Source of the DNA: an uncultured Gammaproteobacteria bacterium | Lineage (GTDB): Bacteria > Patescibacteriota > Microgenomatia > Curtissbacterales > GWA2-41-24 | Length of the DNA stretch: 64,000 nt | Assembly: GCA_964492425.1 (NCBI GenBank) | Contig: CAZBKB010000005.1 | Coordinates: 12,468 to 76,467, forward strand | Reading direction: 5' to 3' | Shown: piece after piece, positions 1-64,000 of the stretch | How positions within the stretch are numbered: the stretch's first letter is position 1 | Layout of the letters: each line of letters starts with the position of its first letter | Notes under the pieces: model-generated | Databases searched by the model: none | Seen by the model: the letters and a program-made list of their open reading frames with translations, nothing else | Told to the model about the DNA's origin: nothing | Translations under genes and position numbers: made by a program

Positions 1-771
1 ATAAGTGCTATCGCCCCCTTGTTAATTGTCGCTGCTTTTGCTCTTATTCCAGTGGCGTATAAACAATCACTCTTTTCTATTCCAGAAATCGGAACCCCAG
101 ATTTGTCCTTGTTATTTACAAACCAGTTTGCTGGATATCTCGTTTCTACTCTAAAGCAATACTATAACCAGACTCTGCCTTGGTATTGGGGTGTATATAA
201 ATGGTTGTCATTGACCGTTCCTCACGTTTACTACAAGATAATTAACAGGGCAATCGTATTAGCACTCGTTGGTTTAATTGTCTGGATTGTAATAACAATC
301 AAAAACAAAAAAATAAATAAACAAGATTTAATGATAATTACTTTTATCGCCAGTATATTCATTTACATTTCAACTTTTATAATTTGGGATTTTTACTTTC
401 AAAGAATTTATAGTTATTCGTTCGGTATTCAGGGCAGATATTTTCTACCTCTTATTTTGCCCATTACAACAGTTTTATTTTTTGGCTTAAAAAACTTGTT
501 CCAGTTATTCATTAAAAGATATCTATATGTTGTTTACTTTATATTAATGTTTGCCATGGTCTTATTTAATGACGTTTCCCTAGCTCATGTTTCATCAACA
601 TATTACGATGGCGAGAATGCAGAAGTGCTTATAAGCCAAATAAGCCAATATAAACCTTTTATTTTTAAAGGTTATATAATACCAATCATTATTTCGCTTA
701 CAATTTTGTCGCAATTAATATATTTATATAAACTTTCAATTTACTTTAAAAAAAATAATGAAAGCTATTGA
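1..771 (+). CDS. Polytopic membrane protein, 5'-truncated by window edge (frame open to position 1)
   Basis: ORF 19..771 is open upstream to nt 1. The product is highly hydrophobic with multiple predicted TM helices and sits in a glycosylation locus. No diagnostic motif was recognised. Confidence 0.4.
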   Translation: MSAIAPLLIVAAFALIPVAYKQSLFSIPEIGTPDLSLLFTNQFAGYLVSTLKQYYNQTLPWYWGVYKWLSLTVPHVYYKIINRAIVLALVGLIVWIVITIKNKKINKQDLMIITFIASIFIYISTFIIWDFYFQRIYSYSFGIQGRYFLPLILPITTVLFFGLKNLFQLFIKRYLYVVYFILMFAMVLFNDVSLAHVSSTYYDGENAEVLISQISQYKPFIFKGYIIPIIISLTILSQLIYLYKLSIYFKKNNESY

Positions 772-1312
772 AGAAATAGGACAAAAAAAATTAGGTAGGT
801 TCATCCTTTATTCAATATTAGTGGTAATTTACCACGGAATCATAAATCATTTTCTTTATTTCTCTCCATTCAGAAAATATTTTTTAATCATTCTAGGTGC
901 TCAAATTGGGACAGATTCAATTATTATGGATGTAAGATTTATTAATTGGCACCAAAAAGGTCCTCGTGGACTAACAATTAAGAGCAAATGCTTCGTTAGC
1001 GACGGGGTTATGATAGACCTCTACGATTCAGTAAAACTTGGAAATAACGTGACTCTTGCTCAACGCGTACTGATACTAACGCATACAAATGTTGGTTATA
1101 AAGATCATCCTTTGCAGAGATATTTCCCTAAAAATTCAAAACCTGTTATTTTTAAAGACGGATCATTTATAGGTGCCAATTCGACAATATTACCGGGCGT
1201 GACAATAGGGAAAAACTCATTTGTAGCCGCCGGAAGTGTAGTAATAAAAAATGTACAATCAAACACCTTAGTAGCTGGAGTGCCAGCAGTTAAAGTAAGA
1301 AGAATTTCATGA
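758..1312 (+). CDS. Hexapeptide-repeat (left-handed beta-helix) sugar O-acetyltransferase, WbbJ/WcaF-like
   Basis: C-terminal tandem hexapeptide repeats (IGANSTILPGVTIGKNSFVAAGSVV) follow an N-terminal hydrophobic helix, as in WcaF-type acetyltransferases. It overlaps the upstream gene by 14 nt. Confidence 0.75.
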   Translation: MKAIEEIGQKKLGRFILYSILVVIYHGIINHFLYFSPFRKYFLIILGAQIGTDSIIMDVRFINWHQKGPRGLTIKSKCFVSDGVMIDLYDSVKLGNNVTLAQRVLILTHTNVGYKDHPLQRYFPKNSKPVIFKDGSFIGANSTILPGVTIGKNSFVAAGSVVIKNVQSNTLVAGVPAVKVRRIS

Positions 1313-2463
1313 GACAAAGTTTTATCTCCTCTAGAATTTTGTTTATCTACATAACATTCTTAATAATATATTCATCATTACAATTCATACTAATTTTACG
1401 ACACAAAACATCATACTTATCAGACAGTCTTTTTTATAAACATCTATACCATCAGTTTCAGGGTGATAATTTTAATGATGCCTATCAAAAAGTTATTCAC
1501 AAGCTAGATATATCTAGAGCTACACAAATTGATTGGAATATCTTTTACAACGAAAACCAATACAGGGATACACTACAATATTTTTCTAAGAGGCCATTAT
1601 ATCCATTTTTTGCATATCTAATAAATTCTGTGTTTAACAATGAACTTTTAGCGTTTACCATACCTATATTTGTTGCTTATATTGGTCTCATAATTACAAT
1701 ATTCATACTTTTTAAACAAGGATTAAATTACTTTTTTGCTTCGTTTGGCACATTTCTTTTTGTAAGTTTTTATCCCTTTTTAGATTTATCTACCTATTTT
1801 TTAACTGATACAATCGGTGCTTTTTTTTGGATGCTTCAAGTTGGATTTCTTTTTAAATTCATACAGAAAGGAAGTAGAAAATGGATTGTTTTATTCACTA
1901 TAATGCTTGCAATTTCACTTACAAATAGAGAGCAAAGTATTCTACTTCTTCCGATGCAAATTGCTTTATCAATTATTTTTTACAAACTAAAAATGAATCA
2001 CTTCTTGCATGCGAGTGTAAAAATTACCATGATCAGTGCAGTAATAGTCTTTTGTTATCTTTTAATATCTATTCTTCAAGGGAACAAAACGTTATGGGAT
2101 ACTATACACTATACAATGAACAATTATGGTTATTTTGATAACACCTATAGCGTTACTGAGACGTTATCTTACTTATTTAAACAAGTATACCTTCTGCATA
2201 CTGTTTTTGTCAGAGATTTAATATCACACCATATTTGGTCTCTTATTTCGACTTTTTCAATAGTAGGGACAGTGATTGCGTTAAAAAAAATAACCTTAAT
2301 AAACACAACTTTCATATTATCGGGATTAGCGTCATATTCTTTTGTCTTTTTATTCCCGGAATTAAGTTATCGATATTATTTCCCTGTAATAATTTCCATA
2401 TGTTACTTTTGCTCCTATTTTTTATCTCATCTGGTAAATCTTTCTACGAAAGGAAGGGATTAG
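1309..2463 (+). CDS. Polytopic integral membrane protein of unknown function (glycan-assembly locus)
   Basis: 384 aa with about 10 hydrophobic segments. ATGA overlap with the upstream acetyltransferase suggests translational coupling. No recognisable catalytic motif. Confidence 0.45.
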   Translation: MRQSFISSRILFIYITFLIIYSSLQFILILRHKTSYLSDSLFYKHLYHQFQGDNFNDAYQKVIHKLDISRATQIDWNIFYNENQYRDTLQYFSKRPLYPFFAYLINSVFNNELLAFTIPIFVAYIGLIITIFILFKQGLNYFFASFGTFLFVSFYPFLDLSTYFLTDTIGAFFWMLQVGFLFKFIQKGSRKWIVLFTIMLAISLTNREQSILLLPMQIALSIIFYKLKMNHFLHASVKITMISAVIVFCYLLISILQGNKTLWDTIHYTMNNYGYFDNTYSVTETLSYLFKQVYLLHTVFVRDLISHHIWSLISTFSIVGTVIALKKITLINTTFILSGLASYSFVFLFPELSYRYYFPVIISICYFCSYFLSHLVNLSTKGRD

Positions 2464-3027
2464 ATGTCGCTTACTTACATTCGAAACAAACTACGAAGCA
2501 TCTCATTACCACTCCAGCTAATAGACGAAAGTCTCCCCAGAAGAGGGACCATAGTAGATCTGGGTTGTGGGGAGGGAGTAATCGCCCATTATCTTGCCCA
2601 GAATCGTATGAGAAAAATTATTGGAATAGACAAAAACGTAAAGAGACTTCCAAAATATAGTACAAGTAACCTTCAATTTAGACTTGACGATATTAGCAAT
2701 TTAGATATTAAGAATATACATGGCGCCATCATATCAGATGTTTTACACCATATAAATTTTAGGAAACAACCTTCAATCATAGAAAATATATTCAATCACA
2801 TGAAAGTTGATGGCATTTTAATTATAAAAGAAATTGACAAAGAGGAAGCTATAAGAAGCATCTTATCTCGTCTATGGGATCTTATTTTATATCCTAAAGA
2901 AAAAATCTATTTCTCCAAATCCTCGGATTTAATGATCCAGATAAAAAAGGCAGGTTTTCGCGTCACCATAAAAAGACCATGCAGATTATTCCCAGGCTCA
3001 ACCACTTTGTATATTTGTAAAAAGTGA
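2464..3027 (+). CDS. Class I SAM-dependent methyltransferase
   Basis: Motif I VDLGCGEGV (glycine-rich SAM-binding loop) and motif II/post-I acidic residues. 187 aa. Confidence 0.7.
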   Translation: MSLTYIRNKLRSISLPLQLIDESLPRRGTIVDLGCGEGVIAHYLAQNRMRKIIGIDKNVKRLPKYSTSNLQFRLDDISNLDIKNIHGAIISDVLHHINFRKQPSIIENIFNHMKVDGILIIKEIDKEEAIRSILSRLWDLILYPKEKIYFSKSSDLMIQIKKAGFRVTIKRPCRLFPGSTTLYICKK

Positions 3028-4562
3028 GTATCTTTATAAAAAAATTCTGGTTTGTAATTATTATTGCCATAATCTCAGTTACTTTAAGACTATTTAAACT
3101 AAATGATCTTTTCTATTTTTCCTACGATGAAGCGATTCCGGCCTTTGTCGGAAAGAATCTTTATCTGTTGCACAAATTACCGTTAATTGGGGGAGTAACA
3201 CCATTTGGTTTTCACTTGCCGCCCTACTTTTATTGGCTCCTTTCCATATTGTTATCTCTGGGTAAGCTCCACCCCATTGCATGGGGAATTGCATCAGCAT
3301 TTCTGTCAAGCATCACAATAATTTTAATCTACATAGTTGGGAAAGATTTTTTTAACAAAAGGGTAGGACTTTACGCTGCCGTACTTTGGAGTTTTTCTTA
3401 TATTGCAAATCTATACGACCGACACTTTTGGGCACTATATTGGGGACCTATTCTTACGCTGTCAACACTATTTTGTCTTAAAAAAATCATAAATGGAAAC
3501 AGCAAATTTGTTATTCCTCTTTCTATAGCTTTTGTCTGGGCTATTGCAACCGATCCTTCTAATCTTGTCCTCATATTTTTGGCAATCACCGTGTATGTAT
3601 TATATAGGGTCAAATTTAAAAAAACGGAATTGCTGGGGATATTAATTATTATCTTTTCACTTTTGCCGCTTATGTTCTTCGACCTTCGTCACAACTTTGC
3701 CAACACAAAACCCCTACTGCAATACCTAAAAGCACAAAAGACGGAATCCAGATTCGAAAATCAGGATATGTTGGACCGAACAGCGATTTTTGCCAATTCT
3801 TATACCAGATTAATTTATCCGTTCTCAGATAATGAAGTCGCAAAACAATATTCATATTGCACGTCATTTATAAACGAAAAATATCAAAATATTCCAATAG
3901 CCGTTAGTCTGTTCTCGCTTTTGGCACTCACGATTTTTATGCTCACCACGTTTAAAAATAAAAATGGAAATAAAAAAGTAATCATTTCTCTGCTCATAAT
4001 GATTTACTTTTTGGGCATACAAGCATACGGGGTTATGTTCAACGGTGACATTTTCGAACACTATATAACAGGGCTATTCCCTATATTTTTACTTATTGCC
4101 GCCTACTTCCTAAGCTATCTCCCTAAAAAGCTGGCATATGTCATTTTGGCTATTTTCATTACTGCCAACCTATATAAACTGTCTATTGCCCAAAATTCGC
4201 ACGGCTTGCTGTATAAGAAGCAAGCAATAAAATTTGCCATGACGCAAGTAGGAGATAAAGATTTTTCACTTGAGTCGCTTTCCACATGCTGGAAATATTC
4301 TGGTTATCGTTACCTGTTTGCAGTATACGGCCGCGAACCCGTAAAAAGTTATGTCGATCCCAATTTTGGGCACCTATATGGCAGGACTCCAATTTCACCA
4401 ACACATCCGGAAACTGTTATAGCCTTCGTGACGCACGATTTTAAACAAGAAAACCGGGAGTTTTACGAAAAGTACGCCCTATATAAATCCCACTCAGTAA
4501 CAGACGCTATATTTGGAAACATTGAAGTACTAATTATGGACAATAATTCCGGATGGTTTTAA
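3024..4562 (+). CDS. GT-C fold membrane glycosyltransferase, ArnT/PMT (GT39/GT83)-like
   Basis: N-terminal TM helix followed by a YDEA acidic motif in the first extracytoplasmic loop, about 11 further TM helices and a C-terminal soluble domain. This is the architecture of ArnT/PMT_2 family proteins. Confidence 0.6.
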   Translation: MSIFIKKFWFVIIIAIISVTLRLFKLNDLFYFSYDEAIPAFVGKNLYLLHKLPLIGGVTPFGFHLPPYFYWLLSILLSLGKLHPIAWGIASAFLSSITIILIYIVGKDFFNKRVGLYAAVLWSFSYIANLYDRHFWALYWGPILTLSTLFCLKKIINGNSKFVIPLSIAFVWAIATDPSNLVLIFLAITVYVLYRVKFKKTELLGILIIIFSLLPLMFFDLRHNFANTKPLLQYLKAQKTESRFENQDMLDRTAIFANSYTRLIYPFSDNEVAKQYSYCTSFINEKYQNIPIAVSLFSLLALTIFMLTTFKNKNGNKKVIISLLIMIYFLGIQAYGVMFNGDIFEHYITGLFPIFLLIAAYFLSYLPKKLAYVILAIFITANLYKLSIAQNSHGLLYKKQAIKFAMTQVGDKDFSLESLSTCWKYSGYRYLFAVYGREPVKSYVDPNFGHLYGRTPISPTHPETVIAFVTHDFKQENREFYEKYALYKSHSVTDAIFGNIEVLIMDNNSGWF

Positions 4563-4596
4563 AGGCACATATTGTATACTCAACTAGCCACATCTA

Positions 4597-5835
4597 ATGC
4601 TTTCAACTTTAAAAGGATTATACTTTTCAGACACAGGAAAAGACACGATTATCGTTTTTGCAAGTTCAGCTATCAATGTTTTGGCAGCTGGCATCTTTTT
4701 TATGCTCTCAGTAAGGATTCTGGGTCCGGCAAACTATGGTTTATTTGCAACAGTTGTTGCAACAGGACTACTTGTAGTCAGGTTAACTAATATAGGAATA
4801 GACACCGGAATCTTACGTTTTGCAAGCAAGGGCTCTGCAAGCAATAACGCGGTTCTTTCGCTGGCTTTAAAATCTTACCTCATGCTTGGCGCTTTGGTAG
4901 CAGTTATTGGTTTTGTACTTTCGCCACATATAGCAATTTTTTTAAAACAGCCTCAGATTACGAATCTTCTTCGTATTTCCCTGGGAGCAACAGTTTTTTT
5001 TCATTTAACAAATTTGTTTGTCGCTGGTCTTCAAGCAAACCACCAGTTTGTAAAATCATATATACCACTTATCTCGAATAATTTAATAAGGATAGTTTTG
5101 ATATTATTAGGTGCCTATTTTTTCACCATTGGCCTACTCCAACTAACAATAATTTATTTTTCTGTAACTATAGCTTCCTCAGTAATAGGAAAATTGTTAT
5201 TCCCTATAAGGCTTCAAAAAACTGAGAAACAACTAGCCAGCGATTTTTTTAAATTTAATATCTGGATTGGCTTGGCACTTACAATAAGCGCGATTTCTTT
5301 TGATAATTACTTTTTGCTCAAATTAACTGGCCCTATCCAAACAGGTCTTTATGCAGCGCCGTTCAAAATTTTAAATTTTGTATACGAATTCGGCAGTAGC
5401 TTTACAAGGGTTCTAGCTTCTCGGTTCTCATCGTTTGACTCCAACCAAAAAGCGATTAAATTTTCCCAAAAAGCTTTCGCCTTTCCCATATTGCTTGCAT
5501 GCGGGATGGTTTTTTTGATAATACTAGCGAAGCCTGTAACTCAGTTAGTACTCGGAAGCGAATATCTTGAATCTGTCCAAATCTTAAGAATACTTTCCGT
5601 TGGCTTTATATTTTTCTTTCTTTCAACTGTTCCTAGTTCAATTATCCTTTATTATTTAGGCAAATCTTCTGTTTCTTTTTTTATAACATTGGTGAAATAT
5701 ACTCTATTTGCATTGCTGCTCTGGATGCTTGTGCCAACTCAAAAAGCTCAAGGTGCTGCAATATCTTTTACAATCGCGGAAATTGTATCACTGCTTCTTA
5801 TGTCAGCCTACTCGTTCTACAAAGTGCGAAAATGA
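4597..5835 (+). CDS. Wzx-like polysaccharide flippase (MOP superfamily, Polysacc_synt family)
   Basis: About 12 TM helices. The N-terminal region (SVRILGPANYGLFATVVATGLLVVRLTNIGIDTGILRFASKG) matches the conserved start of Polysacc_synt/Wzx proteins. Confidence 0.6.
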   Translation: MLSTLKGLYFSDTGKDTIIVFASSAINVLAAGIFFMLSVRILGPANYGLFATVVATGLLVVRLTNIGIDTGILRFASKGSASNNAVLSLALKSYLMLGALVAVIGFVLSPHIAIFLKQPQITNLLRISLGATVFFHLTNLFVAGLQANHQFVKSYIPLISNNLIRIVLILLGAYFFTIGLLQLTIIYFSVTIASSVIGKLLFPIRLQKTEKQLASDFFKFNIWIGLALTISAISFDNYFLLKLTGPIQTGLYAAPFKILNFVYEFGSSFTRVLASRFSSFDSNQKAIKFSQKAFAFPILLACGMVFLIILAKPVTQLVLGSEYLESVQILRILSVGFIFFFLSTVPSSIILYYLGKSSVSFFITLVKYTLFALLLWMLVPTQKAQGAAISFTIAEIVSLLLMSAYSFYKVRK

Positions 5836-7250
5836 AACTAGAAAAATTTTTAGATAAGCACACTGTAATTATCTTTGTTTTATTACTCCTAACTCACTTC
5901 ATTTTTCTAATTAATACAAAATTCACTCTATGGCCGGAGATGATGGTCTATCCCTATTTAACAAATAACGGGTTTGATCTTTATACAGATTTAATAAATC
6001 CTTACCCACCCTCTTTTATCTTTTTTTTGTCACAATTTTCTAAACTATTTAATTACTCGATAACAAGTTATCAATTATTAACATGGACAATAATAATATT
6101 TATAGATTTAATAATCTTCCTTCTGACTCAAAAAATTTTTAAAAAATATTATTTATCAATCACATCTTCAATTTTCTTCACATTTTTTTCAATTCCGTTT
6201 GGGATAAATCAATTATGGTTCGATCTTATTCAAACGCCTTTAATACTTTTCTCAGCATACAATTTTTATCTTTTTATAAAAGAAAAAAAACTTCAAAACC
6301 TAGATTTATCAGTACTTTTTGCGCTTGCAGCGTTTTTTATAAAGCAGCAAAGTATCTGGCTCATCATTTTTTACGTTTTTGTTGTTTGGATTATTTATAA
6401 ACGAAAAACATTACCATTGTTTTTAAAAATTAAAAAAACTTACGTATTTCTCGTTTTGGCAGTTATTGTACATTTGCTGCTATTTTTAAAATTTAAAACA
6501 CTTCCCGATTTCTTATTTTGGGTTATTTATTTTCCATTTTTTAAGGCATCGTCAATGCCCGGTTATCTTTCTCTTCCGACACTGAGGCAGCTTTTAACTA
6601 TATCTGGATTGGCTTTATTTTTTCTTCCTGTGGCAACAATCAAAAAAAGAGAATTTAAAATAATTCTTCTAAGTTCACTCCCACTCATGCTTTTTGCTTA
6701 CCCGAGATTTGATTACTTCCATGTTATTCCGGCCCTTGCAGTCCTATCGCTTCTTGTTGGAAAAAATATTCAGCTGGTTCTGAACTCATCACTAGTTGTA
6801 AAAATAGTTGTGACTACTGCAACAGTTATGTTATTAGTTTTTAACACACGTTTTTTAAGCAACAACTGGACCACGGAAATAAGATTTTTTGAAAATGATA
6901 TATTGGCAAGTGCCAGCATGATCTCCATATTCACCAGCGAACAAGATAAAATTTATATCCAAAACGGACCGGACCAGTTATTGCCGCTAGCACTTCGCCT
7001 ACCGCCCAAACCCTGGATAGACGAGTTTCCCTGGTATCTGGAAAATAACACTTACCAACAAAGGGTAACGTCAGCACTAAAAAATGAAAAAGTAAAATTC
7101 ATAGTTTATAAGGAATATTCATACGATGGGCAGTACGAACTTGGTTCATACATCCCACAAGAAATCGCCTCCTATGCCAATAACAACTACGAAAAGTATA
7201 TTCAGTTATCCGGTGGGCTCTGGCTAAATAAAAGAAAGTCCTTTAATTAA
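5832..7250 (+). CDS. Polytopic membrane protein, possible GT-C-like glycosyltransferase
   Basis: 472 aa with many TM helices and a C-terminal soluble domain. ATGA overlap with the upstream flippase. Family not recognised. Confidence 0.4.
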   Translation: MKLEKFLDKHTVIIFVLLLLTHFIFLINTKFTLWPEMMVYPYLTNNGFDLYTDLINPYPPSFIFFLSQFSKLFNYSITSYQLLTWTIIIFIDLIIFLLTQKIFKKYYLSITSSIFFTFFSIPFGINQLWFDLIQTPLILFSAYNFYLFIKEKKLQNLDLSVLFALAAFFIKQQSIWLIIFYVFVVWIIYKRKTLPLFLKIKKTYVFLVLAVIVHLLLFLKFKTLPDFLFWVIYFPFFKASSMPGYLSLPTLRQLLTISGLALFFLPVATIKKREFKIILLSSLPLMLFAYPRFDYFHVIPALAVLSLLVGKNIQLVLNSSLVVKIVVTTATVMLLVFNTRFLSNNWTTEIRFFENDILASASMISIFTSEQDKIYIQNGPDQLLPLALRLPPKPWIDEFPWYLENNTYQQRVTSALKNEKVKFIVYKEYSYDGQYELGSYIPQEIASYANNNYEKYIQLSGGLWLNKRKSFN

Positions 7251-7287
7251 ATCGGACCTTCTGATATATTCAAAAACAGCTGACATC

Positions 7288-8364
7288 ATGGCCAACATTG
7301 CGTTTATAAGTTTTTATTCTGGGGTTGTAGACAGGGGAGTTGAAACTTTCGTACACGAATTAGCAGATAGACTCTCAAAAAAACACAAAATAACAATTTT
7401 CCAGGCCGGTAGCACAATAAATAATCCTGCGGTAAGAACTTATCAAATAATTTCCAACGCAAAAATACCAAAATCCACTATCAACCCTTTGGCAAAAATA
7501 TATCTGGATCCGCAATCGTTAAAAATACTCTTATTCACGACGAAAGCAATACCAAAACTAATGAGAGGAAAATACGACTTGATAATTCCACTAAATGGTG
7601 GTTGGCAGGTTGCAATATGTAAACTGCTCTCGGCTTTTATGAATTTTAAAATTATGGTTACAGGACAGGCAGGAATTGGCAGTGACGATGCTTGGAATTT
7701 ATTTTTTCATCCCCACATTTTTATCGCGCTCACAAAGGCCCAGACCAGTTGGGCTAAAAAATTAACAAATGAAGTAAAAATATCTAATATCCCCAACGGT
7801 GTCGACCTTTCTAAATTTCATCCTAAAATTATGCCCAAAAAAATCAATCTTCCAAAGCCAATCATTGTATGCGCATCAGCATTGGTACCATACAAAAGAA
7901 TAGACCTGACAATAAAAGCCGCTGCAAAAGCCAACCTAAGCCTACTTTTGTTGGGTGATGGGCAAGACCATGGTTCTTTAGATACACTCGGCAAACGTCT
8001 CCTAAAAAATAGGTACTTGAGACTCGTGGTGCCTCATTCAGAAATCCCTCGCTACTTCAGGGCAGGCAATATCTTTAGCCTAGTATCAAAAACAGAAGCC
8101 TTTGGAATCTCGTATATAGAAGCTTTAGCATGTAACTTACCCGTGGTTTGTACCAACGATGAATCCCGGGCAGAAATTATCGGCGACGCAGGAATTTTAA
8201 CTTCGCCCCAGGACATCGACACTTATGCAAAAGATTTAAAAATTGCCGCAAATACCAATTATCGCAATAAACCTTACAACCAGTCGCTAAAATTCTCGTG
8301 GAATAAAATAGCTGAACTTTACGAAAGGGAAATTAGGGATTTGACTAGCGGTAAAAATATATGA
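7288..8364 (+). CDS. Glycosyltransferase family 4 (GT-B, GT1 superfamily)
   Basis: C-terminal EX7E-type motif region SKTEAFGISYIEALACNLPVVCTNDESRAEIIGDAGIL, typical of retaining GT4 enzymes. Confidence 0.75.
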   Translation: MANIAFISFYSGVVDRGVETFVHELADRLSKKHKITIFQAGSTINNPAVRTYQIISNAKIPKSTINPLAKIYLDPQSLKILLFTTKAIPKLMRGKYDLIIPLNGGWQVAICKLLSAFMNFKIMVTGQAGIGSDDAWNLFFHPHIFIALTKAQTSWAKKLTNEVKISNIPNGVDLSKFHPKIMPKKINLPKPIIVCASALVPYKRIDLTIKAAAKANLSLLLLGDGQDHGSLDTLGKRLLKNRYLRLVVPHSEIPRYFRAGNIFSLVSKTEAFGISYIEALACNLPVVCTNDESRAEIIGDAGILTSPQDIDTYAKDLKIAANTNYRNKPYNQSLKFSWNKIAELYEREIRDLTSGKNI

Positions 8365-9191
8365 CTGTTTCAGTAATAATACCTGTGTATAACGAAGAGA
8401 AGTTGATTGCACAGTGCCTGGCGTCCCTAGAAAAACAGTCGGTAAAAAATATAGAAATTATTGTTGTCGATGATGGCTCGACAGACTCATCAAAATCAAT
8501 TGCAAAAAAATTTGATATTACAATACTAAAACAGCACCACAAGGGTCCTGGAAATGCCAGAAACCTTGGAGCAAAAAATGCCAAAGGGGAAATACTCGTT
8601 TTTGTCGATGCCGATATGACTTTTGACAAGCATTTTATTCGTGATTTAACCAAACCAATCTTCGAAAAAACAGCAATTGGTACCTTTTCAAAAAACGAGA
8701 TGGTGGCAAATAAAAACAACAGGTGGTCGGTTTGTTGGAATATAAATAGAAATGTGCCAAAGGATAGGATGCTCTCAGAAAGTTACCCAAATGAAGCGCC
8801 GGTTTACAGGGCCATTCTAAAAAGTGAATTCGATAAAGTTAACGGTTTTGAAACTTCTGGCGCTTATACAGACGATTGGTCGTTATCGGAAAAACTGGGT
8901 CAAAAATCCACAATTGCTCCAGGCGCCATTTACTACCACTCTAATCCGTCAACGGCTCGCGAAGTATGGCTCCAGGCAAGGTGGATAGGAAAGAACAAAT
9001 TTTTAACTGGGAGCGCAATGCGAAAGGTAAAATCAATATTTATTTACAGTTTGCCAATGTCACTGCCCATTGCAATATATAAGGCAATACTCAGGCGTTA
9101 TCCACTTTTTATTTTTTTTAAACTTTTATATGACATGGCCATCACGTTCTCTGTAGCCGAATCATTTTTCACAAAGGTGAAATTTAGATGA
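8361..9191 (+). CDS. Glycosyltransferase family 2
   Basis: N-terminal VSVIIPVYNEE...IEIIVVDDGSTDSS and a DxD (VDAD) motif. ATGA overlap with the upstream gene. Confidence 0.75.
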   Translation: MTVSVIIPVYNEEKLIAQCLASLEKQSVKNIEIIVVDDGSTDSSKSIAKKFDITILKQHHKGPGNARNLGAKNAKGEILVFVDADMTFDKHFIRDLTKPIFEKTAIGTFSKNEMVANKNNRWSVCWNINRNVPKDRMLSESYPNEAPVYRAILKSEFDKVNGFETSGAYTDDWSLSEKLGQKSTIAPGAIYYHSNPSTAREVWLQARWIGKNKFLTGSAMRKVKSIFIYSLPMSLPIAIYKAILRRYPLFIFFKLLYDMAITFSVAESFFTKVKFR

Positions 9192-10633
9192 GTGCAAAAC
9201 TACTAATTTTAATAATATCAGCATCAATCCTATTAAGGCTTGTGGTAATTAATCAAAGCCTATGGCTCGATGAAGGGATAAGCGTAAGCGTAGCCAGCAA
9301 TTTAAGCTACAGTGCCATAATAACAGATTTTTCCCCAGGTGATTTTCACCCCCCATTGCATTATCTTATTCTTAAGCTTTTCATAGACATTCTTGGCCTG
9401 TCAGAATTATCAGCCAGGTTGCCTTCCATACTTTTTGGCTCATCTACTGTGCTGGTTGTATATTTATTGGCAAAAAAACTTTATGACACAAGGACTGCTT
9501 TAACAGCGGCGGCGCTCCTGGCAACATCTCCACTGCATATTTTCTACTCACAAGAGGCAAGGATGTATTCTCAGGCAACACTCTTCTCACTTACATCACT
9601 GTATTTTTTTGTTTCAATTCTTCAAAAGGACAAGTTTGCCAATTGGATTGGCTTCATAAGCTCCCTCGTGCTCGCGTTGTATACGGATTACATCCCAGGC
9701 TTCTTGCTCCCAGCGTACATGGCATATTTATTATTTTTTAGAAAAAAACTCAATAAAACCACGATTAAATCCTTCGTCCCCGCATTCATATTAATATTTG
9801 CCTCTTTGTTGCCCTGGGCAGGCATATTTTACAATCAGTTGAGCATTGGTCTTTCGCTTTCAACTACATCTCCACAGTGGTACGGCGTCATTGGATCTGC
9901 CACGCCCAAAGATTTAGGTTTGGTTTTTATTAAATTCATTATCGGACAGATTTCAGTTGATAATAACCTTACCTATTTGCTGCTTTTCCTGCCGATTGGC
10001 TTGTATGTCATCTTCTTAATCATCATTTCATTTTTACGTATGAGTGTAACCAGATCAACACTATGGTTTTATCTGCTTCTACCAGTGACCTTATCCTTTT
10101 CGGTTTCACTTTTTATACCAGCCTTTTCCTATTTTAGATTGCTATATGTTTTACCTGCTCTTTATGTCATATTGGCATCAGCCATCAATAATCTTCATTG
10201 GACAAAACCAACGATATTCATGCTGACGCTTATGCTCGCAGTCAACCTTTTTTCAACGACAATTTACCTTAGGAATACAAAATTTCAAAGAGAGGATTGG
10301 AGATCGGCAACATCCTATATCAAGGAAAATAAAACCGACAACTCACTTGTTCTTTTCGAATCCAACTATGTGATTAGTTCCTTCGATTACTACAATCGAA
10401 GCGAAGTGGAGGCGATAGGAGTTTTAGATAGTTTTAGCCCGAACCCGGACAAGGTGTCGGATAACGTTAAAACTGCTATCGCTGGAAAAAACAAATTATT
10501 CCTGTTCCAATACCTGTCACCGATTTCCGATCCGCAAGGTATCGTATTCCAATCCCTCATAGAGAATGGATTCAAAAACACAGGTACTAAAGATTTTAGA
10601 GGGGTTGGATTCGTTTATGAATTTACAAAATAA
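9188..10633 (+). CDS. GT-C fold membrane glycosyltransferase, ArnT/PMT_2-like
   Basis: SLWLDEGIS motif after TM1, which is characteristic of the PMT_2/ArnT first loop. Multiple TM helices and a C-terminal soluble domain. Confidence 0.6.
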   Translation: MSAKLLILIISASILLRLVVINQSLWLDEGISVSVASNLSYSAIITDFSPGDFHPPLHYLILKLFIDILGLSELSARLPSILFGSSTVLVVYLLAKKLYDTRTALTAAALLATSPLHIFYSQEARMYSQATLFSLTSLYFFVSILQKDKFANWIGFISSLVLALYTDYIPGFLLPAYMAYLLFFRKKLNKTTIKSFVPAFILIFASLLPWAGIFYNQLSIGLSLSTTSPQWYGVIGSATPKDLGLVFIKFIIGQISVDNNLTYLLLFLPIGLYVIFLIIISFLRMSVTRSTLWFYLLLPVTLSFSVSLFIPAFSYFRLLYVLPALYVILASAINNLHWTKPTIFMLTLMLAVNLFSTTIYLRNTKFQREDWRSATSYIKENKTDNSLVLFESNYVISSFDYYNRSEVEAIGVLDSFSPNPDKVSDNVKTAIAGKNKLFLFQYLSPISDPQGIVFQSLIENGFKNTGTKDFRGVGFVYEFTK

Positions 10634-11441
10634 AAATAAAATTTACGATCTTTTTAAAAAACATTTTTGGCGGCAACACCCTGAGTCTGCACTTCGATAT
10701 GCACCTGTCATATCCGAGATAAAAAAGGTAAAAATTCCAAATCCAAAGATATTGGAAATTGGATCAGGATCACTGGGCATGACGCCATACTTTAAACAAA
10801 AGATCGATGCGATAGATGTGGATTTTTCAGGACCACCATCGCCATATATAAACAAAATAAAAGGTCAAGCATGGAACCTTCCGTTCAAAAAAAACTCTTA
10901 CGATATAACAATTTCTGTTGACGTTCTGGAACATATTCCTCCGCCTTTACGTGAAAAATCTATTTATGAAATAATTAAAGTAACCCGTAAATTAGCATTA
11001 ATTGTTGTCCCCACATCAACAGCATCTGAAGAACAAGACAGGGAACTTCAAAGGCGCTGGAATAATGTCTTCAAAATTAAAAATCAGTTTTTAGATGAGC
11101 ATGTAAAATATGGCCTACCGCAATCAGAAAAAATCCTGGTTTATATAGATAGGAGCAAAAGAGCGCTGAAAAAAGAATTAAAAGTTAAATCTTATCCCAA
11201 TCTAAACCTTGTCGTAAGAAATATTCTTATGAAAACATGGATAACTAAAAATAAATATATTTATTATTTGTATTTAAAAGGTTTTCTTCTTCTTGTCCCC
11301 ATCCTTAAATTTATTAACTTTGGAAAGACTTACAGAAGAGTCTTTGTGATAGAATTCGCGAGTCCAGCCAGAACGCAATTTGAGCCGTATACGACTAGTA
11401 TTGAAAAGGCGAAAATTAAGTTCAAGTGGGGTCGGCAGTGA
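10617..11441 (+). CDS. Class I SAM-dependent methyltransferase
   Basis: ILEIGSGSLG glycine-rich SAM motif and ISVDVLEHIPPP (Methyltransf_11-like). The start was chosen at ATG 10617 (17-nt overlap with the upstream gene). An alternative ATG lies at 10566. Confidence 0.55.
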   Translation: MNLQNKNKIYDLFKKHFWRQHPESALRYAPVISEIKKVKIPNPKILEIGSGSLGMTPYFKQKIDAIDVDFSGPPSPYINKIKGQAWNLPFKKNSYDITISVDVLEHIPPPLREKSIYEIIKVTRKLALIVVPTSTASEEQDRELQRRWNNVFKIKNQFLDEHVKYGLPQSEKILVYIDRSKRALKKELKVKSYPNLNLVVRNILMKTWITKNKYIYYLYLKGFLLLVPILKFINFGKTYRRVFVIEFASPARTQFEPYTTSIEKAKIKFKWGRQ

Positions 11442-12562
11442 AAATAGGAATAGACATATCTCAAATTGTATACAAGACTGGAGTCTCAACGTATACAGAA
11501 AATTTAGTAAAAGCCCTCCTGAAAATAGATAAAAAAAACCAATATCTACTTTTTGGGACATCACTAAGGCAATACACTAATCTTAATAAATTTAAAAAAG
11601 AATTAAATGACACGAGCAAAGTGGATTTTAAAATATTCATGGCGCCAATCAGCTCTTTTGAGGTTTTATTTAATAAAATTCATATCTTTAGCATAAACAA
11701 ATTAATTGGCGATGTGGATGTTCTGCATACATCGGACTGGATAGAACCAAAAGTTATTTCAACGAAGACTAAAAAGATTACAACAATCCACGATATGGTT
11801 CCATTCCTTTTCCCCTCAACGATTCCGAAAAGAATTCTTAATAATCAACTGTGCAGAATGGAAATAGTAAAAAAAGAATCAAACATTATACTCACCCCAT
11901 CCAAAGCAAGCAAAGAAGACATTGTAAAATTTTTAGATTTTCCAGCGGAAAAAATTAAAGTTACACCAGAAGCTCCCGCAAGGGATTTTAAACCGCAACC
12001 AGAGGAAACAATTAATGAAGTATTAGCAAAATATAAAATAAAAAGACCATATATTTTATCTGTCAGCACCCAAGAACCACGTAAAAACATTCACAAATTA
12101 ATAGATGCTTTCGAAAATTTAGTAAAAGATAGAACGGATATCACACTAGTTTTAACTGGTAAAAAAGGTTGGGGTCAAGCGCTCGATGTTGTACCAAGCA
12201 CCATACAGACTGGCTTTGTCACGGAAAAAGAATTAATTGCACTTTATGCAGGGTGTAGAGTATTTGTTTATCCATCACTTTACGAGGGTTTCGGGCTACC
12301 TGTTCTTGAGGCGATGGCTTGTGGAGCACCGGTTGTCACATCAAATAATTCTGCAATGGCAGAAATCGCCGAGAATTCTGCCATTCTTGTCAACCCTAGA
12401 AGTGATGGCCAAATAAGAAAAGCGATAGAGTTGGTACTTGATCTTGATCCTGAAAATTACCAAAAGATGGTACGCGCAAGCCTGGACAAAGCGCGTCAAT
12501 ATACATGGGCAAAAACCGCGAAAGAAACCTTAAATATTTATGAAGAACTTGCAAGGAGTTAA
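11426..12562 (+). CDS. Glycosyltransferase family 4
   Basis: YPSLYEGFGLPVLEAMACGAPVVTSNNSAMAEIAENSAILVNP, a canonical GT4 C-terminal motif block. Confidence 0.8.
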   Translation: MGSAVKIGIDISQIVYKTGVSTYTENLVKALLKIDKKNQYLLFGTSLRQYTNLNKFKKELNDTSKVDFKIFMAPISSFEVLFNKIHIFSINKLIGDVDVLHTSDWIEPKVISTKTKKITTIHDMVPFLFPSTIPKRILNNQLCRMEIVKKESNIILTPSKASKEDIVKFLDFPAEKIKVTPEAPARDFKPQPEETINEVLAKYKIKRPYILSVSTQEPRKNIHKLIDAFENLVKDRTDITLVLTGKKGWGQALDVVPSTIQTGFVTEKELIALYAGCRVFVYPSLYEGFGLPVLEAMACGAPVVTSNNSAMAEIAENSAILVNPRSDGQIRKAIELVLDLDPENYQKMVRASLDKARQYTWAKTAKETLNIYEELARS

Positions 12563-12564
12563 GC

Positions 12565-13659
12565 TTGATAATTGGTCTTGACGGAAACGAAGCAAATGTT
12601 AATAGTAGGGTAGGCTCCGGTGTATATGCCTATGAGCTTCTAAAAGAATTTGCAAAAAGCAAAAATCACAACTTTATTGTTTATTTAAAAGAAAAACCCT
12701 TGAACGATTTGCCCAAACAAACGGCAAATTTTAAATACCGGGTTTTCGGCCCGAAAAAACTTTGGACACAGCTGGCTCTGCCTGTCAATCTCTTAATTGG
12801 TAAAAAACCAGATGTTTTCTTTTCGATGGGGCATTACGGTCCCAGATTTTCGAAAGTTCCTTACACAATAACAATTTTTGATCTTTCCTACCTCCACTTC
12901 CCGGAGCTTTTCAAAAAGAGCGATTTGTATCAACTGACCAATTGGTCGGCATATTCTATAAGAGGAGCAAAACACATTTTTGCAATATCAAGATCTACTA
13001 AGGATGACATTGTAAAAAATTACAAAGTGGATCCGTCAAAAGTCACGGTTACATACATGGGTTACGATAATTCGCGGTTTAAGCCTCAAGCAAAGCAGAA
13101 AATCGATGTAGTTAAGAAAAAATATAAACTTCCCGAAGAATACATTATATTTATTGGTACGATTCAACCTCGAAAAAATATTGAATTTTTACTGGAAGCT
13201 TTTTCTAAGTTAGGAAACCAAAAATTAAAACTTGTAATCGTAGGTAGAAAAGGCTGGTTATTCGAGCAGATCTTCCAAAAAGTTAAAGAACTTCAATTGG
13301 CTTCAGAGGTGATCTTTACAGGGTATGTTTCAAATGCAGATTTGCCTGCATTATTATCCGGCGCAAAACTTTATGTTTCCCCTTCCCTCTGGGAAGGTTT
13401 TGGAATTCCTACAATTGAAGCCCAAGCGTGTGGAGTACCTACTGTCGTTTCAAGCGTTTCATCACTTCCAGAGGTAGTAGGGGAAAGTTCAATACTTATA
13501 AATCCAAAAAGCGTTGAATCAATTTCACAGGGAATGATTAAAGTTATTCGCGATAACAGCTTGGAAACAAGGTTAATACAAGATGGCTTTCAAAACGCAC
13601 GACGTTTTTCCTGGGAAAAGTGTGCACAGCAAACACTTTCAGTCTTAGAAAAACTATAA
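12565..13659 (+). CDS. Glycosyltransferase family 4
   Basis: SPSLWEGFGIPTIEAQACGVPTVVSSVSSLPEVVGESSILINP. A paralog-like neighbour of the previous gene. Confidence 0.8.
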   Translation: MIIGLDGNEANVNSRVGSGVYAYELLKEFAKSKNHNFIVYLKEKPLNDLPKQTANFKYRVFGPKKLWTQLALPVNLLIGKKPDVFFSMGHYGPRFSKVPYTITIFDLSYLHFPELFKKSDLYQLTNWSAYSIRGAKHIFAISRSTKDDIVKNYKVDPSKVTVTYMGYDNSRFKPQAKQKIDVVKKKYKLPEEYIIFIGTIQPRKNIEFLLEAFSKLGNQKLKLVIVGRKGWLFEQIFQKVKELQLASEVIFTGYVSNADLPALLSGAKLYVSPSLWEGFGIPTIEAQACGVPTVVSSVSSLPEVVGESSILINPKSVESISQGMIKVIRDNSLETRLIQDGFQNARRFSWEKCAQQTLSVLEKL

Positions 13660-13711
13660 TAAATACAAATATTATTTAAATTTTAATCTAGTGAATTAAA
13701 TTACGAAAAAG

Positions 13712-15250
13712 TCAGAAAGACTTTACACCAGATGTGTCAACAATAACAATTTCCAAATCCTTAAATATTTGTTTCCAAACAACATTATTATTAGTTTGCA
13801 AACTTTCCCCAACTTGTTGAAATATCACAGCCTTACCAGGATCAGTTTGCTGTATTTGAGTAGGATAAAGACTATAAGAAGCGTAAATCCAGTCAGTAAA
13901 AATGTACCAATAACTTTTAACAGCTGGATACTTTTGCAGGGTATAAAGTTCGGTCCAGCCACCACCCTGTATTTCGCCTATCTGAGACGCTTCAATGGCA
14001 AACTTATCTTCCTTTAATACAGAAATACTTTGTCTAACTAATGCAATCTTTTTAGATAATGGATATTTAATTGAGGAATTTTGTAAAGTGTAATAATTTG
14101 CAAAGAAATAAATTAGTAAAAATAAAGGTAGTGAAATTTTTAATTTTTTTTCAAGAGCAACAAGTGTTGGAGAAATTGTCAATAGAAAAACAGGCATGAT
14201 TACAAGAAAATATAGTTGACTGAAGTTAGACCGGAAGAGTCTGTTAAATAATAACATCCCAAAAATAAAACTAACGATAACTAGCCATGGTATCAACTTT
14301 GATTTGTCTGGCTTTCGCCATAAAATGAAAAGACTCAAGCCCAACAAGGTTACCACTAGAATTTGGCTAAATGGTGAAAACATTGGAGTAGGGTAAATGC
14401 AATCCCCATGGCACCATTGAGAATCTATAAAATGGCTTGGTTTTGTAAACAATATTCGGGTAAGTACATTTATGGCATCACTCATACCAAAAACGCTATA
14501 TAATCTCCCCGGGGACAAACCTTGTCCTTCAAATGGTTTGTTGATTGTATGTAAAAACGGACCCGACACCGCACCGTTATATCTTATTTCCGCAACACCA
14601 AACGGAAGTGCGAAAATGATTAACAAGCACACGAAAATAAACGAATACCAATGTTTAATCGGAAATTTAAAAATCACCCAGCAAACAATAATACTCAGCA
14701 CCAAAACCAATAGATATAAATCCGAATGAAAAGCAAAACCGATTGGTAATGCGAGAACTGGAATAAATTTCAAATCTCCTTTTAAAACCTTAGCTAAAGA
14801 TAGTACGGTAAGAATTGCTAAAAAGGGACCAGGTGTAAGTGGCCATAACCTCCTATCAAGAAGAGAAATTAGAAAAGAACAGGCATACAAAAAACTGGCT
14901 ACAAGGCCAACATTACTGTCATATATAAACTTTCCACATCGAAAGATCATATAAGTAGTAGCGACACCTATAATTGATGCAACACCCTGAACTAAAACTA
15001 GGTTGAAATTTGTTAGGTAATAAAAAATGGAAATTGCATAAAAATAATAAGGACCCATACCGAACCCCAATGTGGAATTTGGGATCAGCAAGCTTGGGGA
15101 TTTATCCCAAATTATATGTCTGATTGTGGCAGTTATTATTTCATCATCACCTGTCCAAAGCTGCAGATTTGCATAATTATAGAATCTAAAAAAAATTGCA
15201 ATTACAATTATTGCACCAAGGAGATAAGCAGATCTGCTGTGTTTTTTCAT
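13712..15250 (-). CDS. GT-C fold membrane glycosyltransferase, ArnT/PMT-like
   Basis: The minus-strand ORF encodes TM1 followed by LWTGDDEIITA (acidic DDE loop motif), about 11 TM helices and a C-terminal soluble domain. Confidence 0.6.
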   Translation of the reverse strand: MKKHSRSAYLLGAIIVIAIFFRFYNYANLQLWTGDDEIITATIRHIIWDKSPSLLIPNSTLGFGMGPYYFYAISIFYYLTNFNLVLVQGVASIIGVATTYMIFRCGKFIYDSNVGLVASFLYACSFLISLLDRRLWPLTPGPFLAILTVLSLAKVLKGDLKFIPVLALPIGFAFHSDLYLLVLVLSIIVCWVIFKFPIKHWYSFIFVCLLIIFALPFGVAEIRYNGAVSGPFLHTINKPFEGQGLSPGRLYSVFGMSDAINVLTRILFTKPSHFIDSQWCHGDCIYPTPMFSPFSQILVVTLLGLSLFILWRKPDKSKLIPWLVIVSFIFGMLLFNRLFRSNFSQLYFLVIMPVFLLTISPTLVALEKKLKISLPLFLLIYFFANYYTLQNSSIKYPLSKKIALVRQSISVLKEDKFAIEASQIGEIQGGGWTELYTLQKYPAVKSYWYIFTDWIYASYSLYPTQIQQTDPGKAVIFQQVGESLQTNNNVVWKQIFKDLEIVIVDTSGVKSF

Positions 15251-15602
15251 AATATTTTTATCATAAAGTATTACTTTAAGTTATAATTATTCCACCAGAA
15301 ACCTATAGAAATGGCAACCCACTGAAATTGTATAACCCTTAAAAAAGTGTATTTTGATCAAATATACGACCCATAGTATAATAGTCAGCACATGGGACGT
15401 TTGGGTGTTGTTCTAACAGTTGGCTCTCTAATCAAAATATCGCTGATAATGTGAACGAGTTTATTTTCAAACTAGATCGAAAATAGAGACGCATTTTGAA
15501 ATCAAAATACGTCAAGAATTCCCATGCTGATAAATAATTAGAAGTCATCAAAAGCTTGTTTTATGGAATAAGCGAACACAATTCTGATATCATAATTAAT
15601 AT

Positions 15603-16199
15603 ATGAGAGACCGGATGGGGAATGAATTAACAAAATCTCAAGTTATTAAAAAGATCAATAATCGAATTTACTGGATATTATTAGATTTTTGGCTATATGT
15701 CCTGAATAGGCTGGCATACGATATGCCTTTACACTTTGTGCGCAGGTTCTTTTTTACCATTTCGGGAATGAAAATAGGCAAAGATTCATTTATTCATATG
15801 TGGACGAGGGTCTATAAACCGTCCGGGATAGAAATAGGCAACGAAACAATTATTGGTGACCATTGTTTCCTGGACGGTAGGGCAACACTTAAAATCGGCA
15901 ATAACGTAGATATTGCGACGGGAGTTTTAATATACAACAGTGAGCACGACGTTCACTCAGATGGATTTGATCCAATAGAAGAACCGGTTGAAATTGGCGA
16001 TTATGTATTTATCGGCCCGCGGGCAATAATTCTTCCCGGCGTTAAAATCGGTAAAGGTGCTGTTATCGCAGCAGGCGCAGTTGTCACATCAGATGTTGGC
16101 GATTTCCAAATAGTAGGCGGCGTTCCGGCAAAAATCATAGGGGAGCGCAAAAACAAAAGTCCGAACTATAAACTCGGCCGCGCCAGGTTGTTTCAATAA
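15603..16199 (+). CDS. Hexapeptide-repeat sugar O-acetyltransferase (WbbJ/maltose acetyltransferase-like)
   Basis: Repeated [LIV]G-x4 hexapeptides (IGNETIIGDHCFLDGRATLKIGNNVDIATGVLIY ... IGKGAVIAAGAVV). Confidence 0.75.
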   Translation: MRDRMGNELTKSQVIKKINNRIYWILLDFWLYVLNRLAYDMPLHFVRRFFFTISGMKIGKDSFIHMWTRVYKPSGIEIGNETIIGDHCFLDGRATLKIGNNVDIATGVLIYNSEHDVHSDGFDPIEEPVEIGDYVFIGPRAIILPGVKIGKGAVIAAGAVVTSDVGDFQIVGGVPAKIIGERKNKSPNYKLGRARLFQ

Positions 16200-16201
16200 G
16201 G

Positions 16202-17092
16202 ATGGATTTATCCGTTATCATTGTCAATTGGAATACCAAAAATTTACTTGAAGATTGTTTGTCATCGATTTTCAAATTAACAAAAGGTGTAAAGTTCGAA
16301 ATTATCGTCGTTGACAATGCTTCAAAGGATGGCAGTCCTCAAATGGTTAAGGCGAGGTTTTCTAAAGTTATTTTAATCAAAAACAACAACAACCGAGGTT
16401 TTACTAAAGCAAATAACCAAGGGATCAAAGTGACAAAAGGGGAGTACATTCTCCTATTAAATTCAGACGCATACCTTATTGAAAATTCCCTAAAAAAGCT
16501 GCTAGAGGCAGTAAAATCTAAAAATAACAAAGCAGTTTTGGCTCCCCTGCTCCTAAACGAAAACAGGACAATTCAGCAATCGGTAGGCTTTTTCCCGCAC
16601 TTGCCCCAGGTGTTTTTGTGGATGAGTTTTTTAGACGATTTGCCTCTAGGACAATTCCTAAATCCCTATCATGTGGACCATGATTCGTTCTACAAGAAGG
16701 AACACGTTGTTGATTGGGCAACAGGGGCGGCACTTTTTTTCCCAAAATCAATGATTCCCAAAACTGGCCTGCTTGATGAGAAAATATTTATGTATGGTGA
16801 AGATGTTGAATGGTGCTATCGAATTAAAAAAGCCGGTTACAATATGTATTTCACACCCGAAACCAAAATCGTCCACAGCGGTCGAGGTTCGTCGGGTAAA
16901 ATACTAAAAGGTGCATTAGTGGGTGAATTTATTGGCCTCAGGTATTTTTATAAAAAACACAAAGGTTATGTGGCTTTGCAAATTCTAAGAGTCTTCCTTA
17001 AAATAGGAGCATTGGCAAGAATTATTATCTTTTCCGCATTAGGAAGATTTAGACTTGCCAAGTTCTATGTTGAAGCTTTTAAAGTGGCTTGA
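16202..17092 (+). CDS. Glycosyltransferase family 2
   Basis: LSVIIVNWNTKNLL...EIIVVDNASKDGS and a DxD-containing region. Rhamnosyltransferase-like GT2 architecture. Confidence 0.75.
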   Translation: MDLSVIIVNWNTKNLLEDCLSSIFKLTKGVKFEIIVVDNASKDGSPQMVKARFSKVILIKNNNNRGFTKANNQGIKVTKGEYILLLNSDAYLIENSLKKLLEAVKSKNNKAVLAPLLLNENRTIQQSVGFFPHLPQVFLWMSFLDDLPLGQFLNPYHVDHDSFYKKEHVVDWATGAALFFPKSMIPKTGLLDEKIFMYGEDVEWCYRIKKAGYNMYFTPETKIVHSGRGSSGKILKGALVGEFIGLRYFYKKHKGYVALQILRVFLKIGALARIIIFSALGRFRLAKFYVEAFKVA

Positions 17093-18620
17093 CGATCATA
17101 TCTTAGAGTTTCTGTCATTTGCCCTCATAATACTTATTCCGCTTTATCCAAAAATTCCTCTTGCGGATATTCTACCCGGCTATATTGTCAGAATTCGTTT
17201 TGATGATCTCCTGGTTGGTTTTGCATTTCTTGTTTGGACTATCCAGGTGATGAGAAAGAAAGCTACAGTCAAAGGCAATCCGCTCATATTACCAATCTTA
17301 GCCTATATCCTCATAGGTTTTGCTTCATCTCTTTCCGCAATATTTATAACAAAAACGGTTCCACAAGAAACTCTGCATGTAAGTAAATTGTTTTTACATT
17401 GGGCCAGGAGAGTAGAGTACTTTTCGGTATTCTTTATATTTTTCTCATCAATTAAATCCCCGCGGCAGATTAGAGAGTACGTTTATCTCTCTGCAATAGC
17501 TCTTCTTGCGGTTTCCATCTATGGATTTGGACAAAAGTATTTGTATTGGCCGGCTTTTTCCACAATGAATCGTGAGTTTTCAAAAGGGATAAAGCTTTAT
17601 CTGACAGAAAATGCGAGGGTACTTTCCACATTCGGCGGCCATTACGATCTAGCTGCATACTTAATGATTTTGCTTACGCTATTTGTGCCTCTCGCAATGA
17701 TTGTTAAAAAATGGTTTCACAAACTCCTTTTTTTTGCAGCATCAATTACTGGTTTTTGGCTTATGATTCTTACAGTCTCGAGGACATCTTTTATCGCATA
17801 TCTTGTTTCGATAACTGTTGCATATGGTCTGTTGATTTCTAAAAAAGGTTGGGTTTGGGCACTACCAAGGTGGTTTGTTGTAATTTTCCTATCCCTTGCT
17901 GTTATGTTATTTTTTGGTGACTTATCAGACCGTTTTGCTCACGTTCTAAAAGTAGATGGTATTAAAAATTTAGCGCTCAAGCCATGGACGGAGAAACCAA
18001 CTGATAATAATGCTTTTTTAGAAATTGGTTCAAAATCAGACACACCACCCTCAACATCAAAACCAGGAGATGATAGCATCCAATCTAAAAAACCTTCTGA
18101 TGTATATGTTGATGTACCGGAATTTGGAATAGATGGTGTGCCTTCTTCTCTTTCAGCACGTCCTCGGGTTTATTCACAAAACGCAATTCAGTATGACCTC
18201 TCAACAGGTATACGCCTCGATTACACCTGGCCAAAAGCAATCGAAGGACTTGCCAGAAATCCACTGTTAGGTTCAGGCTACTCAACTTTGACCAAAAAGA
18301 ATATAGAAGATTTTACAGAAGCCGAATCGACAGATAACGATTTTCTGCGTGCACTTGGCGAAACAGGGCTTCTTGGCTTTTTAACATTTTATGGAATCAT
18401 CGCTGTTGTCTTTTACCAGGTAGTAATTTCTTATAAAAAAATAAAAGATATTTTCAACGCTACAATCATCGCTTCAATATTTGCTGCAATCGTTGGTCTT
18501 TTAGTTAATGCGTTTTACATAGATGTCTTTGTTGCATCAAAAGTTGCCTACACATTTTGGATAATGGTTGCCATTCTTCTTGCCACTATCAAATTCTCAC
18601 AAAGCAAAACGCAGAAGTGA
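17055..18620 (+). CDS. O-antigen ligase/polymerase-like membrane protein (Wzy_C family)
   Basis: Multiple TM helices. A Wzy_C-like core around LTVSRTSFIAYLVS. A large periplasmic loop carries a low-complexity P/S/T/D-rich insert. Confidence 0.55.
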   Translation: MPSSMLKLLKWLDDHILEFLSFALIILIPLYPKIPLADILPGYIVRIRFDDLLVGFAFLVWTIQVMRKKATVKGNPLILPILAYILIGFASSLSAIFITKTVPQETLHVSKLFLHWARRVEYFSVFFIFFSSIKSPRQIREYVYLSAIALLAVSIYGFGQKYLYWPAFSTMNREFSKGIKLYLTENARVLSTFGGHYDLAAYLMILLTLFVPLAMIVKKWFHKLLFFAASITGFWLMILTVSRTSFIAYLVSITVAYGLLISKKGWVWALPRWFVVIFLSLAVMLFFGDLSDRFAHVLKVDGIKNLALKPWTEKPTDNNAFLEIGSKSDTPPSTSKPGDDSIQSKKPSDVYVDVPEFGIDGVPSSLSARPRVYSQNAIQYDLSTGIRLDYTWPKAIEGLARNPLLGSGYSTLTKKNIEDFTEAESTDNDFLRALGETGLLGFLTFYGIIAVVFYQVVISYKKIKDIFNATIIASIFAAIVGLLVNAFYIDVFVASKVAYTFWIMVAILLATIKFSQSKTQK

Positions 18621-20050
18621 AAAAAATCGAAATTATTATAATTGGAGCAATAATTTTGCTTGCCTTTTTACTTCGCCTCTACAAAATAGACAGGCCTCTT
18701 GCAGATTGGCATTCATGGCGACAGGCAGATACGGCGGCTGTTTCACGAAATTTTGTAAAGGAAGAATTCAATTTGCTAATCCCCAAATTCGATGACATGT
18801 CCAAACAAGCAAACGGCCTTGATAACCCCAATCGCTATCGTTTTGTAGAATTCCCTATATACAACGCAATAATTGCCGTTATATGGAAGATCACAAGCGT
18901 GCAAACATTATATGCCAGGCTTACAACTGTATTGTTTACCCTTTTTTCAACATTATTCTTATATTTAATAGTCAGAAAATTCTCATCTATTCTTACAGCA
19001 GCCTTATCTGCCTTTTTCTTCGCATCAATTCCATACAACATATTCTATTCGTCATCTATACTGCCTGGGCCCTTTATGGTTTTTTCAATTCTCGGACTAT
19101 ACTTTTTCTTCATCAAGTTCTTAGAAAATGAATCCACAATATTTCTGATTCTATCGGTACTTTTTGCCAACTTGGCCCTCTTGTCTTGGCCAATAGCAAT
19201 CTTCTTCTTCCTTCCTGTAATTTATCTCGCTTTCGAAAAATTCAAACTAAACATATTTAAAAATTTCAAACTTTGGGTCTTTACGATATCTTCAATTCTA
19301 CCGTTTTTTGCCTGGAGAATATGGATTCTAAATTTCCCACAAGGTATCCCAAATTGGCGTTTTGTAATAAACGAAGACAACATTCGTTTCAAAGGTGCCT
19401 TTTTTCGATGGATATTTGCGGAAAGGTTGGGAAATTTAATACTGGCCTTCGGTGGTGTACCTCTCTTTATATTGGGCGTGGTTCTAAAGCAGGGTAAAGA
19501 AAAGCTTTTTTACTATTCCATACTCGCCTCGGGCATGCTTTACGTTATTGTTTTTGCCTCAGGGAACGTTAGACACGATTATTATCAAGTTCCGCTTGTT
19601 CCAGCGCTGTCAATCTTAATGGCCAAAGGAACAGAAATACTCGTTAGCAGGAGGTCGAGTATTTTCAACAAGTATACAAGCATCATTATCACCATTTTCT
19701 TAATTTTTCTAATGTACGCATTTGGTTACCTTCAAGTACGAGGTTATTACTGGATAAACAAACCTCAAATTTTAGAAGCCGGTGCGGCAGTAGATCGACT
19801 TTTGCCCAAAGATGCAACAGTTATTGCTCCTTACAATGGTGATGCAGCTTTTCTATACCAGACTAACAGACACGGTTATCCTATAACAGATAGGTCACTT
19901 GAGGATTTTGTTAATCAAGGCACCAAGTATTTAGTATCCGTAGAACCCGATGACGAGGGTATCAAAAACTTGGCCGAAAAATGTAAAATCATAGAATCAA
20001 ATGCCAGATATGTTATTGTCGAAATGTCCAAAGAATGCCTAAATTTCTAG
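18617..20050 (+). CDS. Polytopic membrane protein, putative GT-C-like glycosyltransferase
   Basis: The start was chosen at GTG 18617 (GTGA overlap with the upstream stop). An ATG at 18557 would overlap by 64 nt. TM1 is followed by RPLADWHSWRQADTA and about 11 TM helices. Confidence 0.45.
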   Translation: MKKIEIIIIGAIILLAFLLRLYKIDRPLADWHSWRQADTAAVSRNFVKEEFNLLIPKFDDMSKQANGLDNPNRYRFVEFPIYNAIIAVIWKITSVQTLYARLTTVLFTLFSTLFLYLIVRKFSSILTAALSAFFFASIPYNIFYSSSILPGPFMVFSILGLYFFFIKFLENESTIFLILSVLFANLALLSWPIAIFFFLPVIYLAFEKFKLNIFKNFKLWVFTISSILPFFAWRIWILNFPQGIPNWRFVINEDNIRFKGAFFRWIFAERLGNLILAFGGVPLFILGVVLKQGKEKLFYYSILASGMLYVIVFASGNVRHDYYQVPLVPALSILMAKGTEILVSRRSSIFNKYTSIIITIFLIFLMYAFGYLQVRGYYWINKPQILEAGAAVDRLLPKDATVIAPYNGDAAFLYQTNRHGYPITDRSLEDFVNQGTKYLVSVEPDDEGIKNLAEKCKIIESNARYVIVEMSKECLNF

Positions 20051-21244
20051 ATGAAAATTTTAATGCTAACCCCATACTTGCCCTATCCTTTGGTATCCGG
20101 CGGACAAATACGTACTTACAATCTTCTAAAAAACTTATCAAAAAAACATAAAATCACGCTAGTCTCTTTTATCCGTGAACCACGAGAAAAACAATACTTG
20201 CAATATTTACGGCCATTTTGTGAAGATATCTTAATTTACCAAAGAAGAAAAGCCTGGTCCCTAATAAATATAATGTTGGCGGCTATAACTCCATACCCGT
20301 TTCTAGTATCCATTTATATCAGCCTTTCCCTTCGTCGGGATATTAAAGAGTTAATTGTTAAAAAAAACTTTGATCTTATTCATGCAGAAACATTTTATGT
20401 TATGCCCAATATTCCACAAACAAACGTTCCTATTTATCTTGTCGAACAAGTTATCGAATATCTGGTCTATCAAAGATTTGTTGAGGGACTACCCTTATGG
20501 CTTATACTCTTAAAACCATTATTGCTATTCGACGTAATAAAGATAAAATTTTGGGAGAAATATTATTGGGGTAGAGCAAAAAGGCTTGCAGCGATGTCCC
20601 AGGATGATAAAGAATTTATAGAAAACACTAGCCCCAAGCTAAAAGTTGATGTTGTCGCCAATGGGGTAGATATCGACTATTTCACCAGTACCAAAAAAGT
20701 AAAGACTAAAAACCCGACAATCCTATTTATTGGTAATTTTAAATGGTTGCCAAATAGGGATGCTGCAAAATTTTTAGCTACTGAAATCTGGCCAAAAATT
20801 AAAAAAAATTTGCCATCTGCCAAACTTTGGATTGTTGGTAAAAATCCCTCAAAAGATCTTAAAGCCTACGAGTCTCCAAGTGTAAATGTTGATGAAACGG
20901 TAGAAGACATCAGAACCGCTTATGGCAGAAGCGATGTTCTTCTGGCACCAATTAGAAATGGCCGCGGAACAAAGTATAAAATTTTGGAAGCGATGGCGAC
21001 TCGCACCCCAATTGTAGGTACATCTTTGGCAACAGAAGGCATTAATATAAAAAATAAAATTCATGCCTTTGTAGCAGACAAATCCGAAGATCTAGCCGCA
21101 AGTACTGTACATATTCTAAAAAATAAAAAAGAAGGCGAAAAACTTGCCCAGAATGCATACAAACTTGTTGCCCAAGATTATAGTTGGGTCAAAATATCAG
21201 CAAATCTCGACAAAGTATATCGTGAAGTAGGGGGTAAAAAATGA
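20051..21244 (+). CDS. Glycosyltransferase family 4
   Basis: N-terminal MKILMLTPYLPYPLVSGGQIRTYNLLKNLS and C-terminal GTKYKILEAMATRTPIVGT. Confidence 0.8.
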   Translation: MKILMLTPYLPYPLVSGGQIRTYNLLKNLSKKHKITLVSFIREPREKQYLQYLRPFCEDILIYQRRKAWSLINIMLAAITPYPFLVSIYISLSLRRDIKELIVKKNFDLIHAETFYVMPNIPQTNVPIYLVEQVIEYLVYQRFVEGLPLWLILLKPLLLFDVIKIKFWEKYYWGRAKRLAAMSQDDKEFIENTSPKLKVDVVANGVDIDYFTSTKKVKTKNPTILFIGNFKWLPNRDAAKFLATEIWPKIKKNLPSAKLWIVGKNPSKDLKAYESPSVNVDETVEDIRTAYGRSDVLLAPIRNGRGTKYKILEAMATRTPIVGTSLATEGINIKNKIHAFVADKSEDLAASTVHILKNKKEGEKLAQNAYKLVAQDYSWVKISANLDKVYREVGGKK

Positions 21245-22140
21245 AATTATCGATTGTCATTGTCTCCTATAACGTTCAAGAGCTTTTAGATAAATGTTTA
21301 AAATCCATATATATCGCTTCTAAAAATATCGACCATGAAATTTACGTTGTAGATAACAATTCCCAAGATGGAACAAAAGAGCTGATTATAAATAAACATC
21401 CGCGAGTGCGGTTAATTGCAAATACTCACAATATTGGTTTTTCAAAAGCTAATAACCAGGCAATCAAGTTTGCAAAAGGGGAATATGTCCTTATCTTAAA
21501 TCCGGACACTGTGCTCATGCCCGACACTCTTGTCAAAATGCTCAAGTTTATGGATCAAAAGGATGCAAAAGTAGCCATAGCAACATGTAAGATAGAGCTA
21601 CCCAGTGGCTTGCTCGATCGTGATTGCAGACGCAGTTTCCCAACTCCCGCAAGAGCCCTTACACACTTCACAGGACTTTCTAAAATATTCAGGGGAACAA
21701 AAATATTTGATTCCTACTATATGGGTTATATCTCGATTAACCAAGAAACTGAGGTTGACGCTTGTGTTGGTGCTTTTATGTTTATTAGGCGCAAAATCTT
21801 AAAGGAAGTAGGCAACTTTGATGAAGACTATTTTTTCTATGGTGAAGATTTGGATCTTTGTTATCGTATACGTCAACATAATTACAAAATTTTCTATACT
21901 CCAATTACCAAAATTATTCACCACAAAGGTGCGTCATCCGGCATCAAAAAACACTCAGCCGAATTATCTAAAGCACCTGAAGAGTCTAAAAAGAGGGCAA
22001 TTGTTGAATCAACACATGCAATGGAACTTTTTTATAAAAAACATTACAAAGGTAAATACCCCCTCTTTATTACGTTTGCAGTGATAATAGCGATTGAGAT
22101 TGTTAAAAATATAAGGCTTTTCAGGCATAATTTTTTATGA
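21241..22140 (+). CDS. Glycosyltransferase family 2
   Basis: LSIVIVSYNVQELL...YVVDNNSQDGT and LNPDTVL (DxD-like) motifs. ATGA overlap with the upstream gene. Confidence 0.75.
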   Translation: MKLSIVIVSYNVQELLDKCLKSIYIASKNIDHEIYVVDNNSQDGTKELIINKHPRVRLIANTHNIGFSKANNQAIKFAKGEYVLILNPDTVLMPDTLVKMLKFMDQKDAKVAIATCKIELPSGLLDRDCRRSFPTPARALTHFTGLSKIFRGTKIFDSYYMGYISINQETEVDACVGAFMFIRRKILKEVGNFDEDYFFYGEDLDLCYRIRQHNYKIFYTPITKIIHHKGASSGIKKHSAELSKAPEESKKRAIVESTHAMELFYKKHYKGKYPLFITFAVIIAIEIVKNIRLFRHNFL

Positions 22141-23237
22141 AGATTGGAATAGATGCAAGATTTGTGGGGCCCCAAGGAACAGGGCTAGGTAAATACACCG
22201 AAAAGCTAATCGAAAATCTTGAAAAAATCGATACAAGAAATCAATTTTATATCTTCCTGCGCCAAAGCAACTGGTCATTTCTAAAGTTGACAGGGGGAAA
22301 CTTTACAAAAGTTTTAGCAGACGTCCCCTGGTACTCCCTGGAAGAACAGATAAAAATGGCAGGGATTTATAAATCAAAACATTTAGATCTTCTGCATGTC
22401 CCCCACTTCAATGTTCCTATCCTTTACAACCTGGTGTTTATAGTTACAATACATGATTTAATACATCATAAATTTTCGCAGGAATCAACAACAACCAAAA
22501 ATCCGTTTATTTTCAAAATAAAAAGGTTTGCCTACAAAAGGATAATCACCCATGCTGTGACAAAATCCAAAAAAATATTTGTTCCTTCAAATTATGTTAA
22601 AGAAGAAATCATCAATAACTTTAACCTCGACGCTAAAAAAATTGTTGTAACTTATGAAGCTGCAGAAGAAGAATACTCACAAGGAACAAAATCAAAAGCT
22701 TCAAAATCAAACCAGATAATTTATGTAGGCAATACCTATCCTCATAAAAACATAGCGAAACTTCTGGAAGCTCTAAACATTTTAAAATCAGAAATTAAAA
22801 ATTTAAAATTGATCATCGTCTGTCCCCGGGATGTCTTTACAAATAGGCTGGCAAAAGAAATTACAGATAAGGGTTTAACCCAAGAAGTTGAAATTCTTCC
22901 TTATCAAAATGTAGATCAGCTAGTTAGAATTTTTGCAAAATCCAAGGCTTATATTTTTCCATCTCTGGAAGAAGGTTTCGGTATACCAGGTCTAAACGCT
23001 ATGGCCGCAGGCCTGCCAGTTATTGCATCAAATATTCCAACCTTAAAAGAAATCTACGAAAATGCGGCTATGTACTTTAATCCAAACGACCCAAAAGACA
23101 TTGCCGAAAAAATAAACCAGGTCATCGGCAGTTCAGATATCAGAAAAAGTTTGATCTTTGAAGGTGGGAAACAGGTAAAAAAATATTCATGGCTAAAAAT
23201 GACCAAAGAAACCCTTGCGGTTTACCGCTCAGTCTAA
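22137..23237 (+). CDS. Glycosyltransferase family 4
   Basis: FPSLEEGFGIPGLNAMAAGLPVIASNIPTLKEIYENAAMYFNP. Confidence 0.8.
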   Translation: MKIGIDARFVGPQGTGLGKYTEKLIENLEKIDTRNQFYIFLRQSNWSFLKLTGGNFTKVLADVPWYSLEEQIKMAGIYKSKHLDLLHVPHFNVPILYNLVFIVTIHDLIHHKFSQESTTTKNPFIFKIKRFAYKRIITHAVTKSKKIFVPSNYVKEEIINNFNLDAKKIVVTYEAAEEEYSQGTKSKASKSNQIIYVGNTYPHKNIAKLLEALNILKSEIKNLKLIIVCPRDVFTNRLAKEITDKGLTQEVEILPYQNVDQLVRIFAKSKAYIFPSLEEGFGIPGLNAMAAGLPVIASNIPTLKEIYENAAMYFNPNDPKDIAEKINQVIGSSDIRKSLIFEGGKQVKKYSWLKMTKETLAVYRSV

Positions 23238-23295
23238 TTTAACAAACACAGCTTTTCAATAGAAGAATGTTAGGACGTATAATCCCAACCTCAAG

Positions 23296-23460
23296 AAGAC
23301 AGCCCTCACATATGATCCTTCGACTTCGTTCAGAGCGACTGATTTCAATCTATTAGGTTTTTACTTTAGGCTGTGGAGATAGGATAATCAACATACTACT
23401 CCGACCAAATTTTAATGTCAATAATCAAAAAGTTGCAGACTAATCTATAACTTGTATAAT
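23296..23460 (+). repeat. Diverged copy (R0) of the cassette-junction module, including an outward promoter
   Basis: gatccttcgacttcgttcagagcgactgatttcaatcta ... tttaggctgtggagataggataatcaacatactac ... ttttaatgtcaataatcaaaaagttgcag aligns segment by segment with the R1/R3 modules (gatgacccttcaatttcattcagggtt ... tttgggctatggagataaggtgtttccactatagcac ... ttttctgtcaataatctaaaagttgacac). Confidence 0.5.
23432..23460 (+). promoter_or_regulatory. Candidate sigma70-like promoter with extended -10 (TTGCAG-17-TGTTATAAT)
   Basis: ttgcag at 23432-23437, a 17-nt spacer, then tgt+tataat at 23452-23460. This lies 17 nt upstream of the small ORF at 23478. Confidence 0.4.
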
Positions 23461-23477
23461 CTTTCATTAGCCCCGAT

Positions 23478-23639
23478 ATGACAGAGAGACAACAGCAACT
23501 AGCACGAATTTCTGAAACAAGAACACTATCAACTACAGATAGATTATCGCTCGCCTATTTAGCAAGACAAAATTTTGAGGAGGCAATTGAGATTGCAGCT
23601 CAAACCAAGGGAGGACATTCAAACAATTCTTGCAAGTGA
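23478..23639 (+). CDS. Small hypothetical ORF (53 aa), possibly a frameshifted remnant
   Basis: ATG 23478 to TGA 23639. A +1 frame continues as ILASDDEIAKQAVAYFGRV*, suggesting a decayed gene. No homology recognised. Confidence 0.2.
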   Translation: MTERQQQLARISETRTLSTTDRLSLAYLARQNFEEAIEIAAQTKGGHSNNSCK

Positions 23640-23709
23640 CGACGAAATTGCAAAGCAAGCAGTGGCATATTTTGGCCGAGTGTGAAAACAAAACTATCGG
23701 TGTGCCTTT

Positions 23710-24132
23710 TTAATTTGTATCGAGTGGGTATTGGCTTAAGTGCTTAACAAAGGGAAGATTTACAGCCTTAACAAATTTAGAGTCTGCAGTAAAAAGATCA
23801 CAATTATTTTCTTGAGCTAAGATTGCATATGAAGCATCGTAAACTGTAACCTTATGCTCTTTGGCAAATTTTAAACATTTGGGGAAAAAATCTGGAGTGG
23901 GATTAAATATCTCTATCTTGAAATTCACGAAAAGATTCCAAGCTGCACTTATATCTTTGAGCGTTAATTCAGCTTTAGAAGAAAGAACATTTGCAAGTTC
24001 ATACAAAAGGATGTCGGGAGCGATAACTTTTTGTTCACCTGCTAAAAACTTGTCCAGTAGTATCAAAGATACATGTCTTGTATCTTCTTCCCTTAGCCAT
24101 TTATAAATAATTGAAGTATCGGCTACTACCAT
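23710..24132 (-). CDS. vapC: PIN-domain ribonuclease toxin VapC
   Basis: MVVADTSIIYKWL (conserved Asp5), internal acidic residues and C-terminal FTADSKF. 140 aa. It overlaps the upstream antitoxin gene by 7 nt. Confidence 0.75.
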   Translation of the reverse strand: MVVADTSIIYKWLREEDTRHVSLILLDKFLAGEQKVIAPDILLYELANVLSSKAELTLKDISAAWNLFVNFKIEIFNPTPDFFPKCLKFAKEHKVTVYDASYAILAQENNCDLFTADSKFVKAVNLPFVKHLSQYPLDTN

Positions 24133-24383
24133 TTTCCTTCATATCTCATCTCTCTTAATGATTGAACTATGTCAAAATCTTTTAGCTTTCTTTTCAATAC
24201 TCTTGCGACCTTACGACGATTTGCATGAATTTGATTAACTTGGGTTTGAGAGCGAGTTTTATCTTCGGTGCGTATTTTTTCCCTAACTACTGCAGATAAG
24301 CTTTGACGTTTTTTGGCAGCTTCAGCTTTCAGTCTCAAGTAATCCTCCTCAGAAATTCTTATATTAGTAGTAACATAATTCAT
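24126..24383 (-). CDS. vapB: Ribbon-helix-helix type antitoxin (VapB-like)
   Basis: 85 aa. N-terminal beta-strand TNIRISEEDYLRLKAEAAKK (RHH pattern). It lies directly upstream of the PIN gene and overlaps it. Confidence 0.55.
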   Translation of the reverse strand: MNYVTTNIRISEEDYLRLKAEAAKKRQSLSAVVREKIRTEDKTRSQTQVNQIHANRRKVARVLKRKLKDFDIVQSLREMRYEGKW

Positions 24384-24384
24384 A

Positions 24385-24417
24385 ATACAATTGTATCATT
24401 GTATTGATATTTGTCAA
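24385..24417 (-). promoter_or_regulatory. vapBC promoter with palindromic operator
   Basis: On the minus strand, TTGACA (plus 24412-24417) is followed by a 16-nt spacer and TACAAT (plus 24390-24395). A perfect 12-bp palindrome atacaattgtat (24385-24396) overlaps the -10 and abuts the vapB ATG at 24383, so the transcript would be leaderless. Confidence 0.45.
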
Positions 24418-24453
24418 TTCTTCAACTAACACATATAATCTCAGTAATCAATA

Positions 24454-24660
24454 ATGAAGACTACCCTAGTGCATGATGACCCTTCGATAGACTCAGGGCA
24501 GTTGCTCAATCTCGAAGGTCTTTTTATTCTGAGCGAAGCAAAAATCAGAGACGAAGTTCTCTATTTGGGCTATGGAGATAAGGTGTTTCCACTATAGCAC
24601 TTGCAACTTTTCTGTCAATGCTACAAATTGACATCAAACCTGATGATATGTAATATGTGA
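24454..24660 (+). repeat. Cassette-junction module R1: remnant of the GT 5' end plus a conserved 114-bp block plus promoter
   Basis: It begins atgaagactaccctagtgcatgatgac (M K T T L V H D D, matching MKIALVHDDF of the GT at 28348). Positions 24506-24619 are 114/114 identical to 27547-27660. Confidence 0.7.
24628..24656 (+). promoter_or_regulatory. Near-consensus sigma70-like promoter driving cassette gene 1 (TTGACA-17-TAATAT)
   Basis: ttgaca at 24628-24633, a 17-nt spacer, then taatat at 24651-24656. The ATG at 24665 is only 8 nt downstream of the -10, so the mRNA would be leaderless or have a very short leader. Confidence 0.5.
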
Positions 24661-24664
24661 AACG

Positions 24665-25507
24665 ATGGTTAGAGAAAGAGACTACAAGCCAATAGAAATT
24701 CCGCAAACTGAGCCTCTTGTTATTCTCAGAAACCAGAAATTTTTCCCATTTTCAAATCTTGAATTACCTGAGGAAACAATAGGACATTTTGATTTTGCAA
24801 GCCAGGAGTTTCAGCTTCAAGAAGAAGATGGCATCACTACGGGTAGATTTCTGTATCAAGATGTGATGAGCAATGGTAACACGGCAATGTGGAACTTCCC
24901 TTTTCTTGCCGAAAAGTATTACACCTTAGGCTCTACAGAAGACGATCTAAAGCAATATACTGAGACATATCCTGACTCACCGCATAGGAGAATAATGTTT
25001 AAAGTTGCATTTGACCTTCCGAGGCCTATGGATCCAGAAAGTGAGTTCCGTAAGACGACTAGAATCAGAGTTGAAAATGGACAAACTGGAAATGTGTTTT
25101 ACGCAGTAGAGGCAAGGGCACAAGGTGGATATGACCGAACAAGATCCCCAAAAGATGGGCACTACGCCATACTTTACGATAGCTTCTACTACAAAGGAGA
25201 ACAGTGGGATGATCGTTTGAATAAACATGCTCACTTAGATATTCCAGAAGAAAGATGGCCTGAGATACATCAGCAGGTAGCAGATTATGAAGAAGATAAC
25301 TCCAAGCCTTACCCACAAGAGCTTGCAGACGCACATCGAAGAGTAAGAGAAGAGGATGATAGACGCTCTTATTTAATGCCATTTCGCTTGTCTATCATCA
25401 CGAAACCAGAAGTGGCAAGAGGTATTGCACTAACCATTGAGCAGGTTCCTATGGGTTCTGTAGATCTAAGTGTCAACACACCAGACCAAGTGTTGCACGG
25501 GCACTAA
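24665..25507 (+). CDS. Hypothetical protein (280 aa), cassette gene 1, no recognisable domain
   Basis: Clean ORF with visibly higher G+C than the flanking genes. Acidic and aromatic-rich. Flanked by junction repeats R1 and R2. Confidence 0.5.
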   Translation: MVRERDYKPIEIPQTEPLVILRNQKFFPFSNLELPEETIGHFDFASQEFQLQEEDGITTGRFLYQDVMSNGNTAMWNFPFLAEKYYTLGSTEDDLKQYTETYPDSPHRRIMFKVAFDLPRPMDPESEFRKTTRIRVENGQTGNVFYAVEARAQGGYDRTRSPKDGHYAILYDSFYYKGEQWDDRLNKHAHLDIPEERWPEIHQQVADYEEDNSKPYPQELADAHRRVREEDDRRSYLMPFRLSIITKPEVARGIALTIEQVPMGSVDLSVNTPDQVLHGH

Positions 25508-25694
25508 TCAATTAACCTTAAAATCATCCTCAGCTAAAAAATTGTTAAAATCAGATAGTGAAAATTGCACTAGTACACGATGACTTCAATCTCGAAGGTT
25601 TTTTGTTTGGGGCGTGTTGATAAGACAATTCCATAGTACCACTTGCAAGTTTTAAGTCAAGAAATCAAAATGATGCAAGTTAAAATAGAAGTCT
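25508..25694 (+). repeat. Cassette-junction module R2 (3' repeat plus GT 5' remnant plus diverged 5' module)
   Basis: 25513-25589 matches 28303-28379 (native GT upstream plus first codons) at 75/77. It then carries caatctcgaaggtttttt... and a diverged ccatagtaccacttgcaagtttt. Confidence 0.65.
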
Positions 25695-26873
25695 ATGCCA
25701 GAAAGATTTGAAAGACGAGTCACAAGACCAGTTCAAGTAGGAGAGATAACTATTGGTGGGGATAACCCCATTGCTGTGCAATCAATGGTAACTAGGGAAA
25801 CTCAGGATATTCAAGGAGTAACGGAACAAATCAAACAACTCAACCTCGCAGGTGCTGAAATTGTTAGAGTAACGACACCTACAATTCAAGACGCAGAGTC
25901 GCTTGCTGAAATAAAAGTTGAACTTAAAAGACGATATAAAGATGTACCACTTGTTGCAGATGTTCATCATCAAGGCACAAACATTGCAGTAGAGGCTTCA
26001 AAACATGTTGAGAAAGTTCGCATAAACCCTGGGCTTTTTGTTTACCATAAGAGAACATCCCAGGAAGAATATACACACAATGAGATTGATGAACAAAGGA
26101 ATGAAATTGACTCTGCCTTATCTCCACTTATAAGTGCATGTAGAGAAAGAGGTGTTGCCCTGAGGGTTGGAGTAAATCATGGCAGCCTTGCAGAAAGACT
26201 TACTGTCATGTATGGCGACACACCAGAAGGAATGGTTCAGTCCGCAATGGAATATCTAAAAATATGCGAGGGCTATGGCTTCAAAGATGTAGTGGTTTCG
26301 TTAAAAGCTAGTAGAGCTCCCACCATGATTGCAGCCAATAGGCTAATGGTTGAGCGAATGGATGAGGAGAATATGAACTACCCCATCCATTTAGGTGTTA
26401 CAGAAGCTGGCAAAGACCAATACGCAAGGATTAAAAGCACTTACGGAATTGCAACTCTACTCTCAGAAGGTGTTGGGGATACTATTCGGGTTTCCTTAGC
26501 AGAAGACCCAGTTAAAGAGTTATCCGTTTGTTATGACATCCTTCAAGCAGGAGGCCTTAGGCGTACCAAATCTGAACCAATAGCTTGTCCAGGTTGTGGA
26601 AGAACTAAGTTTGACCTTGATACCGTCACTGATGACATATTTGGTGCAACTGAGCATTTAAAAGGTTTAAGTATTGCTGTGATGGGGTGCATTGTAAACG
26701 GGCCTGGGGAAATGGCAGATGCTGATTATGGCTATGTTGGTCTGGGTGGTGGCAAAATAGCTCTATACAGAGGAAAAGAAGTAATCAGGACTGTCCAGCA
26801 AGAAGAAGCAAGAGATTCTTTAATTGCACTTATAAAAGAAGATGGAAAATGGATAAACCCACCTTCTAATTAA
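25695..26873 (+). CDS. ispG: 4-hydroxy-3-methylbut-2-enyl diphosphate synthase IspG/GcpE
   Basis: Diagnostic IspG blocks: PIAVQSMV, AEIVRVT, VPLVADVHH, RINPG, VGVNHGSL, HLGVTEAG, LSEGVGDTIRVSL, and the [4Fe-4S] Cys ligands in ACPGCGR and GCIVNGPGE. Collinear with E. coli IspG. Confidence 0.85.
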   Translation: MPERFERRVTRPVQVGEITIGGDNPIAVQSMVTRETQDIQGVTEQIKQLNLAGAEIVRVTTPTIQDAESLAEIKVELKRRYKDVPLVADVHHQGTNIAVEASKHVEKVRINPGLFVYHKRTSQEEYTHNEIDEQRNEIDSALSPLISACRERGVALRVGVNHGSLAERLTVMYGDTPEGMVQSAMEYLKICEGYGFKDVVVSLKASRAPTMIAANRLMVERMDEENMNYPIHLGVTEAGKDQYARIKSTYGIATLLSEGVGDTIRVSLAEDPVKELSVCYDILQAGGLRRTKSEPIACPGCGRTKFDLDTVTDDIFGATEHLKGLSIAVMGCIVNGPGEMADADYGYVGLGGGKIALYRGKEVIRTVQQEEARDSLIALIKEDGKWINPPSN

Positions 26874-26905
26874 CCCTAAAATCTTCCTCAGCTAAAAATT
26901 GCGTG
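26871..26905 (+). repeat. Partial copy of the 3' junction repeat after ispG
   Basis: taaccctaaaatcttcctcagctaaaaattgcg matches the start of the 28303/25513 repeat (2 mismatches) and then diverges. Confidence 0.4.
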
Positions 26906-26918
26906 CTAAAATGCCTGA

Positions 26919-27239
26919 GTGGACACATCGTTTGTCAGAAGAAAAGTTGAAAGCGGAGAATATGACCTTTCAAGCCATGCTCACCGAGAAAGACAAGAAG
27001 AACAAATTACAGTAGCAGAAATAGAGCAGGCTCTCCTTACAGGTGATATAATTGAAAAGTATCCAAAAGACGAGAGAGGCGAAAGCTGTTTAGTTGCAGC
27101 AAAAACAGAAAATAAACCAATGCATATAGTGTGTGGAAAACGAGACAGCAGGTTATTAATAGTTACAGTCTACAGACCAAAACTGCCTACTTGGGAAAAT
27201 TATAAACAAAGAACAAAGGAGTTGAAAAGCCGTGTCTAA
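26919..27239 (+). CDS. DUF4258-like small protein (putative toxin-like partner)
   Basis: 106 aa. SSHAHRERQEEQITVAEIEQALLTGDIIEKYP...ESCLV.G...RPMHIVCG...IVTVYRP resembles the DUF4258 family. GTG start. It overlaps the downstream Zn-finger gene by 8 nt. Confidence 0.45.
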   Translation: MDTSFVRRKVESGEYDLSSHAHRERQEEQITVAEIEQALLTGDIIEKYPKDERGESCLVAAKTENKPMHIVCGKRDSRLLIVTVYRPKLPTWENYKQRTKELKSRV

Positions 27240-27471
27240 TTGTTACTTTTGCAAAGGAAAAACCGAAATTAGAAATGTGAACGTGGACTTCAGATGGAAG
27301 GATAAGCTTTTCGTCTTTAAAAGTGTTCCCGTAGAGGTTTGTATCCAATGCGGAGAAAAGTACTACAGTGCAGAAATTTCCAAAAAACTAGATGATTTTG
27401 TCAAAAAACAATCAGAAGCAAAGATCAGTCCACAAAATACCATCCAAGTCCCCGTTTTCAATTGGCAATAA
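27232..27471 (+). CDS. YgiT-type (MqsA N-terminal-like) zinc-finger protein
   Basis: 79 aa. CYFCKG ...(32)... CIQCGEKYY forms a four-Cys zinc ribbon, as in YgiT-type antitoxin-like proteins that commonly pair with DUF4258. Confidence 0.5.
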   Translation: MSNCYFCKGKTEIRNVNVDFRWKDKLFVFKSVPVEVCIQCGEKYYSAEISKKLDDFVKKQSEAKISPQNTIQVPVFNWQ

Positions 27472-27489
27472 ATCTGTTGCTATAATCTT

Positions 27490-27711
27490 CTCATGCGGAT
27501 TGCGTTAGTACACGATGACCCTTCAATTTCATTCAGGGTTATAAATTCAATCTCGAAGGTCTTTTTATTCTGAGCGAAGCAAAAATCAGAGACGAAGTTC
27601 TCTATTTGGGCTATGGAGATAAGGTGTTTCCACTATAGCACTTGCAACTTTTCTGTCAATAATCTAAAAGTTGACACGTAACTAATCCCAGGTATAGAAT
27701 CAGCCTGTTTT
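27490..27711 (+). repeat. Cassette-junction module R3 (GT 5' remnant plus conserved 114-bp block plus promoter)
   Basis: atgcggattgcgttagtacacgatgac (M R I A L V H D D). 27547-27660 is identical to 24506-24619. Confidence 0.7.
27671..27700 (+). promoter_or_regulatory. Sigma70-like promoter driving cassette gene 3 (TTGACA-18-TAGAAT)
   Basis: ttgaca at 27671-27676 and tagaat at 27695-27700. The ATG at 27712 follows with no Shine-Dalgarno sequence. Confidence 0.45.
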
Positions 27712-28305
27712 ATGACAGTAGAGCAACAGCACGAAATTAGAGGCTGGTTGGATGTTATTGCATCTATTCGACAAAAGAGAGCAGAGGCATCACGAGCTGC
27801 TTATTCCTTAAAAGATGTTAGCAGAAAAGATTACGATGGTTTAGATGTGGAGCGATTTGGAGATATTACCACAGGTTTATCAATGGTACTAAAACCAGAG
27901 GAAATAGATGAAGCCCCTCTTGAAATACAAATGGTCCTGAACGATTTAGGTTTAACCTCCGAAGACCAAATTCAAGCCCAGCTAATATTGAAACAATCAG
28001 ACGGCTCACGTGGTTATGATTTTGTACTTAAGCCTACTGAATTAGTAGGAGGGAGAATGGGAATACTTTTAGACAGCAATGGCAGTCACGCAGTTTTAGG
28101 TGGTCCAAGATCAAGGAGCTTTGATGGCATACATCAAACTGTTGAAACATATGAAGGTAAATCAGCAGAAATCTACGAGAACTATAGATTTGGTATGGGA
28201 GATGCTCAAAATCCAAACTTAGTTGAAATTCTATATTCGTGTGTTAAATGGTTCGCAACCTTAGCAGAAAATAGACGAAAGACTCCACCAGAACCTATTA
28301 GTTAA
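27712..28305 (+). CDS. Hypothetical protein (197 aa), cassette gene 3, no recognisable domain
   Basis: Clean ORF with higher G+C than the host genes. Flanked by R3 and the native junction copy. Confidence 0.45.
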   Translation: MTVEQQHEIRGWLDVIASIRQKRAEASRAAYSLKDVSRKDYDGLDVERFGDITTGLSMVLKPEEIDEAPLEIQMVLNDLGLTSEDQIQAQLILKQSDGSRGYDFVLKPTELVGGRMGILLDSNGSHAVLGGPRSRSFDGIHQTVETYEGKSAEIYENYRFGMGDAQNPNLVEILYSCVKWFATLAENRRKTPPEPIS

Positions 28306-28400
28306 CCCTAAAATCATCCTCAGCTAAAAAATTGTTAAAATCAGATAGTGAAAATTGCACTAGTACATGATGACTTCACTCAGGCTGGCGGGGCAGAAAG
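28303..28400 (+). repeat. Native target copy: upstream region plus first about 17 codons of the GT4 gene, shared by all junction modules
   Basis: taaccctaaaatcatcctcagctaaaaaattgttaaaatcagataGTGaaaattgcactagtacatgatgacttcactcaggctggcggggcag. Copies or remnants lie at 25513, 26871, 24454 and 27500. Confidence 0.6.
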
Positions 28401-29472
28401 TCTGTTTGCCACAATTGCTGCCCTTTATCCGAATGCGCCGATTTACACTTCCCTAGTCAATTGGCGCAAACTGCCCGCATCAATCGATAGAAACAGGATC
28501 CGACCCTCATTTATGCAAAAAATCCCATTTGCCGCAAGCTTTTTTAAACTCCTTTTGCCGCTTTACCCGCTAGCCTTTGAAAGTTTCGACTTTGACAACT
28601 ACGACCTTGTCATTTCTTCGACAACTCGTTTTGCCAAATCGATAATCACAAAACCCAAAACTTGTCATATTTCTTATTTAAATAGCACACCTAGATTTTT
28701 GTGGGAAGAGGACAAAAAAAATGTCTATTTGCCAAAAATTTTGCTGTTTCTCTTAAGCCCCTTTTTTCGTTGGTTAAAACGCTGGGACTTATCATCAGCC
28801 CAAAGAGTTGATTATTTTCTTGCCAATTCCCAAAACGTAAGTCAAAAAATCCTCAAAATATACAGACGAAAAAATAAAGTTATTTATCCTTTTGCCGACA
28901 CCACTTTCTTTACTCCCGATAGAATCCATAATTGGAAACTTAAAAGCAAGAATTATTACCTTATTGTTACCAGACTTGTTAAATGGAAAAAAATAGACAT
29001 CGCAATTGAGGCGGTGAATGATATAGGTGCAAATTTAATAATTATCGGTGACGGGCCTGACAAGGGGAGGCTGGAGGGAATAGCGGTCAGGGACCAGCGG
29101 TCAGGAACCAGAGATCAGGTTACTTTTATCGGCAAGATAACACGAGAGGAGCTAAAAAGCTGTTACCAGAACTGCAGGGCGCTTATTGTGACACAAGAAG
29201 AGGATTTTGGTATTGCAACTGTCGAGGCTCAAGCTTGCGGTACTCCGGTTATAGCTTATGGGAAAGGTGGCACAGTCGAGATCATCACAGACAAAAAAAC
29301 GGGTGTATTCTTTAGTTCTCAAACCATGTCTTCGCTAAAAGATGCAATTTCAACGTCTTCTAGGTTAAAATATGATAAGTTAGCTATAAGACACAATGCT
29401 CTTCGTTTCACAAAAACTAACTTTGAAAAAATATTTAAGGAAATCGTAAGACAATATGCCAAATCAGCCTGA
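28348..29472 (+). CDS. Glycosyltransferase family 4 (target gene of the cassette array)
   Basis: GTG start with no Shine-Dalgarno sequence. The N-terminus is MKIALVHDDFTQAGGAESL. GT4 C-terminal block VTQEEDFGIATVEAQACGTPVIAYGKGGTVEIITDKKTGVFF. Confidence 0.8.
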   Translation: MKIALVHDDFTQAGGAESLFATIAALYPNAPIYTSLVNWRKLPASIDRNRIRPSFMQKIPFAASFFKLLLPLYPLAFESFDFDNYDLVISSTTRFAKSIITKPKTCHISYLNSTPRFLWEEDKKNVYLPKILLFLLSPFFRWLKRWDLSSAQRVDYFLANSQNVSQKILKIYRRKNKVIYPFADTTFFTPDRIHNWKLKSKNYYLIVTRLVKWKKIDIAIEAVNDIGANLIIIGDGPDKGRLEGIAVRDQRSGTRDQVTFIGKITREELKSCYQNCRALIVTQEEDFGIATVEAQACGTPVIAYGKGGTVEIITDKKTGVFFSSQTMSSLKDAISTSSRLKYDKLAIRHNALRFTKTNFEKIFKEIVRQYAKSA

Positions 29473-30556
29473 TCTCAAAATCGCTCTTTTTTGCGGTGGT
29501 AGTGGTACCCGTATGTGGCCTATGAGTCGCAAAAATTTACCTAAACAGTTTCAACCACTTATTGAAAACACGTCTACTTTCGAAATGATGATCACGCGTC
29601 TCACTAAAAAGTATCCGCACTCAAGCATATTCCCAGTAACAACCAGAGATAATGTTCAATGGATAGTAAAACTCGCCCCTGAAATTCCGCTGGAAAATAT
29701 CATTATTGAACCTGAGGTGAGAGATACAGCAGCAGCGGTTGGACTATCAGCCGCAGTTCTTGATAAAAAATTTGACAACCCTAATGTTCTCGGCCTTTGG
29801 AGTGATCACGTTGTAAGAAACGAAGAAGAATTTATAAGGGCTATTGAGCTTGCAAACGAAACAGCAAACGAGATGGACAAGTTTATAGAAATTGGTGTGC
29901 GCCCCACATTCCCCAGTGTCGCATTAGGATATTTAAAAGTCGGCAAGATGATTAAAAGATCAAACGGTATGGGCATTTTTGAATTTGTCACCCAAATAGA
30001 AAAGCCTGCTTACAAAGATGCTAAAAAATTTGTGGAATCTTGGGAATACCTTTGGCATATTGGCTATGCTCTTTGGTCAGCCAAAAAGATGCTTGGCTAT
30101 TATGAAAGATTTTTCAAGGAAGGCTGGGAACCTCTCATAAAAATACAAAAAGCCTGGGGAACACCTGATCAGGAGAAAATATTACAGAGAGAATATATCA
30201 ATATACCCAAAAACTCTATCGACTTTGCTGTTAATTCCCACCTAACAGGGGAGGATCAAATTGTTATTTCTACAGATCTCGGCTGGCGTGATGTTGGCAC
30301 TTGGAATGAGTTAAAAGATGAAATGGCGGCTAACCCTCGCGACAATATTATTCAGGGTGATGTAATAGATTTGGATCTGAAAGACTGCCTTGTTTACTCA
30401 TCACACAAACAAAAAATTATCGCGGCAATTGGTCTTGAGGGGCTGATAATTGTAGATACAGAGGACGCACTCTTGATCTGCCCAAAAGATAGGACTCAAG
30501 ATGTTAAGCAAATTATTGACAAACTCAAAGAGAGTAAAAGAGAAAGTCACCTTTAA
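29456..30556 (+). CDS. manC: Mannose-1-phosphate guanylyltransferase (NTP_transferase family)
   Basis: N-terminal KIALFCGGSGTRMWPMSRKNLPKQF (GGxGTRLWPLS signature). About 360 aa. It overlaps the upstream GT by 17 nt. Confidence 0.7.
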   Translation: MPNQPDLKIALFCGGSGTRMWPMSRKNLPKQFQPLIENTSTFEMMITRLTKKYPHSSIFPVTTRDNVQWIVKLAPEIPLENIIIEPEVRDTAAAVGLSAAVLDKKFDNPNVLGLWSDHVVRNEEEFIRAIELANETANEMDKFIEIGVRPTFPSVALGYLKVGKMIKRSNGMGIFEFVTQIEKPAYKDAKKFVESWEYLWHIGYALWSAKKMLGYYERFFKEGWEPLIKIQKAWGTPDQEKILQREYINIPKNSIDFAVNSHLTGEDQIVISTDLGWRDVGTWNELKDEMAANPRDNIIQGDVIDLDLKDCLVYSSHKQKIIAAIGLEGLIIVDTEDALLICPKDRTQDVKQIIDKLKESKRESHL

Positions 30557-30565
30557 TTCCACTGC

Positions 30566-31216
30566 ATGTTTTACGACTTCACAAAAAGAATAATTGATAT
30601 TGTTGGAAGTATAATTGCACTTTTGATCGTCTCCCCTGTATTTGTTACTTTCGCAGTACTGGTTAAAATCACATCGACTGGCCCTATTTTTTACACACCA
30701 GTTAGAGTAGGCAAAGACGGAAGGCCTTTTAAAATGCTGAAATTTAGAAGTATGCAAATGTATAAAATCGGCGGAGTTTTAGTCCATGCTCAGAAATATC
30801 TTGACACAAACCCAAAGCTTAAAAAGGAGTATCAAAAAAATAGTTTCAAACTTACAAATGATCCGCGAGTTACGCCGATTGGGAAAATACTACGTAGGTT
30901 TTCAATAGATGAATTACCACAACTTATTAATATACTTACAGGAGACATGTCGCTGGTTGGCCCACGAGCATATCAGCAGGATGAGCTGCTTCATCAGCAA
31001 AAAGTTTATCCCAATACCGCAAAGTTCGTTAAAATCATTCTGAATGCCCGCCCGGGGGCATCCGGTCCCTGGCAGGTTTCCGGTAGATCATTTATTAACT
31101 TTGACACTAGAGTTCAAATGGATGCAACTTATGTTAAAAGAAGATCCACTCTCTACGATTTTTGGATAATCATCAGGACGCCGATTGCCATGATAACCGG
31201 AACAGGTGCCGTTTAA
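30566..31216 (+). CDS. Initiating phosphoglycosyl transferase (Bac_transf family, PglC/WbaP C-domain-like)
   Basis: IIDIVGSIIALLIVSPVF (re-entrant helix), RPFKMLKFRSM, and DELPQLINILTGDMSLVGPRA (conserved catalytic DE and PRP region). Confidence 0.75.
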   Translation: MFYDFTKRIIDIVGSIIALLIVSPVFVTFAVLVKITSTGPIFYTPVRVGKDGRPFKMLKFRSMQMYKIGGVLVHAQKYLDTNPKLKKEYQKNSFKLTNDPRVTPIGKILRRFSIDELPQLINILTGDMSLVGPRAYQQDELLHQQKVYPNTAKFVKIILNARPGASGPWQVSGRSFINFDTRVQMDATYVKRRSTLYDFWIIIRTPIAMITGTGAV

Positions 31217-33022
31217 ATGAAAAAGTATAAGAGAATAATTCTAATATTAATCTTATTATTTTTCTTTTTTGGGGTATTTACCGCATTTAGTTTGTTTAAT
31301 GCTTACAAATCAGCAAAACACGTCTCTGCCGCTCTTAATTCTCAAGACCTTGATGCTGCTAAAAATTCTATAAAAAAGGCAAGAAATGAGCTCAAGATGG
31401 CCAATACGGCACTTATCGTCTTTACCCCGCTCAGATTCGTACCTCTGGTTGGTTGGTATATAGCAGATGTCCAGCGTGGTACATATGCCGCGGTTGCCAC
31501 TCTCGATGCGGCACAAGTTATGGCAGAAGCAATTACACCTTACGCGGACATTCTAGGCCTTAGGGGTCAAGGCACTTTTTTAGGTGGCACAGCCCAGGAG
31601 CGTGTTGCCAGTATCATTGAGACACTTTCCAAAGTTTCACCGCAGCTTAATGAAATTGGAGACAATTTAAAAGAAGCAAAGGATCAAATTAGTAAAATCC
31701 AAGCATGGAAATATCCGAATTTTCTACCTGGCAGACCAAAAGATAAAATAGAATCTGCCCAAACCGCCATTATTCAGTTTGAAACTTTAATAGTAGATGC
31801 CAAGCCTTTCATAGAGGTCTTGCCTGAAATAATGGGCCAAGGTAGTGAGAAAACTTATCTTGTACTGTTGCAAAACGACAAGGAGTTACGGCCAACAGGA
31901 GGCTTTATTACAGCATATGCAATACTGAAGGTTAACAAAGGTGATGTAAAAATAGAGCTTTCTGAAGATATTTATAAACTCGACGATACCCTAACAAAAA
32001 GAGTTGCGGCACCAGACCATATAAAAAAATACTTAGAGGTGCAGTCACTTAACTTGCGCGACTCAAATATATCACCAGATTATTTGTCATCCATCAAACT
32101 TTTTGAAGACCTTTACCAATACAGTACTGCGAAAAAGCAATATGAAGGTATTATCGCTTTGAATACAAACTTTGTCCTTAAAATGATAAAAGCGCTTGGG
32201 CCAATTGAGATTGATGGCACTAAATATACTGCGGAGGTAATAGACGAATGCGCCTGTCCGCAAATTATTTATCAGCTAGAACAATACACTGGGCAGCCTA
32301 CGCCTTTCCAAAGGGAAGACAGAAAGGGTATCATTGGCGTTCTTATGCAGCAGCTTCTGGCAAAAACTTTTGAAGCACCCCAGTCTACTTGGCCAGATAT
32401 TTTAGGAGCGGTTGTATCTTCACTTCAGGAAAAAGACCTGCTACTTTATTTTGAAAATATCTCAACCCAAGAGGCAGTTGAAAAAGTTAATTTTGCTGGC
32501 CGCATTTATCAATACGACAGTGATTTTTTACACATCAACGAAAGTAATCTTGGTGGAGCAAAATCGAACATTTACATAAAGGAAAAAGTTAAACAGGAAA
32601 TAAAAAGAGATAAAGATATTACTATAAAGAAAGTGACTATCGAATATAAATATCCTCGCAAAATGGACAACTGTAGCCTGGAGCGCAAAGGTGGTCTTTG
32701 TCTTGCCGGAATTTACAGAGACTGGATTCGTCTTTATGTTCCCAAGGGTTCAAAGATCATCGCAGCGAATGGAAGCGAAGCTCCCCTAGAAACCTATGAC
32801 GAGCTAGGCAAAACTGTGTTTGAAGGTTTTTTAACTGTGCGTCCCGAAGGTACTGCCAAATTTGAAATAGAATATTCACTGCCGATTGAGTTCTCAAAGG
32901 AGTATAAACTTCTCGTGCAAAAACAACCAGGGGCTCCGGCACATGAATACGAAATAAATGCTTTTGGCAAAAGAATATCATTCCCCCTTAATACTGATAA
33001 AGAATTTATTGCAAAAATTTAA
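31217..33022 (+). CDS. Membrane-anchored extracytoplasmic protein (601 aa), possibly DUF4012 family
   Basis: Single N-terminal TM followed by a large soluble domain. The size, architecture and position next to a phosphoglycosyl transferase resemble DUF4012 proteins. The family call is from memory and is not motif-verified. Confidence 0.35.
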   Translation: MKKYKRIILILILLFFFFGVFTAFSLFNAYKSAKHVSAALNSQDLDAAKNSIKKARNELKMANTALIVFTPLRFVPLVGWYIADVQRGTYAAVATLDAAQVMAEAITPYADILGLRGQGTFLGGTAQERVASIIETLSKVSPQLNEIGDNLKEAKDQISKIQAWKYPNFLPGRPKDKIESAQTAIIQFETLIVDAKPFIEVLPEIMGQGSEKTYLVLLQNDKELRPTGGFITAYAILKVNKGDVKIELSEDIYKLDDTLTKRVAAPDHIKKYLEVQSLNLRDSNISPDYLSSIKLFEDLYQYSTAKKQYEGIIALNTNFVLKMIKALGPIEIDGTKYTAEVIDECACPQIIYQLEQYTGQPTPFQREDRKGIIGVLMQQLLAKTFEAPQSTWPDILGAVVSSLQEKDLLLYFENISTQEAVEKVNFAGRIYQYDSDFLHINESNLGGAKSNIYIKEKVKQEIKRDKDITIKKVTIEYKYPRKMDNCSLERKGGLCLAGIYRDWIRLYVPKGSKIIAANGSEAPLETYDELGKTVFEGFLTVRPEGTAKFEIEYSLPIEFSKEYKLLVQKQPGAPAHEYEINAFGKRISFPLNTDKEFIAKI

Positions 33023-33028
33023 CATTTT

Positions 33029-33661
33029 ATGAATTTTAAATCAGAGGGAATTGTTCTCAGTAGAAAAAGTTTTCAGGAGGCAGATAGACTGGTTACCTTT
33101 TATACTAGAGATTACGGCAAAATTACCTGTATCGCCAAAGGTGTTAAAAGACCAAAATCAAGAAAAGCTGGACACTTGGAGCTTGCAACTTACTGTACTA
33201 TTTTTGTGGTCAAAGGCAAGAACATGGATATATTAACTGAAGTTGAAACTAAAAAAGCCTTTGGTCTGGAAAATCTTCCCAGCCAAAAAACGAATGAGAT
33301 ATATCATTTACTGGAACTTATTGACAACTTAACACCCACAAATCAAAAGAACAAAGAAGTCTTTGACTTGCTTGTAAGCTTTTTAAAAGTTATAAAAGAA
33401 AACAACAATTACGAGCTTCTTCTTGTTGCATTTAAAATCAAACTCTTGTCTATGCTTGGCTTTTTCTCCAGTAAAAATTTAAAAGATTCAAAATCTAAAG
33501 ATTTGCTGCAAAACTTTGAAACAAAAGACTTACAAACACTTCATAAAAAATTTAAAACAGGCTATAAATATTTGAAACTTTTAGCGTTTCTTGATAGCAT
33601 TATTGAAAAGATAACAGAGCGGAAACTTAAAACAAGTCGCTTTATACATGCCCAAATCTAA
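33029..33661 (+). CDS. recO: DNA repair protein RecO (short form)
   Basis: N-terminal OB-fold signature SEGIVLSRKSFQEADRLVTFYTRDYGKITCIAKGVKR... then HLLELID. 210 aa. Confidence 0.6.
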   Translation: MNFKSEGIVLSRKSFQEADRLVTFYTRDYGKITCIAKGVKRPKSRKAGHLELATYCTIFVVKGKNMDILTEVETKKAFGLENLPSQKTNEIYHLLELIDNLTPTNQKNKEVFDLLVSFLKVIKENNNYELLLVAFKIKLLSMLGFFSSKNLKDSKSKDLLQNFETKDLQTLHKKFKTGYKYLKLLAFLDSIIEKITERKLKTSRFIHAQI

Positions 33662-34487
33662 AAGAAATCTTTACATTCTTGCTGCAGCGGCATTTGTTTT
33701 TATTTTTGCAGCAATATATTTTTTATTTGTTTTTCAAAAATCTCCAAAATTATCAAAAGTTGATAGATCAGCCTTTGAAGTAAAATCAATAATAGACATA
33801 GAAGTTACAAAAAGGCCTTTTGTAACACTTACCCCTACAGCACCTGGTGCAGAAATCATTATCTCCATAGAAAATATGAGCGAGTTTGATAATATTGAAT
33901 ACGAACTTACATACTTAGCAGATAATCCTCAAATTCCAGGAGAAAAGATTCAAAGAGGCTCAACTGGAATTGATGTTGACACAAAATCGCCCAAATATAA
34001 GAAATCGATGCTGCTGGGAACTGCCTCAAGAGGGGTATCCAATCCAGACAGGGGGATAGAGGAGGGTAAATTAACACTTCATATGTTCAAAGGTAATACT
34101 GAATACCAATCAGAAACTCCGTGGTATTTATTCGAGATAGGCCTTACTACAACCGAAATCTCAACACCTGATGGCAATTTAAGTATAAAAACCCCTAAAC
34201 TAACTAAAGATTATTTTGCGATTGTGTCAGATACGGTTGGTCTTCCTCCAGAAGGGGACATTGATAAGGGTAAAGCAGAATTACCAATTTATGGGGTCTT
34301 TTCAACTACTCCTAAATTCACCCAAAAAGCAGATCTTACACTTAGGGTAAAAGGTCAAAATTCAAAACTTTATATCTATAACAATCAAAATAACACTTGG
34401 GGTAATATTGACTCAACTCAAGCGGGAGAGAACATCAAAGCCAAAATTGAAATTTTCTCAACATATGTGGTAGTCTCCCAAAAATGA
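33648..34487 (+). CDS. Membrane-anchored hypothetical protein (signal-anchor plus beta-rich ectodomain)
   Basis: N-terminal hydrophobic anchor (ILAAAAFVFIFAAIYFLFVF). No recognisable domain. Confidence 0.4.
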   Translation: MPKSKRNLYILAAAAFVFIFAAIYFLFVFQKSPKLSKVDRSAFEVKSIIDIEVTKRPFVTLTPTAPGAEIIISIENMSEFDNIEYELTYLADNPQIPGEKIQRGSTGIDVDTKSPKYKKSMLLGTASRGVSNPDRGIEEGKLTLHMFKGNTEYQSETPWYLFEIGLTTTEISTPDGNLSIKTPKLTKDYFAIVSDTVGLPPEGDIDKGKAELPIYGVFSTTPKFTQKADLTLRVKGQNSKLYIYNNQNNTWGNIDSTQAGENIKAKIEIFSTYVVVSQK

Positions 34488-35788
34488 CATTAGACAAGAT
34501 CGTCTCCTTTGCAAAAAGGCGTGGTTTTATTTACCCCGGTTCGGAAATATATGGCGGCCTTGGCGGTACATGGGATTATGGTCCTCTTGGTGTCGAGCTT
34601 AAGAACAACATCAAACGCGAATTTTGGAAATCCATGATCAACCTGCGCGAAGATGTTGTTGGTCTTGACGCTGCAATTATCATGAACCCAAAAGTATGGG
34701 AGGCATCAGGCCATATTCAGGCCTTTACCGATCCGTTGGTAGAATGCAAAATCTGCCACTCCCGCCTCAGGGCTGACCAGTTAGAAGAAATCCAAAGTCA
34801 CGAAGAAAATCACCAAGAAAAAGAAATTGTGTGGACCAATCCAAAAAAATTTAATTTACTTGTGGAGGCAAAGCTCGGAGTTGTGGAGAATTCAAAACAA
34901 AAAGTTTATCTTCGTGGGGAAATTACCCAAGGTGTTCATGTTAATTTTAAAAACGTTCTTGACTCAACCCGAGTTTCGATACCCTTTGGTATTGCACAAA
35001 TTGGAAAAGCTTTCAGAAACGAAATCACACCCGGTAATTTTACTTTCCGCTCGCGGGAATTTGAACAAATGGAACTGCAGTATTACATCAGACCCGAGGA
35101 GCAGGAATCTAAAAAATGGTACAAATACTGGAAAGAAGAACGAATGAAATGGTATCTCTCACTTGGGATGACCAAGAATAGTCTGCGATTCCGGCAGCAC
35201 GAAGAAAGCGAACGGGCACATTATGCTCTGGATGCTTGGGATATAGAGTACAATTCACCATTCGGCTGGAAAGAATTTGAGGGAATTCATCACCGTGGTG
35301 ATTGGGATCTCAAACGTCATCAAGAGTATTCCGGTCAGGATCTCACTTATTTCGACCAAGAATCTGGCAAAAAGTACTTGCCATACATCATTGAAACATC
35401 CGGTGGAGTAGACCGTGCAGCTTTATTTTTCTTATTAGATGCTTACAGTGAAGATAAAGATAGGATAGTTCTCAAACTTAATCCAAAGCTTGCCCCATAC
35501 AAAGCGGCAGTCTTTCCGCTCCTTGCAAACAAAAGCCAGCTGGTTAAAAAAGCAAGAAGTGTCTACCAGAAACTTAAAATATCGAATATTGGACCAGTTG
35601 CCTGGGACGACCGCGGTAATATCGGTAAACGTTACTTCGCCCAAGATGAGGCAGGAACGCCTTTCTGTATCACCATTGATTTTGAAACGCTAGAAGATGA
35701 TTCGGTCACAATCCGTGACCGCGACAGCGCCAGGCAAGAAAGAATAAAAATTTCTGAAATCAAAGTTCGCGTAGAAAAAAGTCTTTAA
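34484..35788 (+). CDS. glyQS: Glycine--tRNA ligase (alpha2 dimeric type)
   Basis: MTLDKIVSFAKRRGFIYPGSEIYGGLGGTWDYGPLGVELKNNIK matches the GlyRS N-terminus. Class II motifs are present. 434 aa. Confidence 0.85.
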   Translation: MTLDKIVSFAKRRGFIYPGSEIYGGLGGTWDYGPLGVELKNNIKREFWKSMINLREDVVGLDAAIIMNPKVWEASGHIQAFTDPLVECKICHSRLRADQLEEIQSHEENHQEKEIVWTNPKKFNLLVEAKLGVVENSKQKVYLRGEITQGVHVNFKNVLDSTRVSIPFGIAQIGKAFRNEITPGNFTFRSREFEQMELQYYIRPEEQESKKWYKYWKEERMKWYLSLGMTKNSLRFRQHEESERAHYALDAWDIEYNSPFGWKEFEGIHHRGDWDLKRHQEYSGQDLTYFDQESGKKYLPYIIETSGGVDRAALFFLLDAYSEDKDRIVLKLNPKLAPYKAAVFPLLANKSQLVKKARSVYQKLKISNIGPVAWDDRGNIGKRYFAQDEAGTPFCITIDFETLEDDSVTIRDRDSARQERIKISEIKVRVEKSL

Positions 35789-35871
35789 TTCTCTAGGTTC
35801 TAATTAAGGGACGGGTTGACTAACAGAATGTATCTTATCATACTGGTACCAGCACAAAAGCTAAAAAACTT

Positions 35872-37473
35872 GTGGCAACAATCCAAAATTTTGATTTAGA
35901 CGATAAACCATATGACCATTGCGGGATTGCGGCAGCTTTAGTCAAAGAGGGTATCAACGCTTCAAACATAGTTGTAGAAATGGGCAAAGCTCTCCAGCAC
36001 AGAGGCCAAAACGGTGGAGGACTTGGAGTAAAAGCGCAGGGCAAACTTCTCAAAATATATAAAAAAACACAAGCTTTCAACGAAATATTCCGCTCTGTAG
36101 AAGTCATTGAAGAGAATTCCTTAAGGGGTGAGCTTGCACTAGCTCACCTGAGATATCCAACCGAAGGTGCAAGTCGCGAAAATTGTGACGCCCAGCCATT
36201 TTTTGCTTCATATGGCGGTTGGGAAATTGCCCTTGGTCATAACGGGAGTATAGTTGATGTCAAACGGCACAAAAACAAACTCAAGAAATTCAATATAAAA
36301 ACCGATTCCGATTCTGACAGCGAAATCCTTGCATGGCTTATTGTGACAGCTCCCGGAATCACTTGGAAGCAAAAAGTTTCAACTGCCCTAGCCGACGTCA
36401 AAGGGGCTTATTCCCTGGCAATGATCACAAATGACGATAAGCTGTTGGCTCTTCGCGACCCATGGGGTATCAGACCTCTTGTCTGGACCCAAGACAACGG
36501 ACATGTCTTTGTAGCATCAGAAACTTGTGCCCTCGATAGAATAAGTATCAGAAATAGTCAAAAACTTGATGCAGGAAAACTCTTGATTGCAGACAAGGAT
36601 GGCGTGACAATTACAGATTATACTTTGGCGCAAAAACAAAGCTTTTGCGTATTTGAAAAACTTTACTTCTCAAATGAAACCTCAACCTGGGACGGTGTAA
36701 TTGGTGAAAATAGAGAAGCTTTAGGGCAGGAACTTGCCAGACAAGAAATAAGATTGCTTGAAAAAGGAGAAATTAAAAAGGAAGTATTTAATAAGATAGA
36801 TTATATTGTTGCAGTTCCGGATACTGCGCGACCAGGGGCATTTGCCTTCTATGAAACATTAAAGCACGAATTGCCTGCAATGCCAAAATTTAGGTACTTC
36901 AGAGGTCTTGTTAAAGAAAGATACGATTACGCAAAAAGAACATTTATAGAGGATGATCCATTTCTTAGAAAGCGTCACATAGAAAAAAAGTTTTTCGTTT
37001 CCCCAACCATAATAGGCAAATCTATTTATCTTATAGATGATACTGCAGTAAGACTTAATACATATAAAATCTTAGTCGAGCATTTACTTAAAATCGGGGT
37101 TATGGAGATTCATTGTAGATTCCTAGCACCAAAGTTTGTAAATCCATGTTTTTTAGGAGTTAATATAGGTTCTCGAGATGAATTAGGGGCTGTTAAAAAA
37201 GACAAAAATGGCAAATATACAATATTTAGTGATGAAGCAATAAGAAAGATGCTAAACGTTGCATCAGTCAAATATCTTTCTATACAAGGTTTAGCCAAAT
37301 CTCTAGGTTTAACACAGGAAGAAATGCAAGAAAGTCATTGTACAGGTTGCCTTAACTACCATAACCCTTTCGACATGAGACAGTTTGATAAGGAATATAA
37401 AAATACGCCATACGCTGTGAAAGGACCAGCAGAAACTAAGCTCCAAATTTACTCACAGGTTCAAGCAATTTAG
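35872..37473 (+). CDS. purF: Amidophosphoribosyltransferase PurF ([4Fe-4S] type with N-terminal propeptide)
   Basis: Collinear with B. subtilis PurF. Nucleophile Cys in YDHCGIAA, followed by LQHRGQNGGG, LALAHLRY, ALGHNGSIVD, TDSDSEILAWLI, RPLVWTQDNGHVFVASETCALD, the PRTase loop IYLIDDTAVRLNT, and the cluster cysteines PCFLG and CTGCLNYHNP. Confidence 0.8.
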   Translation: MATIQNFDLDDKPYDHCGIAAALVKEGINASNIVVEMGKALQHRGQNGGGLGVKAQGKLLKIYKKTQAFNEIFRSVEVIEENSLRGELALAHLRYPTEGASRENCDAQPFFASYGGWEIALGHNGSIVDVKRHKNKLKKFNIKTDSDSDSEILAWLIVTAPGITWKQKVSTALADVKGAYSLAMITNDDKLLALRDPWGIRPLVWTQDNGHVFVASETCALDRISIRNSQKLDAGKLLIADKDGVTITDYTLAQKQSFCVFEKLYFSNETSTWDGVIGENREALGQELARQEIRLLEKGEIKKEVFNKIDYIVAVPDTARPGAFAFYETLKHELPAMPKFRYFRGLVKERYDYAKRTFIEDDPFLRKRHIEKKFFVSPTIIGKSIYLIDDTAVRLNTYKILVEHLLKIGVMEIHCRFLAPKFVNPCFLGVNIGSRDELGAVKKDKNGKYTIFSDEAIRKMLNVASVKYLSIQGLAKSLGLTQEEMQESHCTGCLNYHNPFDMRQFDKEYKNTPYAVKGPAETKLQIYSQVQAI

Positions 37474-37533
37474 TACTCAGATTTTTAAAGTTCTAATAGT
37501 AGCTTAAAACACCCATTGACAATCGAATAAAAA

Positions 37534-37569
37534 TGGTGAAAAATGGTTATAGATGGTGAATATTGGTGA
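37534..37569 (+). promoter_or_regulatory. Candidate MraZ operator: four direct TGGT(G/T)A repeats with exact 10-bp phasing upstream of mraZ
   Basis: tggtga 37534-37539, tggtta 37544-37549, tggtga 37554-37559 and tggtga 37564-37569. A ttgaca hexamer lies at 37516-37521. mraZ starts at 37663. Confidence 0.55.
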
Positions 37570-37662
37570 TTCTGAATAATATAGAACACCAATTAAGCCC
37601 CGATAGCTTAGCTGCCCGGGTGTTTTACTAGCCTCTTCGAGAAAAGGTTGTAAGGGATTCCA

Positions 37663-38064
37663 ATGTTTTTGGGCAGCTATGTACCTTCGTTTGATTTAAC
37701 TACGAGAAGGATTGCTTTGCCAAAAAAAATACGTGACTATCTTGCGACAAGTGAAATCATACTATCCTACGGCTTCGATAAATGCCTGTTTGGCTTTGAT
37801 ATTAAATCCTGGCAACAAGAGGCAAACAAACAGCTTAATTTACCGCTTACCGACAAACGCTCACGCAATATTCGCCGATTCTTCTTTTCTTCAGCAATCC
37901 GTATCATGCTTGATGATCAAGGCCGTTTTGTCATACCTCTTGCTTTATTGGAGTATGCGCAAATAAAAGAACCAGTAATTACTGGTTCTGGAGATCATTT
38001 TGAAATTTGGGATCAACAGATTTGGAAAGAACAACTGAAAAAGATAACAGCGCAAGAGACATGA
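37663..38064 (+). CDS. mraZ: Transcriptional regulator MraZ
   Basis: First gene of the dcw cluster. Duplicated MraZ/SpoVT-AbrB-like halves with LDDQGRFVIPLALLEYA (DxxxR-type motif). 133 aa. Confidence 0.8.
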   Translation: MFLGSYVPSFDLTTRRIALPKKIRDYLATSEIILSYGFDKCLFGFDIKSWQQEANKQLNLPLTDKRSRNIRRFFFSSAIRIMLDDQGRFVIPLALLEYAQIKEPVITGSGDHFEIWDQQIWKEQLKKITAQET

Positions 38065-38924
38065 TTCGGTTTCATACAAGCGTACTTCTAAATGAGGCGA
38101 TAGGTTTTTTGAAGCCAGAAAGCGGTAAGAGTTTTATAGATGCGACAGCTGGAGGCGGGGGTCACACACAAGACCTGCTAAAAAGAGGAGCAAGAGTTTT
38201 AGCGCTGGATAGGGATCCAGAGGCAATTGAATACTTAAAGCAAAAAAAAGAGGAAAATTTAACAGTCGAAAAAGGAAATTTTTCGCACATTTATACAATT
38301 GCACAAGAAAACGGGTTTAAAGAAGTAGACGGCATTCTTTTTGATCTTGGTGTTTCCTCTTATCAACTAGAATCAGCGCAGAGGGGATTTAGCTTTCAAA
38401 AAGATGGGCCACTAGACATGCGCATGGAGCCTGAACTTGAAGTGCAAGCTAGTAATATTGTTAATCATTTTGAGAAAAGGAGGTTGAATGAAATCTTTAA
38501 AGTATTTGGTCAAGAAAAGCTTAGTTTGGCAATTGCTGAGGCTATTTGCAGCACCCGTCAAATAAAGCTGCTTGAAACTACAAAAGATTTAGAAAAAGTA
38601 GTTTATGAGGTGTATAGGAAAAAAAACGTAAAGACAAAGTTGCATCCTGCAACAAAAGTTTTTCAGGCACTACGGATAGTAGTAAATAGCGAACTTTTAA
38701 ATTTAGAAGAAGCCTTGCCGCAGACGACACGGTTACTAAAAAAAAGTGGCCGGTTGGTAATTGTAAGTTTTCATTCTCTTGAAGATGCAATAGTCAAACG
38801 ATTCTTCAAGGACTGTAAAGAATTAAAAACGCTTACAAAACTACCTATCGGCCCAAGTATCTTAGAAATACAAAGAAATCCAAGGTCAAGAAGCGCAAAA
38901 CTTAGGGCAGCAGAAAAACTCTAA
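38061..38924 (+). CDS. rsmH: 16S rRNA (cytosine1402-N4)-methyltransferase RsmH (MraW)
   Basis: MIRFHTSVLLNEAIGFL..FIDATAGGGGHT. The start was chosen at ATG 38061 (ATGA overlap with the mraZ stop). The long ORF from 38007 probably over-extends. Confidence 0.85.
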   Translation: MIRFHTSVLLNEAIGFLKPESGKSFIDATAGGGGHTQDLLKRGARVLALDRDPEAIEYLKQKKEENLTVEKGNFSHIYTIAQENGFKEVDGILFDLGVSSYQLESAQRGFSFQKDGPLDMRMEPELEVQASNIVNHFEKRRLNEIFKVFGQEKLSLAIAEAICSTRQIKLLETTKDLEKVVYEVYRKKNVKTKLHPATKVFQALRIVVNSELLNLEEALPQTTRLLKKSGRLVIVSFHSLEDAIVKRFFKDCKELKTLTKLPIGPSILEIQRNPRSRSAKLRAAEKL

Positions 38925-38939
38925 CACAGGAGAATATTT

Positions 38940-39272
38940 ATGAAACTGCCTAGAGACTATAAAAAGGAACAATTTAATAAAATTAATCAGATTAGCATCT
39001 TGCCAACAGTTGCAGGTTCAATTCGGCTTAAAGTTGTGTTTATTTCTTTATTTTTACTTGTCGGGCTAGTTTTTGTACAACTAGTATTTGCAAATAGTTT
39101 GGCAACCGACGGTGAAAAACTTTCACTCACTCAAGAGGAAATTAGAAGGCTCGAGCGTGAAAATACAACTCTTAAAGCAGAAATAGCTGAAGTCTCAGCG
39201 CTTACAAAATTAGCCCAAAAGGCCAAGGATGACGGATTCATAAAACCAAAATCTATAACGACTATCGACTAA
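38940..39272 (+). CDS. ftsL: Cell division protein FtsL-like (single TM plus coiled coil)
   Basis: 110 aa. One TM (VVFISLFLLVGLVFVQLVF) followed by a heptad-like LTQEEIRRLERENTTLKAEIAEV. It lies between rsmH and ftsI. Confidence 0.55.
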   Translation: MKLPRDYKKEQFNKINQISILPTVAGSIRLKVVFISLFLLVGLVFVQLVFANSLATDGEKLSLTQEEIRRLERENTTLKAEIAEVSALTKLAQKAKDDGFIKPKSITTID

Positions 39273-39290
39273 TTTTGTTAAACTGATTAA

Positions 39291-41033
39291 GTGGACAGGC
39301 TCAAAATTGTTCGGGGAATAATTTATCTTGTTACACTTGCAATAATTATCAGGCTTGTATATTGGCAATTTATAGCAGGTGTACAGTCCGCCCCAAGCCA
39401 AATCAAACAAGAAGGCAGAATTCCTGCGGCAAGAGGAGAGATTTACACATCTGATAATTTTCCGATAGTGGCCAATCAGGAAGCTTTTATCTTGTTTACT
39501 AAACCAAAAGAAATTAATATAAAACCGTCAGATATAGCCACAAAAGTTGCCCCACTTTTAATATCTGAAAAATATTCAACGATGGAAGCGGAGCTTGGTG
39601 AAGATGAGTTAGAAAAAAAAAATAAAGAAATAGAACAGCAAGAAACAAGCGTAATTCAAAAGATATCAGAAGAAAAACTTTTTTGGGTGCAGCTGGCAAG
39701 AAAAATTACGAAACAAACTAAAGAAAAGATAGAAAGTTTTAATCTTAGTGGCATCGGTTTTCAGCAAGATACAAGAAGAATATACCCAGAATCCTCCATG
39801 GCTGCACACCTTTTAGGTTTTGTTGGTTCTAACCAGTTTGGTGAAGACATGGGTTATTTTGGGTTAGAAGGTTACTACGATAATCAGCTGAGGGGCAAAG
39901 ATGGGCGTGGTGGTCAAATAGAAGATCCTCTTGGTCTCCCGATACTTGTTGCAAAGTTTGAACCTATTCCGCCCAAAAAAGGGAACTCTCTTTATTTATC
40001 AATAGACAGAGGCGCCCAATTTATTGTCGAAGATAGATTAAGGCAAGCAGTTGAAAAGTATGGAGTAAAACAAGGTGTGGTAATAATTTCTGACGTAAAA
40101 AGTGGAAAAATACTTGCTATGGCATCTTCGCCTACGTACATTCCAAACCTCTTTGCAGAATTTACAGAAGATCTGTATAGAAACCCAGCTGTAGCAGATA
40201 CGTATGAACCAGGATCAACTTTTAAACTTATAACAATGGCTTCAGCTCTAGATCAGGGTTTAGTAGAACCAAATACAAAGTGCACAGTATGCACTGGACC
40301 AAGAAGAATCGGCGGTTACGAAATATCAACATGGAACAAAAAATATTATCCTAACTCAACTATGGTCGAAGTTATCCAACATTCTGACAATATAGGCATG
40401 ACATTTGTGTCCCAAAAATTGGGGATAAATAAGTTTGTGGACTATATAACTCGGTTCGGTTTCGGGCAAAAGACTGGTGTTGATCTCCAAGACGAAGCGA
40501 GTGGTGTAATCAGGCCAGTTAGCGATTGGAAAGAAATTGATCTTGCAACAGCCTCCTTTGGTCAGGGGATTGCTGTAACACCGATACAGATGATTCAAGC
40601 TGTTCAAGCAATTGCAAATGGTGGTAGGTTAATCTCACCCAAAATAGTGAATAAAATAGTATCAGATGACAAAAAAGAGATTGTTAAACCAGAAAAAGAC
40701 ATTCAAGTTATTTCCCCTAAAACGGCTTCTCAAATAACCGAAATGATGGTCAACGCAGTTGAACAGGGAGAGGCAAAAGCATTCGCACCGCAAGGCTATA
40801 GAATTGCCGGCAAAACCGGTACAGCCCAAATTCCCGTAGCTGGCCATTACGATTCTGAAAAAACTATAGCGAGTTTCATTGGCTTTGCACCAGCAGATGA
40901 CCCTAAATTTGTCATGCTCATTAGCTTTACAGAACCCTCATCATCAGTTTTTGGCTCAGAAACTGCAGCGCCAACATTCTTTGCAATTGCTAAAGACTTG
41001 TTCAATTACTGGGGAATATCGCCAAGAGACTAA
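39291..41033 (+). CDS. ftsI: Peptidoglycan D,D-transpeptidase FtsI (class B PBP)
   Basis: GTG start. N-terminal TM. Transpeptidase motifs STFK (GSTFKLIT), SxN (HSDNIGM) and KTGT (AGKTGTAQ). Confidence 0.85.
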   Translation: MDRLKIVRGIIYLVTLAIIIRLVYWQFIAGVQSAPSQIKQEGRIPAARGEIYTSDNFPIVANQEAFILFTKPKEINIKPSDIATKVAPLLISEKYSTMEAELGEDELEKKNKEIEQQETSVIQKISEEKLFWVQLARKITKQTKEKIESFNLSGIGFQQDTRRIYPESSMAAHLLGFVGSNQFGEDMGYFGLEGYYDNQLRGKDGRGGQIEDPLGLPILVAKFEPIPPKKGNSLYLSIDRGAQFIVEDRLRQAVEKYGVKQGVVIISDVKSGKILAMASSPTYIPNLFAEFTEDLYRNPAVADTYEPGSTFKLITMASALDQGLVEPNTKCTVCTGPRRIGGYEISTWNKKYYPNSTMVEVIQHSDNIGMTFVSQKLGINKFVDYITRFGFGQKTGVDLQDEASGVIRPVSDWKEIDLATASFGQGIAVTPIQMIQAVQAIANGGRLISPKIVNKIVSDDKKEIVKPEKDIQVISPKTASQITEMMVNAVEQGEAKAFAPQGYRIAGKTGTAQIPVAGHYDSEKTIASFIGFAPADDPKFVMLISFTEPSSSVFGSETAAPTFFAIAKDLFNYWGISPRD

Positions 41034-41053
41034 AAAAATGCTAATATAGTTCA

Positions 41054-41350
41054 ATGGATTCGTTTATAATCAATAATTTTATGGCAGTACAGAAGTTCAC
41101 TCCTCTCACATCAGTGATTATTGCGTTAATATTTATTTGGTCCATTTTTTGGAAAGGAACTGCACTTTGGCATGCGTCGCAAAATAGGGAGAAAATATGG
41201 TTTATCGCTATTATTTTATTAAATACAGGTGGTATTCTAGAGATAGCTTATTTGTTTTACTTTTCAAAAAGTAAGCTTGCTCTACGAGAGGCAAAGATTT
41301 TTGTAAAAACCTTGAGTTTTAAGAATATAAAAAAACTACTAACCTCATAA
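41054..41350 (+). CDS. Small membrane protein of unknown function
   Basis: 98 aa with two predicted TM helices. Embedded between ftsI and murE. No homology recognised. Confidence 0.35.
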   Translation: MDSFIINNFMAVQKFTPLTSVIIALIFIWSIFWKGTALWHASQNREKIWFIAIILLNTGGILEIAYLFYFSKSKLALREAKIFVKTLSFKNIKKLLTS

Positions 41351-41512
41351 CTGCAAACTAGCACTCATATATACATAAGTGACAACCACACGCAGTACGG
41401 TATTATGCCTATCTAGAGCCAAAAACACGTAATCTCTGCAACAAAAAAACAAATTAATGTGAATCATAAGCCTATAGAAATCTTTTGGCAGATTAATATA
41501 TAATTAACCTAC

Positions 41513-42721
41513 ATGTGGCAAAAGATAAAAAACGTTTACCATCTTACCCAAGCTCTGGCTGCCTCCGCCTACTTTGGGTTTCCCTCACGTCATTTAACAG
41601 TCCTTGCAGTGACTGGCACAGATGGCAAAACCACAACCATCAGTATGATTTATCACATCCTCAATTCGTCAGGTAAAAAAACCTCGATGGTTTCTTCACT
41701 TGGTGCACAGATTGCAGATGAATCAATTGACACGGGTTATCACGTTACTACACCCAATCCCTGGCAGCTGCAGAAACTTTTAAAAAAAGCACATATCAAA
41801 GGTTCAGAATATTTCATACTCGAAGCGACCTCTCATGGTTTAGACCAAAATAGATTAGCATTTATTAACATTCACATAGCAATCATTACAAATATCACAA
41901 GCGAGCACATTGATTATCATAAAAGTTGGTTAAATTATGCAAAATCTAAGTCAAAAATATTTAAAAATGTCAAGTATTCAATTTTAAATATTGATGACAG
42001 CAAATCATACAATTTTTTAAAAGACAAGACTTTTGGTAAAGTGATCACTTACTCACAAAATAGAGATGCGGATTATGACCTTAAAAAATATCCTATAAAA
42101 TTACAGGTTTTAGGTGAATACAATTTATCAAATGCACTTGCGGCGTGTGCGGCAACAAATACCCTGGGAATTCCCAAGCGAGATATCATAAGCTCTCTTA
42201 CTAAATTTTCGAGTGTAAAAGGAAGACTTGAAAAAATCGACATTGGACAAGCATTTGATACTATTGTTGATTTCGCACATACACCACACGCATTAGAGAC
42301 AGTATTAGCTGCTTTAAAAAAGACCAATCCGAAATCAAGAATTATTGCAGTCTTTGGGGCAGCTGGTGAAAGGGATGCATCTAAAAGGCCACTCATGGGT
42401 GAGATAGCAGCCAAATATGCAAATATCGTTGTTGTTACCGCAGAGGATCCAAGAAACGAAAATCCTAAGGATATCGCAGAAGATATCGCATCAGGTCTTA
42501 AAAAACATGGCAAAAAAGAGGATAAGGATTTTTTTATTGTGCTTGATCGCAGGAGTGCAATACAATTTGCAGTAAATAAAGCAAAAAAAGGTGATGTATT
42601 AGGCTTTTTTGGCAAAGGCCATGAAAAAAGCTTGTGCATCGGGAAAAAGGAGTGTCCATGGAATGAAATTCAAGAAGTAGAGAATGCAGTTAGAAAGCAA
42701 ATAAAAAATGGCAAAAACTGA
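41513..42721 (+). CDS. murE: UDP-N-acetylmuramoyl-tripeptide ligase MurE (short form lacking the N-terminal domain)
   Basis: Mur ligase P-loop VTGTDGKTTT near the N-terminus. EATSHGLDQNRL matches the MurE ME.SSH.L.Q.R block. C-terminal Mur ligase domain present. Confidence 0.6.
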   Translation: MWQKIKNVYHLTQALAASAYFGFPSRHLTVLAVTGTDGKTTTISMIYHILNSSGKKTSMVSSLGAQIADESIDTGYHVTTPNPWQLQKLLKKAHIKGSEYFILEATSHGLDQNRLAFINIHIAIITNITSEHIDYHKSWLNYAKSKSKIFKNVKYSILNIDDSKSYNFLKDKTFGKVITYSQNRDADYDLKKYPIKLQVLGEYNLSNALAACAATNTLGIPKRDIISSLTKFSSVKGRLEKIDIGQAFDTIVDFAHTPHALETVLAALKKTNPKSRIIAVFGAAGERDASKRPLMGEIAAKYANIVVVTAEDPRNENPKDIAEDIASGLKKHGKKEDKDFFIVLDRRSAIQFAVNKAKKGDVLGFFGKGHEKSLCIGKKECPWNEIQEVENAVRKQIKNGKN

Positions 42722-44705
42722 TTTTTCAGCGATCATTTTGGCAGCGGGAGTAGGTAAAAGGATGAACAGTGAAAAATCCAAAGTCCTTCATAAAATTGGC
42801 ACCAAGCCTATGATCCAAAAAACTGTAGAGACGTTAGAAAATTTAGCCCCACATCAGATTATTGTTGTTGCAAATAGGGCAAATAAAGACGAGCTCAAAA
42901 GCGTTATTCCAAATACTACCATAGTTATCCAAGATAAGCCTTTGGGAACTGCAGACGCCACAGCTATTGGATTACAACAGGTCAGTCCTCCTAGCATACG
43001 AGACATTGCTGTGCTTTATGGGGACGATACAGCTTTCTATAGCCCCGAAACTATCAAACATGTGTTCAACTTCCATCAAAAATCCAAAGCTAAAATCACG
43101 TTTGTCACCATCAAAAGAGAAAATCCCGAGAGGTTGGGAAGAATCATAAGAAGTGGCGAAAAACTTTTAGGAATAATTGAGGACAAAGATGCAACTGAAG
43201 AGCAAAAGAAAATTAGAGAGGTAAACGATGGTTTGTATTTCTTTGATAAAAGTTATTTAAAGGCAAATATCCACAAACTTAAGCCATCCAGAACCACTGG
43301 TGAGCTTTATATTACCGACCTTATCGCGCTCGCGTTAGAAAACCATCAAAAAGTTGAAACGTATAAACTCGATAATGAAGCTGAATGGCATGGCATTAAT
43401 ACGCAAGTTGAACTTGCGAAAGCAAACTTTAAAATCAACAAGTCAATACATATTATGGGTATTTCTGGAGCTGGAGCTTCAGCTATTGCTGGGATTTCAA
43501 AAGCCGAAGGCTATAAGGTATCTGGGTGCGATATCAATCCTAATTCTTCATACATCGACAAGTCAGAGATAAAAATTGTCAAAGGTCACAACAAAGCTCA
43601 TCTGGATTCTATCTCTTGCCTGGTTATCTCCCCCGCTGTTGTGAAATTCAATCCAAAAAACGAGGAGGTTATCAGCGCAAAAGATAAAGGCTTATCAGTT
43701 CTAACTTGGCAGGAATTCCAAGGATCCATACTTATGGAAAATAAATTAACAATTGCAGTTGCAGGAGCATACGGAAAATCAACAACAACTGCTATGATCG
43801 GCAAACTACTTTCAGACACCGGACTCGATCCAACAATAGAAATCGGCGCAAAAATGCTCAATTGGGGTAAAAATTTCAGAGTTGGTAAATCAAAATATTA
43901 CGTCTGTGAAGCAGATGAATATAACGATAATTTTTTAAATTATAGACCCGGCATTGCTGTAGTTCTGAACGTCGATTGGGACCACCCGGACTATTTCAAG
44001 AGTCGTCAACAAGCCGAAAAATCTTTCATGTCATTTATAAACAATATTAAAGACGACGGGTATCTGATAACGACACAAGAAATTATTGAAAAGATATGTA
44101 AAAATATCAGAAAAGATATAATAATTACAAAAATATCTAAATTTTCAAATATCAATCTAAAGATTATTGGAGATTTTAGAATAGAAAATGCAAATGCCGC
44201 ACTCACACTTGCCCAAATTCTCAAAATTGATCTTGAAAAAGCCCGAAAGTCAATAAATAACTTTAGTGGATTAGGGAGAAGGCTTGAGTTTAAAGGCGAA
44301 CTAGGAGGTGTAAAGTTTTATGATGATTATGCAGTTCAGCCTTATACTGTACAGAAAACTGCAAATGCTCTAAGACAAAAATATAAAAAAAGAAAAATTA
44401 CCCTAGTGCTAGAGCCTCACACATTCACAAGAGTAAATATGTTCTTCAATGATTTTGTGCAGAAATTAAAGAATACAAATGTTGACCAGATCCTCATCAC
44501 CGACGTTTACGCAGCCAGAGAAAAGGGTAATAAAAGTAGTCTATCGAGAAAATTAGCCAACGTTATAGGCAAAAAAGCATGGTACATTGGCTCTGTCAAG
44601 GATATTGCAGATAACATAAGAAATAATATGGACCTTTTTGATGTCGTTTTAACAATGGGTGCAGGTGAGGTTTACAAAGTATATGATTTAGTTAAAAATG
44701 GATAA
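42708..44705 (+). CDS. murC: Fusion protein: GlmU-type UDP-GlcNAc pyrophosphorylase domain (N) plus UDP-N-acetylmuramate--L-alanine ligase MurC (C)
   Basis: Residues 1-240 are collinear with the E. coli GlmU uridyltransferase domain (AIILAAGVGKRMNS..KVLH, GIIEDKDATEEQKKIREVNDGLY, ELYITDLIALA), with no LbH acetyltransferase domain. Residues about 245-665 are MurC (IMGISGAGASAIAG, GAYGKSTTTAMIG, CEADEYNDNF). Confidence 0.75.
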   Translation: MAKTDFSAIILAAGVGKRMNSEKSKVLHKIGTKPMIQKTVETLENLAPHQIIVVANRANKDELKSVIPNTTIVIQDKPLGTADATAIGLQQVSPPSIRDIAVLYGDDTAFYSPETIKHVFNFHQKSKAKITFVTIKRENPERLGRIIRSGEKLLGIIEDKDATEEQKKIREVNDGLYFFDKSYLKANIHKLKPSRTTGELYITDLIALALENHQKVETYKLDNEAEWHGINTQVELAKANFKINKSIHIMGISGAGASAIAGISKAEGYKVSGCDINPNSSYIDKSEIKIVKGHNKAHLDSISCLVISPAVVKFNPKNEEVISAKDKGLSVLTWQEFQGSILMENKLTIAVAGAYGKSTTTAMIGKLLSDTGLDPTIEIGAKMLNWGKNFRVGKSKYYVCEADEYNDNFLNYRPGIAVVLNVDWDHPDYFKSRQQAEKSFMSFINNIKDDGYLITTQEIIEKICKNIRKDIIITKISKFSNINLKIIGDFRIENANAALTLAQILKIDLEKARKSINNFSGLGRRLEFKGELGGVKFYDDYAVQPYTVQKTANALRQKYKKRKITLVLEPHTFTRVNMFFNDFVQKLKNTNVDQILITDVYAAREKGNKSSLSRKLANVIGKKAWYIGSVKDIADNIRNNMDLFDVVLTMGAGEVYKVYDLVKNG

Positions 44706-45714
44706 GTCAAAAATTGAAGAAGCTAAGAATATACTCGGCCCTTTGAGAGTTTACGAAAAAGAACCACTCTCAAAGCACACATACTTTAAAATTGGTGGTC
44801 TAGCAGATTTATTTTTTGAAGCCAAAAACACCGATGATTTTACTCTGGCTTTGGAAACTGCCTTTAGACTAAAGATACCTTTCGTTGTTTTAGGTAGTGG
44901 TGCAAATGTTTTGGTCTCCGACGAAGGCTATCCAGGCATCGTTATTAAAAATAAAACAGACGGGGTCAAGCTTGTCGGTATTAAAGGAACAATGGGCAGG
45001 GAAGGAGCTGGTATAAAAGAAGCACTTGTTTGGGTCGCATCTGGAACACTCATGAACAGGCTTGCTCGTTTTACTATCGATCAAGGCTTAGAAGGTTTGG
45101 AATTTCTGCTTTCTGTTCCCGGTACTATTGGCGGCGGCATTAAAATAAACTCTCATTATGAGGTTGAAAAAGGTGAATTTATTGGCAATTCGCTGGCAGC
45201 AGCTACACTTTTTGACCCAACAAATGGTGAAACAAAAAAGGTGGATAGAAAATATTTCGAGTTCGCCTATGACGCTTCTAAAATCCAAAAAACAGGAGAA
45301 ATTGTAATAGATGCGACTTTTAGGGTCACAAAAGCAAAAGATAAAAACGCTCTTTGGCAAAAAGCTACAAACGATGTAAAAAGACGAAACGATGAGCAAC
45401 CTATAGGGATTGCTTGTTCAGGTTGCATTTTTCAAAACATCAGCCACGATGATGCAATGAGACTTGCAACACCCAACATAACAACATCTACGGGATATAT
45501 AATACAAAGCTTAGGACTCAAAGGAACAAAAATAGGTGGTGCTCAAATATCGGAAAAACATGCTAATTATATTTTAAACATAAATGATGCTACGGCAAAC
45601 GATGTTTACAATTTGATAAACTTAATTAAACTTAAAGTGAAAAAAACATATGGCTTAGATTTAAAAGAGGAAATATTTCTTGTAGGAAAATTTGATGGCA
45701 AAGCTGTTAATTAA
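44698..45714 (+). CDS. murB: UDP-N-acetylenolpyruvoylglucosamine reductase MurB
   Basis: FAD-binding N-terminus YFKIGGLADLFFEAKN...IPFVVLGSGANVLVSDEGYPGIVI. 338 aa. Confidence 0.8.
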   Translation: MDKSKIEEAKNILGPLRVYEKEPLSKHTYFKIGGLADLFFEAKNTDDFTLALETAFRLKIPFVVLGSGANVLVSDEGYPGIVIKNKTDGVKLVGIKGTMGREGAGIKEALVWVASGTLMNRLARFTIDQGLEGLEFLLSVPGTIGGGIKINSHYEVEKGEFIGNSLAAATLFDPTNGETKKVDRKYFEFAYDASKIQKTGEIVIDATFRVTKAKDKNALWQKATNDVKRRNDEQPIGIACSGCIFQNISHDDAMRLATPNITTSTGYIIQSLGLKGTKIGGAQISEKHANYILNINDATANDVYNLINLIKLKVKKTYGLDLKEEIFLVGKFDGKAVN

Positions 45715-46948
45715 AGGTCCGGCCAAACTTTCCGGTACAATTAAAATAGCCGGTAACAAAAACTCGGTGCTTCCAATTATGGCAGCGAGTCTTCTTGCGA
45801 AAGACCCAAGCACGATTGAAAATGTGCCTCACATATCCGACGTAGCTGTGCTTGCTCAGCTGCTAAAGCTAACTGGTGTAGAAACGAGATTTCATTCAAC
45901 TTCAAAACTTACTGTCAATCCGGCAAAAGTAAAAAAAGTGGAATTTCCTAATGAATTCACAGAAAAATTAAGAGCATCTGTCATCTTGATTGCTCCAATG
46001 CTTGCCCGTATTGGCTATATAAAAATGGGATATCCAGGGGGAGACATCATAGGCAGACGTCCTCTCGATACTCATTTTCAAGTATTAGAAGCTATGGGAG
46101 CAAAAGTGAAGAAAGAAGAAGACTACTTTGAAGTTTTCGCGGATAAATTAACGGGAGCTGAAATATTTCTTCATGAAGCATCTGTAACAGCCACAGAAAA
46201 TGCCATAATTGCAGCATCGGTTGCAACTGGCCAAACAGTAATCAAACGAGCTGCTTCCGAACCTCACGTCGTAGACCTATGTGAATATTTAATAAAAATA
46301 GGAGCAAAGATTGAAGGGGTCGGGAGTAATGTTTTGAAAATAACAGGCAGCGAAAACTTTTATGGAACAACTCATTCTATCCGTCCGGATCATATAGAAG
46401 TTGGTACTTTTGCAATTTTGGCAGCTGTTACTAAAAGTAGGCTTGAATTAGTTCCTGTTATTAAAGAAGATTTGGATATGACGCTTCTAACTCTAAAAAA
46501 ATTTGGGGTTAAATACGAAATTAAGAATAATAGGCTATATATTATCCCTGCCAAATTAACTGCAATTGAAAAGGTAGTAACAGACATCTGGCCAGGTTTT
46601 CCAACAGACCTCATGGCACCAATGATAGTTTTAGCAACGCAAGCGGAAGGTGTTACTATTCTCCATGACTGGATGTATGAGTCACGGATGTTTTTTGTTG
46701 ACAAACTTCTTTCTATGGGAGCAAAAGTGGAAATAGCAGACCCGCATAGAGTATTTGTATACGGTCCAACAAAACTTCATGGCCAAAAATTAGATACGCC
46801 GGACATCCGCGCTGGCATGGCACTTGTTATTGCTGCCCTGGCAGCATCTGGAAAAAGCGAAATTGATAAAGCAGAACTTATCGAACGTGGTTACGAAAAC
46901 ATTGTCGAGCGCCTCTCTGCTTTAGGGGCAAAAGTTACGAAAATTTAA
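45695..46948 (+). CDS. murA: UDP-N-acetylglucosamine 1-carboxyvinyltransferase MurA
   Basis: MAKLLIKGPAKLSGTIKIAGNKNSVLPIMAASLLA is the canonical MurA N-terminus. ATG 45695 was chosen over TTG 45692. Confidence 0.85.
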   Translation: MAKLLIKGPAKLSGTIKIAGNKNSVLPIMAASLLAKDPSTIENVPHISDVAVLAQLLKLTGVETRFHSTSKLTVNPAKVKKVEFPNEFTEKLRASVILIAPMLARIGYIKMGYPGGDIIGRRPLDTHFQVLEAMGAKVKKEEDYFEVFADKLTGAEIFLHEASVTATENAIIAASVATGQTVIKRAASEPHVVDLCEYLIKIGAKIEGVGSNVLKITGSENFYGTTHSIRPDHIEVGTFAILAAVTKSRLELVPVIKEDLDMTLLTLKKFGVKYEIKNNRLYIIPAKLTAIEKVVTDIWPGFPTDLMAPMIVLATQAEGVTILHDWMYESRMFFVDKLLSMGAKVEIADPHRVFVYGPTKLHGQKLDTPDIRAGMALVIAALAASGKSEIDKAELIERGYENIVERLSALGAKVTKI

Positions 46949-47098
46949 ACTGGATGTTTTATATTGCAGTTCACCTAAGTGGTAAATCTGCCGAGGATAA
47001 AATCTCGCTGCTTACTAATTATGAAATAATTGAAGACCTCAATAAGAAAAATAGCTCTTATTCCTATTTGATAAAAAAAACAAAATTGCCAGGGTCAG

Positions 47099-48229
47099 AT
47101 GTTTGATAAACTGAAAAAAATTCTAGGAAGGACTTATTATCCTCTCAATAAAATAGAATTAAATAAAAAAAGGTTACTAAAAAATTACGATTATCTTAAG
47201 TCTCTTGACAATAATTTACAAATAGCACCTGTTGTCAAAAGCAATGCATATGGTCATGGTATAGAAGAAGTTTCAAAAATACTAGACAGTCAAAAACCGC
47301 CATTTTTTTGTGTTGATAGTCTATTTGAAGCGTATCAACTTAAAAAAGCGAAGATTAAATCACCCATACTCATTATGGGTTTCGTGGACGGAAGAAATCT
47401 TAAAGCCAGGAAACTACCTTTTTCTTTTGCGGTTTTCGATTTGGACTTTGCTAAAGCCTTAAATAAATATCAACCCGGTGCAAAGGTACATATTAAAGTT
47501 GATACTGGTATGAATCGTATAGGCGTATCGTTAAAAAGTTTAGCCAAATTTCTCTACCAAATTAAAAAATTAAAAAACCTCGAAGTCGAAGGCTTAATGT
47601 CGCACCTTTCATCCCCTAGGTCGTCCGAAAGTTATACCAACTATCAAATTGATAATTACAAAAAGGCGATCAGAATATTTGAGGATTCAGGCTTTTTCCC
47701 CAAATGGAAGCATTTAGCAGCATCAGGGGGACTTTTTAACATAAGGCCCAAAACTTTAGAAAAGATATCAAACCTGGCTCGCTGTGGAATTGCACTTTAT
47801 GGAGCAAGTGGAGAAGGCCAAACAAGGCCTGTCATTGAGCTTAAATCTCAAATAGTCCAAATTAAAAAATTAAACAAGGGAGACCTTGTTGGTTATGATC
47901 GTACGTATAAAGTCAAAGGGCCAACAACAATTGGAATTTTGCCGATAGGTTATAACGACGGGATAGACAGAAAGTTGTCCAATAACGGCTACGTTTCACA
48001 TACATATAATAAGGTAAATTGTCCAATAATTGGTAGGGTGAGTATGAATATAACAACAATAGATATCACCAAAGTTAAAAAAGCAAAAGTGGGAGACGAA
48101 ATCACTGTTATATCGTCAAAGCTAACTGACATAAACAGCATTACAAATTTAGCAATACAAATAAACACAATTCCGCACGATATATTGGTTCATTTACACC
48201 CAAAATCCATCAAAAGAATTATCGTTTAG
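47099..48229 (+). CDS. alr: Alanine racemase
   Basis: PLP-binding lysine motif APVVKSNAYGHG. About 376 aa with a C-terminal beta domain. Confidence 0.8.
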   Translation: MFDKLKKILGRTYYPLNKIELNKKRLLKNYDYLKSLDNNLQIAPVVKSNAYGHGIEEVSKILDSQKPPFFCVDSLFEAYQLKKAKIKSPILIMGFVDGRNLKARKLPFSFAVFDLDFAKALNKYQPGAKVHIKVDTGMNRIGVSLKSLAKFLYQIKKLKNLEVEGLMSHLSSPRSSESYTNYQIDNYKKAIRIFEDSGFFPKWKHLAASGGLFNIRPKTLEKISNLARCGIALYGASGEGQTRPVIELKSQIVQIKKLNKGDLVGYDRTYKVKGPTTIGILPIGYNDGIDRKLSNNGYVSHTYNKVNCPIIGRVSMNITTIDITKVKKAKVGDEITVISSKLTDINSITNLAIQINTIPHDILVHLHPKSIKRIIV

Positions 48230-48282
48230 CCCCATAGTTTGCTTCAATCAATGATCATGGGATATAATACAACTTTGATCTT

Positions 48283-49482
48283 ATGAACCTAACGCTTTAT
48301 GAAGAAGTAAGAGGTTGGAAAGTTCCTTTTCATAAATCTAAAACAACGTTAGCAAAAAATTACCTTAGACTTCTTTCAAATGTAGAGATTATTGGAGTTG
48401 CTGGTAGTGTTGGCAAAACCATAACGCAAAACACGATCTACTCTGTTCTCTCACAAAAATACCATACGGTGGTGGGAGAAGAGAATCTGGATCCTACATT
48501 TAGAATCCCAAAAACAATTTTACAAACGAAACCGTGGCATAAATATTTAATTTTGGAATATGGTATCGAACACCCTGGAGAAATGGATTATTACACAAGT
48601 CTTGTGACTCCAAAATATGCTGTAGTAACTACAATTTCCGAAGAACATCTAAAATATTTTAAAGATTTGGAAGGAGTTTTCGAAGAAGAGTCAAAAATAG
48701 TCAAAAATTTACCAAAAAATGCCTACGCAATACTTAATGCAGATGACGCTATGACTCATAAACTGGCAACACTGACCAGGGCAACGGTCGTTTGGTATGG
48801 TCAACGTGCTAAACGCGGTGTAAAAATATCTCATTACCAACAAAACCTGCATGGTTCGAAATTTAGAATACATTACGCAGGAAACATTGCGTCGGTCCAT
48901 ACAAAAATAGTAGGTAAACATCAACTAGTGTCTGCTTATGCGGCTGCAACTATAGGTATTCTGTCAGGTTTAACTATAAAACAAATTGCCAAGGGTTTAT
49001 CCCTGGCAACTGCTCCCAATCACAGACTTAATCTTAAAATAACTGAGCATGTAAACATTATCGATGACACTTACAATTCTTCACCTAAAGCAGCCATTGA
49101 GGCAGTTAAAACCTTAACTCAACTTGGCAAAAGTAAAAAGAAAATAGTAGTTCTTGGGACAATGAGAGATTTAGGTAGTCAAACAAAAAGTGCTCATAAA
49201 AAGCTTGGTTTGCAAATATCCAAAACTAGAATAAACTATTTGCTAACCATCGGTAGAGGCGCACACGTTATTTCTCAAAGTGCCAAAAAACAGGGTTTTA
49301 AAGGCAAAATTACAAATGTTAAAAGTACTAGAGAAGCTATAAAGTTTCTCAAACCTATTGTCACAAAAAAGACTGTGGTACTTATCAAAGGGTCAAGACA
49401 CGAACACTTAGAAAGGGTGGTTCTTGGATTGCTTCATAAATCTACAGCAATTGAATGTTATCATTGTGGAAAGCTAAAATAG
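48283..49482 (+). CDS. murF: UDP-MurNAc-pentapeptide synthetase MurF (short form)
   Basis: Mur ligase P-loop IGVAGSVGKTITQ, followed by a VGEENLDPTFRIPKTIL block (MurF GN.NN.IG.P.T.L-like). It is the only Mur ligase not otherwise accounted for in the cluster. Confidence 0.55.
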   Translation: MNLTLYEEVRGWKVPFHKSKTTLAKNYLRLLSNVEIIGVAGSVGKTITQNTIYSVLSQKYHTVVGEENLDPTFRIPKTILQTKPWHKYLILEYGIEHPGEMDYYTSLVTPKYAVVTTISEEHLKYFKDLEGVFEEESKIVKNLPKNAYAILNADDAMTHKLATLTRATVVWYGQRAKRGVKISHYQQNLHGSKFRIHYAGNIASVHTKIVGKHQLVSAYAAATIGILSGLTIKQIAKGLSLATAPNHRLNLKITEHVNIIDDTYNSSPKAAIEAVKTLTQLGKSKKKIVVLGTMRDLGSQTKSAHKKLGLQISKTRINYLLTIGRGAHVISQSAKKQGFKGKITNVKSTREAIKFLKPIVTKKTVVLIKGSRHEHLERVVLGLLHKSTAIECYHCGKLK

Positions 49483-49505
49483 AAATAGTGTTGGGCAAAT
49501 AGTAT

Positions 49506-50540
49506 ATGTTTCAAATTCTTGGATTAATCCTTCTCTCGTTTTTTACAGTAAGCATACTTTCTGTTCCTTTTATTAATTTCCTTTATAAAATAAAATTCCA
49601 AAGACAAAAACAAAAAACTACTGATATATTCGAGGGAAGAACAGTAATATTTGATAAACTCCATGCGCACAAAGCAGGCACACCTGTTGGTGGTGGCGCA
49701 TTAATTATCTTTGTTGTCACCGTCCTGTATTTATTTATTATTTCAACCATGCCTTATTTAGGAATGGCAAGAACAGCTGTTTATCCCTATAGCAAAGAAG
49801 TACAAATCCTACTGTTTACATTCCTTTCATTTGGCGTCCTTGGACTCTATGACGATCTTCGTAAAACATTCGGTTTCAAAAGAGCAAATTTTTGGGGGAT
49901 TCGCGCAAGATTCAAATTTATAGCACAGTGGGTTCTGGCATTTATTATTGCATCTACCCTATATTTTTCCCTTGGTATTGATATTGTCAACGTAAGATTT
50001 TTTGATGTTATGAGTTTAGGTTATTTTTATATCCCATTTGCCGCATTTGTGATTGTCTCATTTACAAACGCCGTAAATATTTCAGATGGCTTGGATGGGC
50101 TGGCATCAGGGCTGCTTTTAATTTGTATCACTGCATTCCTTGTAATATCCGGAGCAATTTTAGACACAACATTATCTGTATTTTTGGGTCTTTGGATAGG
50201 TGCGCTCATTGCCTTTTTATACTTTAATATCTGGCCGGCTCGTATTATTCTTGGTGATGTCGGAGCCCTCTCATTCGGTGCGACTTTAGCTGTTGCCGGC
50301 TTGATTTTGGGAAAACCAATTGCATTAGTTCTGATTGGGGGCATGTTTGTTGTAGAGGTAGCATCATCTGCTGCACAGCTTCTGTCAAAAAAAATTCGCG
50401 GAAAAAAATTATTTGAGGTTGCACCACTACACCTTTTAGTCCAACACAAAGGTTGGGAAGAGCCAAAAATCGTATCCCGTTTCTGGCTGGCGCAATTAAT
50501 TTTAGCAGTGCTGGGTCTTTGGCTATCATTTAAAAAATGA
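49506..50540 (+). CDS. mraY: Phospho-N-acetylmuramoyl-pentapeptide transferase MraY
   Basis: NAVNISDGLDGLASG (NAxNxTDGLDGLA signature) and 10 TM helices. Confidence 0.85.
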   Translation: MFQILGLILLSFFTVSILSVPFINFLYKIKFQRQKQKTTDIFEGRTVIFDKLHAHKAGTPVGGGALIIFVVTVLYLFIISTMPYLGMARTAVYPYSKEVQILLFTFLSFGVLGLYDDLRKTFGFKRANFWGIRARFKFIAQWVLAFIIASTLYFSLGIDIVNVRFFDVMSLGYFYIPFAAFVIVSFTNAVNISDGLDGLASGLLLICITAFLVISGAILDTTLSVFLGLWIGALIAFLYFNIWPARIILGDVGALSFGATLAVAGLILGKPIALVLIGGMFVVEVASSAAQLLSKKIRGKKLFEVAPLHLLVQHKGWEEPKIVSRFWLAQLILAVLGLWLSFKK

Positions 50541-50568
50541 TTTCGGCCTCATTAAATCTAATTTAATA

Positions 50569-51915
50569 ATGACTAGCAGAAAAAAAGTTATTGTTTTAGG
50601 TCTCGGTATCGAAGGTTTATCACTAGTCAAATATTTTTCCAAAAATTACGAAGTATCAGTTTTTGATGAAAAAGTAGAAAGTGATATTGAAAAACAAGCA
50701 ACAGAAGCAGTCAAAGGATATGGTGCTAAGCTTTATTTAGGCAATATAAAAAAGTTACCGAAATTTGATATTATAGCCCGTTCCCCAGCAGTTAGGCCAG
50801 ATTATCCACTGATTTCAAAATTAACAAAAAAAGGGTCTTTATTAACCAGTGCTACAAAAATATTTTTCAACATATGCAAAGGAGAAATAATTGGAGTTAC
50901 AGGCACCAAAGGCAAAGGTACTACCTGTACTCTAATCTATAAGTTGTTAAAAACTCAATACAATAATGTTCATCTTGCGGGCAATATTGGTATCCCCATG
51001 CTGGACATATTGCCTAAAATTAAAAAGTCTTCCAAAGTCGTTTTAGAACTTTCCAGTTTTCAATTAATGGACTTGGGAAAAAGTCCCCACATTGCTGTAG
51101 CTTTAATGGCTACATCAGAGCATTTAAACTGGCACAAAGATCAAAACGAATATTTAAAAGCAAAAAGTAACATTTCAAAGTATCAAAATACAACCGACTA
51201 TGCTGTAATCAATGCCGATTTCCCAAAATCAATAAAGCTCACAAAAGAAACAAAAGCAAAAAAATATTTTTTTTCAACCACAAAAGAAACAAATGGTGTA
51301 TACGTAAAGTCAAATAACATTATATCAGCTATCGGTGAACAAGAGCGAGTCTGTACAGCTACAGAAGTTCTTCTTCCTGGCAGACACAATTTGCAAAACG
51401 TTCTTGCAAGTTGCACTGTTGCAAAAATCTATGGCATAACTAGCAGCAATATACGAAAGGTTTTAAAAAATTTTAAAGGATTGGAACACAGACTGCAGCT
51501 TGTAGCCACAAAAGAAGGTGTAAAGTATTACAACGACTCATTCTCTACAATACCCGAAACAACAATTGCAGCAATGGAAGCATTTAATGGTCCTAAAATT
51601 TTAGTCCTTGGTGGATCCTCAAAAAATTCTGATTTTAGAAAATTAATTAATAAAATCGAAACTACTTCAACAGTAAAAAACATAGTCCTTATAGGAAAGG
51701 AGAGTATCAGGATAAAAGGTTTAATCAAAGATGACCGAACGAGAAAAAAAATAATAACAGGGCTGAATTCAATGGCAGAAGTTGTTACAAAATGTAAAAA
51801 TTTATCAAAATCTGGAGATATCGTATTGCTTTCCCCCGCTTGTGCATCTTTTGATATGTTCAAAAATTATAAAGATCGCGGAAATCAGTTTATAAAAGCA
51901 GTCAACCTATTATGA
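50569..51915 (+). CDS. murD: UDP-N-acetylmuramoylalanine--D-glutamate ligase MurD
   Basis: IGVTGTKGKGTTCTLI P-loop and GNIGIPMLD (MurD GN.G.P). 448 aa. Confidence 0.8.
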   Translation: MTSRKKVIVLGLGIEGLSLVKYFSKNYEVSVFDEKVESDIEKQATEAVKGYGAKLYLGNIKKLPKFDIIARSPAVRPDYPLISKLTKKGSLLTSATKIFFNICKGEIIGVTGTKGKGTTCTLIYKLLKTQYNNVHLAGNIGIPMLDILPKIKKSSKVVLELSSFQLMDLGKSPHIAVALMATSEHLNWHKDQNEYLKAKSNISKYQNTTDYAVINADFPKSIKLTKETKAKKYFFSTTKETNGVYVKSNNIISAIGEQERVCTATEVLLPGRHNLQNVLASCTVAKIYGITSSNIRKVLKNFKGLEHRLQLVATKEGVKYYNDSFSTIPETTIAAMEAFNGPKILVLGGSSKNSDFRKLINKIETTSTVKNIVLIGKESIRIKGLIKDDRTRKKIITGLNSMAEVVTKCKNLSKSGDIVLLSPACASFDMFKNYKDRGNQFIKAVNLL

Positions 51916-53033
51916 GAGTTGATCAAGGAAGGTTACGGCTAAAATCGCAGCGCAAACAGTTAGACATGCCGCTTGTCATTTCAACTGCCGCACTTATTTT
52001 AATTGGTTTAATAATAATATATGACGCTTCTGTGGTTGCAGCTTACCGTGATTTTAACGATAAATTCCATTTTTTTGCTAACCAACTAATATGGGCAATG
52101 GTCGGTACTTTTTCATTAATTTTCTTCACTTTTTTCGATTACAAAAAAATTATAAAGATTGCACCTTATATATTCTTGGCAAGTTTCATATTATTGCTTC
52201 TTGTACTCGTACCATTTATAGGTACAGAAGTTTTGGGGGCAAGGCGTTGGATAAATATAGGTACTTTTACTTTTCAGCCATCGGAATTTGCCAAACTTGC
52301 TGTTGTTTTTTATGCAACTTATATAATTTCAAAATTTGAAAATTTCAAAATGCGCTTAAAGGATACTTTAATTGTTTATTTTTTACCAATATTTTTTGTT
52401 ATGTTGTCAGTTGTTATTCAACCGGATTTAGGCACGGCACTTATTTTTTTTGGCGTTGCTGCCATAATATATTTTACAGCCGGAGCTCCCATCATTCACT
52501 TTTTACTTACGGCACCCTTTTTAGTGCTGGCAGTCATAGGTGCAATAATTACTCACCCTTACAGAATAGAACGTATAAAAGCTTTTTTAGACCCAAGCTA
52601 CGATCCACAAGGATCCTCATACCATATTAATCAAATAATCATTGCGCTGAAAACTGGCGGCCTATTTGGAGTAGGTCTAGGTTCATCAAGGAGTAAATTT
52701 GAGTTCATTCCCGAAGTCCATAGCGATGCTATATTTGCAGTTGTAGTCGAAGAAGTAGGTCTAGTTGGTGCACTAATACTTATATCAATATTTATTTTTT
52801 TAATAACAAGAGCAATAAAAATTGCCAGAGAATCATACGATTATGAAAGTAAAGTTTTAGCAAGTGGCATAGTGGCGCTCATTGCCACGCAAACTCTTAT
52901 TAATCTTTCAGCCATAGTTGCCCTAATACCCCTCACGGGCGTTCCCCTCCCTTTTATTTCCTATGGAGGCTCATCTCTTTTTGTGACATTAACTGCCATA
53001 GGTATCTTACTAAATGTAAGGAGACAATCATGA
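51912..53033 (+). CDS. ftsW: Peptidoglycan glycosyltransferase FtsW (SEDS family)
   Basis: 10-TM SEDS architecture. Conserved RWINIGTFTFQPSEFAKL and C-terminal PLTGVPLPFISYGGSSL. Confidence 0.8.
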   Translation: MRVDQGRLRLKSQRKQLDMPLVISTAALILIGLIIIYDASVVAAYRDFNDKFHFFANQLIWAMVGTFSLIFFTFFDYKKIIKIAPYIFLASFILLLLVLVPFIGTEVLGARRWINIGTFTFQPSEFAKLAVVFYATYIISKFENFKMRLKDTLIVYFLPIFFVMLSVVIQPDLGTALIFFGVAAIIYFTAGAPIIHFLLTAPFLVLAVIGAIITHPYRIERIKAFLDPSYDPQGSSYHINQIIIALKTGGLFGVGLGSSRSKFEFIPEVHSDAIFAVVVEEVGLVGALILISIFIFLITRAIKIARESYDYESKVLASGIVALIATQTLINLSAIVALIPLTGVPLPFISYGGSSLFVTLTAIGILLNVRRQS

Positions 53034-54121
53034 AAAAAGTTTTAATCTGCGGCGGTCACCTAACACCTGCGCTAGCAGTTATAGAACAGTTGAAAAGAGA
53101 AAAGATTGAAATAATCTTTATCGGTCGAAAACATTCGATTGAAGGTTCGAAGAATCTCTCAACAGAATTTGTAAAAATTAAAGCTCTAAATATTAAGTTT
53201 TTACCACTTTTAACAGGCAGACTTCAAAGAAAAATCACCACCCATACGTTTATCTCAATCATTAAAATTCCAATAGGTCTGCTTCAAAGTTTTATTTATC
53301 TTCTTCTCAACAAGCCCAATGTGGTTGTTTCTTTTGGGAGCTATCTTTCAACCCCGGTTGTCATTTCTGCATGGCTTCTGGGTATACCATCCATAACCCA
53401 CGAACAAGCAACAAAGATTGGTATCGCCAACAAAATAAATTCTCTCTTTACTCGCGAATTTTACTCTGCTTGGCAGCTGCAAGGATTAGACAGTCGCTCA
53501 GTAATTGGCAACCCTACTAGGCTTTGCATTTATCAAAAATCAGCAAAAAATAAACGTATACAACAATTTCTAAAAACTAATAAAAAAATTCTCTATATTA
53601 CGGGGGGAAATTTAGGCTCTCACTATATTAATAGAATAATTTTTGAAAGCCCAAAGAGGTTAAAAGAATATAAGATTATCCATCAACTTGGTAATGCAAA
53701 TTACAAAGGAGATCACCAGACGGCAGGAAAAATTAATGATTCAAACTATTTTGCCCTTCCTTATATAGAGGACTCGGATATAGGTGCAGTTCTCAACTGC
53801 GCACATATTGTTGTATCAAGGTCTGGCGCCAATACTATCTGGGAACTCGCGCTCCTTAAAAAAGTTTCGCTTTTAATTCCCTTGCCATTTGCAGGTGCAA
53901 AGGAGCAGGAACATAATGCAAAGGTGCTGGAAGAAGCTGGTTCAGCTCTCATAATTCATCAAAAAAATCTAACACTCCAGACCTTGGAATCTGGCCTAAA
54001 AGAGATTAGTGCCAATTATGCAAAATACACAAAGAACGCGCACAATTTTTCTGGCAAGCTTAAAAAAGACGCAGCAACTGTTCTTAAAAATCATATTCTT
54101 AAATATCTGAAAAATGCTTAA
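53030..54121 (+). CDS. murG: UDP-GlcNAc--undecaprenyl-PP-MurNAc-pentapeptide GlcNAc transferase MurG
   Basis: ICGGHLTPALAV (G-loop 1), GG(N)LGS and the C-terminal SRSGANTIWELALL region. Confidence 0.8.
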   Translation: MKKVLICGGHLTPALAVIEQLKREKIEIIFIGRKHSIEGSKNLSTEFVKIKALNIKFLPLLTGRLQRKITTHTFISIIKIPIGLLQSFIYLLLNKPNVVVSFGSYLSTPVVISAWLLGIPSITHEQATKIGIANKINSLFTREFYSAWQLQGLDSRSVIGNPTRLCIYQKSAKNKRIQQFLKTNKKILYITGGNLGSHYINRIIFESPKRLKEYKIIHQLGNANYKGDHQTAGKINDSNYFALPYIEDSDIGAVLNCAHIVVSRSGANTIWELALLKKVSLLIPLPFAGAKEQEHNAKVLEEAGSALIIHQKNLTLQTLESGLKEISANYAKYTKNAHNFSGKLKKDAATVLKNHILKYLKNA

Positions 54122-54800
54122 AAAAGTCTTTTTTTTAACCCTCGTCTTAATCCCACTCACATTAGGTTTGTATGTACTCAAAAGCTTTACAAAACTAAAA
54201 ACGCTCGAAATTAAAGGTGGAAATACTTGTATAAACCAATCAGAAGTTTATAAAAAAAATAAAATTCTCAATCAGAACCTATTCATATTGTCAGAGGAGC
54301 TACTTGAGGAGAAAATAAAAGAGGAATTTCCTTGCACGACAGCTGTAAAAGTTACAAAAGACTTTCCTTCCACCATAATTGTTAATGTGCAAACTTCCGA
54401 GGTTATAGTTGAGATATCAGACAAGCCCTTCAGTCTCACAAGTGAAGGTTTAGTTACTAAAAGCCAAAGTGGCAATAACCTCCCAAAACTTTTTTTGCCA
54501 CAAGAGGTAACTGTCGAAGAAAATAAGAAAATCGGAAGCGAAAAAGTCCTATTCGCCTTAAGGCTTCTAAAAGGTCTTTTAAAATCGGATTTTACTCCGA
54601 CCCAAGTAAGATTTATAGACGACATAGATATTATTGTCTATAGCCAGACAGAAGCCAAAGCAATTTTTACAACGACCAAAGACCCCAATGTTCAGGTTGA
54701 CTCTTTACAGTCTGTCTTGGCAAAAGCTAAAATAGATGCGTCAAAAATCTCACAAATTGATCTGCGCTTTAATAAGCCCGTGATTACTTACAATAAATAA
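54114..54800 (+). CDS. ftsQ: Cell division protein FtsQ/DivIB-like (POTRA)
   Basis: Single N-terminal TM, then a POTRA-like segment LKTLEIKGGN. It lies between murG and ftsA. Confidence 0.5.
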   Translation: MLKKVFFLTLVLIPLTLGLYVLKSFTKLKTLEIKGGNTCINQSEVYKKNKILNQNLFILSEELLEEKIKEEFPCTTAVKVTKDFPSTIIVNVQTSEVIVEISDKPFSLTSEGLVTKSQSGNNLPKLFLPQEVTVEENKKIGSEKVLFALRLLKGLLKSDFTPTQVRFIDDIDIIVYSQTEAKAIFTTTKDPNVQVDSLQSVLAKAKIDASKISQIDLRFNKPVITYNK

Positions 54801-56077
54801 TGTCTAAAGATAAAGTAATAGTTGGCATAGATGTTGGCTCCACGAAAATTACGACCATTATCGCATCTATCCAAGAAGATGAAACTCCAAATATCATCGG
54901 TGTATCTTCCTCTTCCGCTGGGGGTCTGAGAAAAGGTCAAGTTGTAGATATCGATGAAGCAGTAGCTAGCATAACGCAGTCGCTCGAAAGTGCAGAAAGG
55001 ATGGCAGGTTACTCAGCAGGCTCAGCTTTTGTTTCGGTTGACGGTGTACACATAGAATCACAAAACTCCAAAGGAGTTGTAGCAATTTCGAATCCCCAAG
55101 GGGAAATATCAGCAGAAGACATTACTCGTGTAATTGAAGCAGCGCGTGCAATTTCACTACCGTCTTCAAAAGAAATATTACATGTTATCCCAAGGTATTT
55201 TATTGTTGATTCCCAAAGCGGCATTAAAGACCCAATTGGCATGAACGGCGTGCGCTTGGAAGTAGAAACACACATTGTCACTGGCGCTACAACTGCTCTC
55301 AGAAACATAGCCAAATGCGTTTCTCAAGTAGGCGTAAATGTGGAAGGTATGGTTTTTTCGGGACTGGCTTCATCGTATTCGGTTCTGTCAGACACGGAAC
55401 GTGAACTTGGAGTTGTGTTGGTGGATTTTGGTGGAGGCACAACTGATGTTGCCATATTCATAGACGGTGCACCTGCACATTGCGCTGCTCTGCCAGTAGG
55501 AGCCAGAAATGTCACCAATGATTTGGCAATAGGTCTCAGGATCTCACTCGAAAGTGCAGAAAAGATTAAACTGGCGCTTTCCAAACCTCCCAGAACAGCA
55601 GTAGAACCAGATGAAAACGGTAAGGCTCATGATAAAAAAGAGTCAGATAGCCTGGATATTTCCGGACTTTCAATAGAAGAAGACCTGAAGTTAGTTTCCA
55701 AAAAAACATTAACAGACGGTATTATCAAACCAAGACTTCGAGAAATTATCAACATGGTGAAATTGGAATTACAAAAATCTGGTTACGCAGGACTTACCCC
55801 CTCCGGAGTAGTTTTAACAGGTGGTGGAGCGCAGACCGCTAACTTTGTGGAAATTGCCAGACAAGAGCTTGGCATGCCGGTACGCCTTGGTGTCCCGCAA
55901 GGGGCCAAAGGCCTGATAGACGAGATATCTACACCAGCCTATGCTGCCGGCTTAGGGCTTATTATTTACGGATCAAGTTTCAGCCAGGAAAATGTACGTT
56001 TGCCACTTGTTGGTAGAATAGAAATTAAAGGTGTTATGGCCAAAGGCATAAGTCTTATAAAATCACTTCTCCCATGA
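54800..56077 (+). CDS. ftsA: Cell division protein FtsA
   Basis: Actin-fold phosphate-1 motif VGIDVGSTKITT, followed by VVDFGGGTTDVAIF and GVVLTGGGA. Confidence 0.85.
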   Translation: MSKDKVIVGIDVGSTKITTIIASIQEDETPNIIGVSSSSAGGLRKGQVVDIDEAVASITQSLESAERMAGYSAGSAFVSVDGVHIESQNSKGVVAISNPQGEISAEDITRVIEAARAISLPSSKEILHVIPRYFIVDSQSGIKDPIGMNGVRLEVETHIVTGATTALRNIAKCVSQVGVNVEGMVFSGLASSYSVLSDTERELGVVLVDFGGGTTDVAIFIDGAPAHCAALPVGARNVTNDLAIGLRISLESAEKIKLALSKPPRTAVEPDENGKAHDKKESDSLDISGLSIEEDLKLVSKKTLTDGIIKPRLREIINMVKLELQKSGYAGLTPSGVVLTGGGAQTANFVEIARQELGMPVRLGVPQGAKGLIDEISTPAYAAGLGLIIYGSSFSQENVRLPLVGRIEIKGVMAKGISLIKSLLP

Positions 56078-56148
56078 GCTAAAACTCTTGCAAATAAACA
56101 GCCCCTGTGTTAAATTGTGCAGGCTTTTAGCACTAACTTCATGATTCC

Positions 56149-57252
56149 ATGTTAATTAAACCCGATGTCAACAGATTCGCAAAAATAAAAGTGCTTGGAA
56201 TCGGCGGCGGTGGAACAAATGCCCTAAATTCCATGATTACTCAATCACAAATTCAAGGTGTAGATTTCGTCGCTATCAACACTGATCAACAGCATTTACT
56301 TGCATGTCACGCTCAGACAAAAGTGCAGATAGGTGATGGCTTAACCAAAGGCCTAGGTGCTGGTGCGAATCCAGAATTAGGTAAGAAGGCGGCCGAAGAG
56401 TCCCTTGAGCGAATAAAAGATGTTGTAACCGGAGCTGACATGGTTTTTTTAACATATGGTTCCGGTGGTGGAACAGGTACCGGAGCTGGCCCGGTAATTG
56501 CCGAAATGGCAAAAAAACTTGGTATTCTTACAGTTGCAGTAGTTACCAAACCATTTGGTTTCGAAGGCACAAGAAGAATGATAGTCGCAGACGAAGGTAT
56601 AGATGCACTCAGAGACAAGGTCGATACTCTTATCGTAATCCCCAACCAAAAACTTTTGGAAGTTGTTGACAAAAATGTGTCGCTTCTCGAAGCATTCAAG
56701 CTTGCAGATTCAGTACTTTCACAAGGAGTACAGGGAATCTCCGATATTATAGTAATGCCTGGTTTAATCAACGTAGATTTTGCAGATGTTAAGGCGATCA
56801 TGATCAATGCCGGTTCGACTTTAATGGGCGTCGGCACGGCATCCGGTGAAAACAGGGCAGCGGCAGCGGCTAGATCGGCTATCGCATCACCACTTCTTGA
56901 TGCATCAATAGATGGTGCCAGAGGAGTACTTTTTAATATCACTGGCGGATCAGACATGACCATGAGTGAAGTTGATGAAGCAGCCAAAGTTATCACGACC
57001 CAGGCAGACCCGGATGCGCAGATAATTTTTGGTGCAGCAATAGACGAAAAGTTAATTGACCAGGTTAAGGTAACAGTTGTGGCAACAGGTTTCGACGAAA
57101 CTAGGAGAAAGTATGTACAGATTACACCTCCAGACCTTTCGATGATGCCACAAAGTCAACAATCAGACGACCAAATCGATAAGTCGCCTACTAACGGCCA
57201 GATAGATGATGACGAATTCGACGTTCCCACATTCCTGCGTCAGATAAGATAA
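56149..57252 (+). CDS. ftsZ: Cell division GTPase FtsZ
   Basis: [15 protein letters not shown] and the tubulin signature [12 protein letters not shown]. The C-terminal tail ends [14 protein letters not shown]. Confidence 0.9.
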
Positions 57253-57421
57253 CTTCTGTTTAAGTTTCCAAAGTAAGTAAAAGACTGAAGGGTGCTAACA
57301 ATATATAGCACGATTCCCTTGTCATAACAGGCAATAGGGGAGTTTGGTACTTGCGGAACTCGTTGTTCCAATAGGCTAATCGCTTGAATTAAGAGAAGAA
57401 AATTGCTAGAATAATAGCTAC

Positions 57422-58561
57422 ATTCCTCGCAAGAATCCTTCTCAGCCGCAAGTTGCTCCCCGAAAGGGAGCATGCATATTTCAGAAAAGGACTTCAAGTC
57501 TTTTATAACTGTAAAACAGAACTTGGCACCACAATCCGTGAGGCATTGTTTAAGTCGTCTCGGCATCATCAACAGGTGGTTTGCAGACAAAGACCTGAAC
57601 AAAGACAATGTCGAGAAGTTTTATATGGAGCTTAAAGCCAAAGGCTTAAAAAATAATTCTCTCAATACTTATCACACAACATTCAGTCAGATTAGAAATT
57701 ACTGCCTAGATAGAGGGCTTCCAGCCGATTTCTATAGCGGCTTTAAGGCATACAAGAAGACAAAACCGGACATACTTGTTTTTACCCCAGAAGAAATTGA
57801 AAAAATAATAAGCACAGAACTTACTTACGGAAAGTTTTACGGCAAAGATGTTTCTTTCTTAAACTTCAGGTACAGAACGCTCACTATGTTTCTTGCATAT
57901 ACAGGTTGCAGATATTCAGAAGCAGCAGACCTCCAGATAAAGCGGCTAGATTTGTCTGCTGGAAGGGCCATTTTTATAAATACTAAAACAAACGAAAATA
58001 GGCCTGCCTATATAACTGAACCGCTTAAATCAAATCTTATGCAACTAGTAGATGGTAGAACTCCAGATGAATTTGTTTTCAGAAACGCAGTCGAAAAGCA
58101 CATTCATGTCTCTGACTATAGTGCAGACCTGAAAAGGCGTGCTAGGACTGCTGGTGTTACCAAAAGAACATTTCCACATAACTTCAGGCACACTTATATA
58201 ACACTTATGCTCGAGGCGGAAGTGCCAATAACAGAAGTGGCATCACTTGTTGGTCACAAGGACATCCAAACCACATACGATACATATATGCATCTCGCGG
58301 ATAGGACTTTGCAGAAAGCTGCCATGAGGCACCCGCTAGTTAGGAGAAATGTAAACCCAGCAGAAATAGTAAAAACTGTCAAAGAAACCCTTGAAAGTCT
58401 TCACCTAGAGAACGACGCAAGGTTTACCTTCAGCCTTTCAGAAACATCGAACGGATTGCAGTTTTCTCTTCAAACAAAGAACGAATAGGGGACTGAATCA
58501 GTTATAATTCAATCCCCTTTCTCAGCTCGCAAGCTACTCCGCCTGAATTCCTCGCAAGAAT
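57422..58561 (+). mobile_element. Integrase module bounded by a perfect 15-bp direct repeat (attcctcgcaagaat)
   Basis: The direct repeat lies at 57422-57436 and 58547-58561. Adjacent imperfect repeats ccttctcagccgcaagttgctcc (57437-57459) and ctttctcagctcgcaagctactcc (58517-58540) are arranged in swapped order. The module lies immediately after ftsZ at the start of a defense island. Confidence 0.4.
57472..58488 (+). CDS. Tyrosine site-specific recombinase/integrase (phage integrase family)
   Basis: N-terminal SAM-like core-binding domain. The catalytic domain has R (TGCRYSE), HNFRHTYIT, VGHKDIQTTYDTYMH (H-x-x-R ... Y). Higher G+C than its surroundings. Confidence 0.8.
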   Translation: MHISEKDFKSFITVKQNLAPQSVRHCLSRLGIINRWFADKDLNKDNVEKFYMELKAKGLKNNSLNTYHTTFSQIRNYCLDRGLPADFYSGFKAYKKTKPDILVFTPEEIEKIISTELTYGKFYGKDVSFLNFRYRTLTMFLAYTGCRYSEAADLQIKRLDLSAGRAIFINTKTNENRPAYITEPLKSNLMQLVDGRTPDEFVFRNAVEKHIHVSDYSADLKRRARTAGVTKRTFPHNFRHTYITLMLEAEVPITEVASLVGHKDIQTTYDTYMHLADRTLQKAAMRHPLVRRNVNPAEIVKTVKETLESLHLENDARFTFSLSETSNGLQFSLQTKNE

Positions 58562-58725
58562 TAATTGGGTAGCTTTTCCTGTTCTATTAACAACTCCAAG
58601 GCCCGTTCGGTAAATGTTTTAAGCGTCTCTCGCTTTTTTACTGCCTCAAGTTTGGCAACCTGATGCAGTTCTTTGTCTATTCTTATTTGCTTGGTTTGTT
58701 TTATGTCGATTTGTCGATTGTTCAT
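58561..58725 (-). CDS. Ribbon-helix-helix (CopG/antitoxin-like) small protein
   Basis: The start was chosen at ATG (plus 58725) giving 54 aa: MNNRQIDIKQTKQIRIDKELHQVAKLEAVKKRETLKTFTERALELLIEQE (beta-alpha-alpha RHH pattern). The longer 104-aa ORF to 58875 runs through a GC-rich non-coding-looking stretch. Confidence 0.35.
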   Translation of the reverse strand: MNNRQIDIKQTKQIRIDKELHQVAKLEAVKKRETLKTFTERALELLIEQEKLPN

Positions 58726-59330
58726 GTTATTTCGGAGGGCCCCTAGAACCTTCCCTCCCTCGCTCCCTCTGGGAATATACATAGTTAAATTAGCTATATA
58801 TATCTTGCTGCCACCCAGAATCTTGTCTGGGTCAAAGGCTGCACATTCCCGTCGGTCGCTTCGGTCGGTCGCCACTAATCTTCAGCTAGTTTTATTTTTA
58901 GTCGCCTAACTACTCGTAGCGGTCGAGCCCTCTGCGACAATAAAAAAACACCGGGACGAAATGAATTTCTTCATCTCGTTTTGCCAGTGTTTGGGTCGAA
59001 AAATGCTTTCTCGACTTAAATCGACTATAACTCAAATCGACACAAATGTCAAGTTTAGCCTATTCGGACAACATAATTGTAATAACTTACAGACCATGAA
59101 AGAGGTTATTAGTTTTAGCAGAAACACTTGAACAGATTTAAGGATTTCTGTACCTTTAATGTGTCGAAATACCTCCCATATATCTCTATATAGTTTATGA
59201 ACTATGTATTATCTCTTATACATAATATATATTATGATGCGTGTGCCTAGAGCGTCGCCATCTAAATTAAAAAAGGTACTAAACTATCAAGGACTAACCG
59301 ACCAGTTCTTGTTATAATCATTACACCTCT

Positions 59331-60101
59331 ATGAATATCTCTGATTTAAAACTTTTTGCAGAAAGCAACGATATAAAAATGGCAAATCAGAGCACAATTG
59401 CATCGGAAGCAGCAGACATTATTACGAAACGATATAACTACAGCCTTGATGCTATTAAAATTAACTTTGATAAGCTTTTGTATGAAACAGAAAGAGAAAC
59501 TTACAAAGTTTATTTGAAATATCAGAAGGAATACGGGAAAAAAGTATTTGACAAATTCACAGCAGAGTTAATAAAAAACAAAGAATTAAAACAACTCGGA
59601 GAAGTTGGTGAAGTTTTAGGTAATTATTTCGAAGTTTTTGATAAGTTTTTTCTTTCTTTAGCACAATCTAGGAAAGCCCGAGCTGGTAAGTCTTTTGAGG
59701 CTATACACAATGCATTATTTAAAGAACTGTCTTATCCATTCGATGAACAAAGGGTGATAAACGGAAAGCCAGATTTCATTATGCCCTCATATGACCATTA
59801 CATGAATAATGCACCAGACTGCATTATCTTTACTGCAAAAAGAACGCTAAGAGAAAGGTGGCGACAAATTGTAATAGAAGGTACTAGAGGTTTGGGCTTT
59901 TTTCTTGCGACAATCGACGAAAACATAAGTGCAAACCAAGTCTTAGAGGCACACAACAACAGAATCTTCATAGTCTGTCCAGAAATAATTAAGAAGGAAA
60001 AATATTCAAATGCAATTAATGTATTAAGTTTTACCCAATTTTTTAAAGATTATCTTGACCCAGCATTAGCAAGATGGAAAAGGAATGAGATAGTTTCATA
60101 A
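59331..60101 (+). CDS. Type II restriction endonuclease (specificity unknown)
   Basis: 256-aa ORF ending 2 nt before the C5-MTase gene. It has a PD-(D/E)xK-like arrangement (KPDFIMP ... [10 protein letters not shown]). The call rests mainly on genomic context. Confidence 0.45.
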
Positions 60102-60103
60102 AT

Positions 60104-61195
60104 ATGAAGAAGAAGTTCACATTCATTGATTTATTCGCCGGAATAGGAGGGACTAGAATTGCATTTGAAGGTGCTGGAGGTGAATGTGTATTTACTTCAG
60201 AGTGGGATAAGTATTGTCAATTTACATATCTGGCAAATTTTAAGGAGAAACCACATGGTGATATTAGAGTAATTGATGAAAAAAACATTCCAGACCATGA
60301 CCTGCTCTTAGCAGGGTTTCCATGTCAGCCATTTTCAATAGCAGGCGTTTCTAAAAATAAAAGCTTGGGCAGAGCCCACGGTTTCAAACATGTTAAGCAG
60401 GGAAATCTTTTTTTTGACATTGCAAGGATAATTCTTGAAAAAAGACCAAAAGCATTTTTACTCGAGAATGTAAAAAATCTTAAAACTCATGACAAAGGTA
60501 ACACATTTAAGGTTATAAGTGAGACATTGGATAGCCTTGGGTATGAGACTTTTGTTGAAGTATTGGACGCGAAATCTTATGTACCGCAACACAGGGAAAG
60601 AATTTTTATTGTGGGATTCCGAAAGGAAATAAGTAAAAGTATTAAATTCAATTTTCCAAAATCTCATAAACGAAATAAAAACTTAAAAGATATACTCGAA
60701 AAAACCGTTGATAGTAAATATACCCTGTCGGATAAGCTCTGGAATTATTTACAAAATTATGCAAAAAAACACAAAGAAAAAGGTAACGGATTTGGTTTTG
60801 GTTTAATTGACCCCGAAACGGATGATATTACTCGAACGCTAAGTGCTAGGTACTACAAGGATGGTTCGGAAATTTTAATTAGGCAGAAAAATAAGAACCC
60901 ACGAAGGCTTACACCTCGAGAGTGTGCACGATTAATGGGATTTGACGACAGCTTTAAAATAGCAGTTTCGGACACGCAGGCATACAAGCAATTCGGCAAT
61001 GCTCTTTGTGTGCCTTTGGTAAGTTCTATAGCAAAAGAAATGATTAAAGGTTTAAACTCTTATGGAATTATAAAAAATTATGGACAAACTGACGACTCAA
61101 GAAAGAAGCTGGAATATGTCCAGAATCAAATCAAGAAATACAAAGCCAGAGATGAAGCTGAGAAGATTTCTCCACAAGTCAGGCTACCGATATAG
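60104..61195 (+). CDS. dcm: DNA (cytosine-5)-methyltransferase
   Basis: Motif [11 protein letters not shown], motif [10 protein letters not shown] (catalytic Cys), ENV (FLLENV) and motif [10 protein letters not shown]. Its 3' end overlaps vsr by 116 nt in another frame. Confidence 0.85.
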
Positions 61196-61487
61196 AATAC
61201 ATTACCCCATTACTGGTAGGCCAGATATCGCCTTTCCATCAAAACAAATAGCTCTATTCATTCATGGTTGTTTTTGGCATCAGCATGGTTGCAAAAACTC
61301 AGTGATTCCCAAAACCAATACAGATTTCTGGATGCATAAATTACAATCAAATGTTGAACGAGACTCAAAAGTTACGAAACTGTTAAAAAAAGACGGTTGG
61401 ACTGCTTATACCTTATGGGAGTGCGAACTTGAGGAACGATTTGAACATGAAGCAGGAAGGTTGGTGAAAAAATTACACAATCGATAA
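61080..61487 (+). CDS. vsr: Very short patch repair endonuclease Vsr
   Basis: [58 protein letters not shown] and [11 protein letters not shown] are collinear with E. coli Vsr. Confidence 0.8.
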
Positions 61488-61530
61488 AATGGGCATTCTT
61501 TTTTACCCTGTAGTATAATTTTCACGCCTA

Positions 61531-63006
61531 ATGACGATAACAAAATCTGAATACTTATTATTTCTTAAACATCCAGCTTGGCTGTGGCTTAAAAAACATG
61601 CCAAAGACAAATTACCAGCAACATCTGCAGAACTGCAAAGACTTTTTGATTTGGGACATGTTTTCGAGACATACGCTGAAAAACTTTTTCCCAATGCAAT
61701 AAAGTTAGGTTTTCGAGAATATCAGGAGTATTTGGACCTTCCCACCAAGACAGTTGAACTTCTGAATAATGGCGTAAAAACTATTCTGCAAGGAAGAATT
61801 GAAATCAATAATCTAACATGTATTTTCGATTGTTTAGACAAAGTTGGTAAGGATGAATTTGACTTGATAGAAATTAAGGGAAGCACTTCAGCGAAACCCG
61901 AGCATCATTTAGACCTCGCATTTCAGCTTCTTGTTATAGAGTCTGCCGGTTACAAGGTAAGGAACATTAAAATAATCCATGTAAACAATGCTTTTATAAG
62001 GAATGGTGAAATATCTCCTGATGAAATAACTACTGTTACCGATGCTACCAAAGAAGTGCGTGCCTTGGAAGAATTTACAAAGACAAGCATTAAAAAGGCA
62101 TTTGAGATAATCAATTCTGACATCATGCCAAGTTTATCGCCTCGACACGCCTCAACAGGTGCACTAAAAGAATGGATAGAAATTCATTCATACATAAACG
62201 GGGGGTTGCCAAGTCACCATGTTTATAATATTTCATCCCCAAACCCCGCCGCATTAGGTGAGCTTGAAGACCTGCATATAGAAAAGATTGAAGATATTCC
62301 AGATGATTTCAACCTTAGTGCAAAGCAAAGATGGCAAGTAATTGCAAATAAGAGTGGGAGGCAAACAGATAAGAAGAAAATTAAGGAGTTTATAAAATCA
62401 ATTGAATATCCGCTTTACTTCTTAGATTACGAAACTTTAGCAGGAGTAATTCCACCGTTCGATGGATTAAAACCATATGAGCAATTACCGTTTCAGTATT
62501 CTCTGCACATTTTAAAAAAAAGAGATTCAAAGCTGGAGCACGAGGAATATTTGCATACCGATAGCACTAACCCTTTGCCTCAACTTTTGAAACAATTAAA
62601 AAATGATATTGGAACAAAAGGAACAGTCTTAGTGTGGAACGAATCTTTTGAAAAAAGATGCAATGACTTGATGGCTATGCTTGCTCCAGAATATGCTGAC
62701 TTTTTAAAATCAGTTAATGCAAGAATTATTGACTTAATGAAGCCATTTGCTAAAGGATGGTTTGTAGACAAAGAATTTAGGGGGAGCTCATCTATTAAAA
62801 AAGTTTTACCAGCCTTGGTTAACAAATTATCTTACAAGGAGTTGTCAATTAGTGAAGGAGGCTTAGCTCAATCCATATGGATGGATACTTTTTTAAATGG
62901 GGAGAACACACAACAGAAAGAAAAAATTGCGAGTGACCTTCGGGAGTATTGTAAGACTGATACTCTCGCAATGTTTGAAATCTACAAACTGCTTAAAAAT
63001 TTTTAA
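61531..63006 (+). CDS. Two-nuclease protein: N-terminal Cas4/RecB-like PD-(D/E)xK domain plus C-terminal DEDDy 3'-5' exonuclease-like domain (DUF2779-like)
   Basis: N-terminus: FDCLDK ... DLIEIKGSTSAK (D ... ExK) then HHLDLAFQLLV. C-terminus: YFLDYETL (Exo I DxE), VWNESFEKRC (Exo II-like), YCKTDTLAMFEIY (Exo III YxxxD). Confidence 0.5.
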   Translation: MTITKSEYLLFLKHPAWLWLKKHAKDKLPATSAELQRLFDLGHVFETYAEKLFPNAIKLGFREYQEYLDLPTKTVELLNNGVKTILQGRIEINNLTCIFDCLDKVGKDEFDLIEIKGSTSAKPEHHLDLAFQLLVIESAGYKVRNIKIIHVNNAFIRNGEISPDEITTVTDATKEVRALEEFTKTSIKKAFEIINSDIMPSLSPRHASTGALKEWIEIHSYINGGLPSHHVYNISSPNPAALGELEDLHIEKIEDIPDDFNLSAKQRWQVIANKSGRQTDKKKIKEFIKSIEYPLYFLDYETLAGVIPPFDGLKPYEQLPFQYSLHILKKRDSKLEHEEYLHTDSTNPLPQLLKQLKNDIGTKGTVLVWNESFEKRCNDLMAMLAPEYADFLKSVNARIIDLMKPFAKGWFVDKEFRGSSSIKKVLPALVNKLSYKELSISEGGLAQSIWMDTFLNGENTQQKEKIASDLREYCKTDTLAMFEIYKLLKNF

Positions 63007-63823
63007 ACCAGTCCTCGTCAATCGTTACTACTTCTTCTGTTCTCACAAAGATACCTAAACCAAGCTCCTTCATTTTCTCGACCAGCTGCTCTCCATCAAC
63101 CAAGTCAATAGGGGTTGAACCATCTCTCGATGCTTCAAGTTTAGCGTCCCTTGTGAATGAGCCTGTTGTAATTAGCAAACCTTTATCAGCTCTACCCACC
63201 ATTGTTCCTTTAAATTCTCTTATTTGTTGAGAGGTAACAGTTCCTTGGTATCTCTTACACTGAAAGATTACTTTGAAGCTAAGAAAACCTCCAATTCTTA
63301 CAATGCCAGTCCCGTCAATTCCACCATCACCTGATTTTCCTGTCACCTTAACTTGAATGAAACCAGCTTCCCTCAAAACTCTCTGGCAAAGCCGTTCAAA
63401 TTCTGAAGGGTCAAGGGACTTTAAAATCTCTAAGAGCTCATCTTGCCAATCAGGTTGTTTTGTGTCTGATTTTCCAGTTTCTTGTACTTCATCATCAACT
63501 TCTGTTTTGTCAATATTTTTGACTGTTTTATTAACCTCATCCTTGTCAACAGATTTCGTTTCTACACCCTTGCTAGTTAAAGACCAGACACCTCTCGAAG
63601 AATTTTCAAGTAGACCAAATCTTTTTAGATAATTCCTCGCCCATGCAAGCCTGTAGCTAAGTTTAGTTCTATTGCCTCTATGAATCTCACTAATTTCTGC
63701 ATCACTAAGTTTTAAGATTTCTGCAACTTTTTCCTCAAGTTCAGAAACAGAAGCAGAGTTACCAAGTTCGTGTAACGCCTCAAGTAAAGGATTAAATAAA
63801 CCATCATATTTAGGTACAGTCAT
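62993..63823 (-). CDS. mrr: Type IV (modification-dependent) restriction endonuclease Mrr
   Basis: N-terminal Mrr_N winged helix (LFNPLLEALHELGNSASVSELEEKV). C-terminal Mrr_cat PD-(D/E)xK: GKSGDGGIDGTGI ... VIFQCKRY. It converges on and overlaps the upstream nuclease gene by 14 nt. Confidence 0.8.
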   Translation of the reverse strand: MTVPKYDGLFNPLLEALHELGNSASVSELEEKVAEILKLSDAEISEIHRGNRTKLSYRLAWARNYLKRFGLLENSSRGVWSLTSKGVETKSVDKDEVNKTVKNIDKTEVDDEVQETGKSDTKQPDWQDELLEILKSLDPSEFERLCQRVLREAGFIQVKVTGKSGDGGIDGTGIVRIGGFLSFKVIFQCKRYQGTVTSQQIREFKGTMVGRADKGLLITTGSFTRDAKLEASRDGSTPIDLVDGEQLVEKMKELGLGIFVRTEEVVTIDEDWFKNF

Positions 63824-63914
63824 AATATTATTTTACAATAAATATCCCTTCAGTGTGTTCTAAATAATTTATTTTATAGCAGAGTTTGGGTTTAAAAAAT
63901 TATAATAAGGTTAC

Positions 63915-64000
63915 ATGAAACCTACTGAAGTGATGAGCACACTCGCAAACCCTTGGAAAAAATACAATGAGTTTTTTGACAAAGGCTGTAGGAATATTTG
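63915..64000 (+). CDS. 5' end of an ORF truncated by the window edge
   Basis: ATG 63915 opens MKPTEVMSTLANPWKKYNEFFDKGCRNI... to the window end. Too short to classify. Confidence 0.15.
   Translation, partial: MKPTEVMSTLANPWKKYNEFFDKGCRNI

Follow-up and report, generated by a model that had tools for sequence, protein, structure and literature searches.

Putative decayed integrative elements stacked at the 5′ end of a glycosyltransferase gene in a Candidatus Curtissbacteria genome

We have analyzed a 64-kb stretch of DNA (the window), in which four units between 23.3 and 28.4 kb are each bounded by the promoter and first 9–10 codons of a GT4-family glycosyltransferase gene (GT4), fused to a module of ~95 nt. 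The array most probably consists of four decayed site-specific integrative elements stacked in the first ten codons of GT4 in this Candidatus Curtissbacteria (CPR) genome. Events of this kind are already known; the lineage is little studied, and the array does not represent a new cassette-capture system. An earlier, sequence-only reading of the window had regarded the units as recombinase-free and possibly as an undescribed system of that sort. However, relatives carry a tyrosine integrase next to the same target, the module also lies at the far end of intact islands of 7–9 kb, and integrase tails are present in three of the window units; the cassettes would, therefore, be integrase-deleted (CIME-like) derivatives that accreted in tandem.

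Organization of the array

The features of the region are listed below in order of position; M0 to M3 are the four copies of the module.

22137–23237, plus strand: GTup, a GT4-family glycosyltransferase (Pfam Glycos_transf_1, 1.9e-31), whose orthologues border the variable gap of the related loci
23270–23316, plus strand: decayed promoter (TATAAT) and a fifth, decayed GT 5′ remnant (23293–23316, ahead of M0), start codon changed from ATG to AAG, putative oldest att site; aligns with the remnant at 24427–24480
23317–23460, plus strand: extra segment and M0, the diverged left end of unit 1 (nhmmer, E=1e-24)
23478–23639, plus strand: orf53, a short ORF from the ORF list with no family match, possibly a cargo-gene remnant
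23710–24383, minus strand: VapBC-type toxin-antitoxin pair; PIN at 23710–24132 (Pfam PIN, 2e-14) and RHH at 24126–24383 (RHH_1, 0.0046, under the Pfam cut-off)
24427–24480, plus strand: promoter (TATAAT) and GT 5′ remnant MKTTLVHDD; right end of unit 1 and putative att site for unit 2
24481–24664, plus strand: left end of unit 2, with a 25-nt extra segment, M1 (24506–24619), a predicted leftward promoter (24618..24591) and a predicted rightward promoter (24628–24656)
24665–25507, plus strand: orf280, an orphan cargo gene with no match in Pfam, NCBIfam, PADLOC or PHROG, matching only itself among 5.8 billion proteins
25508–25543, minus strand: 3′ tail of an int2-type integrase, 11 codons and stop (translation …NFLAEDDFKVN*; compare the int2 C-termini …SDDFKVN* and …KDYRVN*)
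25544–25589, plus strand: promoter-like TGTTAAAAT and GT 5′ remnant VKIALVHDDF; right end of unit 2 and putative att site for unit 3
25590–25694, plus strand: M2, left end of unit 3, directly after GATGACTTCA (nhmmer, E=1.9e-27)
25695–26873, plus strand: ispG (GcpE) cargo gene (Pfam GcpE, 4e-120; NCBIfam TIGR00612, 440 bits, cut-off 280)
26866–26901, minus strand: integrase 3′ tail remnant (translation …QFLAEEDFRVN*)
26919–27471, plus strand: DUF4258/MqsA-like toxin-antitoxin pair in the presumed former integrase slot of unit 3 (Pfam DUF4258, 1e-21; MqsA_antitoxin, 0.0013, under the Pfam cut-off)
27477–27519, plus strand: promoter-like TGCTATAAT and GT 5′ remnant MRIALVHDD (ATG at 27493); right end of unit 3 and putative att site for unit 4
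27520–27711, plus strand: left end of unit 4, with an extra segment, M3 (27547–27660), a predicted leftward promoter (27659..27632) and a predicted rightward promoter (27671–27700)
27712–28305, plus strand: orf197, an orphan cargo gene with no family match, alone in its protein cluster
28298–28333, minus strand: integrase 3′ tail remnant (translation …NFLAEDDFRVN*)
28334–28379, plus strand: promoter-like TGTTAAAAT, apparently supplied by the element, and codons 1–10 of the working GT4; holds the putative att core (~ACAYGATGACTTCA)
28348–29472, plus strand: the target gene GT4, an intact glycosyltransferase gene whose N-terminus is conserved (Pfam Glycos_transf_1, 7.5e-29; orthologues in 22 loci)

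The repeats described by the sequence-only reading exist at or near the coordinates it gave. M1 and M3 are identical over 114 nt, the right-end repeat of 77–80 nt is recovered (25512–25591 and 28302–28381, 96% over 80 nt), and diverged module copies are found at 25581–25693 and 23340–23460 (nhmmer E-values of 1e-24 to 2e-27). M0 is ~72% identical to M2, which is in turn 89% identical to a segment of a related locus (L006, 8223–8329). None of the repeats was detected in the window outside 23.3–28.4 kb. A 19-nt module motif gave 3 matches, against 0.13 expected by chance, and a 55-nt degenerate module pattern gave 3 matches against 0.00. The GT 5′ remnants MKTTLVHDD (24454) and VKIALVHDD (25558) are located where they had been placed; MRIALVHDD also exists, but starts at 27493 rather than 27500. 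A visibly higher G+C content of the cassettes than of the host genes, also proposed, is borne out only in part: orf280 (0.42) and ispG (0.417) are high, but GT4 itself has 0.40, and PIN (0.34), RHH (0.35) and MqsA (0.36) are below the window mean of 0.37.

Each module had further been said to end in an outward, rightward promoter. Such promoter-like sites are present after M1 (TTGACA-17-TAATAT) and M3 (TTGACA-18-TAGAAT), but M0 and M2 have no rightward site that passes the promoter scan. Among 33 distinct modules from related loci (see below), a predicted rightward promoter with a score of at least 9/12 occurs in 18, with M1 scoring 10/12 and M3 11/12. The best-conserved part of the module is a predicted leftward promoter with an extended −10 element (TTGACA-16/17-TGnTAnnnT), overlooked in the sequence-only reading, which is kept in 31 of the 33 although its −10 letters vary. 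An RNAalifold prediction on 12 module copies gave 0 pairs with an energy of 0, and thus no attC-like fold; there were no Rfam matches.

The GTup–GT4 junction in related loci

The comparison set comprised 60 related loci, and the gene order GTm3-GT2-GTup-[gap]-GT4-MPG-sugar transferase is conserved. GTup ends the upstream operon and forms the left flank of the variable region. One genome (L010) has an empty site, in which the stop codon of GTup adjoins the start codon of GT4 (TAAGTG), with a gap of 2 nt. Elsewhere, the gap measures 1.5–9.6 kb and its ORFs are almost wholly different, with more than 30 other loci carrying different cargo at this position. By these comparisons, the GTup–GT4 junction is an integration hotspot in Candidatus Curtissbacteria (CPR). 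The earlier proposal of repeated site-specific insertion at one target, the 5′ end of GT4, with regeneration of the target and tandem accretion, is supported, and the empty site and variable cargo for which it had called both exist.

All 33 distinct module copies in the 60 loci sit at the GTup–GT4 junction, each following a GT 5′ remnant wherever the sequence is present; no copies were found in viral contigs. In L005, L011, L029, L040, L043 and L045, the native GT start has kept the position next to the GTup stop that it has in the empty site, but the module breaks up the gene after HDD. The att core ACAYGATGAC(TTCA) is found at every boundary, and the GT4 ORF is intact, with its conserved N-terminus VKIALVHDDFTQAGGAE. 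In L008, a DUF4258/MqsA unit with an MRIALVHDD end is still joined to intact GT4, and the window has unit 4 inserted exactly there, which suggests that new units insert proximal to the target.

Integrases, parent islands and alternative explanations

In at least seven genomes (L004, L007, L012, L014, L053, L054 and L055), a divergent gene of the Phage_integrase family, encoding a Xer-like tyrosine integrase (Pfam Phage_integrase, 2e-28 in L004), is located ~50–70 nt from the replaced 5′ end of GT4 (MSYQPK…). The far end of the 7–9 kb island in L053, L054 and L055 consists of the module and a GT 5′ remnant (attL), at 18371–18458 and 18453–18480, respectively, in L054. The elements of these loci, of ~8.5 and 9.1 kb, contain two integrase genes, int1 and int2. 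In L005, the module directly follows a decayed GT 5′ end of the integrase type (MSYQPK), which implies that the two types of element share one core.

The right-end repeat of the window, read on the minus strand, gives …FLAEDDF(R/K)VN*, which corresponds to the last 11 codons and stop of an integrase and matches int2 C-termini. The repeat at 26871–26903, taken earlier for a partial copy of the GT upstream region, belongs to the same class: the repeat exists (26861–26912), but it is an integrase 3′ tail and not a partial att site. Remnants of int2 of 31–57 aa are present at the matching position in L028, L030, L032, L037 and L052, and the tail motif lies within the intact int2 of L054 and L062. 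The window right ends are unlike the int1-type right end (MSYQPK). No int1- or int2-type integrase ORF was found in the 64-kb window, and no intact minimal element (module, cargo, int2 and GT 5′ end) was found. The sole recombinase of the window, at 57472, had been named as a candidate for the responsible enzyme; it is Xer-like, adjoins ftsZ and shares only 30% identity with int1, and was set aside. The VapBC-type pair of unit 1, which has a promoter-like site of its own (24417..24390), takes the slot and strand held by the integrase in intact islands. The DUF4258/MqsA pair is found at the same position in L008, L018, L034 and L035, and MqsA only in L040. Toxin-antitoxin pairs frequently occupy the integrase slot.

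These observations can be accommodated by the following scheme. The att site would lie within codons 6–10 of GT4, with a core of roughly ACAYGATGACTTCA, in which elements were inserted successively. The parent would be an island of 7–9 kb with the ~95-nt module and its divergent promoters at the left, followed by a variable cargo slot, an opposite-strand Xer-like int2, more cargo (often defense genes) and int1 abutting the right end. This right end would provide GT4 with a new promoter and its first ~9 codons, such that the target gene stays functional despite being severed from its operon. When a circular form integrates at the core, attL (old GT 5′ end and module) and attR (new GT 5′ end and the rest of GT4) would be generated, and later arrivals would enter an existing att copy, leading to tandem accretion. 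Judging from position only, int1 and/or int2 likely catalyze the integration. The leftward promoter of the module may read across the joined ends of the circle into the integrase gene, in which case the integrase would be switched on after excision. The integrase would subsequently have been deleted from every window unit, with its last 11 codons left in three and toxin-antitoxin pairs in the integrase slot of two. The products would be “cassettes” of 0.9–1.9 kb, composed of module, promoter, cargo, integrase tail and promoter/GT 5′ end. The link between module and integrase in this scheme rests on three loci.

Simple decay alone leaves unexplained the many different cargo genes between the same two conserved ends, the conservation of the module in integrase-less units, and the 100% identity of M1 and M3 with its sharp edges. 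The units could instead be working non-autonomous cassettes, moved in trans by int1 or int2 of a co-resident or incoming island, in which selection maintains both the two-promoter module and the integrase-tail end; the array would then be integron-like but built on a classical tyrosine integrase. Both att-bearing ends are indeed kept in every unit, the module is strongly conserved over 33 distinct copies even without an integrase, highly varied single-gene cargo is enclosed by one shared pair of ends, and M1 equals M3. Furthermore, shared cargo is 75–92% identical, compared to 55–77% for the flanking core genes, and cis- or trans-mobilization of CIMEs is documented in streptococci (PMC5704250). 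We nevertheless consider this explanation unlikely. Neither an excised-circle junction nor array polymorphism was seen in the four other assemblies of the strain, all of which have the same arrangement. In addition, the integrase remnants range from 11 to 57 codons across loci, resembling progressive decay, M0 and the adjoining GT remnant are visibly degenerating, and toxin-antitoxin genes in the integrase slot fit stabilized relics. If correct, the cassette explanation would mean a live gene-capture array in CPR, in which the Xer-like integrases of sister islands shuffle single-gene cassettes in trans, each cassette having a conserved module with promoters in both directions and an att core set within a protein-gene 5′ end, and in which the leftward promoter of the module turns the integrase on only in the excised circle.

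A far less probable explanation dispenses with site-specific recombination and invokes the shuffling and duplication of a variable region through homologous recombination, gene conversion or unequal crossing-over at its conserved flanks, the module and the GT 5′ end, as is known for capsule and O-antigen loci. The array is indeed embedded in a long polysaccharide gene cluster, the sharp-edged, perfect 114-nt identity of M1 and M3 suggests gene conversion, and L002, L003, L009, L015 and L016 have gap genes without a module or GT remnant. However, the junction is always at the same ~14-nt core, seven genomes have an integrase adjoining the target, and the units contain integrase tails. Moreover, the GT 5′ end differs from unit to unit (MKTTL-, VKIAL-, MRIAL-, MSYQPK-), as expected of imported attP arms and not of local duplication.

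The array is not an assembly artefact: repeats of 77–114 nt are close to assembly k-mer length and the contigs of L036, L057 and L058 stop at or near repeats, but four independent assemblies (L036, L056, L057 and L058) concur over 25187–34081 at 99.98–100% identity, with contigs that traverse M3 and the right-end repeat, and the same layout is seen again in dozens of MAGs and metagenomes that are unrelated, such that a collapsed or chimeric contig has a negligible probability. The left part (23238–25186) is present in this contig alone.

Comparison with known systems

Decayed integrative elements, our preferred reading of the units, can be compared with several known systems, of which dusA 5′-end islands, SXT in prfC and the accreted CIMEs of streptococci come nearest. 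The array resembles integron arrays in its ordered small units, which are mostly single genes, often of unknown function or toxin-antitoxin genes, beside one recombination site. An integron was rejected, since IntI and an attC-like fold were not found and the units carry predicted promoters, whereas integron cassettes mostly lack promoters and depend on a common Pc promoter. With the IntI model (TIGR02249, cut-off 265 bits), int1 scores 71.5 bits, int2 72–79 bits and the window recombinase 56.5 bits. Unlike in integrons, the unit boundaries are copies of a protein-gene 5′ end and integrase remnants lie inside the units. An IMEX, using the host XerCD at dif, was also rejected, since the target is the 5′ end of a GT gene, the family has its own integrases, the units hold integrase remnants, and the Xer-like gene of the window has the low identity to int1 given above.

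Elements of the SXT/R391 family integrate site-specifically in the 5′ end of prfC and form tandem arrays at the same site (Hochhut & Waldor 1999, as cited in PMC4542580). The elements described here likewise target a protein-gene 5′ end and are arrayed in tandem, but SXT is conjugative and 79–110 kb in size, whereas these are 1–9 kb, without transfer genes, and in another host lineage. SXT reportedly brings a new promoter and N-terminal codons to prfC.

[quoted passage not shown] 2015, PMC4482086). Common to both are the integrase gene at a gene 5′ end, the replacement of the target 5′ end by element-supplied sequence, putative promoters before and after integration, and variable cargo. In contrast to DAI islands, the target here is a GT4 glycosyltransferase in CPR rather than dusA in Proteobacteria, the integrases are Xer-like with two per intact island, and the islands are tandemly stacked and mostly decayed to 1–2 kb.

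The CIMEs related to ICESt1 and ICESt3 of Streptococcus thermophilus have lost their integration genes, kept attL and attR, and accreted in tandem (Pavlovic 2004 and Bellanger 2011, reviewed in PMC5704250). Similarly, the window units keep both att ends without an integrase ORF and share these ends with integrase-bearing relatives, as indicated by the module at attL of L053–L055 and the graded int2 remnants. The target of the streptococcal ICESt1 and ICESt3 is the 3′ end of fda. The window units are far shorter than streptococcal CIMEs, in many cases comprising one gene and a predicted promoter of its own, and have toxin-antitoxin pairs in place of the integrase.

Repeats, units and cargo between GTup and GT4

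The repeats described in the sequence-only reading are present at 23.3–28.4 kb of the window (with the MRIALVHDD start at 27493), between the stop codon (23237) of an upstream glycosyltransferase gene, GTup, and the target glycosyltransferase gene GT4 (28348–29472). They are confined to this region, with no other occurrence across the 64-kb window, and their frequency is far above chance expectation. Residues 24506–24619 and 27547–27660 are 100% identical over 114 nt, 25512–25591 matches 28302–28381 at 96%, and 26861–26912 is a partial copy of the repeat. Two diverged copies of the conserved ~95-nt left-end sequence (the module) lie at 23340–23460 and 25581–25693. MKTTLVHDD (24454), VKIALVHDD (25558) and MRIALVHDD are starts of short ORFs resembling the true GT4 start, VKIALVHDDFTQAGGAE, and ahead of the first module lies a fifth, decayed copy of the GT 5′ end with a start codon changed by mutation to AAG. 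An assembly artefact is ruled out for 25187–34081, since contigs of four other assemblies match this segment at 99.98–100%, covering one module and the right-end repeat. The observation is confirmed, and its interpretation as a possible undescribed cassette-capture system holds in part only. The array comprises four units, with module copies M0–M3 as their left ends:

23317–24480, unit 1 (U1), left end M0
24481–25589, unit 2 (U2), left end M1
25590–27519, unit 3 (U3), left end M2
27520–28379, unit 4 (U4), left end M3

By Pfam and NCBIfam, the cargo includes IspG, a minus-strand PIN/RHH pair and a DUF4258/MqsA-like pair; RHH and MqsA score below the Pfam cut-offs. Searches of Pfam, NCBIfam, PADLOC and PHROG gave no match for two further ORFs, orf280 (280 aa) and orf197 (197 aa), which are without homologues and show weak mutual similarity (E=0.002). 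The G+C content of the cargo, first read as visibly higher, shows a slight and inconsistent rise (0.34–0.42 versus a window mean of 0.37). The island cargo at 25695–26873 of this CPR genome is a complete, solitary ispG (GcpE) gene without an adjoining MEP-pathway gene; the sole other IspG match among the fetched loci is on a Treponema contig (L022; 34% identical).

A variable junction in related genomes

When genomes were scanned with the GT4 protein, 25 loci were identified, mostly from Candidatus Curtissbacteria, 22 of them with a full-length orthologue. Their conserved gene order is GTm3–GT2–GTup–(gap)–GT4–mannose-1-P guanylyltransferase–sugar transferase. Both an empty site and variable content, the marks sought for repeated insertion into one target, were found. 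In L010, the empty site, the gap is 2 nt, which places the GTup stop against the GT4 start, and elsewhere the gap ranges from 1.5 to 9.6 kb with ORFs that are almost all different between genomes (including NUDIX, histidine phosphatase, glycerophosphotransferase, ZIP transporter, HAD, P-type ATPase and PIN). A tRNA or tmRNA as the integration target was rejected, as none was found in the window.

Module copies occur in six loci of the GT4 scan, in 27 metagenome contigs retrieved with a degenerate module pattern and in the islands of L053–L055, giving 33 distinct copies in total. All modules with visible flanking genes are located at the GTup–GT4 junction, and a GT 5′ remnant immediately precedes each of them. 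The native GT start abuts GTup in L011, L029, L040, L043, L045 and L005, and the module then interrupts it after …HDD, which defines the insertion point as a core of ~14 nt, ACAYGATGACTTCA. A DUF4258/MqsA unit with an MRIALVHDD end is still joined to an intact GT4 in L008, and U4 of the window occupies the exact core at which that unit meets GT4, an arrangement that fits insertion at the att site closest to the target. A phage origin was rejected, since the module pattern had no match among 2.9 million viral contigs.

The hotspot lies within a very long cell-envelope polysaccharide cluster (window 1–23237 and 28348–~35800) with many GT genes, a Bac_transf sugar transferase and DUF4012. In L053–L056, RecO domains are encoded by the 210-aa gene that follows DUF4012, and RecO may mark the end of this cluster.

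Integrase-bearing islands and the origin of the units

In L004, L007, L012 and L014, MSYQPK[VI]ALVHDD takes the place of the GT4 5′ end, and a divergent gene encoding a 339-aa Phage_integrase-family protein (int1) lies within ~70 nt of GT4. Homologues of int1 show the same adjacency to GT4 in three longer contigs (L053–L055), where the module is found at the far island end, with a GT 5′ remnant there too in L053 and L054. In these islands int2, a further tyrosine recombinase, is encoded one gene from the module. Homologues of int2 are also present in L059–L062, and within the short sequence contexts available there no intact minimal element with the layout module–cargo–int2–GT 5′ end was seen.

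L054, 18371–18458, module; 18453–18480, remnant; element ~8.5 kb
L053, 18986–19066, module; 19061–19088, remnant; element ~9.1 kb
L055, module at contig end
L053, 12023–14356, SIR2_2 and SNase
L007, 5714–8888, AAA_15/AAA_21 ATPase and UvrD helicase (Gabija-like)
L061, 3100–4266, Shedu SduA_C
L004, 2546–3100, HEPN
L007, 5336–5500 (-), extra integrase fragment of 55 aa, 65% identical to int1, further upstream
L014, 655–1629 (-), extra full int2-type gene, further upstream
L037, 1712–2524, and L028, 1580–2404, Fic-type pair, integrase-slot position next to GT 5′ end
L053/L054, HicAB, integrase-slot position next to GT 5′ end

As the integrase-bearing islands carry defence-type genes, with SIR2 and SNase in those of L053–L055, the 5′ end of GT4 is a hotspot for defence islands in Curtissbacteria. 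The additional integrase sequences of L007 and L014 indicate stacked islands there too.

The module of L005 follows a decayed MSYQPK-type GT end; therefore, units with and without an integrase share one core. The conserved stretch after each cargo stop, TTAACCCTAAAATCATCCTCAGCTAAAAAATTG, reads …NFLAEDDF(R/K)VN and a stop on the minus strand, which is an int2-type C-terminus (cf. …SDDFKVN and …KDYRVN, each followed by a stop), and the same motif is found inside the intact int2 genes of L054 and L062. Longer int2 remnants of 31–57 aa occupy this position in L028, L030, L032, L037 and L052, and a Fic-type two-gene module fills the remaining integrase slot of L028 and L037. The slot is occupied by VapBC (23710–24383), on the integrase strand, in unit 1 and by DUF4258/MqsA (26919–27471) in unit 3. 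Thus, based on the int2 tails and the refilling of the slot by other genes, we conclude that the units are integrase-deleted derivatives of the island family, rather than elements that lacked a recombinase from the outset. The segment 26871–26903, previously taken for a partial att copy, is an integrase tail. Homology of the right-end repeat to the int1–GT4 intergenic arm was dropped as a candidate, since the repeat is the int2 3′ tail. Toxin-antitoxin pairs recur beside the GT 5′ end, at the integrase position of intact islands, which fits a stabilisation of decayed islands.

The recombinase encoded at 57472–58488 of the window, suggested earlier as a possible cognate enzyme, was rejected in that role: it is Xer-like, lies directly downstream of ftsZ (56149–57252) and is only 30% identical to int1. 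Its function is probably housekeeping, as the chromosome-dimer resolvase, and not that of an island integrase; a trans-acting role is possible, but not needed. Both int1 and int2 are also Xer-like and fall far under the integron-integrase cut-off, and an integron integrase was rejected for these two proteins and the window recombinase alike.

A known precedent is dusA, a protein gene in whose 5′ end islands insert, exchanging that end for sequence of their own (PMC4482086). Streptococcal islands decay to att-flanked cis-mobilizable elements (CIMEs) without an integrase, which then accrete with incoming elements (PMC5704250). The window array shares sequence-level features with both kinds, whereas the defining features of integrons are absent from it. 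The host lineage, the target gene and the two-integrase layout are new relative to known systems, as are the conserved bidirectional-promoter end and the degree of miniaturisation, with toxin-antitoxin pairs replacing the integrase. None of the papers in the collection searched treats integrase together with Curtissbacteria. The mobile elements of CPR/Patescibacteria have received little description, and this locus, which reveals no new recombination principle, is a clean and comparatively rich example, in which intact islands and decay products of several grades can be set beside an empty site. It illustrates how such small genomes acquire toxin-antitoxin pairs, orphan genes and genes for defence at a single hotspot while keeping an essential-looking cell-envelope gene. 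The att core defined here and the candidate integrases int1 and int2 are potential site-specific tools for organisms currently without genetics.

Predicted promoters, possible mobility and small repeats of the unit ends

A structured RNA or attC-like hairpin in the module was rejected, as RNAalifold yielded no consensus base pairs (0 pairs) for an alignment of 12 copies and the window had no Rfam match at gathering thresholds. No covariation between the two variable blocks was seen by eye. The most conserved part of the module is a predicted minus-strand extended -10 promoter, TTGACA-16/17-TGnTAnnnT (11/12 at 27659..27632 and 24618..24591), kept in 31 of the 33 distinct copies, 25 of which retain the TG, with variable -10 letters (TATAGT, TAGTAT, TACTAT). 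This leftward promoter is oriented toward the att core and, therefore, in an excised circle would drive transcription across the junction of the two ends and on into the integrase gene. Parallels are the circularisation-dependent expression of Tn916 and the promoters formed at the junctions of IS circles.

The outward promoters initially thought to end the modules are seen as rightward promoter-like sites in 18/33 copies, M1 and M3 included. The right ends contain a promoter-like TGnTAnAAT 6–9 nt upstream of the GT start, without a Shine-Dalgarno sequence before the start codon:

28334–28350, TGnTAnAAT site
27477–27495, TGnTAnAAT site
25544–25560, TGnTAnAAT site

Judged from sequence, these sites fit a role in re-promoting GT4 once it is cut off from the GTup operon, and their spacing implies that GT4-type transcripts, one with a GTG start, would be leaderless or near-leaderless.

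The block of identity between M1 and M3 is sharp-edged: it opens where the module begins and closes at the leftward promoter's -35, and the surrounding extra segments, downstream promoters and cargo are unrelated. Either gene conversion among modules or their acquisition from a shared source could account for it. Perfect identity between such different flanks and cargo, the many different cargo genes between the same two conserved ends and the good preservation of the module in integrase-less units would also suit mini-units that are still mobilised in trans, which we consider unlikely; we favour their reading as integrase-deleted derivatives.

About one third of the module copies contain a ~45-nt hairpin-containing insertion (…TTCTGAGCGAAGCAAAAATCAGAG…), located at 24524–24568 and 27565–27609 in the window and also found in L013, L028, L029, L030, L037, L040 and L041. 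L008 and L054 have palindromic insertions (CCTGCCGGCAGG…) instead, ~25 nt further into the module, and similar GAGCGAAGC and ATTCTGAAACAAGTTCAGAAT hairpins recur in intergenic DNA of L006, L018 and L041. By their sequence, all of these look like small MITE-like repeats of Curtissbacteria. A subset of copies has an extra 25–30 nt (CCTTCGATnnACTCAGGG…) between the GATGAC core and the module (24481–24505, 27520–27546 and 23317–23340; L008, L027, L031 and L045), and this segment and the module start form a 7-bp inverted repeat, CCTTCGA/TCGAAGG.

Follow-up and report, generated by a model that had tools for sequence, protein, structure and literature searches.

Gene content of the locus

The window, i.e., the whole 64-kb stretch of DNA analysed, originates from Rifle aquifer groundwater metagenomes. 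A 5-kb array of small cassettes lies in it between two genes coding for GT4 glycosyltransferases (GT), at 22137-23237 and 28348-29472, and is surrounded by a long co-directional region of cell-envelope and division genes. A junction unit recurs six times between 23238 and 28380, and the 114-nt block with which this work is concerned is one of its modules. In the list below, J0 to J5 are the junctions as delimited in alignment A1, F stands for a displaced 5' fragment of the downstream GT4 gene, B for a copy of the block, P(-) for its predicted minus-strand promoter, and L numbers for related loci; the protein families come from a Pfam survey of the 49 window proteins, for which the top 25 families are listed. 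No tRNA or tmRNA that could serve as an integration target is found within the 64-kb window.

22137-23237, plus strand: upstream GT4 gene (Pfam), with conserved synteny in L006, L018, L027, and L062; the fixed left border of the hot spot
23238-23478: J0
23293-23344, plus strand: F0, decayed displaced GT4 5' fragment (..AAGACAGCCCTCACATATGAT) with the type b spacer CCTTCGACTTCGTTCAGAGCGACTGATT (alignment A1)
23345-23422, plus strand: B0, a diverged 78-nt block copy, with the predicted minus-strand promoter TTGACA-17-TAGTAT (23421-23393)
23478-24383: cargo of cassette 1, i.e., a 53-aa ORF (23478-23639, plus), a PIN toxin (23710-24132, minus), and an RHH antitoxin (24126-24383, minus) (Pfam)
24384-24664: J1
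24454-24505, plus strand: F1, displaced GT 5' fragment ATGAAGACTACCCTAGTGCATGATGAC (M K T T L V H D D) with a 25-nt type b spacer
24506-24619, plus strand: B1, 114-nt block copy 1, i.e., the 76-nt core with a 38-nt insertion at ca. 24526-24563
24591-24618, minus strand: P(-) of B1, TTGACA, a 16-nt spacer, and TGc-TATAGT; start predicted near 24584, directed leftwards
24628-25507, plus strand: cassette 2, an ORF of 280 aa with no assigned function (24665-25507) and its own promoter TTGACA-17-TAATAT (24628-24656)
25508-25694: J2
25512-25585, plus strand: R-module (TTAACCTTAAAATCATCCTC..) followed by F2, the latter with a TGtTAAAAT promoter and GTGAAAATTGCACTAGTACACGATGACT
25586-25661, plus strand: B2, the 76-nt short form, with P(-) TTGACT-16-TGg-TACTAT (25660-25633)
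25695-27471, plus strand: cargo of cassette 3, i.e., IspG/GcpE (25695-26873), a DUF4258 protein (26919-27239), and an MqsA-like zinc-finger protein (27232-27471)
26870-26898, plus strand: partial R-module within cassette 3
26874-26918: J3, partial
27472-27711: J4
27493-27546, plus strand: F4, displaced GT 5' fragment ATGCGGATTGCGTTAGTACACGATGAC (M R I A L V H D D) with a 27-nt type b spacer
27547-27660, plus strand: B4, 114-nt block copy 2, with P(-) at 27659-27632 and a start predicted near 27625
27671-28330, plus strand: cassette 4, an ORF of 197 aa with no assigned function (27712-28305) and the promoter TTGACA-18-TAGAAT (27671-27700)
28302-28330, plus strand: R-module of cassette 4
28306-28380: J5
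28348-29472, plus strand: intact target, a GT4 glycosyltransferase gene (Pfam), starting with GTGAAAATTGCACTAGTACATGATGAC followed by TTCACTCAGG (V K I A L V H D D F T Q A G G A E)

The conserved modules begin at the stop codons of the cargo genes, and each cassette has, as judged from its sequence, a consensus-like promoter 6-17 nt ahead of the start codon. The displaced fragments likewise come with promoter elements: F1 has its own TATAAT (24434-24439) and F4 the promoter TGcTATAAT (27478-27486). Two cassettes have close counterparts elsewhere, the vapBC part of cassette 1 with the region up to 24425 being 75-79% identical to L030, and the DUF4258/MqsA cassette (26868-27489) 86.7% identical to L016. 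F0 is laid out in the same way as the leftmost junction in both L027 and L010.

Cassettes 2 and 4, each of which comes after one of the identical blocks, have their right ends in common as well (109 nt at 85%), and no homology was found between their 280-aa and 197-aa ORFs; the identical copies thus belong to sibling cassettes sharing both ends and carrying unrelated cargo. The start of the intact GT gene with 72 nt upstream of it (28302-28374) resembles the right end of cassette 2 (25512-25584) at 85-98%, F2 itself being 98% identical to the intact gene start. In the window, the target gene is thus kept intact at one end by sequence supplied by the element.

The block, its variants and its predicted promoter

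The 114-nt sequence, beginning with TCAATCTCG at both 24506 and 27547, occurs in the window exactly twice and with 0 mismatches (24506-24619 and 27547-27660), while shuffled versions give 0 matches. It is non-coding, as the original prediction had it, with stop codons in all six reading frames, and its flanks do diverge: the 25-27 nt preceding the two copies are ca. 60% alike and the identity ends directly after GTCAAT. Gene conversion could also explain a perfect identity of 114 nt amid spacers that are ca. 60% identical. The segment ccactatagcacttgcaa, to which attention had been drawn, aligns with ccatagtaccacttgcaag at 25631-25649 and with caacatactac near 23390, these being the homologous positions of the diverged copies B2 (25586-25661) and B0 (23345-23422). 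A MITE or an insertion sequence was considered and rejected: the block ends are at most 58-74% complementary, there is no transposase, and the TCAAT found at both edges is too short.

The basic unit is a core of 76 nt, the 114-nt form consisting of this core and a 38-nt insertion after the T-run, which corrects the unit assumed originally. Long forms of 114-117 nt, with an insertion of 38-41 nt, are found twice in the window and in L009, L010, and L018. The insertion contains two small hairpins, the second of which retains its stem in L010 but has a different loop, and at a second insertion site another hairpin insertion is present in L026 and L069b. The three CGAAG motifs do exist, starting at block positions 8, 28, and 47 (spacing of 20 and 19 nt); however, they are not a defining feature, because two of them lie within the optional insertion; L018 has GTGAAG/GCGGAG instead of one motif, and in L010 another loop takes the place of one.

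The block is conserved well beyond one genome. A scan of metagenomes with its first 19 nt returned 32 loci, including about 16 true homologues; when one genome per species was scanned, only two true matches were obtained, both in Candidatus Curtissbacteria. Altogether the junction element is represented by 21 sequence variants, all from Candidatus Curtissbacteria-type contigs, and the window itself is assigned to this group through relatives that bear the name; homologues coming from the exact 19-mer scan are ascertained for that 19-mer, while loci reached through the integrase described below are not.

On sequence evidence, the block carries a strong, near-consensus extended -10 promoter predicted to face outwards. 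The minus strand of ccactatagcacttgcaacttttctgtcaat matches 11 of the 12 consensus positions and has the extended -10 TG, so that -35 and -10 hexamers with 16-18 nt spacing and conserved key positions, as in sigma-70-type promoters, are all present. Across the 21 variants, the -35 box TTGACA is found in 19, a -10 box TAnnnT in 19 (as seven different hexamers), and the extended TG in 16, while the spacer has 14 different sequences. Constant boxes around so variable a spacer are the pattern expected from selection on a promoter. In the 64 kb only six sites reach at least 11/12 of the consensus; five of them are located in this island, two being the block copies, and resampled sequence is expected to give 2.4 such sites, or 0.16 with the TG. 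The segment ccactatagcacttgcaa is in fact this predicted minus-strand promoter, and the GT fragment just upstream of the block was overlooked originally. A separate plus-strand promoter, that of the cassette gene, lies 7-19 nt past the block at a variable distance, and therefore the apparent palindrome TGTCAAT..ATTGACA represents two back-to-back -35 boxes.

A small structured RNA, a leader or a riboswitch-like element acting on the downstream cassette gene would suit a conserved non-coding sequence upstream of genes, and also the hairpin-bearing insertions, whose positions are fixed (that of 38 nt in the long form, and the other one of L026 and L069b). The analysis of structure and covariation speaks against such an RNA and leaves it highly unlikely: on neither strand is the minimum free energy better than that of shuffled sequences (z +0.55 and +1.74), RNAalifold gives 0 conserved pairs for both strands over 17-18 homologues, and Rfam gives no match to the block at the gathering threshold or at E<=1. 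Moreover, the block lies outside the mRNA of the cassette gene, because the plus-strand promoter is located downstream of it. An intrinsic terminator composed of the block start and the T-run is doubtful as well, since the block contains no called terminator-like site and its hairpins do not exceed those of shuffled sequences in stability; the T-run is present in the block, but a 7-bp stem is formed in type b junctions only. A hammerhead-like reading of CATGATGA... was made by eye and abandoned, as there is no GAAA past the stem and the module is optional.

Displaced gene starts and the integrase of related loci

In all 21 variants the block is preceded by a displaced GT 5' fragment comprising the first 27-60 nt of the downstream GT4 gene, with its own -10 element and start codon and encoding ...K(I/V)ALVHDD. 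In the window such fragments are found at J0, J1, J2, and J4, and the intact start at J5, as in an accretion array. The intact gene comprises the sequence of the fragments up to GATGACTTCA. The crossover region is located in it at ca. 28369-28378, the right end ...GTACAYGATGAC reaching 28374 and TTCACTCAGG beginning at 28375, and at J2 the breakpoint reads GTGAAAATTGCACTAGTACACGATGAC/TTCAATCTCGAAGG. Since a fragment of the GT gene start stands before every block, the window comprises a tandem array of cassettes inserted at the 5' end of that gene. The fragments vary mostly at synonymous third codon positions, with (I/V)AL(V/I)HDD retained, which indicates that they diverged as parts of working genes. 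In the leftmost fragments of L027 and L010 the ATG overlaps the stop codon of the upstream GT gene, like a native translationally coupled start. A type b spacer (CCTTCGAT.AACTCAGG..) of 25-33 nt, the first 7 nt of which are an inverted repeat of the TCGAAGG in the block, separates the fragment from the block at J0, J1, and J4 and in several relatives; in these three junctions it does not fit a single fixed crossover point.

A gene fragment immediately upstream of the block raises the question of whether the block is itself decayed coding sequence, the continuation of the GT gene or another pseudogene, and a faint likeness of GAAGGTTTTTTGTTTGG to GAAAGTTTGTTTGC can be seen by eye. Such an origin is hardly tenable. 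Aligned locally with five intact GT genes over 150 nt, the block scores no better than shuffled blocks do, stops occupy all six frames, the frame relative to the fragment varies among junction types, and the block is conserved more highly than the real GT gene. In intact homologues the block does not form part of a coding sequence.

The order of genes around the array is conserved in L006, L013, L027, L028, L030/L062, and others: the upstream GT gene, variable cassettes, the GT4 gene (..ALVHDDF.Q.GGAE..), and genes for an NTP-transferase, Bac_transf, DUF4012, and RecO. The cargo at this hot spot varies and comprises NUDIX, Fic/Doc, PyrF, toxin-antitoxin pairs, an aspartyl protease, and unknowns. 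The vapBC cassette adjoins the intact GT gene in L030, whereas block B1 severs this start from the gene in the window; this indicates insertion of later cassettes between the start and the body of the gene, the newest cassette lying next to the gene.

The block is 74-93% identical to its counterparts in other genomes (73-91% without the ascertained 19-mer), while the adjacent GT gene is 63-65% identical to its orthologues at the nucleotide level. The three block subtypes of the window are 70-77% identical to one another (B0 is 70-71% identical to B1 and B2), and their closest relatives are found in other genomes: the B2 block of J2 is 93% identical to that of L013, the core of J1 90% identical to that of L027, and the B0 block of J0 76% identical to that of L068. 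Block and cassette identities that exceed those of the GT gene, and that are closer between genomes than within the window, are sequence evidence pointing to horizontal spread. Both the block and the integrase described below are absent from two near-complete relatives (L056 and L058). Look-ups of exact proteins for strain variants showing gain or loss of cassettes returned only the same arrangement, and no circular form, empty site, or presence/absence polymorphism was seen in the assembled contigs. Neither the three viral-contig scans nor BLASTN against phage and plasmid collections gave any sign of a phage or plasmid origin.

In L060 and L065-67, which represent contexts of the GT orthologue, a gene coding for an Xer-like tyrosine recombinase of 337 aa (int1) is situated head-to-head with the GT start. 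The int1 family has 36 members, including a clade of 65-91% identity from Curtissbacteria. Three further loci picked solely for their long surrounding sequence (L068, with int1 at 10001-11017, L069, and L070) have the integrase in the same position, so it is head-to-head with the target gene in all five contexts read. In all three loci with enough far-side sequence (L068, L069, and L070), the island ends on its far side, at a distance of 6.6-9 kb, in a GT fragment with the block, and L069 has a second junction of fragment and block further out. In the orientation of the GT gene, the layout is fragment, block, cargo, leftward integrase, new gene start, and gene. The islands carry defence-like genes (a Gabija-like pair, SIR2, HicAB) and, near the block end, a second, diverged recombinase. 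A 53%-identical int1 homologue in Woykebacteria is not adjacent to a GT gene. In the 64-kb window tblastn finds no int1-family integrase, the only tyrosine recombinase being an Xer-like ORF (57472-58488) that is 28-30% identical.

The designation of the sites as cassette junctions is borne out, as every block adjoins a displaced piece of the 5' end of the target gene and in relatives bounds integrase-bearing islands. Of the suggestion that it is a recombinase-binding or arm-type site, the idea of a recombination site fits this context, but an arm site in the lambda sense is not supported, because int1 has only SAM-like and catalytic domains and no arm-binding domain. Short motifs shared by the block and the integrase-proximal arm (CACTT..GCAAC, TTTGGCCA) were noticed by eye and are inconsistent in strand and position, and no inverted-repeat core site is evident around the junction. 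In the integrated state, the 160 nt upstream of int1 contain no promoter above 8/12 in five loci.

Some features recall an integron, in which case the block would be an attC-type site that an integron integrase recombines in folded, single-stranded form: the cassettes are small, mostly single-gene and include toxin-antitoxin pairs, the modules start at the stop codons of the cargo, and in relatives a tyrosine recombinase is located at the array edge. An integron is nevertheless very improbable here. None of the four junctions has an imperfect-palindrome (attC) architecture, only short arms of 7-12 nt being present; the cassettes have promoters of their own instead of being promoterless; int1 lies between the cargo and the target gene and not upstream of the array; and each junction contains a fragment of the target gene, which integrons do not produce. 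The int1 protein scores below all curated Xer and integron cut-offs; with the integron integrase model TIGR02249 it reaches 75 bits and the Xer-like ORF of the window 56 bits, against a cut-off of 265 bits.

Probable site-specific accretion of cassettes, and known systems

The reading we favour, with a probability of roughly 0.6, is that the block is the element-derived half of the attL of small integrative cassettes or islands that insert site-specifically at the 5' end of the GT4 gene, and that this half includes an outward promoter. The target would be the first ca. 30 nt of the coding sequence of one GT4 glycosyltransferase gene in Candidatus Curtissbacteria. The right end of the incoming element would supply a replacement promoter and gene start, and the previous 5' end would be pushed leftwards, remaining fused to the block of the newcomer at ...GAYGAC(T)/TCAATCTCGAAGG. 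Several rounds of insertion, with the integrase lost afterwards, would then leave a tandem array, in a manner resembling the accretion of cis-mobilizable elements. The ca. 20 nt of the block nearest to the crossover probably constitute a recombinase half-site bound by the integrase, and the last ca. 35 nt would form, judging from sequence and conservation, the promoter firing outwards across the junction, away from the cargo. Once the element is excised as a circle, the promoter would come to lie ca. 140 nt upstream of the integrase gene, in the same direction and reading through the core, and the integrase may thus be switched on only after excision. A promoter dependent on circularisation is inferred from this co-directional geometry together with the lack of a good promoter belonging to int1 itself.

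A doubtful though conceivable alternative is that the block is a portable regulatory module made of back-to-back promoters and an insulating T-run, the cassettes being shuffled by homologous recombination, e.g., after DNA uptake, without a site-specific recombinase, much like the promoter-stem-loop repeats (PeSL) of T4-type phages. It would accommodate the strong minus-strand promoter inside the block with the plus-strand promoter 7-19 nt further on at variable spacing, the lack of an int1-family integrase in the window and in many arrays, and the gene conversion-like look of 114 perfectly identical nucleotides inside diverged flanks. It leaves unexplained, however, that every block joins a piece of one particular gene at one and the same nucleotide, and that a dedicated integrase family is found precisely at the start of this gene, the block marking the opposite end of its islands. 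Its terminator part is weak too, with no site called and with hairpins equal to those of shuffled sequences.

Site-specific insertion at the GT gene start has its closest parallel in the three-step accretion scheme of islands and CIMEs, e.g., of ICESt1-related elements (PMC5704250). As here, such accretion leaves a tandem array separated by repeats of the target gene end (PMC5704250). In contrast to CIMEs, the units described here are very small, of about 1-2 kb and often with one promoter-bearing gene. Genes for conjugation or mobilisation are not seen in them, insertion takes place at the 5' end of a protein-coding gene, the host is a CPR bacterium, and excision is a proposal in this case. 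The SXT element also integrates at the 5' end of a protein-coding gene, prfC (PMC2791158). Both systems have a tyrosine integrase directed at the 5' end of a conserved protein-coding gene of the chromosome, and in both similar attP and attB are recombined. SXT differs in being a conjugative element of ca. 100 kb with Xis and transfer genes and in forming no arrays of mini-cassettes, its likeness to the int1 system being one of arrangement. It is also said, in a report of Hochhut and Waldor from 1999, to supply a new start for its target gene. The genomic islands of Dehalococcoides at the tmRNA gene ssrA (PMC3146451) are similar as acquired islands in a lineage-specific hot spot at one single-copy gene of an uncultured-type groundwater bacterium; as described there, they differ in that the target is the end of an RNA gene.

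With integrons the array shares small cassettes with diverse or unknown cargo, toxin-antitoxin pairs, a tyrosine recombinase, and the position of the newest cassette next to the insertion point. It differs from them in the absence of attC-like palindromes, in the cassettes' own promoters, in an integrase that scores below the cut-off and is placed differently, and in the target-gene fragments within the junctions. Promoters acting across the joint of a circularised element are exemplified by the junction promoters of IS911 and IS30 and by the read-through of Tn916 into its transfer genes. The likeness lies in an outward promoter at one end that becomes productive only once the ends are joined, which for the block is suggested by geometry. 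The PeSL of T4-type phages, reportedly described by Arbiol et al. in 2010 as mobile regulatory cassettes, resemble the junctions as repeated intergenic modules with promoters, situated next to small ORFs with no known function within a hyperplastic region. They differ in consisting of phage early promoters with a stem-loop moved by homologous recombination, with neither a target-gene fragment nor a dedicated integrase.

On the favoured reading, what is new here is a variant of site-specific island accretion. The literature search returned no paper linking Curtissbacteria with integrases and nothing relevant on integron-like cassettes in CPR. As a tentative extension, Curtissbacteria, and perhaps other CPR, might possess their own gene-capture system distinct from integrons, in which an Xer-like integrase would act in trans on promoter-bearing cassettes of 1-2 kb, with the block on the left and the R-module and gene start on the right, inserted singly at the 5' end of an envelope GT gene. 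The promoter of the block would be a circularisation switch, and the system would move defence, toxin-antitoxin, and core metabolic genes (IspG, PyrF) among genomes of otherwise minimal content.

Little is known of how the tiny genomes of CPR bacteria gain and exchange genes, and the locus is a defined, recurrent integration hot spot with a junction sequence that can be recognised, a candidate for a dedicated integrase, and a regulatory design open to testing. In groundwater metagenomes, the GT 5' fragment joined to the block can serve as a practical marker by which such arrays are found and breaks in assemblies are explained. At this locus metabolic genes (IspG, PyrF) and defence genes travel as small self-expressed cassettes.

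Modules and insertions at the cassette junctions

Besides the block, the 114-nt repeat, the cassette array has a second conserved module, the R-module, composed of TTAACCCTAAAATCATCCTC and ~30 nt, with copies also in loci of relatives (L006, L009, L010, L013, L016 in two copies, L023, L025, L026, L027, and L069). In the window it is found at:

25512-25540, R-module
26870-26898, R-module
28302-28330, R-module

The stop codons of many unrelated cargo ORFs are the start of the R-module or overlap it, their TAA often being provided by the module itself, and it is present at the partial junction J3 too, between cargo genes and without the block. The R-module may be the right-hand boundary of the cassette.

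A type b spacer, CCTTCGAT.AACTCAGG.., separates the displaced glycosyltransferase gene fragment from the block:

23317-23344, type b spacer
24481-24505, type b spacer
27520-27546, type b spacer

It is found also in L010, L027, L016 (the middle junction), and L018 (a 91-nt version). Its first 7 nt form an inverted repeat of TCGAAGG of the block, and the spacers preceding the two identical 114-nt blocks are only ~60% alike. Small hairpin-bearing insertions occupy fixed points of the junction unit:

24526-24563 and 27567-27604, in the window
L026 and L069b, in block copies
L023 and L028, between the R-module and the gene fragment

Their hairpins are TCTGA..TCAGA around GCGAAGC, AGAGA-CGAAGT-TCTCT, CCTGCC..GGCAGG, and ATTCTGA..TCAGAAT. 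The insertions resemble members of one family of miniature palindromic elements.

Recombinases and transposases

Each integrase-bearing island codes, near its block end, for a second tyrosine recombinase of 302-317 aa, of 30-37% identity to the first one (int1, the hot-spot integrase) and 38-47% among themselves.

L068 17137-18090, second tyrosine recombinase
L069 16603-17511, second tyrosine recombinase
L070 13845-14795, second tyrosine recombinase
L060 5447-5575, 45-aa remnant of an int1-like gene
Window 57472-58488, Xer-like tyrosine recombinase, 338 aa

The Xer-like protein shares 28-30% identity with the hot-spot integrase, scores under every curated family cut-off, and is probably the housekeeping recombinase.

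Transposase genes or fragments lie near the arrays of relatives, and arrays are a frequent site of contig breaks (L001, L002, L055, L065).

L065 1-321, DDE-type transposase C-terminus, at the contig start
L015 856-1860, minus strand, IS30-like ORF
L070 3473-4141, Y1 transposase, within the conserved operon

Cargo and its expression

Variable cassette arrays carry core metabolic genes, each with a promoter; the host genomes are very small.

Window 25695-26873, IspG/GcpE
L062 8219-9088, OMP decarboxylase, PyrF

At this hot spot, the cargo of integrase-bearing islands includes defence-like genes, namely those for an AAA_15/AAA_21 ATPase with a UvrD-like helicase (Gabija-like), a SIR2_2 protein, and several HicA/HicB pairs.

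L060 5789-8963, defence-like cargo
L068 12023-13030 and 19105-20868, defence-like cargo
L069 18523-19007, defence-like cargo

In the window and many other loci, the cassette genes and the intact glycosyltransferase gene have a TATAAT/TAAAAT-like hexamer just 6-8 nt upstream of ATG or GTG.

Window 24651-24667, hexamer before start codon
Window 25679-25697, hexamer before start codon
Window 28335-28350, hexamer before start codon

No ribosome-binding site is visible ahead of these genes in the same loci, which, together with the hexamer spacing, suggests that this lineage commonly makes leaderless mRNAs.

Follow-up and report, generated by a model that had tools for sequence, protein, structure and literature searches.

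Two single-gene cassettes probably stacked by site-specific insertion into the 5' end of a glycosyltransferase gene in Candidatus Curtissbacteria

Sedentary chromosomal integrons hold ordered arrays of small cassettes, many of them ORFans, with toxin-antitoxin (TA) cassettes interspersed. pdif modules and IMEX use the host XerC/D recombinases; they are integrase-less, occur in tandem and often carry TA genes. Tycheposons are tyrosine-recombinase elements found at one conserved site in streamlined small genomes, and each of their integrations duplicates part of the target, which then stands as a direct repeat (Hackl et al., bioRxiv 10.1101/2020.12.28.424599). The array described here has in common with tycheposons a single conserved site at which each integration gives a partial target copy, newer arrivals that push older ones inward while degenerate remnants pile up, a mixture of metabolic and defence genes as cargo, and a small, streamlined host genome with few other mobile elements. 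Whereas tycheposons target tRNA or tmRNA genes at their 3' ends, the site here lies at the 5' end of a glycosyltransferase gene, GT374. As this is the beginning of a protein-coding gene, each unit must supply a promoter together with ten codons, the start codon among them. Also unlike tycheposons, the units are very small, with one to three genes in 0.85-1.9 kb, they possess a conserved non-coding left module with a leftward promoter, and the host is a CPR bacterium.

The analysis concerned a stretch of 64,000 nucleotides (the window), in which a preliminary description had pointed to two clean open reading frames, each said to occupy a full cassette unit with its own strong promoter. Both frames, ORF280 and ORF197, are indeed present. 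We consider it likely, with a probability of about 0.7, that they are single cargo genes of integrase-less cassettes that were stacked by successive site-specific insertions within the first ten codons of GT374. Four cassettes lie in tandem at about 23293-28374 (region 23238-28347). Each starts with a conserved left module of 110-190 nt and closes with 27-30 nt copied from the start of GT374. The features are as follows; promoters are predictions based on consensus matches.

22137-23237, + strand: GT366, a GT4 glycosyltransferase, conserved left flank (Pfam Glycos_transf_1, 1.9e-31)
23293-23477, + strand: junction J0, a decayed GT374 5' core, then a left module (nhmmer match 23298-23460, E 1.7e-37), then the ORF53 promoter
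23478-24383: cargo of cassette 0, ORF53 (23478-23639, + strand) and a VapC PIN/RHH antitoxin pair
23710-24132 and 24126-24383, both - strand: VapC PIN (Pfam PIN, 2e-14) and RHH antitoxin (RHH_1, 0.0046)
24411-24480, + strand: outward promoter TTGTCA-17-TATAAT, then the GT374 pseudo-5' end
24454-24480, + strand: GT374 pseudo-5' end, ATGAAGACTACCCTAGTGCATGATGAC, encoding MKTTLVHDD
24481-24664, + strand: left module of J1, long variant, holding a 114-nt exact repeat (24506-24619)
24618-24591, - strand: extended -10 promoter of J1
24628-24656, + strand: ORF280 promoter TTGACA-17-TAATAT, ending 8 nt before the ATG (consensus match 10/12)
24665-25507, + strand: ORF280, 280 aa, ATG start; the 1104-nt cassette 24481-25584 has no other cargo gene
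25513-25587, + strand: right module, with conserved 28-mer TAACCTTAAAATCATCCTCAGCTAAAAA, extended -10 box TGTTAAAAT, 6-nt spacer and core copy
25558-25587, + strand: core copy closing the ORF280 cassette, GTGAAAATTGCACTAGTACACGATGACTTC
25588-25694, + strand: left module of J2, short variant, with a minus-strand promoter at 25660-25633
25695-27471, + strand: cargo of the 1935-nt cassette, namely IspG/GcpE, half right module, toxin and antitoxin
25695-26873, + strand: IspG/GcpE (Pfam GcpE, 4e-120)
26871-26918, + strand: half right module
26919-27239, + strand: DUF4258 toxin (Pfam DUF4258, 1e-21)
27232-27471, + strand: MqsA-like zinc-finger antitoxin (Pfam MqsA_antitoxin, 1.3e-3)
27481-27486, + strand: -10 box TATAAT of an outward promoter, then a 6-nt spacer and a core copy
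27493-27519, + strand: core copy before J4, ATGCGGATTGCGTTAGTACACGATGAC
27520-27711, + strand: left module of J4, long variant, holding the 114-nt exact repeat (27547-27660)
27659-27632, - strand: promoter of J4
27671-27700, + strand: ORF197 promoter TTGACA-18-TAGAAT, ending 11 nt before the ATG (consensus match 11/12)
27712-28305, + strand: ORF197, 197 aa, ATG start; the 855-nt cassette 27520-28374 has no other cargo gene
28303-28347, + strand: right module, with the outward promoter now driving GT374 (-10 box TAAAAT at 28336-28341, ending 6 nt before the GTG)
28348-29472, + strand: GT374, a GT4 glycosyltransferase and the target gene (Pfam Glycos_transf_1, 7.5e-29)
57472-58488, + strand: the only tyrosine recombinase in the window (Pfam Phage_integrase, 2.1e-27)

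The units are marked by the four copies of the repeat family D2, with spacings of 1104, 1935 and 855 nt, and by the 114-nt repeat, whose two copies are 100% identical. The assignment of each gene to a full cassette unit was therefore correct. Alignment of the junctions revealed right and left modules common to them. Three junction motifs, namely 32 nt taken from the 114-nt repeat, the right-module 28-mer and a 20-nt core, were absent elsewhere in the 64-kb window, with 0 occurrences expected by chance. GT374 begins with MKIALVHDD, and every junction has a duplicate of its first 27-30 nt, the recombination core. Near-consensus boxes precede both ORF280 and ORF197, in agreement with the strong promoters that had been proposed. 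The cargo -10 boxes lie 6-11 nt before the start codons and a Shine-Dalgarno sequence is lacking, an arrangement suggestive of leaderless or near-leaderless mRNAs. Of the 13 occupied loci that have no integrase next to them, 11 show a -10 box ending 6-8 nt upstream of the GT374 start codon. TA modules had been noted as neighbours, and the PIN/RHH pair (23710-24383, - strand) and the DUF4258/MqsA-like pair (26919-27471) bear this out.

An ordered tandem array of small, mostly single-gene cassettes, including TA cassettes and many ORFans, at a single insertion site that in relatives lies beside a tyrosine recombinase gene, is also what a classical integron offers, in which IntI captures promoterless cassettes via attC hairpins. 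However, single-stranded junction DNA showed no folding (z +1.1 and +0.1), RNAalifold gave no consensus pairing among 20 module copies, every cassette has its own predicted promoter, and what is repeated at the boundaries is the 5' end of the target gene rather than an attC site. The associated integrases are Xer-like, closer to XerD than to IntI4, and none is present in the array of the window. A classical integron is thus effectively refuted.

The region had been regarded as an insertion hotspot, and a comparison with related Curtissbacteria confirmed that the GT366-GT374 interval is either empty or variably filled. No DNA separates the two genes in L013, whose GT366 stop codon directly adjoins the GT374 start codon, and almost none in L024; other relatives have 1.5 to >10 kb of other DNA, with 1.5-9.6 kb of unrelated DNA in ten. 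The insertion point always follows codon 9-10 of GT374. In L014, the left junction runs from the GT366 stop through the first 27 nt of GT374 into the left module, which places the insertion point directly after GATGAC. GT366 orthologues flank the variable interval in L006, L008, L009, L012-L014, L016, L018 and L019, and the GT374 orthologues in L004-L021 display 55-66% amino acid identity. We found 20 unique copies of the left module in genome and metagenome contigs, all of them upstream of GT374, or beside a GT366 or GT374 orthologue where the contig shows the flank; the module was absent from IMG/VR. The DUF4258/MqsA-like pair recurs in L011 and L021 (80-92% amino acid identity). Cargo common to several genomes is 75-97% identical at the amino acid level, despite values of 54-64% for GT374 and about 69% nucleotide identity in the flanks. 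As the cargo is far more alike than its flanks, the cassettes move horizontally.

The hotspot is located within a long glycan-biosynthesis operon (GT2, GT4, ManC, bacterial sugar transferase, DUF4012), and part of its cargo is itself glycan-related (glycerophosphotransferase, epimerase, YfhO/PMT_2, HAD). Together with the perfect J1/J4 repeat, which suggests gene conversion, and an array without integrase, this would suit a hypervariable interval of a glycan cluster with no dedicated recombinase, in which duplicated promoter-leader modules are reshuffled between strains by homologous recombination; the conserved GT366/GT374 flanks and the modules themselves would supply the homology. Homologous recombination alone, however, makes no direct 27-30-nt target duplication at every unit, and it fails to explain a nucleotide-precise insertion point across flanks that are only ~69% identical. 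Taking into account also that tyrosine integrases occupy this exact point in four genomes, we regard this explanation as unlikely.

These integrases, Phage_integrase proteins of 337-341 aa, are encoded directly upstream of GT374 in L007, L010, L015 and L017, where the GT374 N-terminus is replaced by a distinct MSYQPK... end. They are Xer-like, with XerD as their best recombinase match in the PDB (2e-16); a PDB chain labelled RaiA scores marginally above it. In L008, L035, L036 and L033, the remnant of an integrase-type gene end is followed by the left module, and within the 10-kb flanks covered it is from such remnant ends only that integrase and left module are linked. We regard as established the repeat anatomy, the precise common insertion point, the empty and occupied alleles, the integrases at the site in relatives and the horizontal sharing of cassettes.

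No integrase was found in or beside the array of the window. The recombinase at 57472-58488, 29 kb from the array, adjoins a cell-division gene cluster and exhibits 30% identity to the hotspot integrases of the relatives (tblastn 5.5e-19); it might act in trans on the array. A host XerC/D-type recombinase such as this one might even mobilize the cassettes on its own, in the manner of IMEX or pdif modules, which are likewise small, integrase-less, tandem, often TA-carrying and bordered by short recombination sites. That the sole tyrosine recombinase of the window is chromosomal, and that the hotspot integrases are themselves Xer-like, would agree with this. On the other hand, the 30-nt core ATGAAAATTGCACTAGTACATGATGACTTC has by inspection no dif-like dyad symmetry: with 11-nt arms and a 6-nt spacer, complementarity extends to only about 4/11 arm positions. 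What is targeted is the beginning of a gene and not a terminus site, and the relatives have dedicated integrases there. Modules that depend on the host Xer system are thus improbable in our view.

We also considered whether the tandem array is an assembly artefact, in which single cassettes of co-existing strains were joined via their repeats, or whether ORF197 is non-functional. Contigs of other assemblies do end at junction repeats, array part 23238-25187 is present in one assembly only, with no independent contig covering the array left of 25187, and ORF197 has no homologue. Against this, collinearity with the window from 25187 onward is shown by four independent contigs; J2 to J5 are crossed collinearly by L002, a MEGAHIT contig built with k=141, and by three others. 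The exact repeats are shorter than the k=141 k-mer, and multi-cassette arrays are also present in L009, L021 and L042. In its GC1>GC3 pattern and its codon usage ORF197 resembles real genes, and stop-to-stop frames of at least 197 aa, of which the real window has 53, occur at 0.02 per shuffled window. An artefact or a non-functional ORF197 is therefore very unlikely.

Returning to repeated site-specific insertion, the host genome is that of an uncultured groundwater bacterium, a Candidatus Curtissbacteria member. Read in the order of insertion, a cassette opens with the left module (110-190 nt), in which the orphaned GT374 start meets stop codons and which also has a T-run and the conserved leftward extended -10 promoter; a cassette-specific sigma-70-type promoter, the cargo and sometimes a TA pair follow. 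The right module contributes an outward promoter and a fresh GT374 start codon with codons 2-10. As it supplies both, insertion would duplicate the 27-30-nt core while GT374 and the downstream operon stay expressed. Because Xer-like tyrosine integrases adjoin the same site in four related genomes, we infer that such an enzyme was supplied in trans; the recombination chemistry and promoter activity are likewise predictions from sequence. Since the array has no integrase, and since neither an excised circle nor an empty allele was observed for this strain, the cassettes may be fossils rather than mobile.

The two proteins had been described as motif-free, and we obtained no match in Pfam (E<=0.1), in PADLOC and NCBIfam models (E<=1), in PHROGs (none below E=0.1, best 0.14) or among PDB sequences at a significant level. 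Matching sequences were also absent from INPHARED phages and IMG/VR contigs, and profile searches assigned neither protein to a housekeeping family. Both are acidic (pI about 5) and soluble, with no transmembrane segment; AlphaFold single-sequence models were unusable (pLDDT 36 and 42). A foreign composition had been claimed for both genes. Across the 53 ORFs, this holds weakly for ORF280, whose GC content is 0.42 (z +1.7) and whose codon usage deviates most (z -2.4), and not for ORF197, whose composition is ordinary (GC z +0.8, codon z -0.9).

The suggestion that these are uncharacterised families was sound for ORF280, and ORF197 is an orphan, with zero relatives in a word-indexed search of 5.8 billion proteins. 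ORF280 founds a small new family without known domain, comprising about 13 uncharacterised sequences (P0003, P0004, P0009-P0014; fragments P0005-P0007). Full-length alignments gave 29-38% identity and the motifs EPLxI, EEFFPF, GRFFF, FLPxRFYTL, EDDL, YPGxP, VTNHxT and PFxLAF, and we found no name, domain or structure for any member. The family is under purifying selection, with a dN/dS of 0.19 between two members. The relatives have leaderless-type promoters similar to that of ORF280, and differ in being located away from the GT374 hotspot, without junction modules; a DUF4926/DUF6883 pair adjoins one of them.

In terms of function, the recognisable cargo of the hotspot is mostly non-defence, metabolic or envelope-related (HAD, NUDIX, histidine phosphatase, glycerophosphotransferase, ZIP, ACPS, PHP, IspG). 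Support for the defence or anti-defence role that had been suggested is contextual: TA-like pairs are frequent at the hotspot, which in L010 harbours a complete Gabija system (GajA 9e-156, GajB 3e-127) beside the Xer-like integrase and in L017 an RT fragment. Our best guess, a tentative one drawn purely from this context, is that ORF280 and ORF197 may be dispensable, strain-specific accessory proteins for conflict or host interaction, such as defence, counter-defence or addiction.

ORF280 (24665-25507, 280 aa) and ORF197 (27712-28305, 197 aa) both lie on the + strand and start with ATG, as had been described. Stop-to-stop ORFs of at least 197 aa numbered 53 in the real window versus 0.02 per shuffled window, and the two ORFs resemble the genuine genes of the window in having GC1>GC3. 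The preliminary description had found no motif in either product, and this held true in all collections searched: Pfam (no match at E≤0.1), PADLOC and NCBIfam (0 matches at E≤1), PHROGs (no match below E=0.1, the best being 0.14) and PDB sequences (no significant match). It had also regarded both genes as compositionally foreign. This applied weakly to ORF280, whose codon usage was the most atypical among the 53 ORFs (z −2.4; GC z +1.7), but not to ORF197, which did not differ from background. At the sequence level, each gene is indeed preceded by a near-consensus sigma-70-type promoter, and toxin-antitoxin (TA) pairs are present nearby.

Predicted promoters and neighbouring TA pairs
23710-24383, − strand: PIN/RHH pair (Pfam)
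24628-24656, + strand: predicted promoter of ORF280, TTGACA-17-TAATAT, 8 nt upstream of the ATG
26919-27471: DUF4258/MqsA-like pair (Pfam)
27671-27700, + strand: predicted promoter of ORF197, TTGACA-18-TAGAAT, 11 nt upstream of the ATG

Neither gene has a Shine-Dalgarno sequence. For genes at and near the hotspot, judged by cassette and GT374 starts in the window, L004-L021, L030 and L031, a −10 box typically lies 6-8 nt before the start codon and a Shine-Dalgarno sequence is missing. This arrangement suggests that leaderless expression may be widespread in these Curtissbacteria.

The interval between the GT4 glycosyltransferase genes GT366 (22137-23237) and GT374 (28348-29472) proved to be a four-unit tandem array. 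At each junction the opening 27-30 nt of GT374 recur as a core with the consensus ATG/GTG AAR ATT GCN YTN GTN CAY GAT GAC TTC, which encodes MKIALVHDDF. The direct repeats flanking the units are thus partial copies of the target gene, as in tycheposon-like tandem arrays. The claim that each of the two ORFs fills a complete cassette unit was borne out.

Core copies and units of the array
~23293: decayed core copy
24454-24480, 25558-25587 and 27493-27519: core copies
28348-28377: authentic start of GT374
~23293-24480: unit 1, ORF53 and VapBC
24481-25584: unit 2, ORF280 alone, 1104 nt
25585-27519: unit 3, IspG and the DUF4258/MqsA-like pair, 1935 nt
27520-28374: unit 4, ORF197 alone, 855 nt

Upstream of each core copy lies a right module, consisting of a 28-mer (TAACCCTAAAATCATCCTCAGCTAAAAA) and an extended −10 box whose end is separated from the start codon by 6 nt. 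Downstream lies a left module of 110-190 nt with stop codons, a T-run and the strongly conserved block GATAAGACAATTnCACTATAGCACTTGCAACTTTTCTGTCAAT. A long variant of this module is shared by the cassettes of ORF280 and ORF197, and 24506-24619 and 27547-27660 are 100% identical over 114 nt. Part of this repeat is an optional insert, ~45 nt long and with two small hairpins, that L016, L033, L034 and L039 have as well. The identity, together with the insert in relatives, suggests a common source or recent gene conversion. Within the 64-kb window, no copy of the junction motifs was found outside the array locus. Independent assemblies made from the same groundwater samples supply four contigs that follow the window collinearly from 25187 on and cross junctions J2-J5; the array is not an assembly chimera, the part left of 25187 resting on one assembly.

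Conservation at the junctions is concentrated in promoter-like elements. Read on the minus strand, block GATAAGACAATTnCACTATAGCACTTGCAACTTTTCTGTCAAT corresponds to TTGACA-16-TGnTATAGT, a predicted extended −10 promoter that agrees with 11 of 12 consensus positions. In an alignment of left modules (A5), 19 of 20 unique copies keep the TA...T of the minus-strand −10 box, with variation at its middle positions, a pattern to be expected if the promoter works.

Predicted leftward promoters of the left modules, TTGACA-16/17-(TGn)TAnnnT
23393-23421, − strand
24591-24618, − strand
25633-25660, − strand
27632-27659, − strand

A transcript from these sites would run antisense to the GT374 pseudo-start and to the outward promoter, and would also enter leftward TA operons such as vapBC. 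A short ORF beginning at each pseudo-core (MKIALVHDDFNLEGFLFG...) was considered as a peptide gene; it is frame-shifted in long module variants and conserved in short ones, and we take it as a remnant. Between core and module, a sub-element of ~18 nt (CCTTCGATNGACTCAGG) is found in the window (24481-24505), L011, L032 and L034; in L039 (~819-900) it sits inside the core in the opposite orientation. We also note that the cassette cargo includes an enzyme of the isoprenoid pathway, IspG/GcpE, which shares its 1935-nt unit with the DUF4258/MqsA-like TA pair (25695-27471). A half right module at 26871-26918 is predicted to drive this pair, and the order of right module followed by TA pair recurs in L021 and L037.

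GT374 relatives with 55-66% amino acid identity place the source organism in Candidatus Curtissbacteria, a CPR lineage, and the locus was compared among these relatives. The GT366-GT374 interval is empty in L013, where the stop codon of one gene is next to the start codon of the other, and almost empty in L024. Mutually unrelated DNA of 1.5-9.6 kb fills it in L005, L006, L008, L009, L011, L012, L014, L016, L018 and L019, and it exceeds 10 kb in L010 and L017. The left-module profile of the window also matched L008, L009 (twice), L011, L014, L016 and L021 (twice), all copies being on the + strand and within the interval. A metagenome-wide scan with a 42-nt degenerate module pattern gave 19 stretches, and all those long enough to show a flank adjoin a GT366 or GT374 orthologue; the pattern was absent from IMG/VR. 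In L014, the left junction runs from the GT366 stop through the first 27 nt of GT374 into the left module, exactly the product of an insertion after codon 9-10 into the empty L013 arrangement. The insertion point is nucleotide-identical across genomes, and pseudo-cores in occupied loci all end at GAYGAY(TTC). When the site is empty, GT374 directly abuts the GT366 stop codon; when it is occupied, 11 of the 13 loci without an adjacent integrase have a −10 box whose end lies 6-8 nt upstream of the GT374 start. Insertions therefore supply a replacement promoter and start to the target gene. With target copies at the junctions, a shared insertion point and both empty and filled alleles, there is good support for reading the two genes as cassette cargo at an insertion hotspot, in sharper detail than the preliminary description could give; the observation made there is confirmed.

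Concerning the enzymes that may act at this site, a Phage_integrase protein of 337-341 aa is encoded on the opposite strand directly upstream of GT374 in L007, L010 (contig JAUSJC010000010.1), L015 and L017 (contig JACPYZ010000012.1), where GT374 starts with MSYQPKVALVHDD. Remnants of integrase-type ends, without an integrase and followed by the left module, are present in L008, L033, L035 and L036, so that integrase elements and module-bearing cassettes share one site. The hotspot integrases are Xer-like: XerD was the best-matching recombinase in the PDB (2e-16), with IntI4 matching at 8e-11 over the C-terminus only. Among window ORFs examined with Pfam, no recombinase was found between 22137 and 29472. 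The sole recombinase of the window, at 57472-58488, shares 30% identity with the hotspot integrases of relatives and is probably the chromosomal Xer recombinase. It follows FtsA/FtsZ-like, GC-rich genes (54800-57252) that we read, by gene order, as a cell-division cluster. In L017, a reverse-transcriptase fragment adjoins a second tyrosine integrase (38-595 and 655-1629) ~8-10 kb upstream of GT374; this integrase is 36% identical to the one at the hotspot. A generic dif-like dyad, with two inverted arms of ~11 nt and a 6-nt spacer, was sought by inspection in the core ATGAAAATTGCACTAGTACATGATGACTTC, and only about 4 of 11 arm positions were complementary. The core sequence lends no support to a Xer/dif-type mechanism, which we consider unlikely.

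Outwardly the array looks like an integron, and we examined whether its junctions behave as attC sites. Folding of junction DNA was no better than that of shuffled sequences (z +1.14 and +0.09), RNAalifold gave 0 consensus pairs over 20 unique module copies, and no Rfam family matched at E≤1 over 22500-29000 or at the gathering score across the whole window. As there is no single-stranded DNA folding, no conserved structure and no Rfam match, the junctions are neither attC sites nor riboswitch-like leaders. Moreover, each cassette has its own predicted TTGACA-17/18-TAnnnT promoter just before the start of the cargo, a design repeated at other loci. The array departs from integrons in three defining features, having no hairpins of attC type, no IntI-type integrase and cassettes with predicted promoters of their own, and was not regarded as one.

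The closest analogues of the GT374 array are tandem integrative islands such as tycheposons (10.1101/2020.12.28.424599), which are site-specific tyrosine-recombinase elements; at the GT374 site, recombinases of this class are encoded in relatives. Features in common are partial target copies as flanking repeats, the inward displacement of older units by later arrivals, and a mixture of metabolic and defence cargo. Unlike tycheposons, the array targets the 5' end of a protein-coding gene, the GT4 glycosyltransferase ORF, and its cassettes are very small and share a conserved left module. No tRNA or tmRNA, the target expected of tycheposon-like islands, was found in the window. As the target is the 5' end of a coding gene, each unit brings, for rebuilding GT374, a promoter together with the start codon and the nine codons that follow it.

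Cargo was compared between loci.

Cargo shared between loci (amino acid identity)
Retropepsin-like protease/DUF5678 pair, L008 versus L021: 96-97%
Glycerophosphotransferase, L014 versus L016: 86%
DUF4258/MqsA pair, window, L011 and L021: 79-92%
NUDIX protein, L008 versus L011: 75%

In the same genome pairs, GT374 is only 54-64% identical in amino acid sequence (54% for L008 and L021) and the flanks are ~69% identical in nucleotide sequence. Cargo being far more similar than flanks, we conclude that cassettes move between species. The retropepsin-like aspartyl protease and DUF5678 genes recur as pairs on the minus strand beside the hotspot core and look like an uncharacterised addiction (TA-like) module.

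Retropepsin-like/DUF5678 pairs
L008 7972-8561, − strand
L008 5200-5788, − strand
L021 4290-4942, − strand
L009 9309-9791, − strand

The relatives of the two proteins were searched in detail. A word-indexed search with ORF280 returned only ORF280 itself. On the other hand, an exhaustive HMMER search of 1.84 billion representatives gave two full-length relatives (35-38% identity) and three fragments, and a profile search added six further relatives of 264-292 aa. Motifs are shared along the whole length of the family. The dN/dS between the copies in L030 and L031 was 0.19, and the family is thus under purifying selection. The eighth HMMER match, P0008 (3246 aa), which we take to be a eukaryotic receptor-type phosphatase of repeated domains, was discarded as a summed weak match of 40 C-terminal residues against 8 repeats. 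No relative was found when the family profile was compared with the PDB or each member singly with Pfam. The ORF280 relatives are located on low-GC metagenome contigs outside the GT374 hotspot, without junction modules; one adjoins a DUF4926/DUF6883 pair, and two have the predicted promoter layout TTGACA-17-TATTAT-8-ATG, with the same spacing as at ORF280. As for ORF197, a word-indexed search of 5.8 billion clustered proteins and a search of IMG/VR detected no relative. Both proteins are acidic (pI ~5) and have no hydrophobic segments. Kinship between them was rejected, the similarity being only 32% identity over 66 aa with 23% gaps, and comparison with 113 ORFs taken from the variable intervals at related loci gave no relative of either. 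ORF53 and ORF197 share only ~22 nt at the start, and a 197-aa neighbour of the ORF280 homologue in L030 is unrelated to ORF197. Single-sequence AlphaFold2 models of ORF280 and ORF197 were unusable (pLDDT 36 and 42), and the best Foldseek match of the ORF197 model in the PDB (E 0.7) was meaningless.

The preliminary description had proposed that such cargo may function in phage defence or anti-defence. The hotspot does carry conflict-related genes. A complete Gabija system is present in L010 (5714-9944; GajA, 586 aa, 9e-156; GajB, 473 aa, 3e-127) directly beside a Xer-like integrase that abuts the GT374 start, and further examples are the reverse-transcriptase fragment of L017 and many TA-like pairs. 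About as much of the cargo is metabolic or envelope-related, including IspG, HAD, NUDIX, histidine phosphatase, glycerophosphotransferase, ZIP, ACPS, PHP, epimerase and others. Several other cassettes likewise encode domain-less proteins, as in L009 (four) and L021 (one). Among known phage and anti-phage families, no PADLOC or PHROG model matched ORF280 or ORF197, and tblastn against 50,697 phage records revealed no phage-genome homologue of either. Since conflict and metabolic cargo are mixed, a defence or anti-defence role is a reasonable prior rather than a finding, and we consider it somewhat unlikely for these two proteins.

In the searchable literature on CPR integrons and islands and on Curtissbacteria, we found no description of the GT374 locus. 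We give a probability of roughly one in four to the reading that the hotspot is a cassette-capture platform not described before. On this reading, minimal one-gene cassettes with their own promoters would be inserted by Xer-like integrases acting in trans and exchanged between species; insertion would occur into the 5' end of a gene in an essential operon, and each cassette would restore that gene by bringing a promoter and start codons; the left module and its leftward promoter would belong to the machinery of recombination or regulation; and ORF280 and ORF197 would found new CPR-specific families for defence, counter-defence or host interaction. Taken singly, the two are unremarkable hypothetical proteins, such as CPR genomes contain in large numbers. 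The cassette array viewed as a system, with its precise targeting and self-repair, merits focused follow-up.

The genomes of CPR/Patescibacteria are tiny and are thought to hold few mobile elements, and most of these bacteria are uncultured. To our knowledge, the route by which they acquire strain-specific genes is poorly understood. The GT374 locus is a concrete, nucleotide-resolved gene-capture site common to many Curtissbacteria. It offers alleles with and without inserts, a defined core of 27-30 nt, candidate integrases and cassettes moving between species. Judging from its layout, the cassette design seems to have a built-in avoidance of polar effects on the target operon. The cargo, including ORF280 and ORF197, would be accessory by construction and independently expressed, which makes these genes reasonable candidates for heterologous testing.
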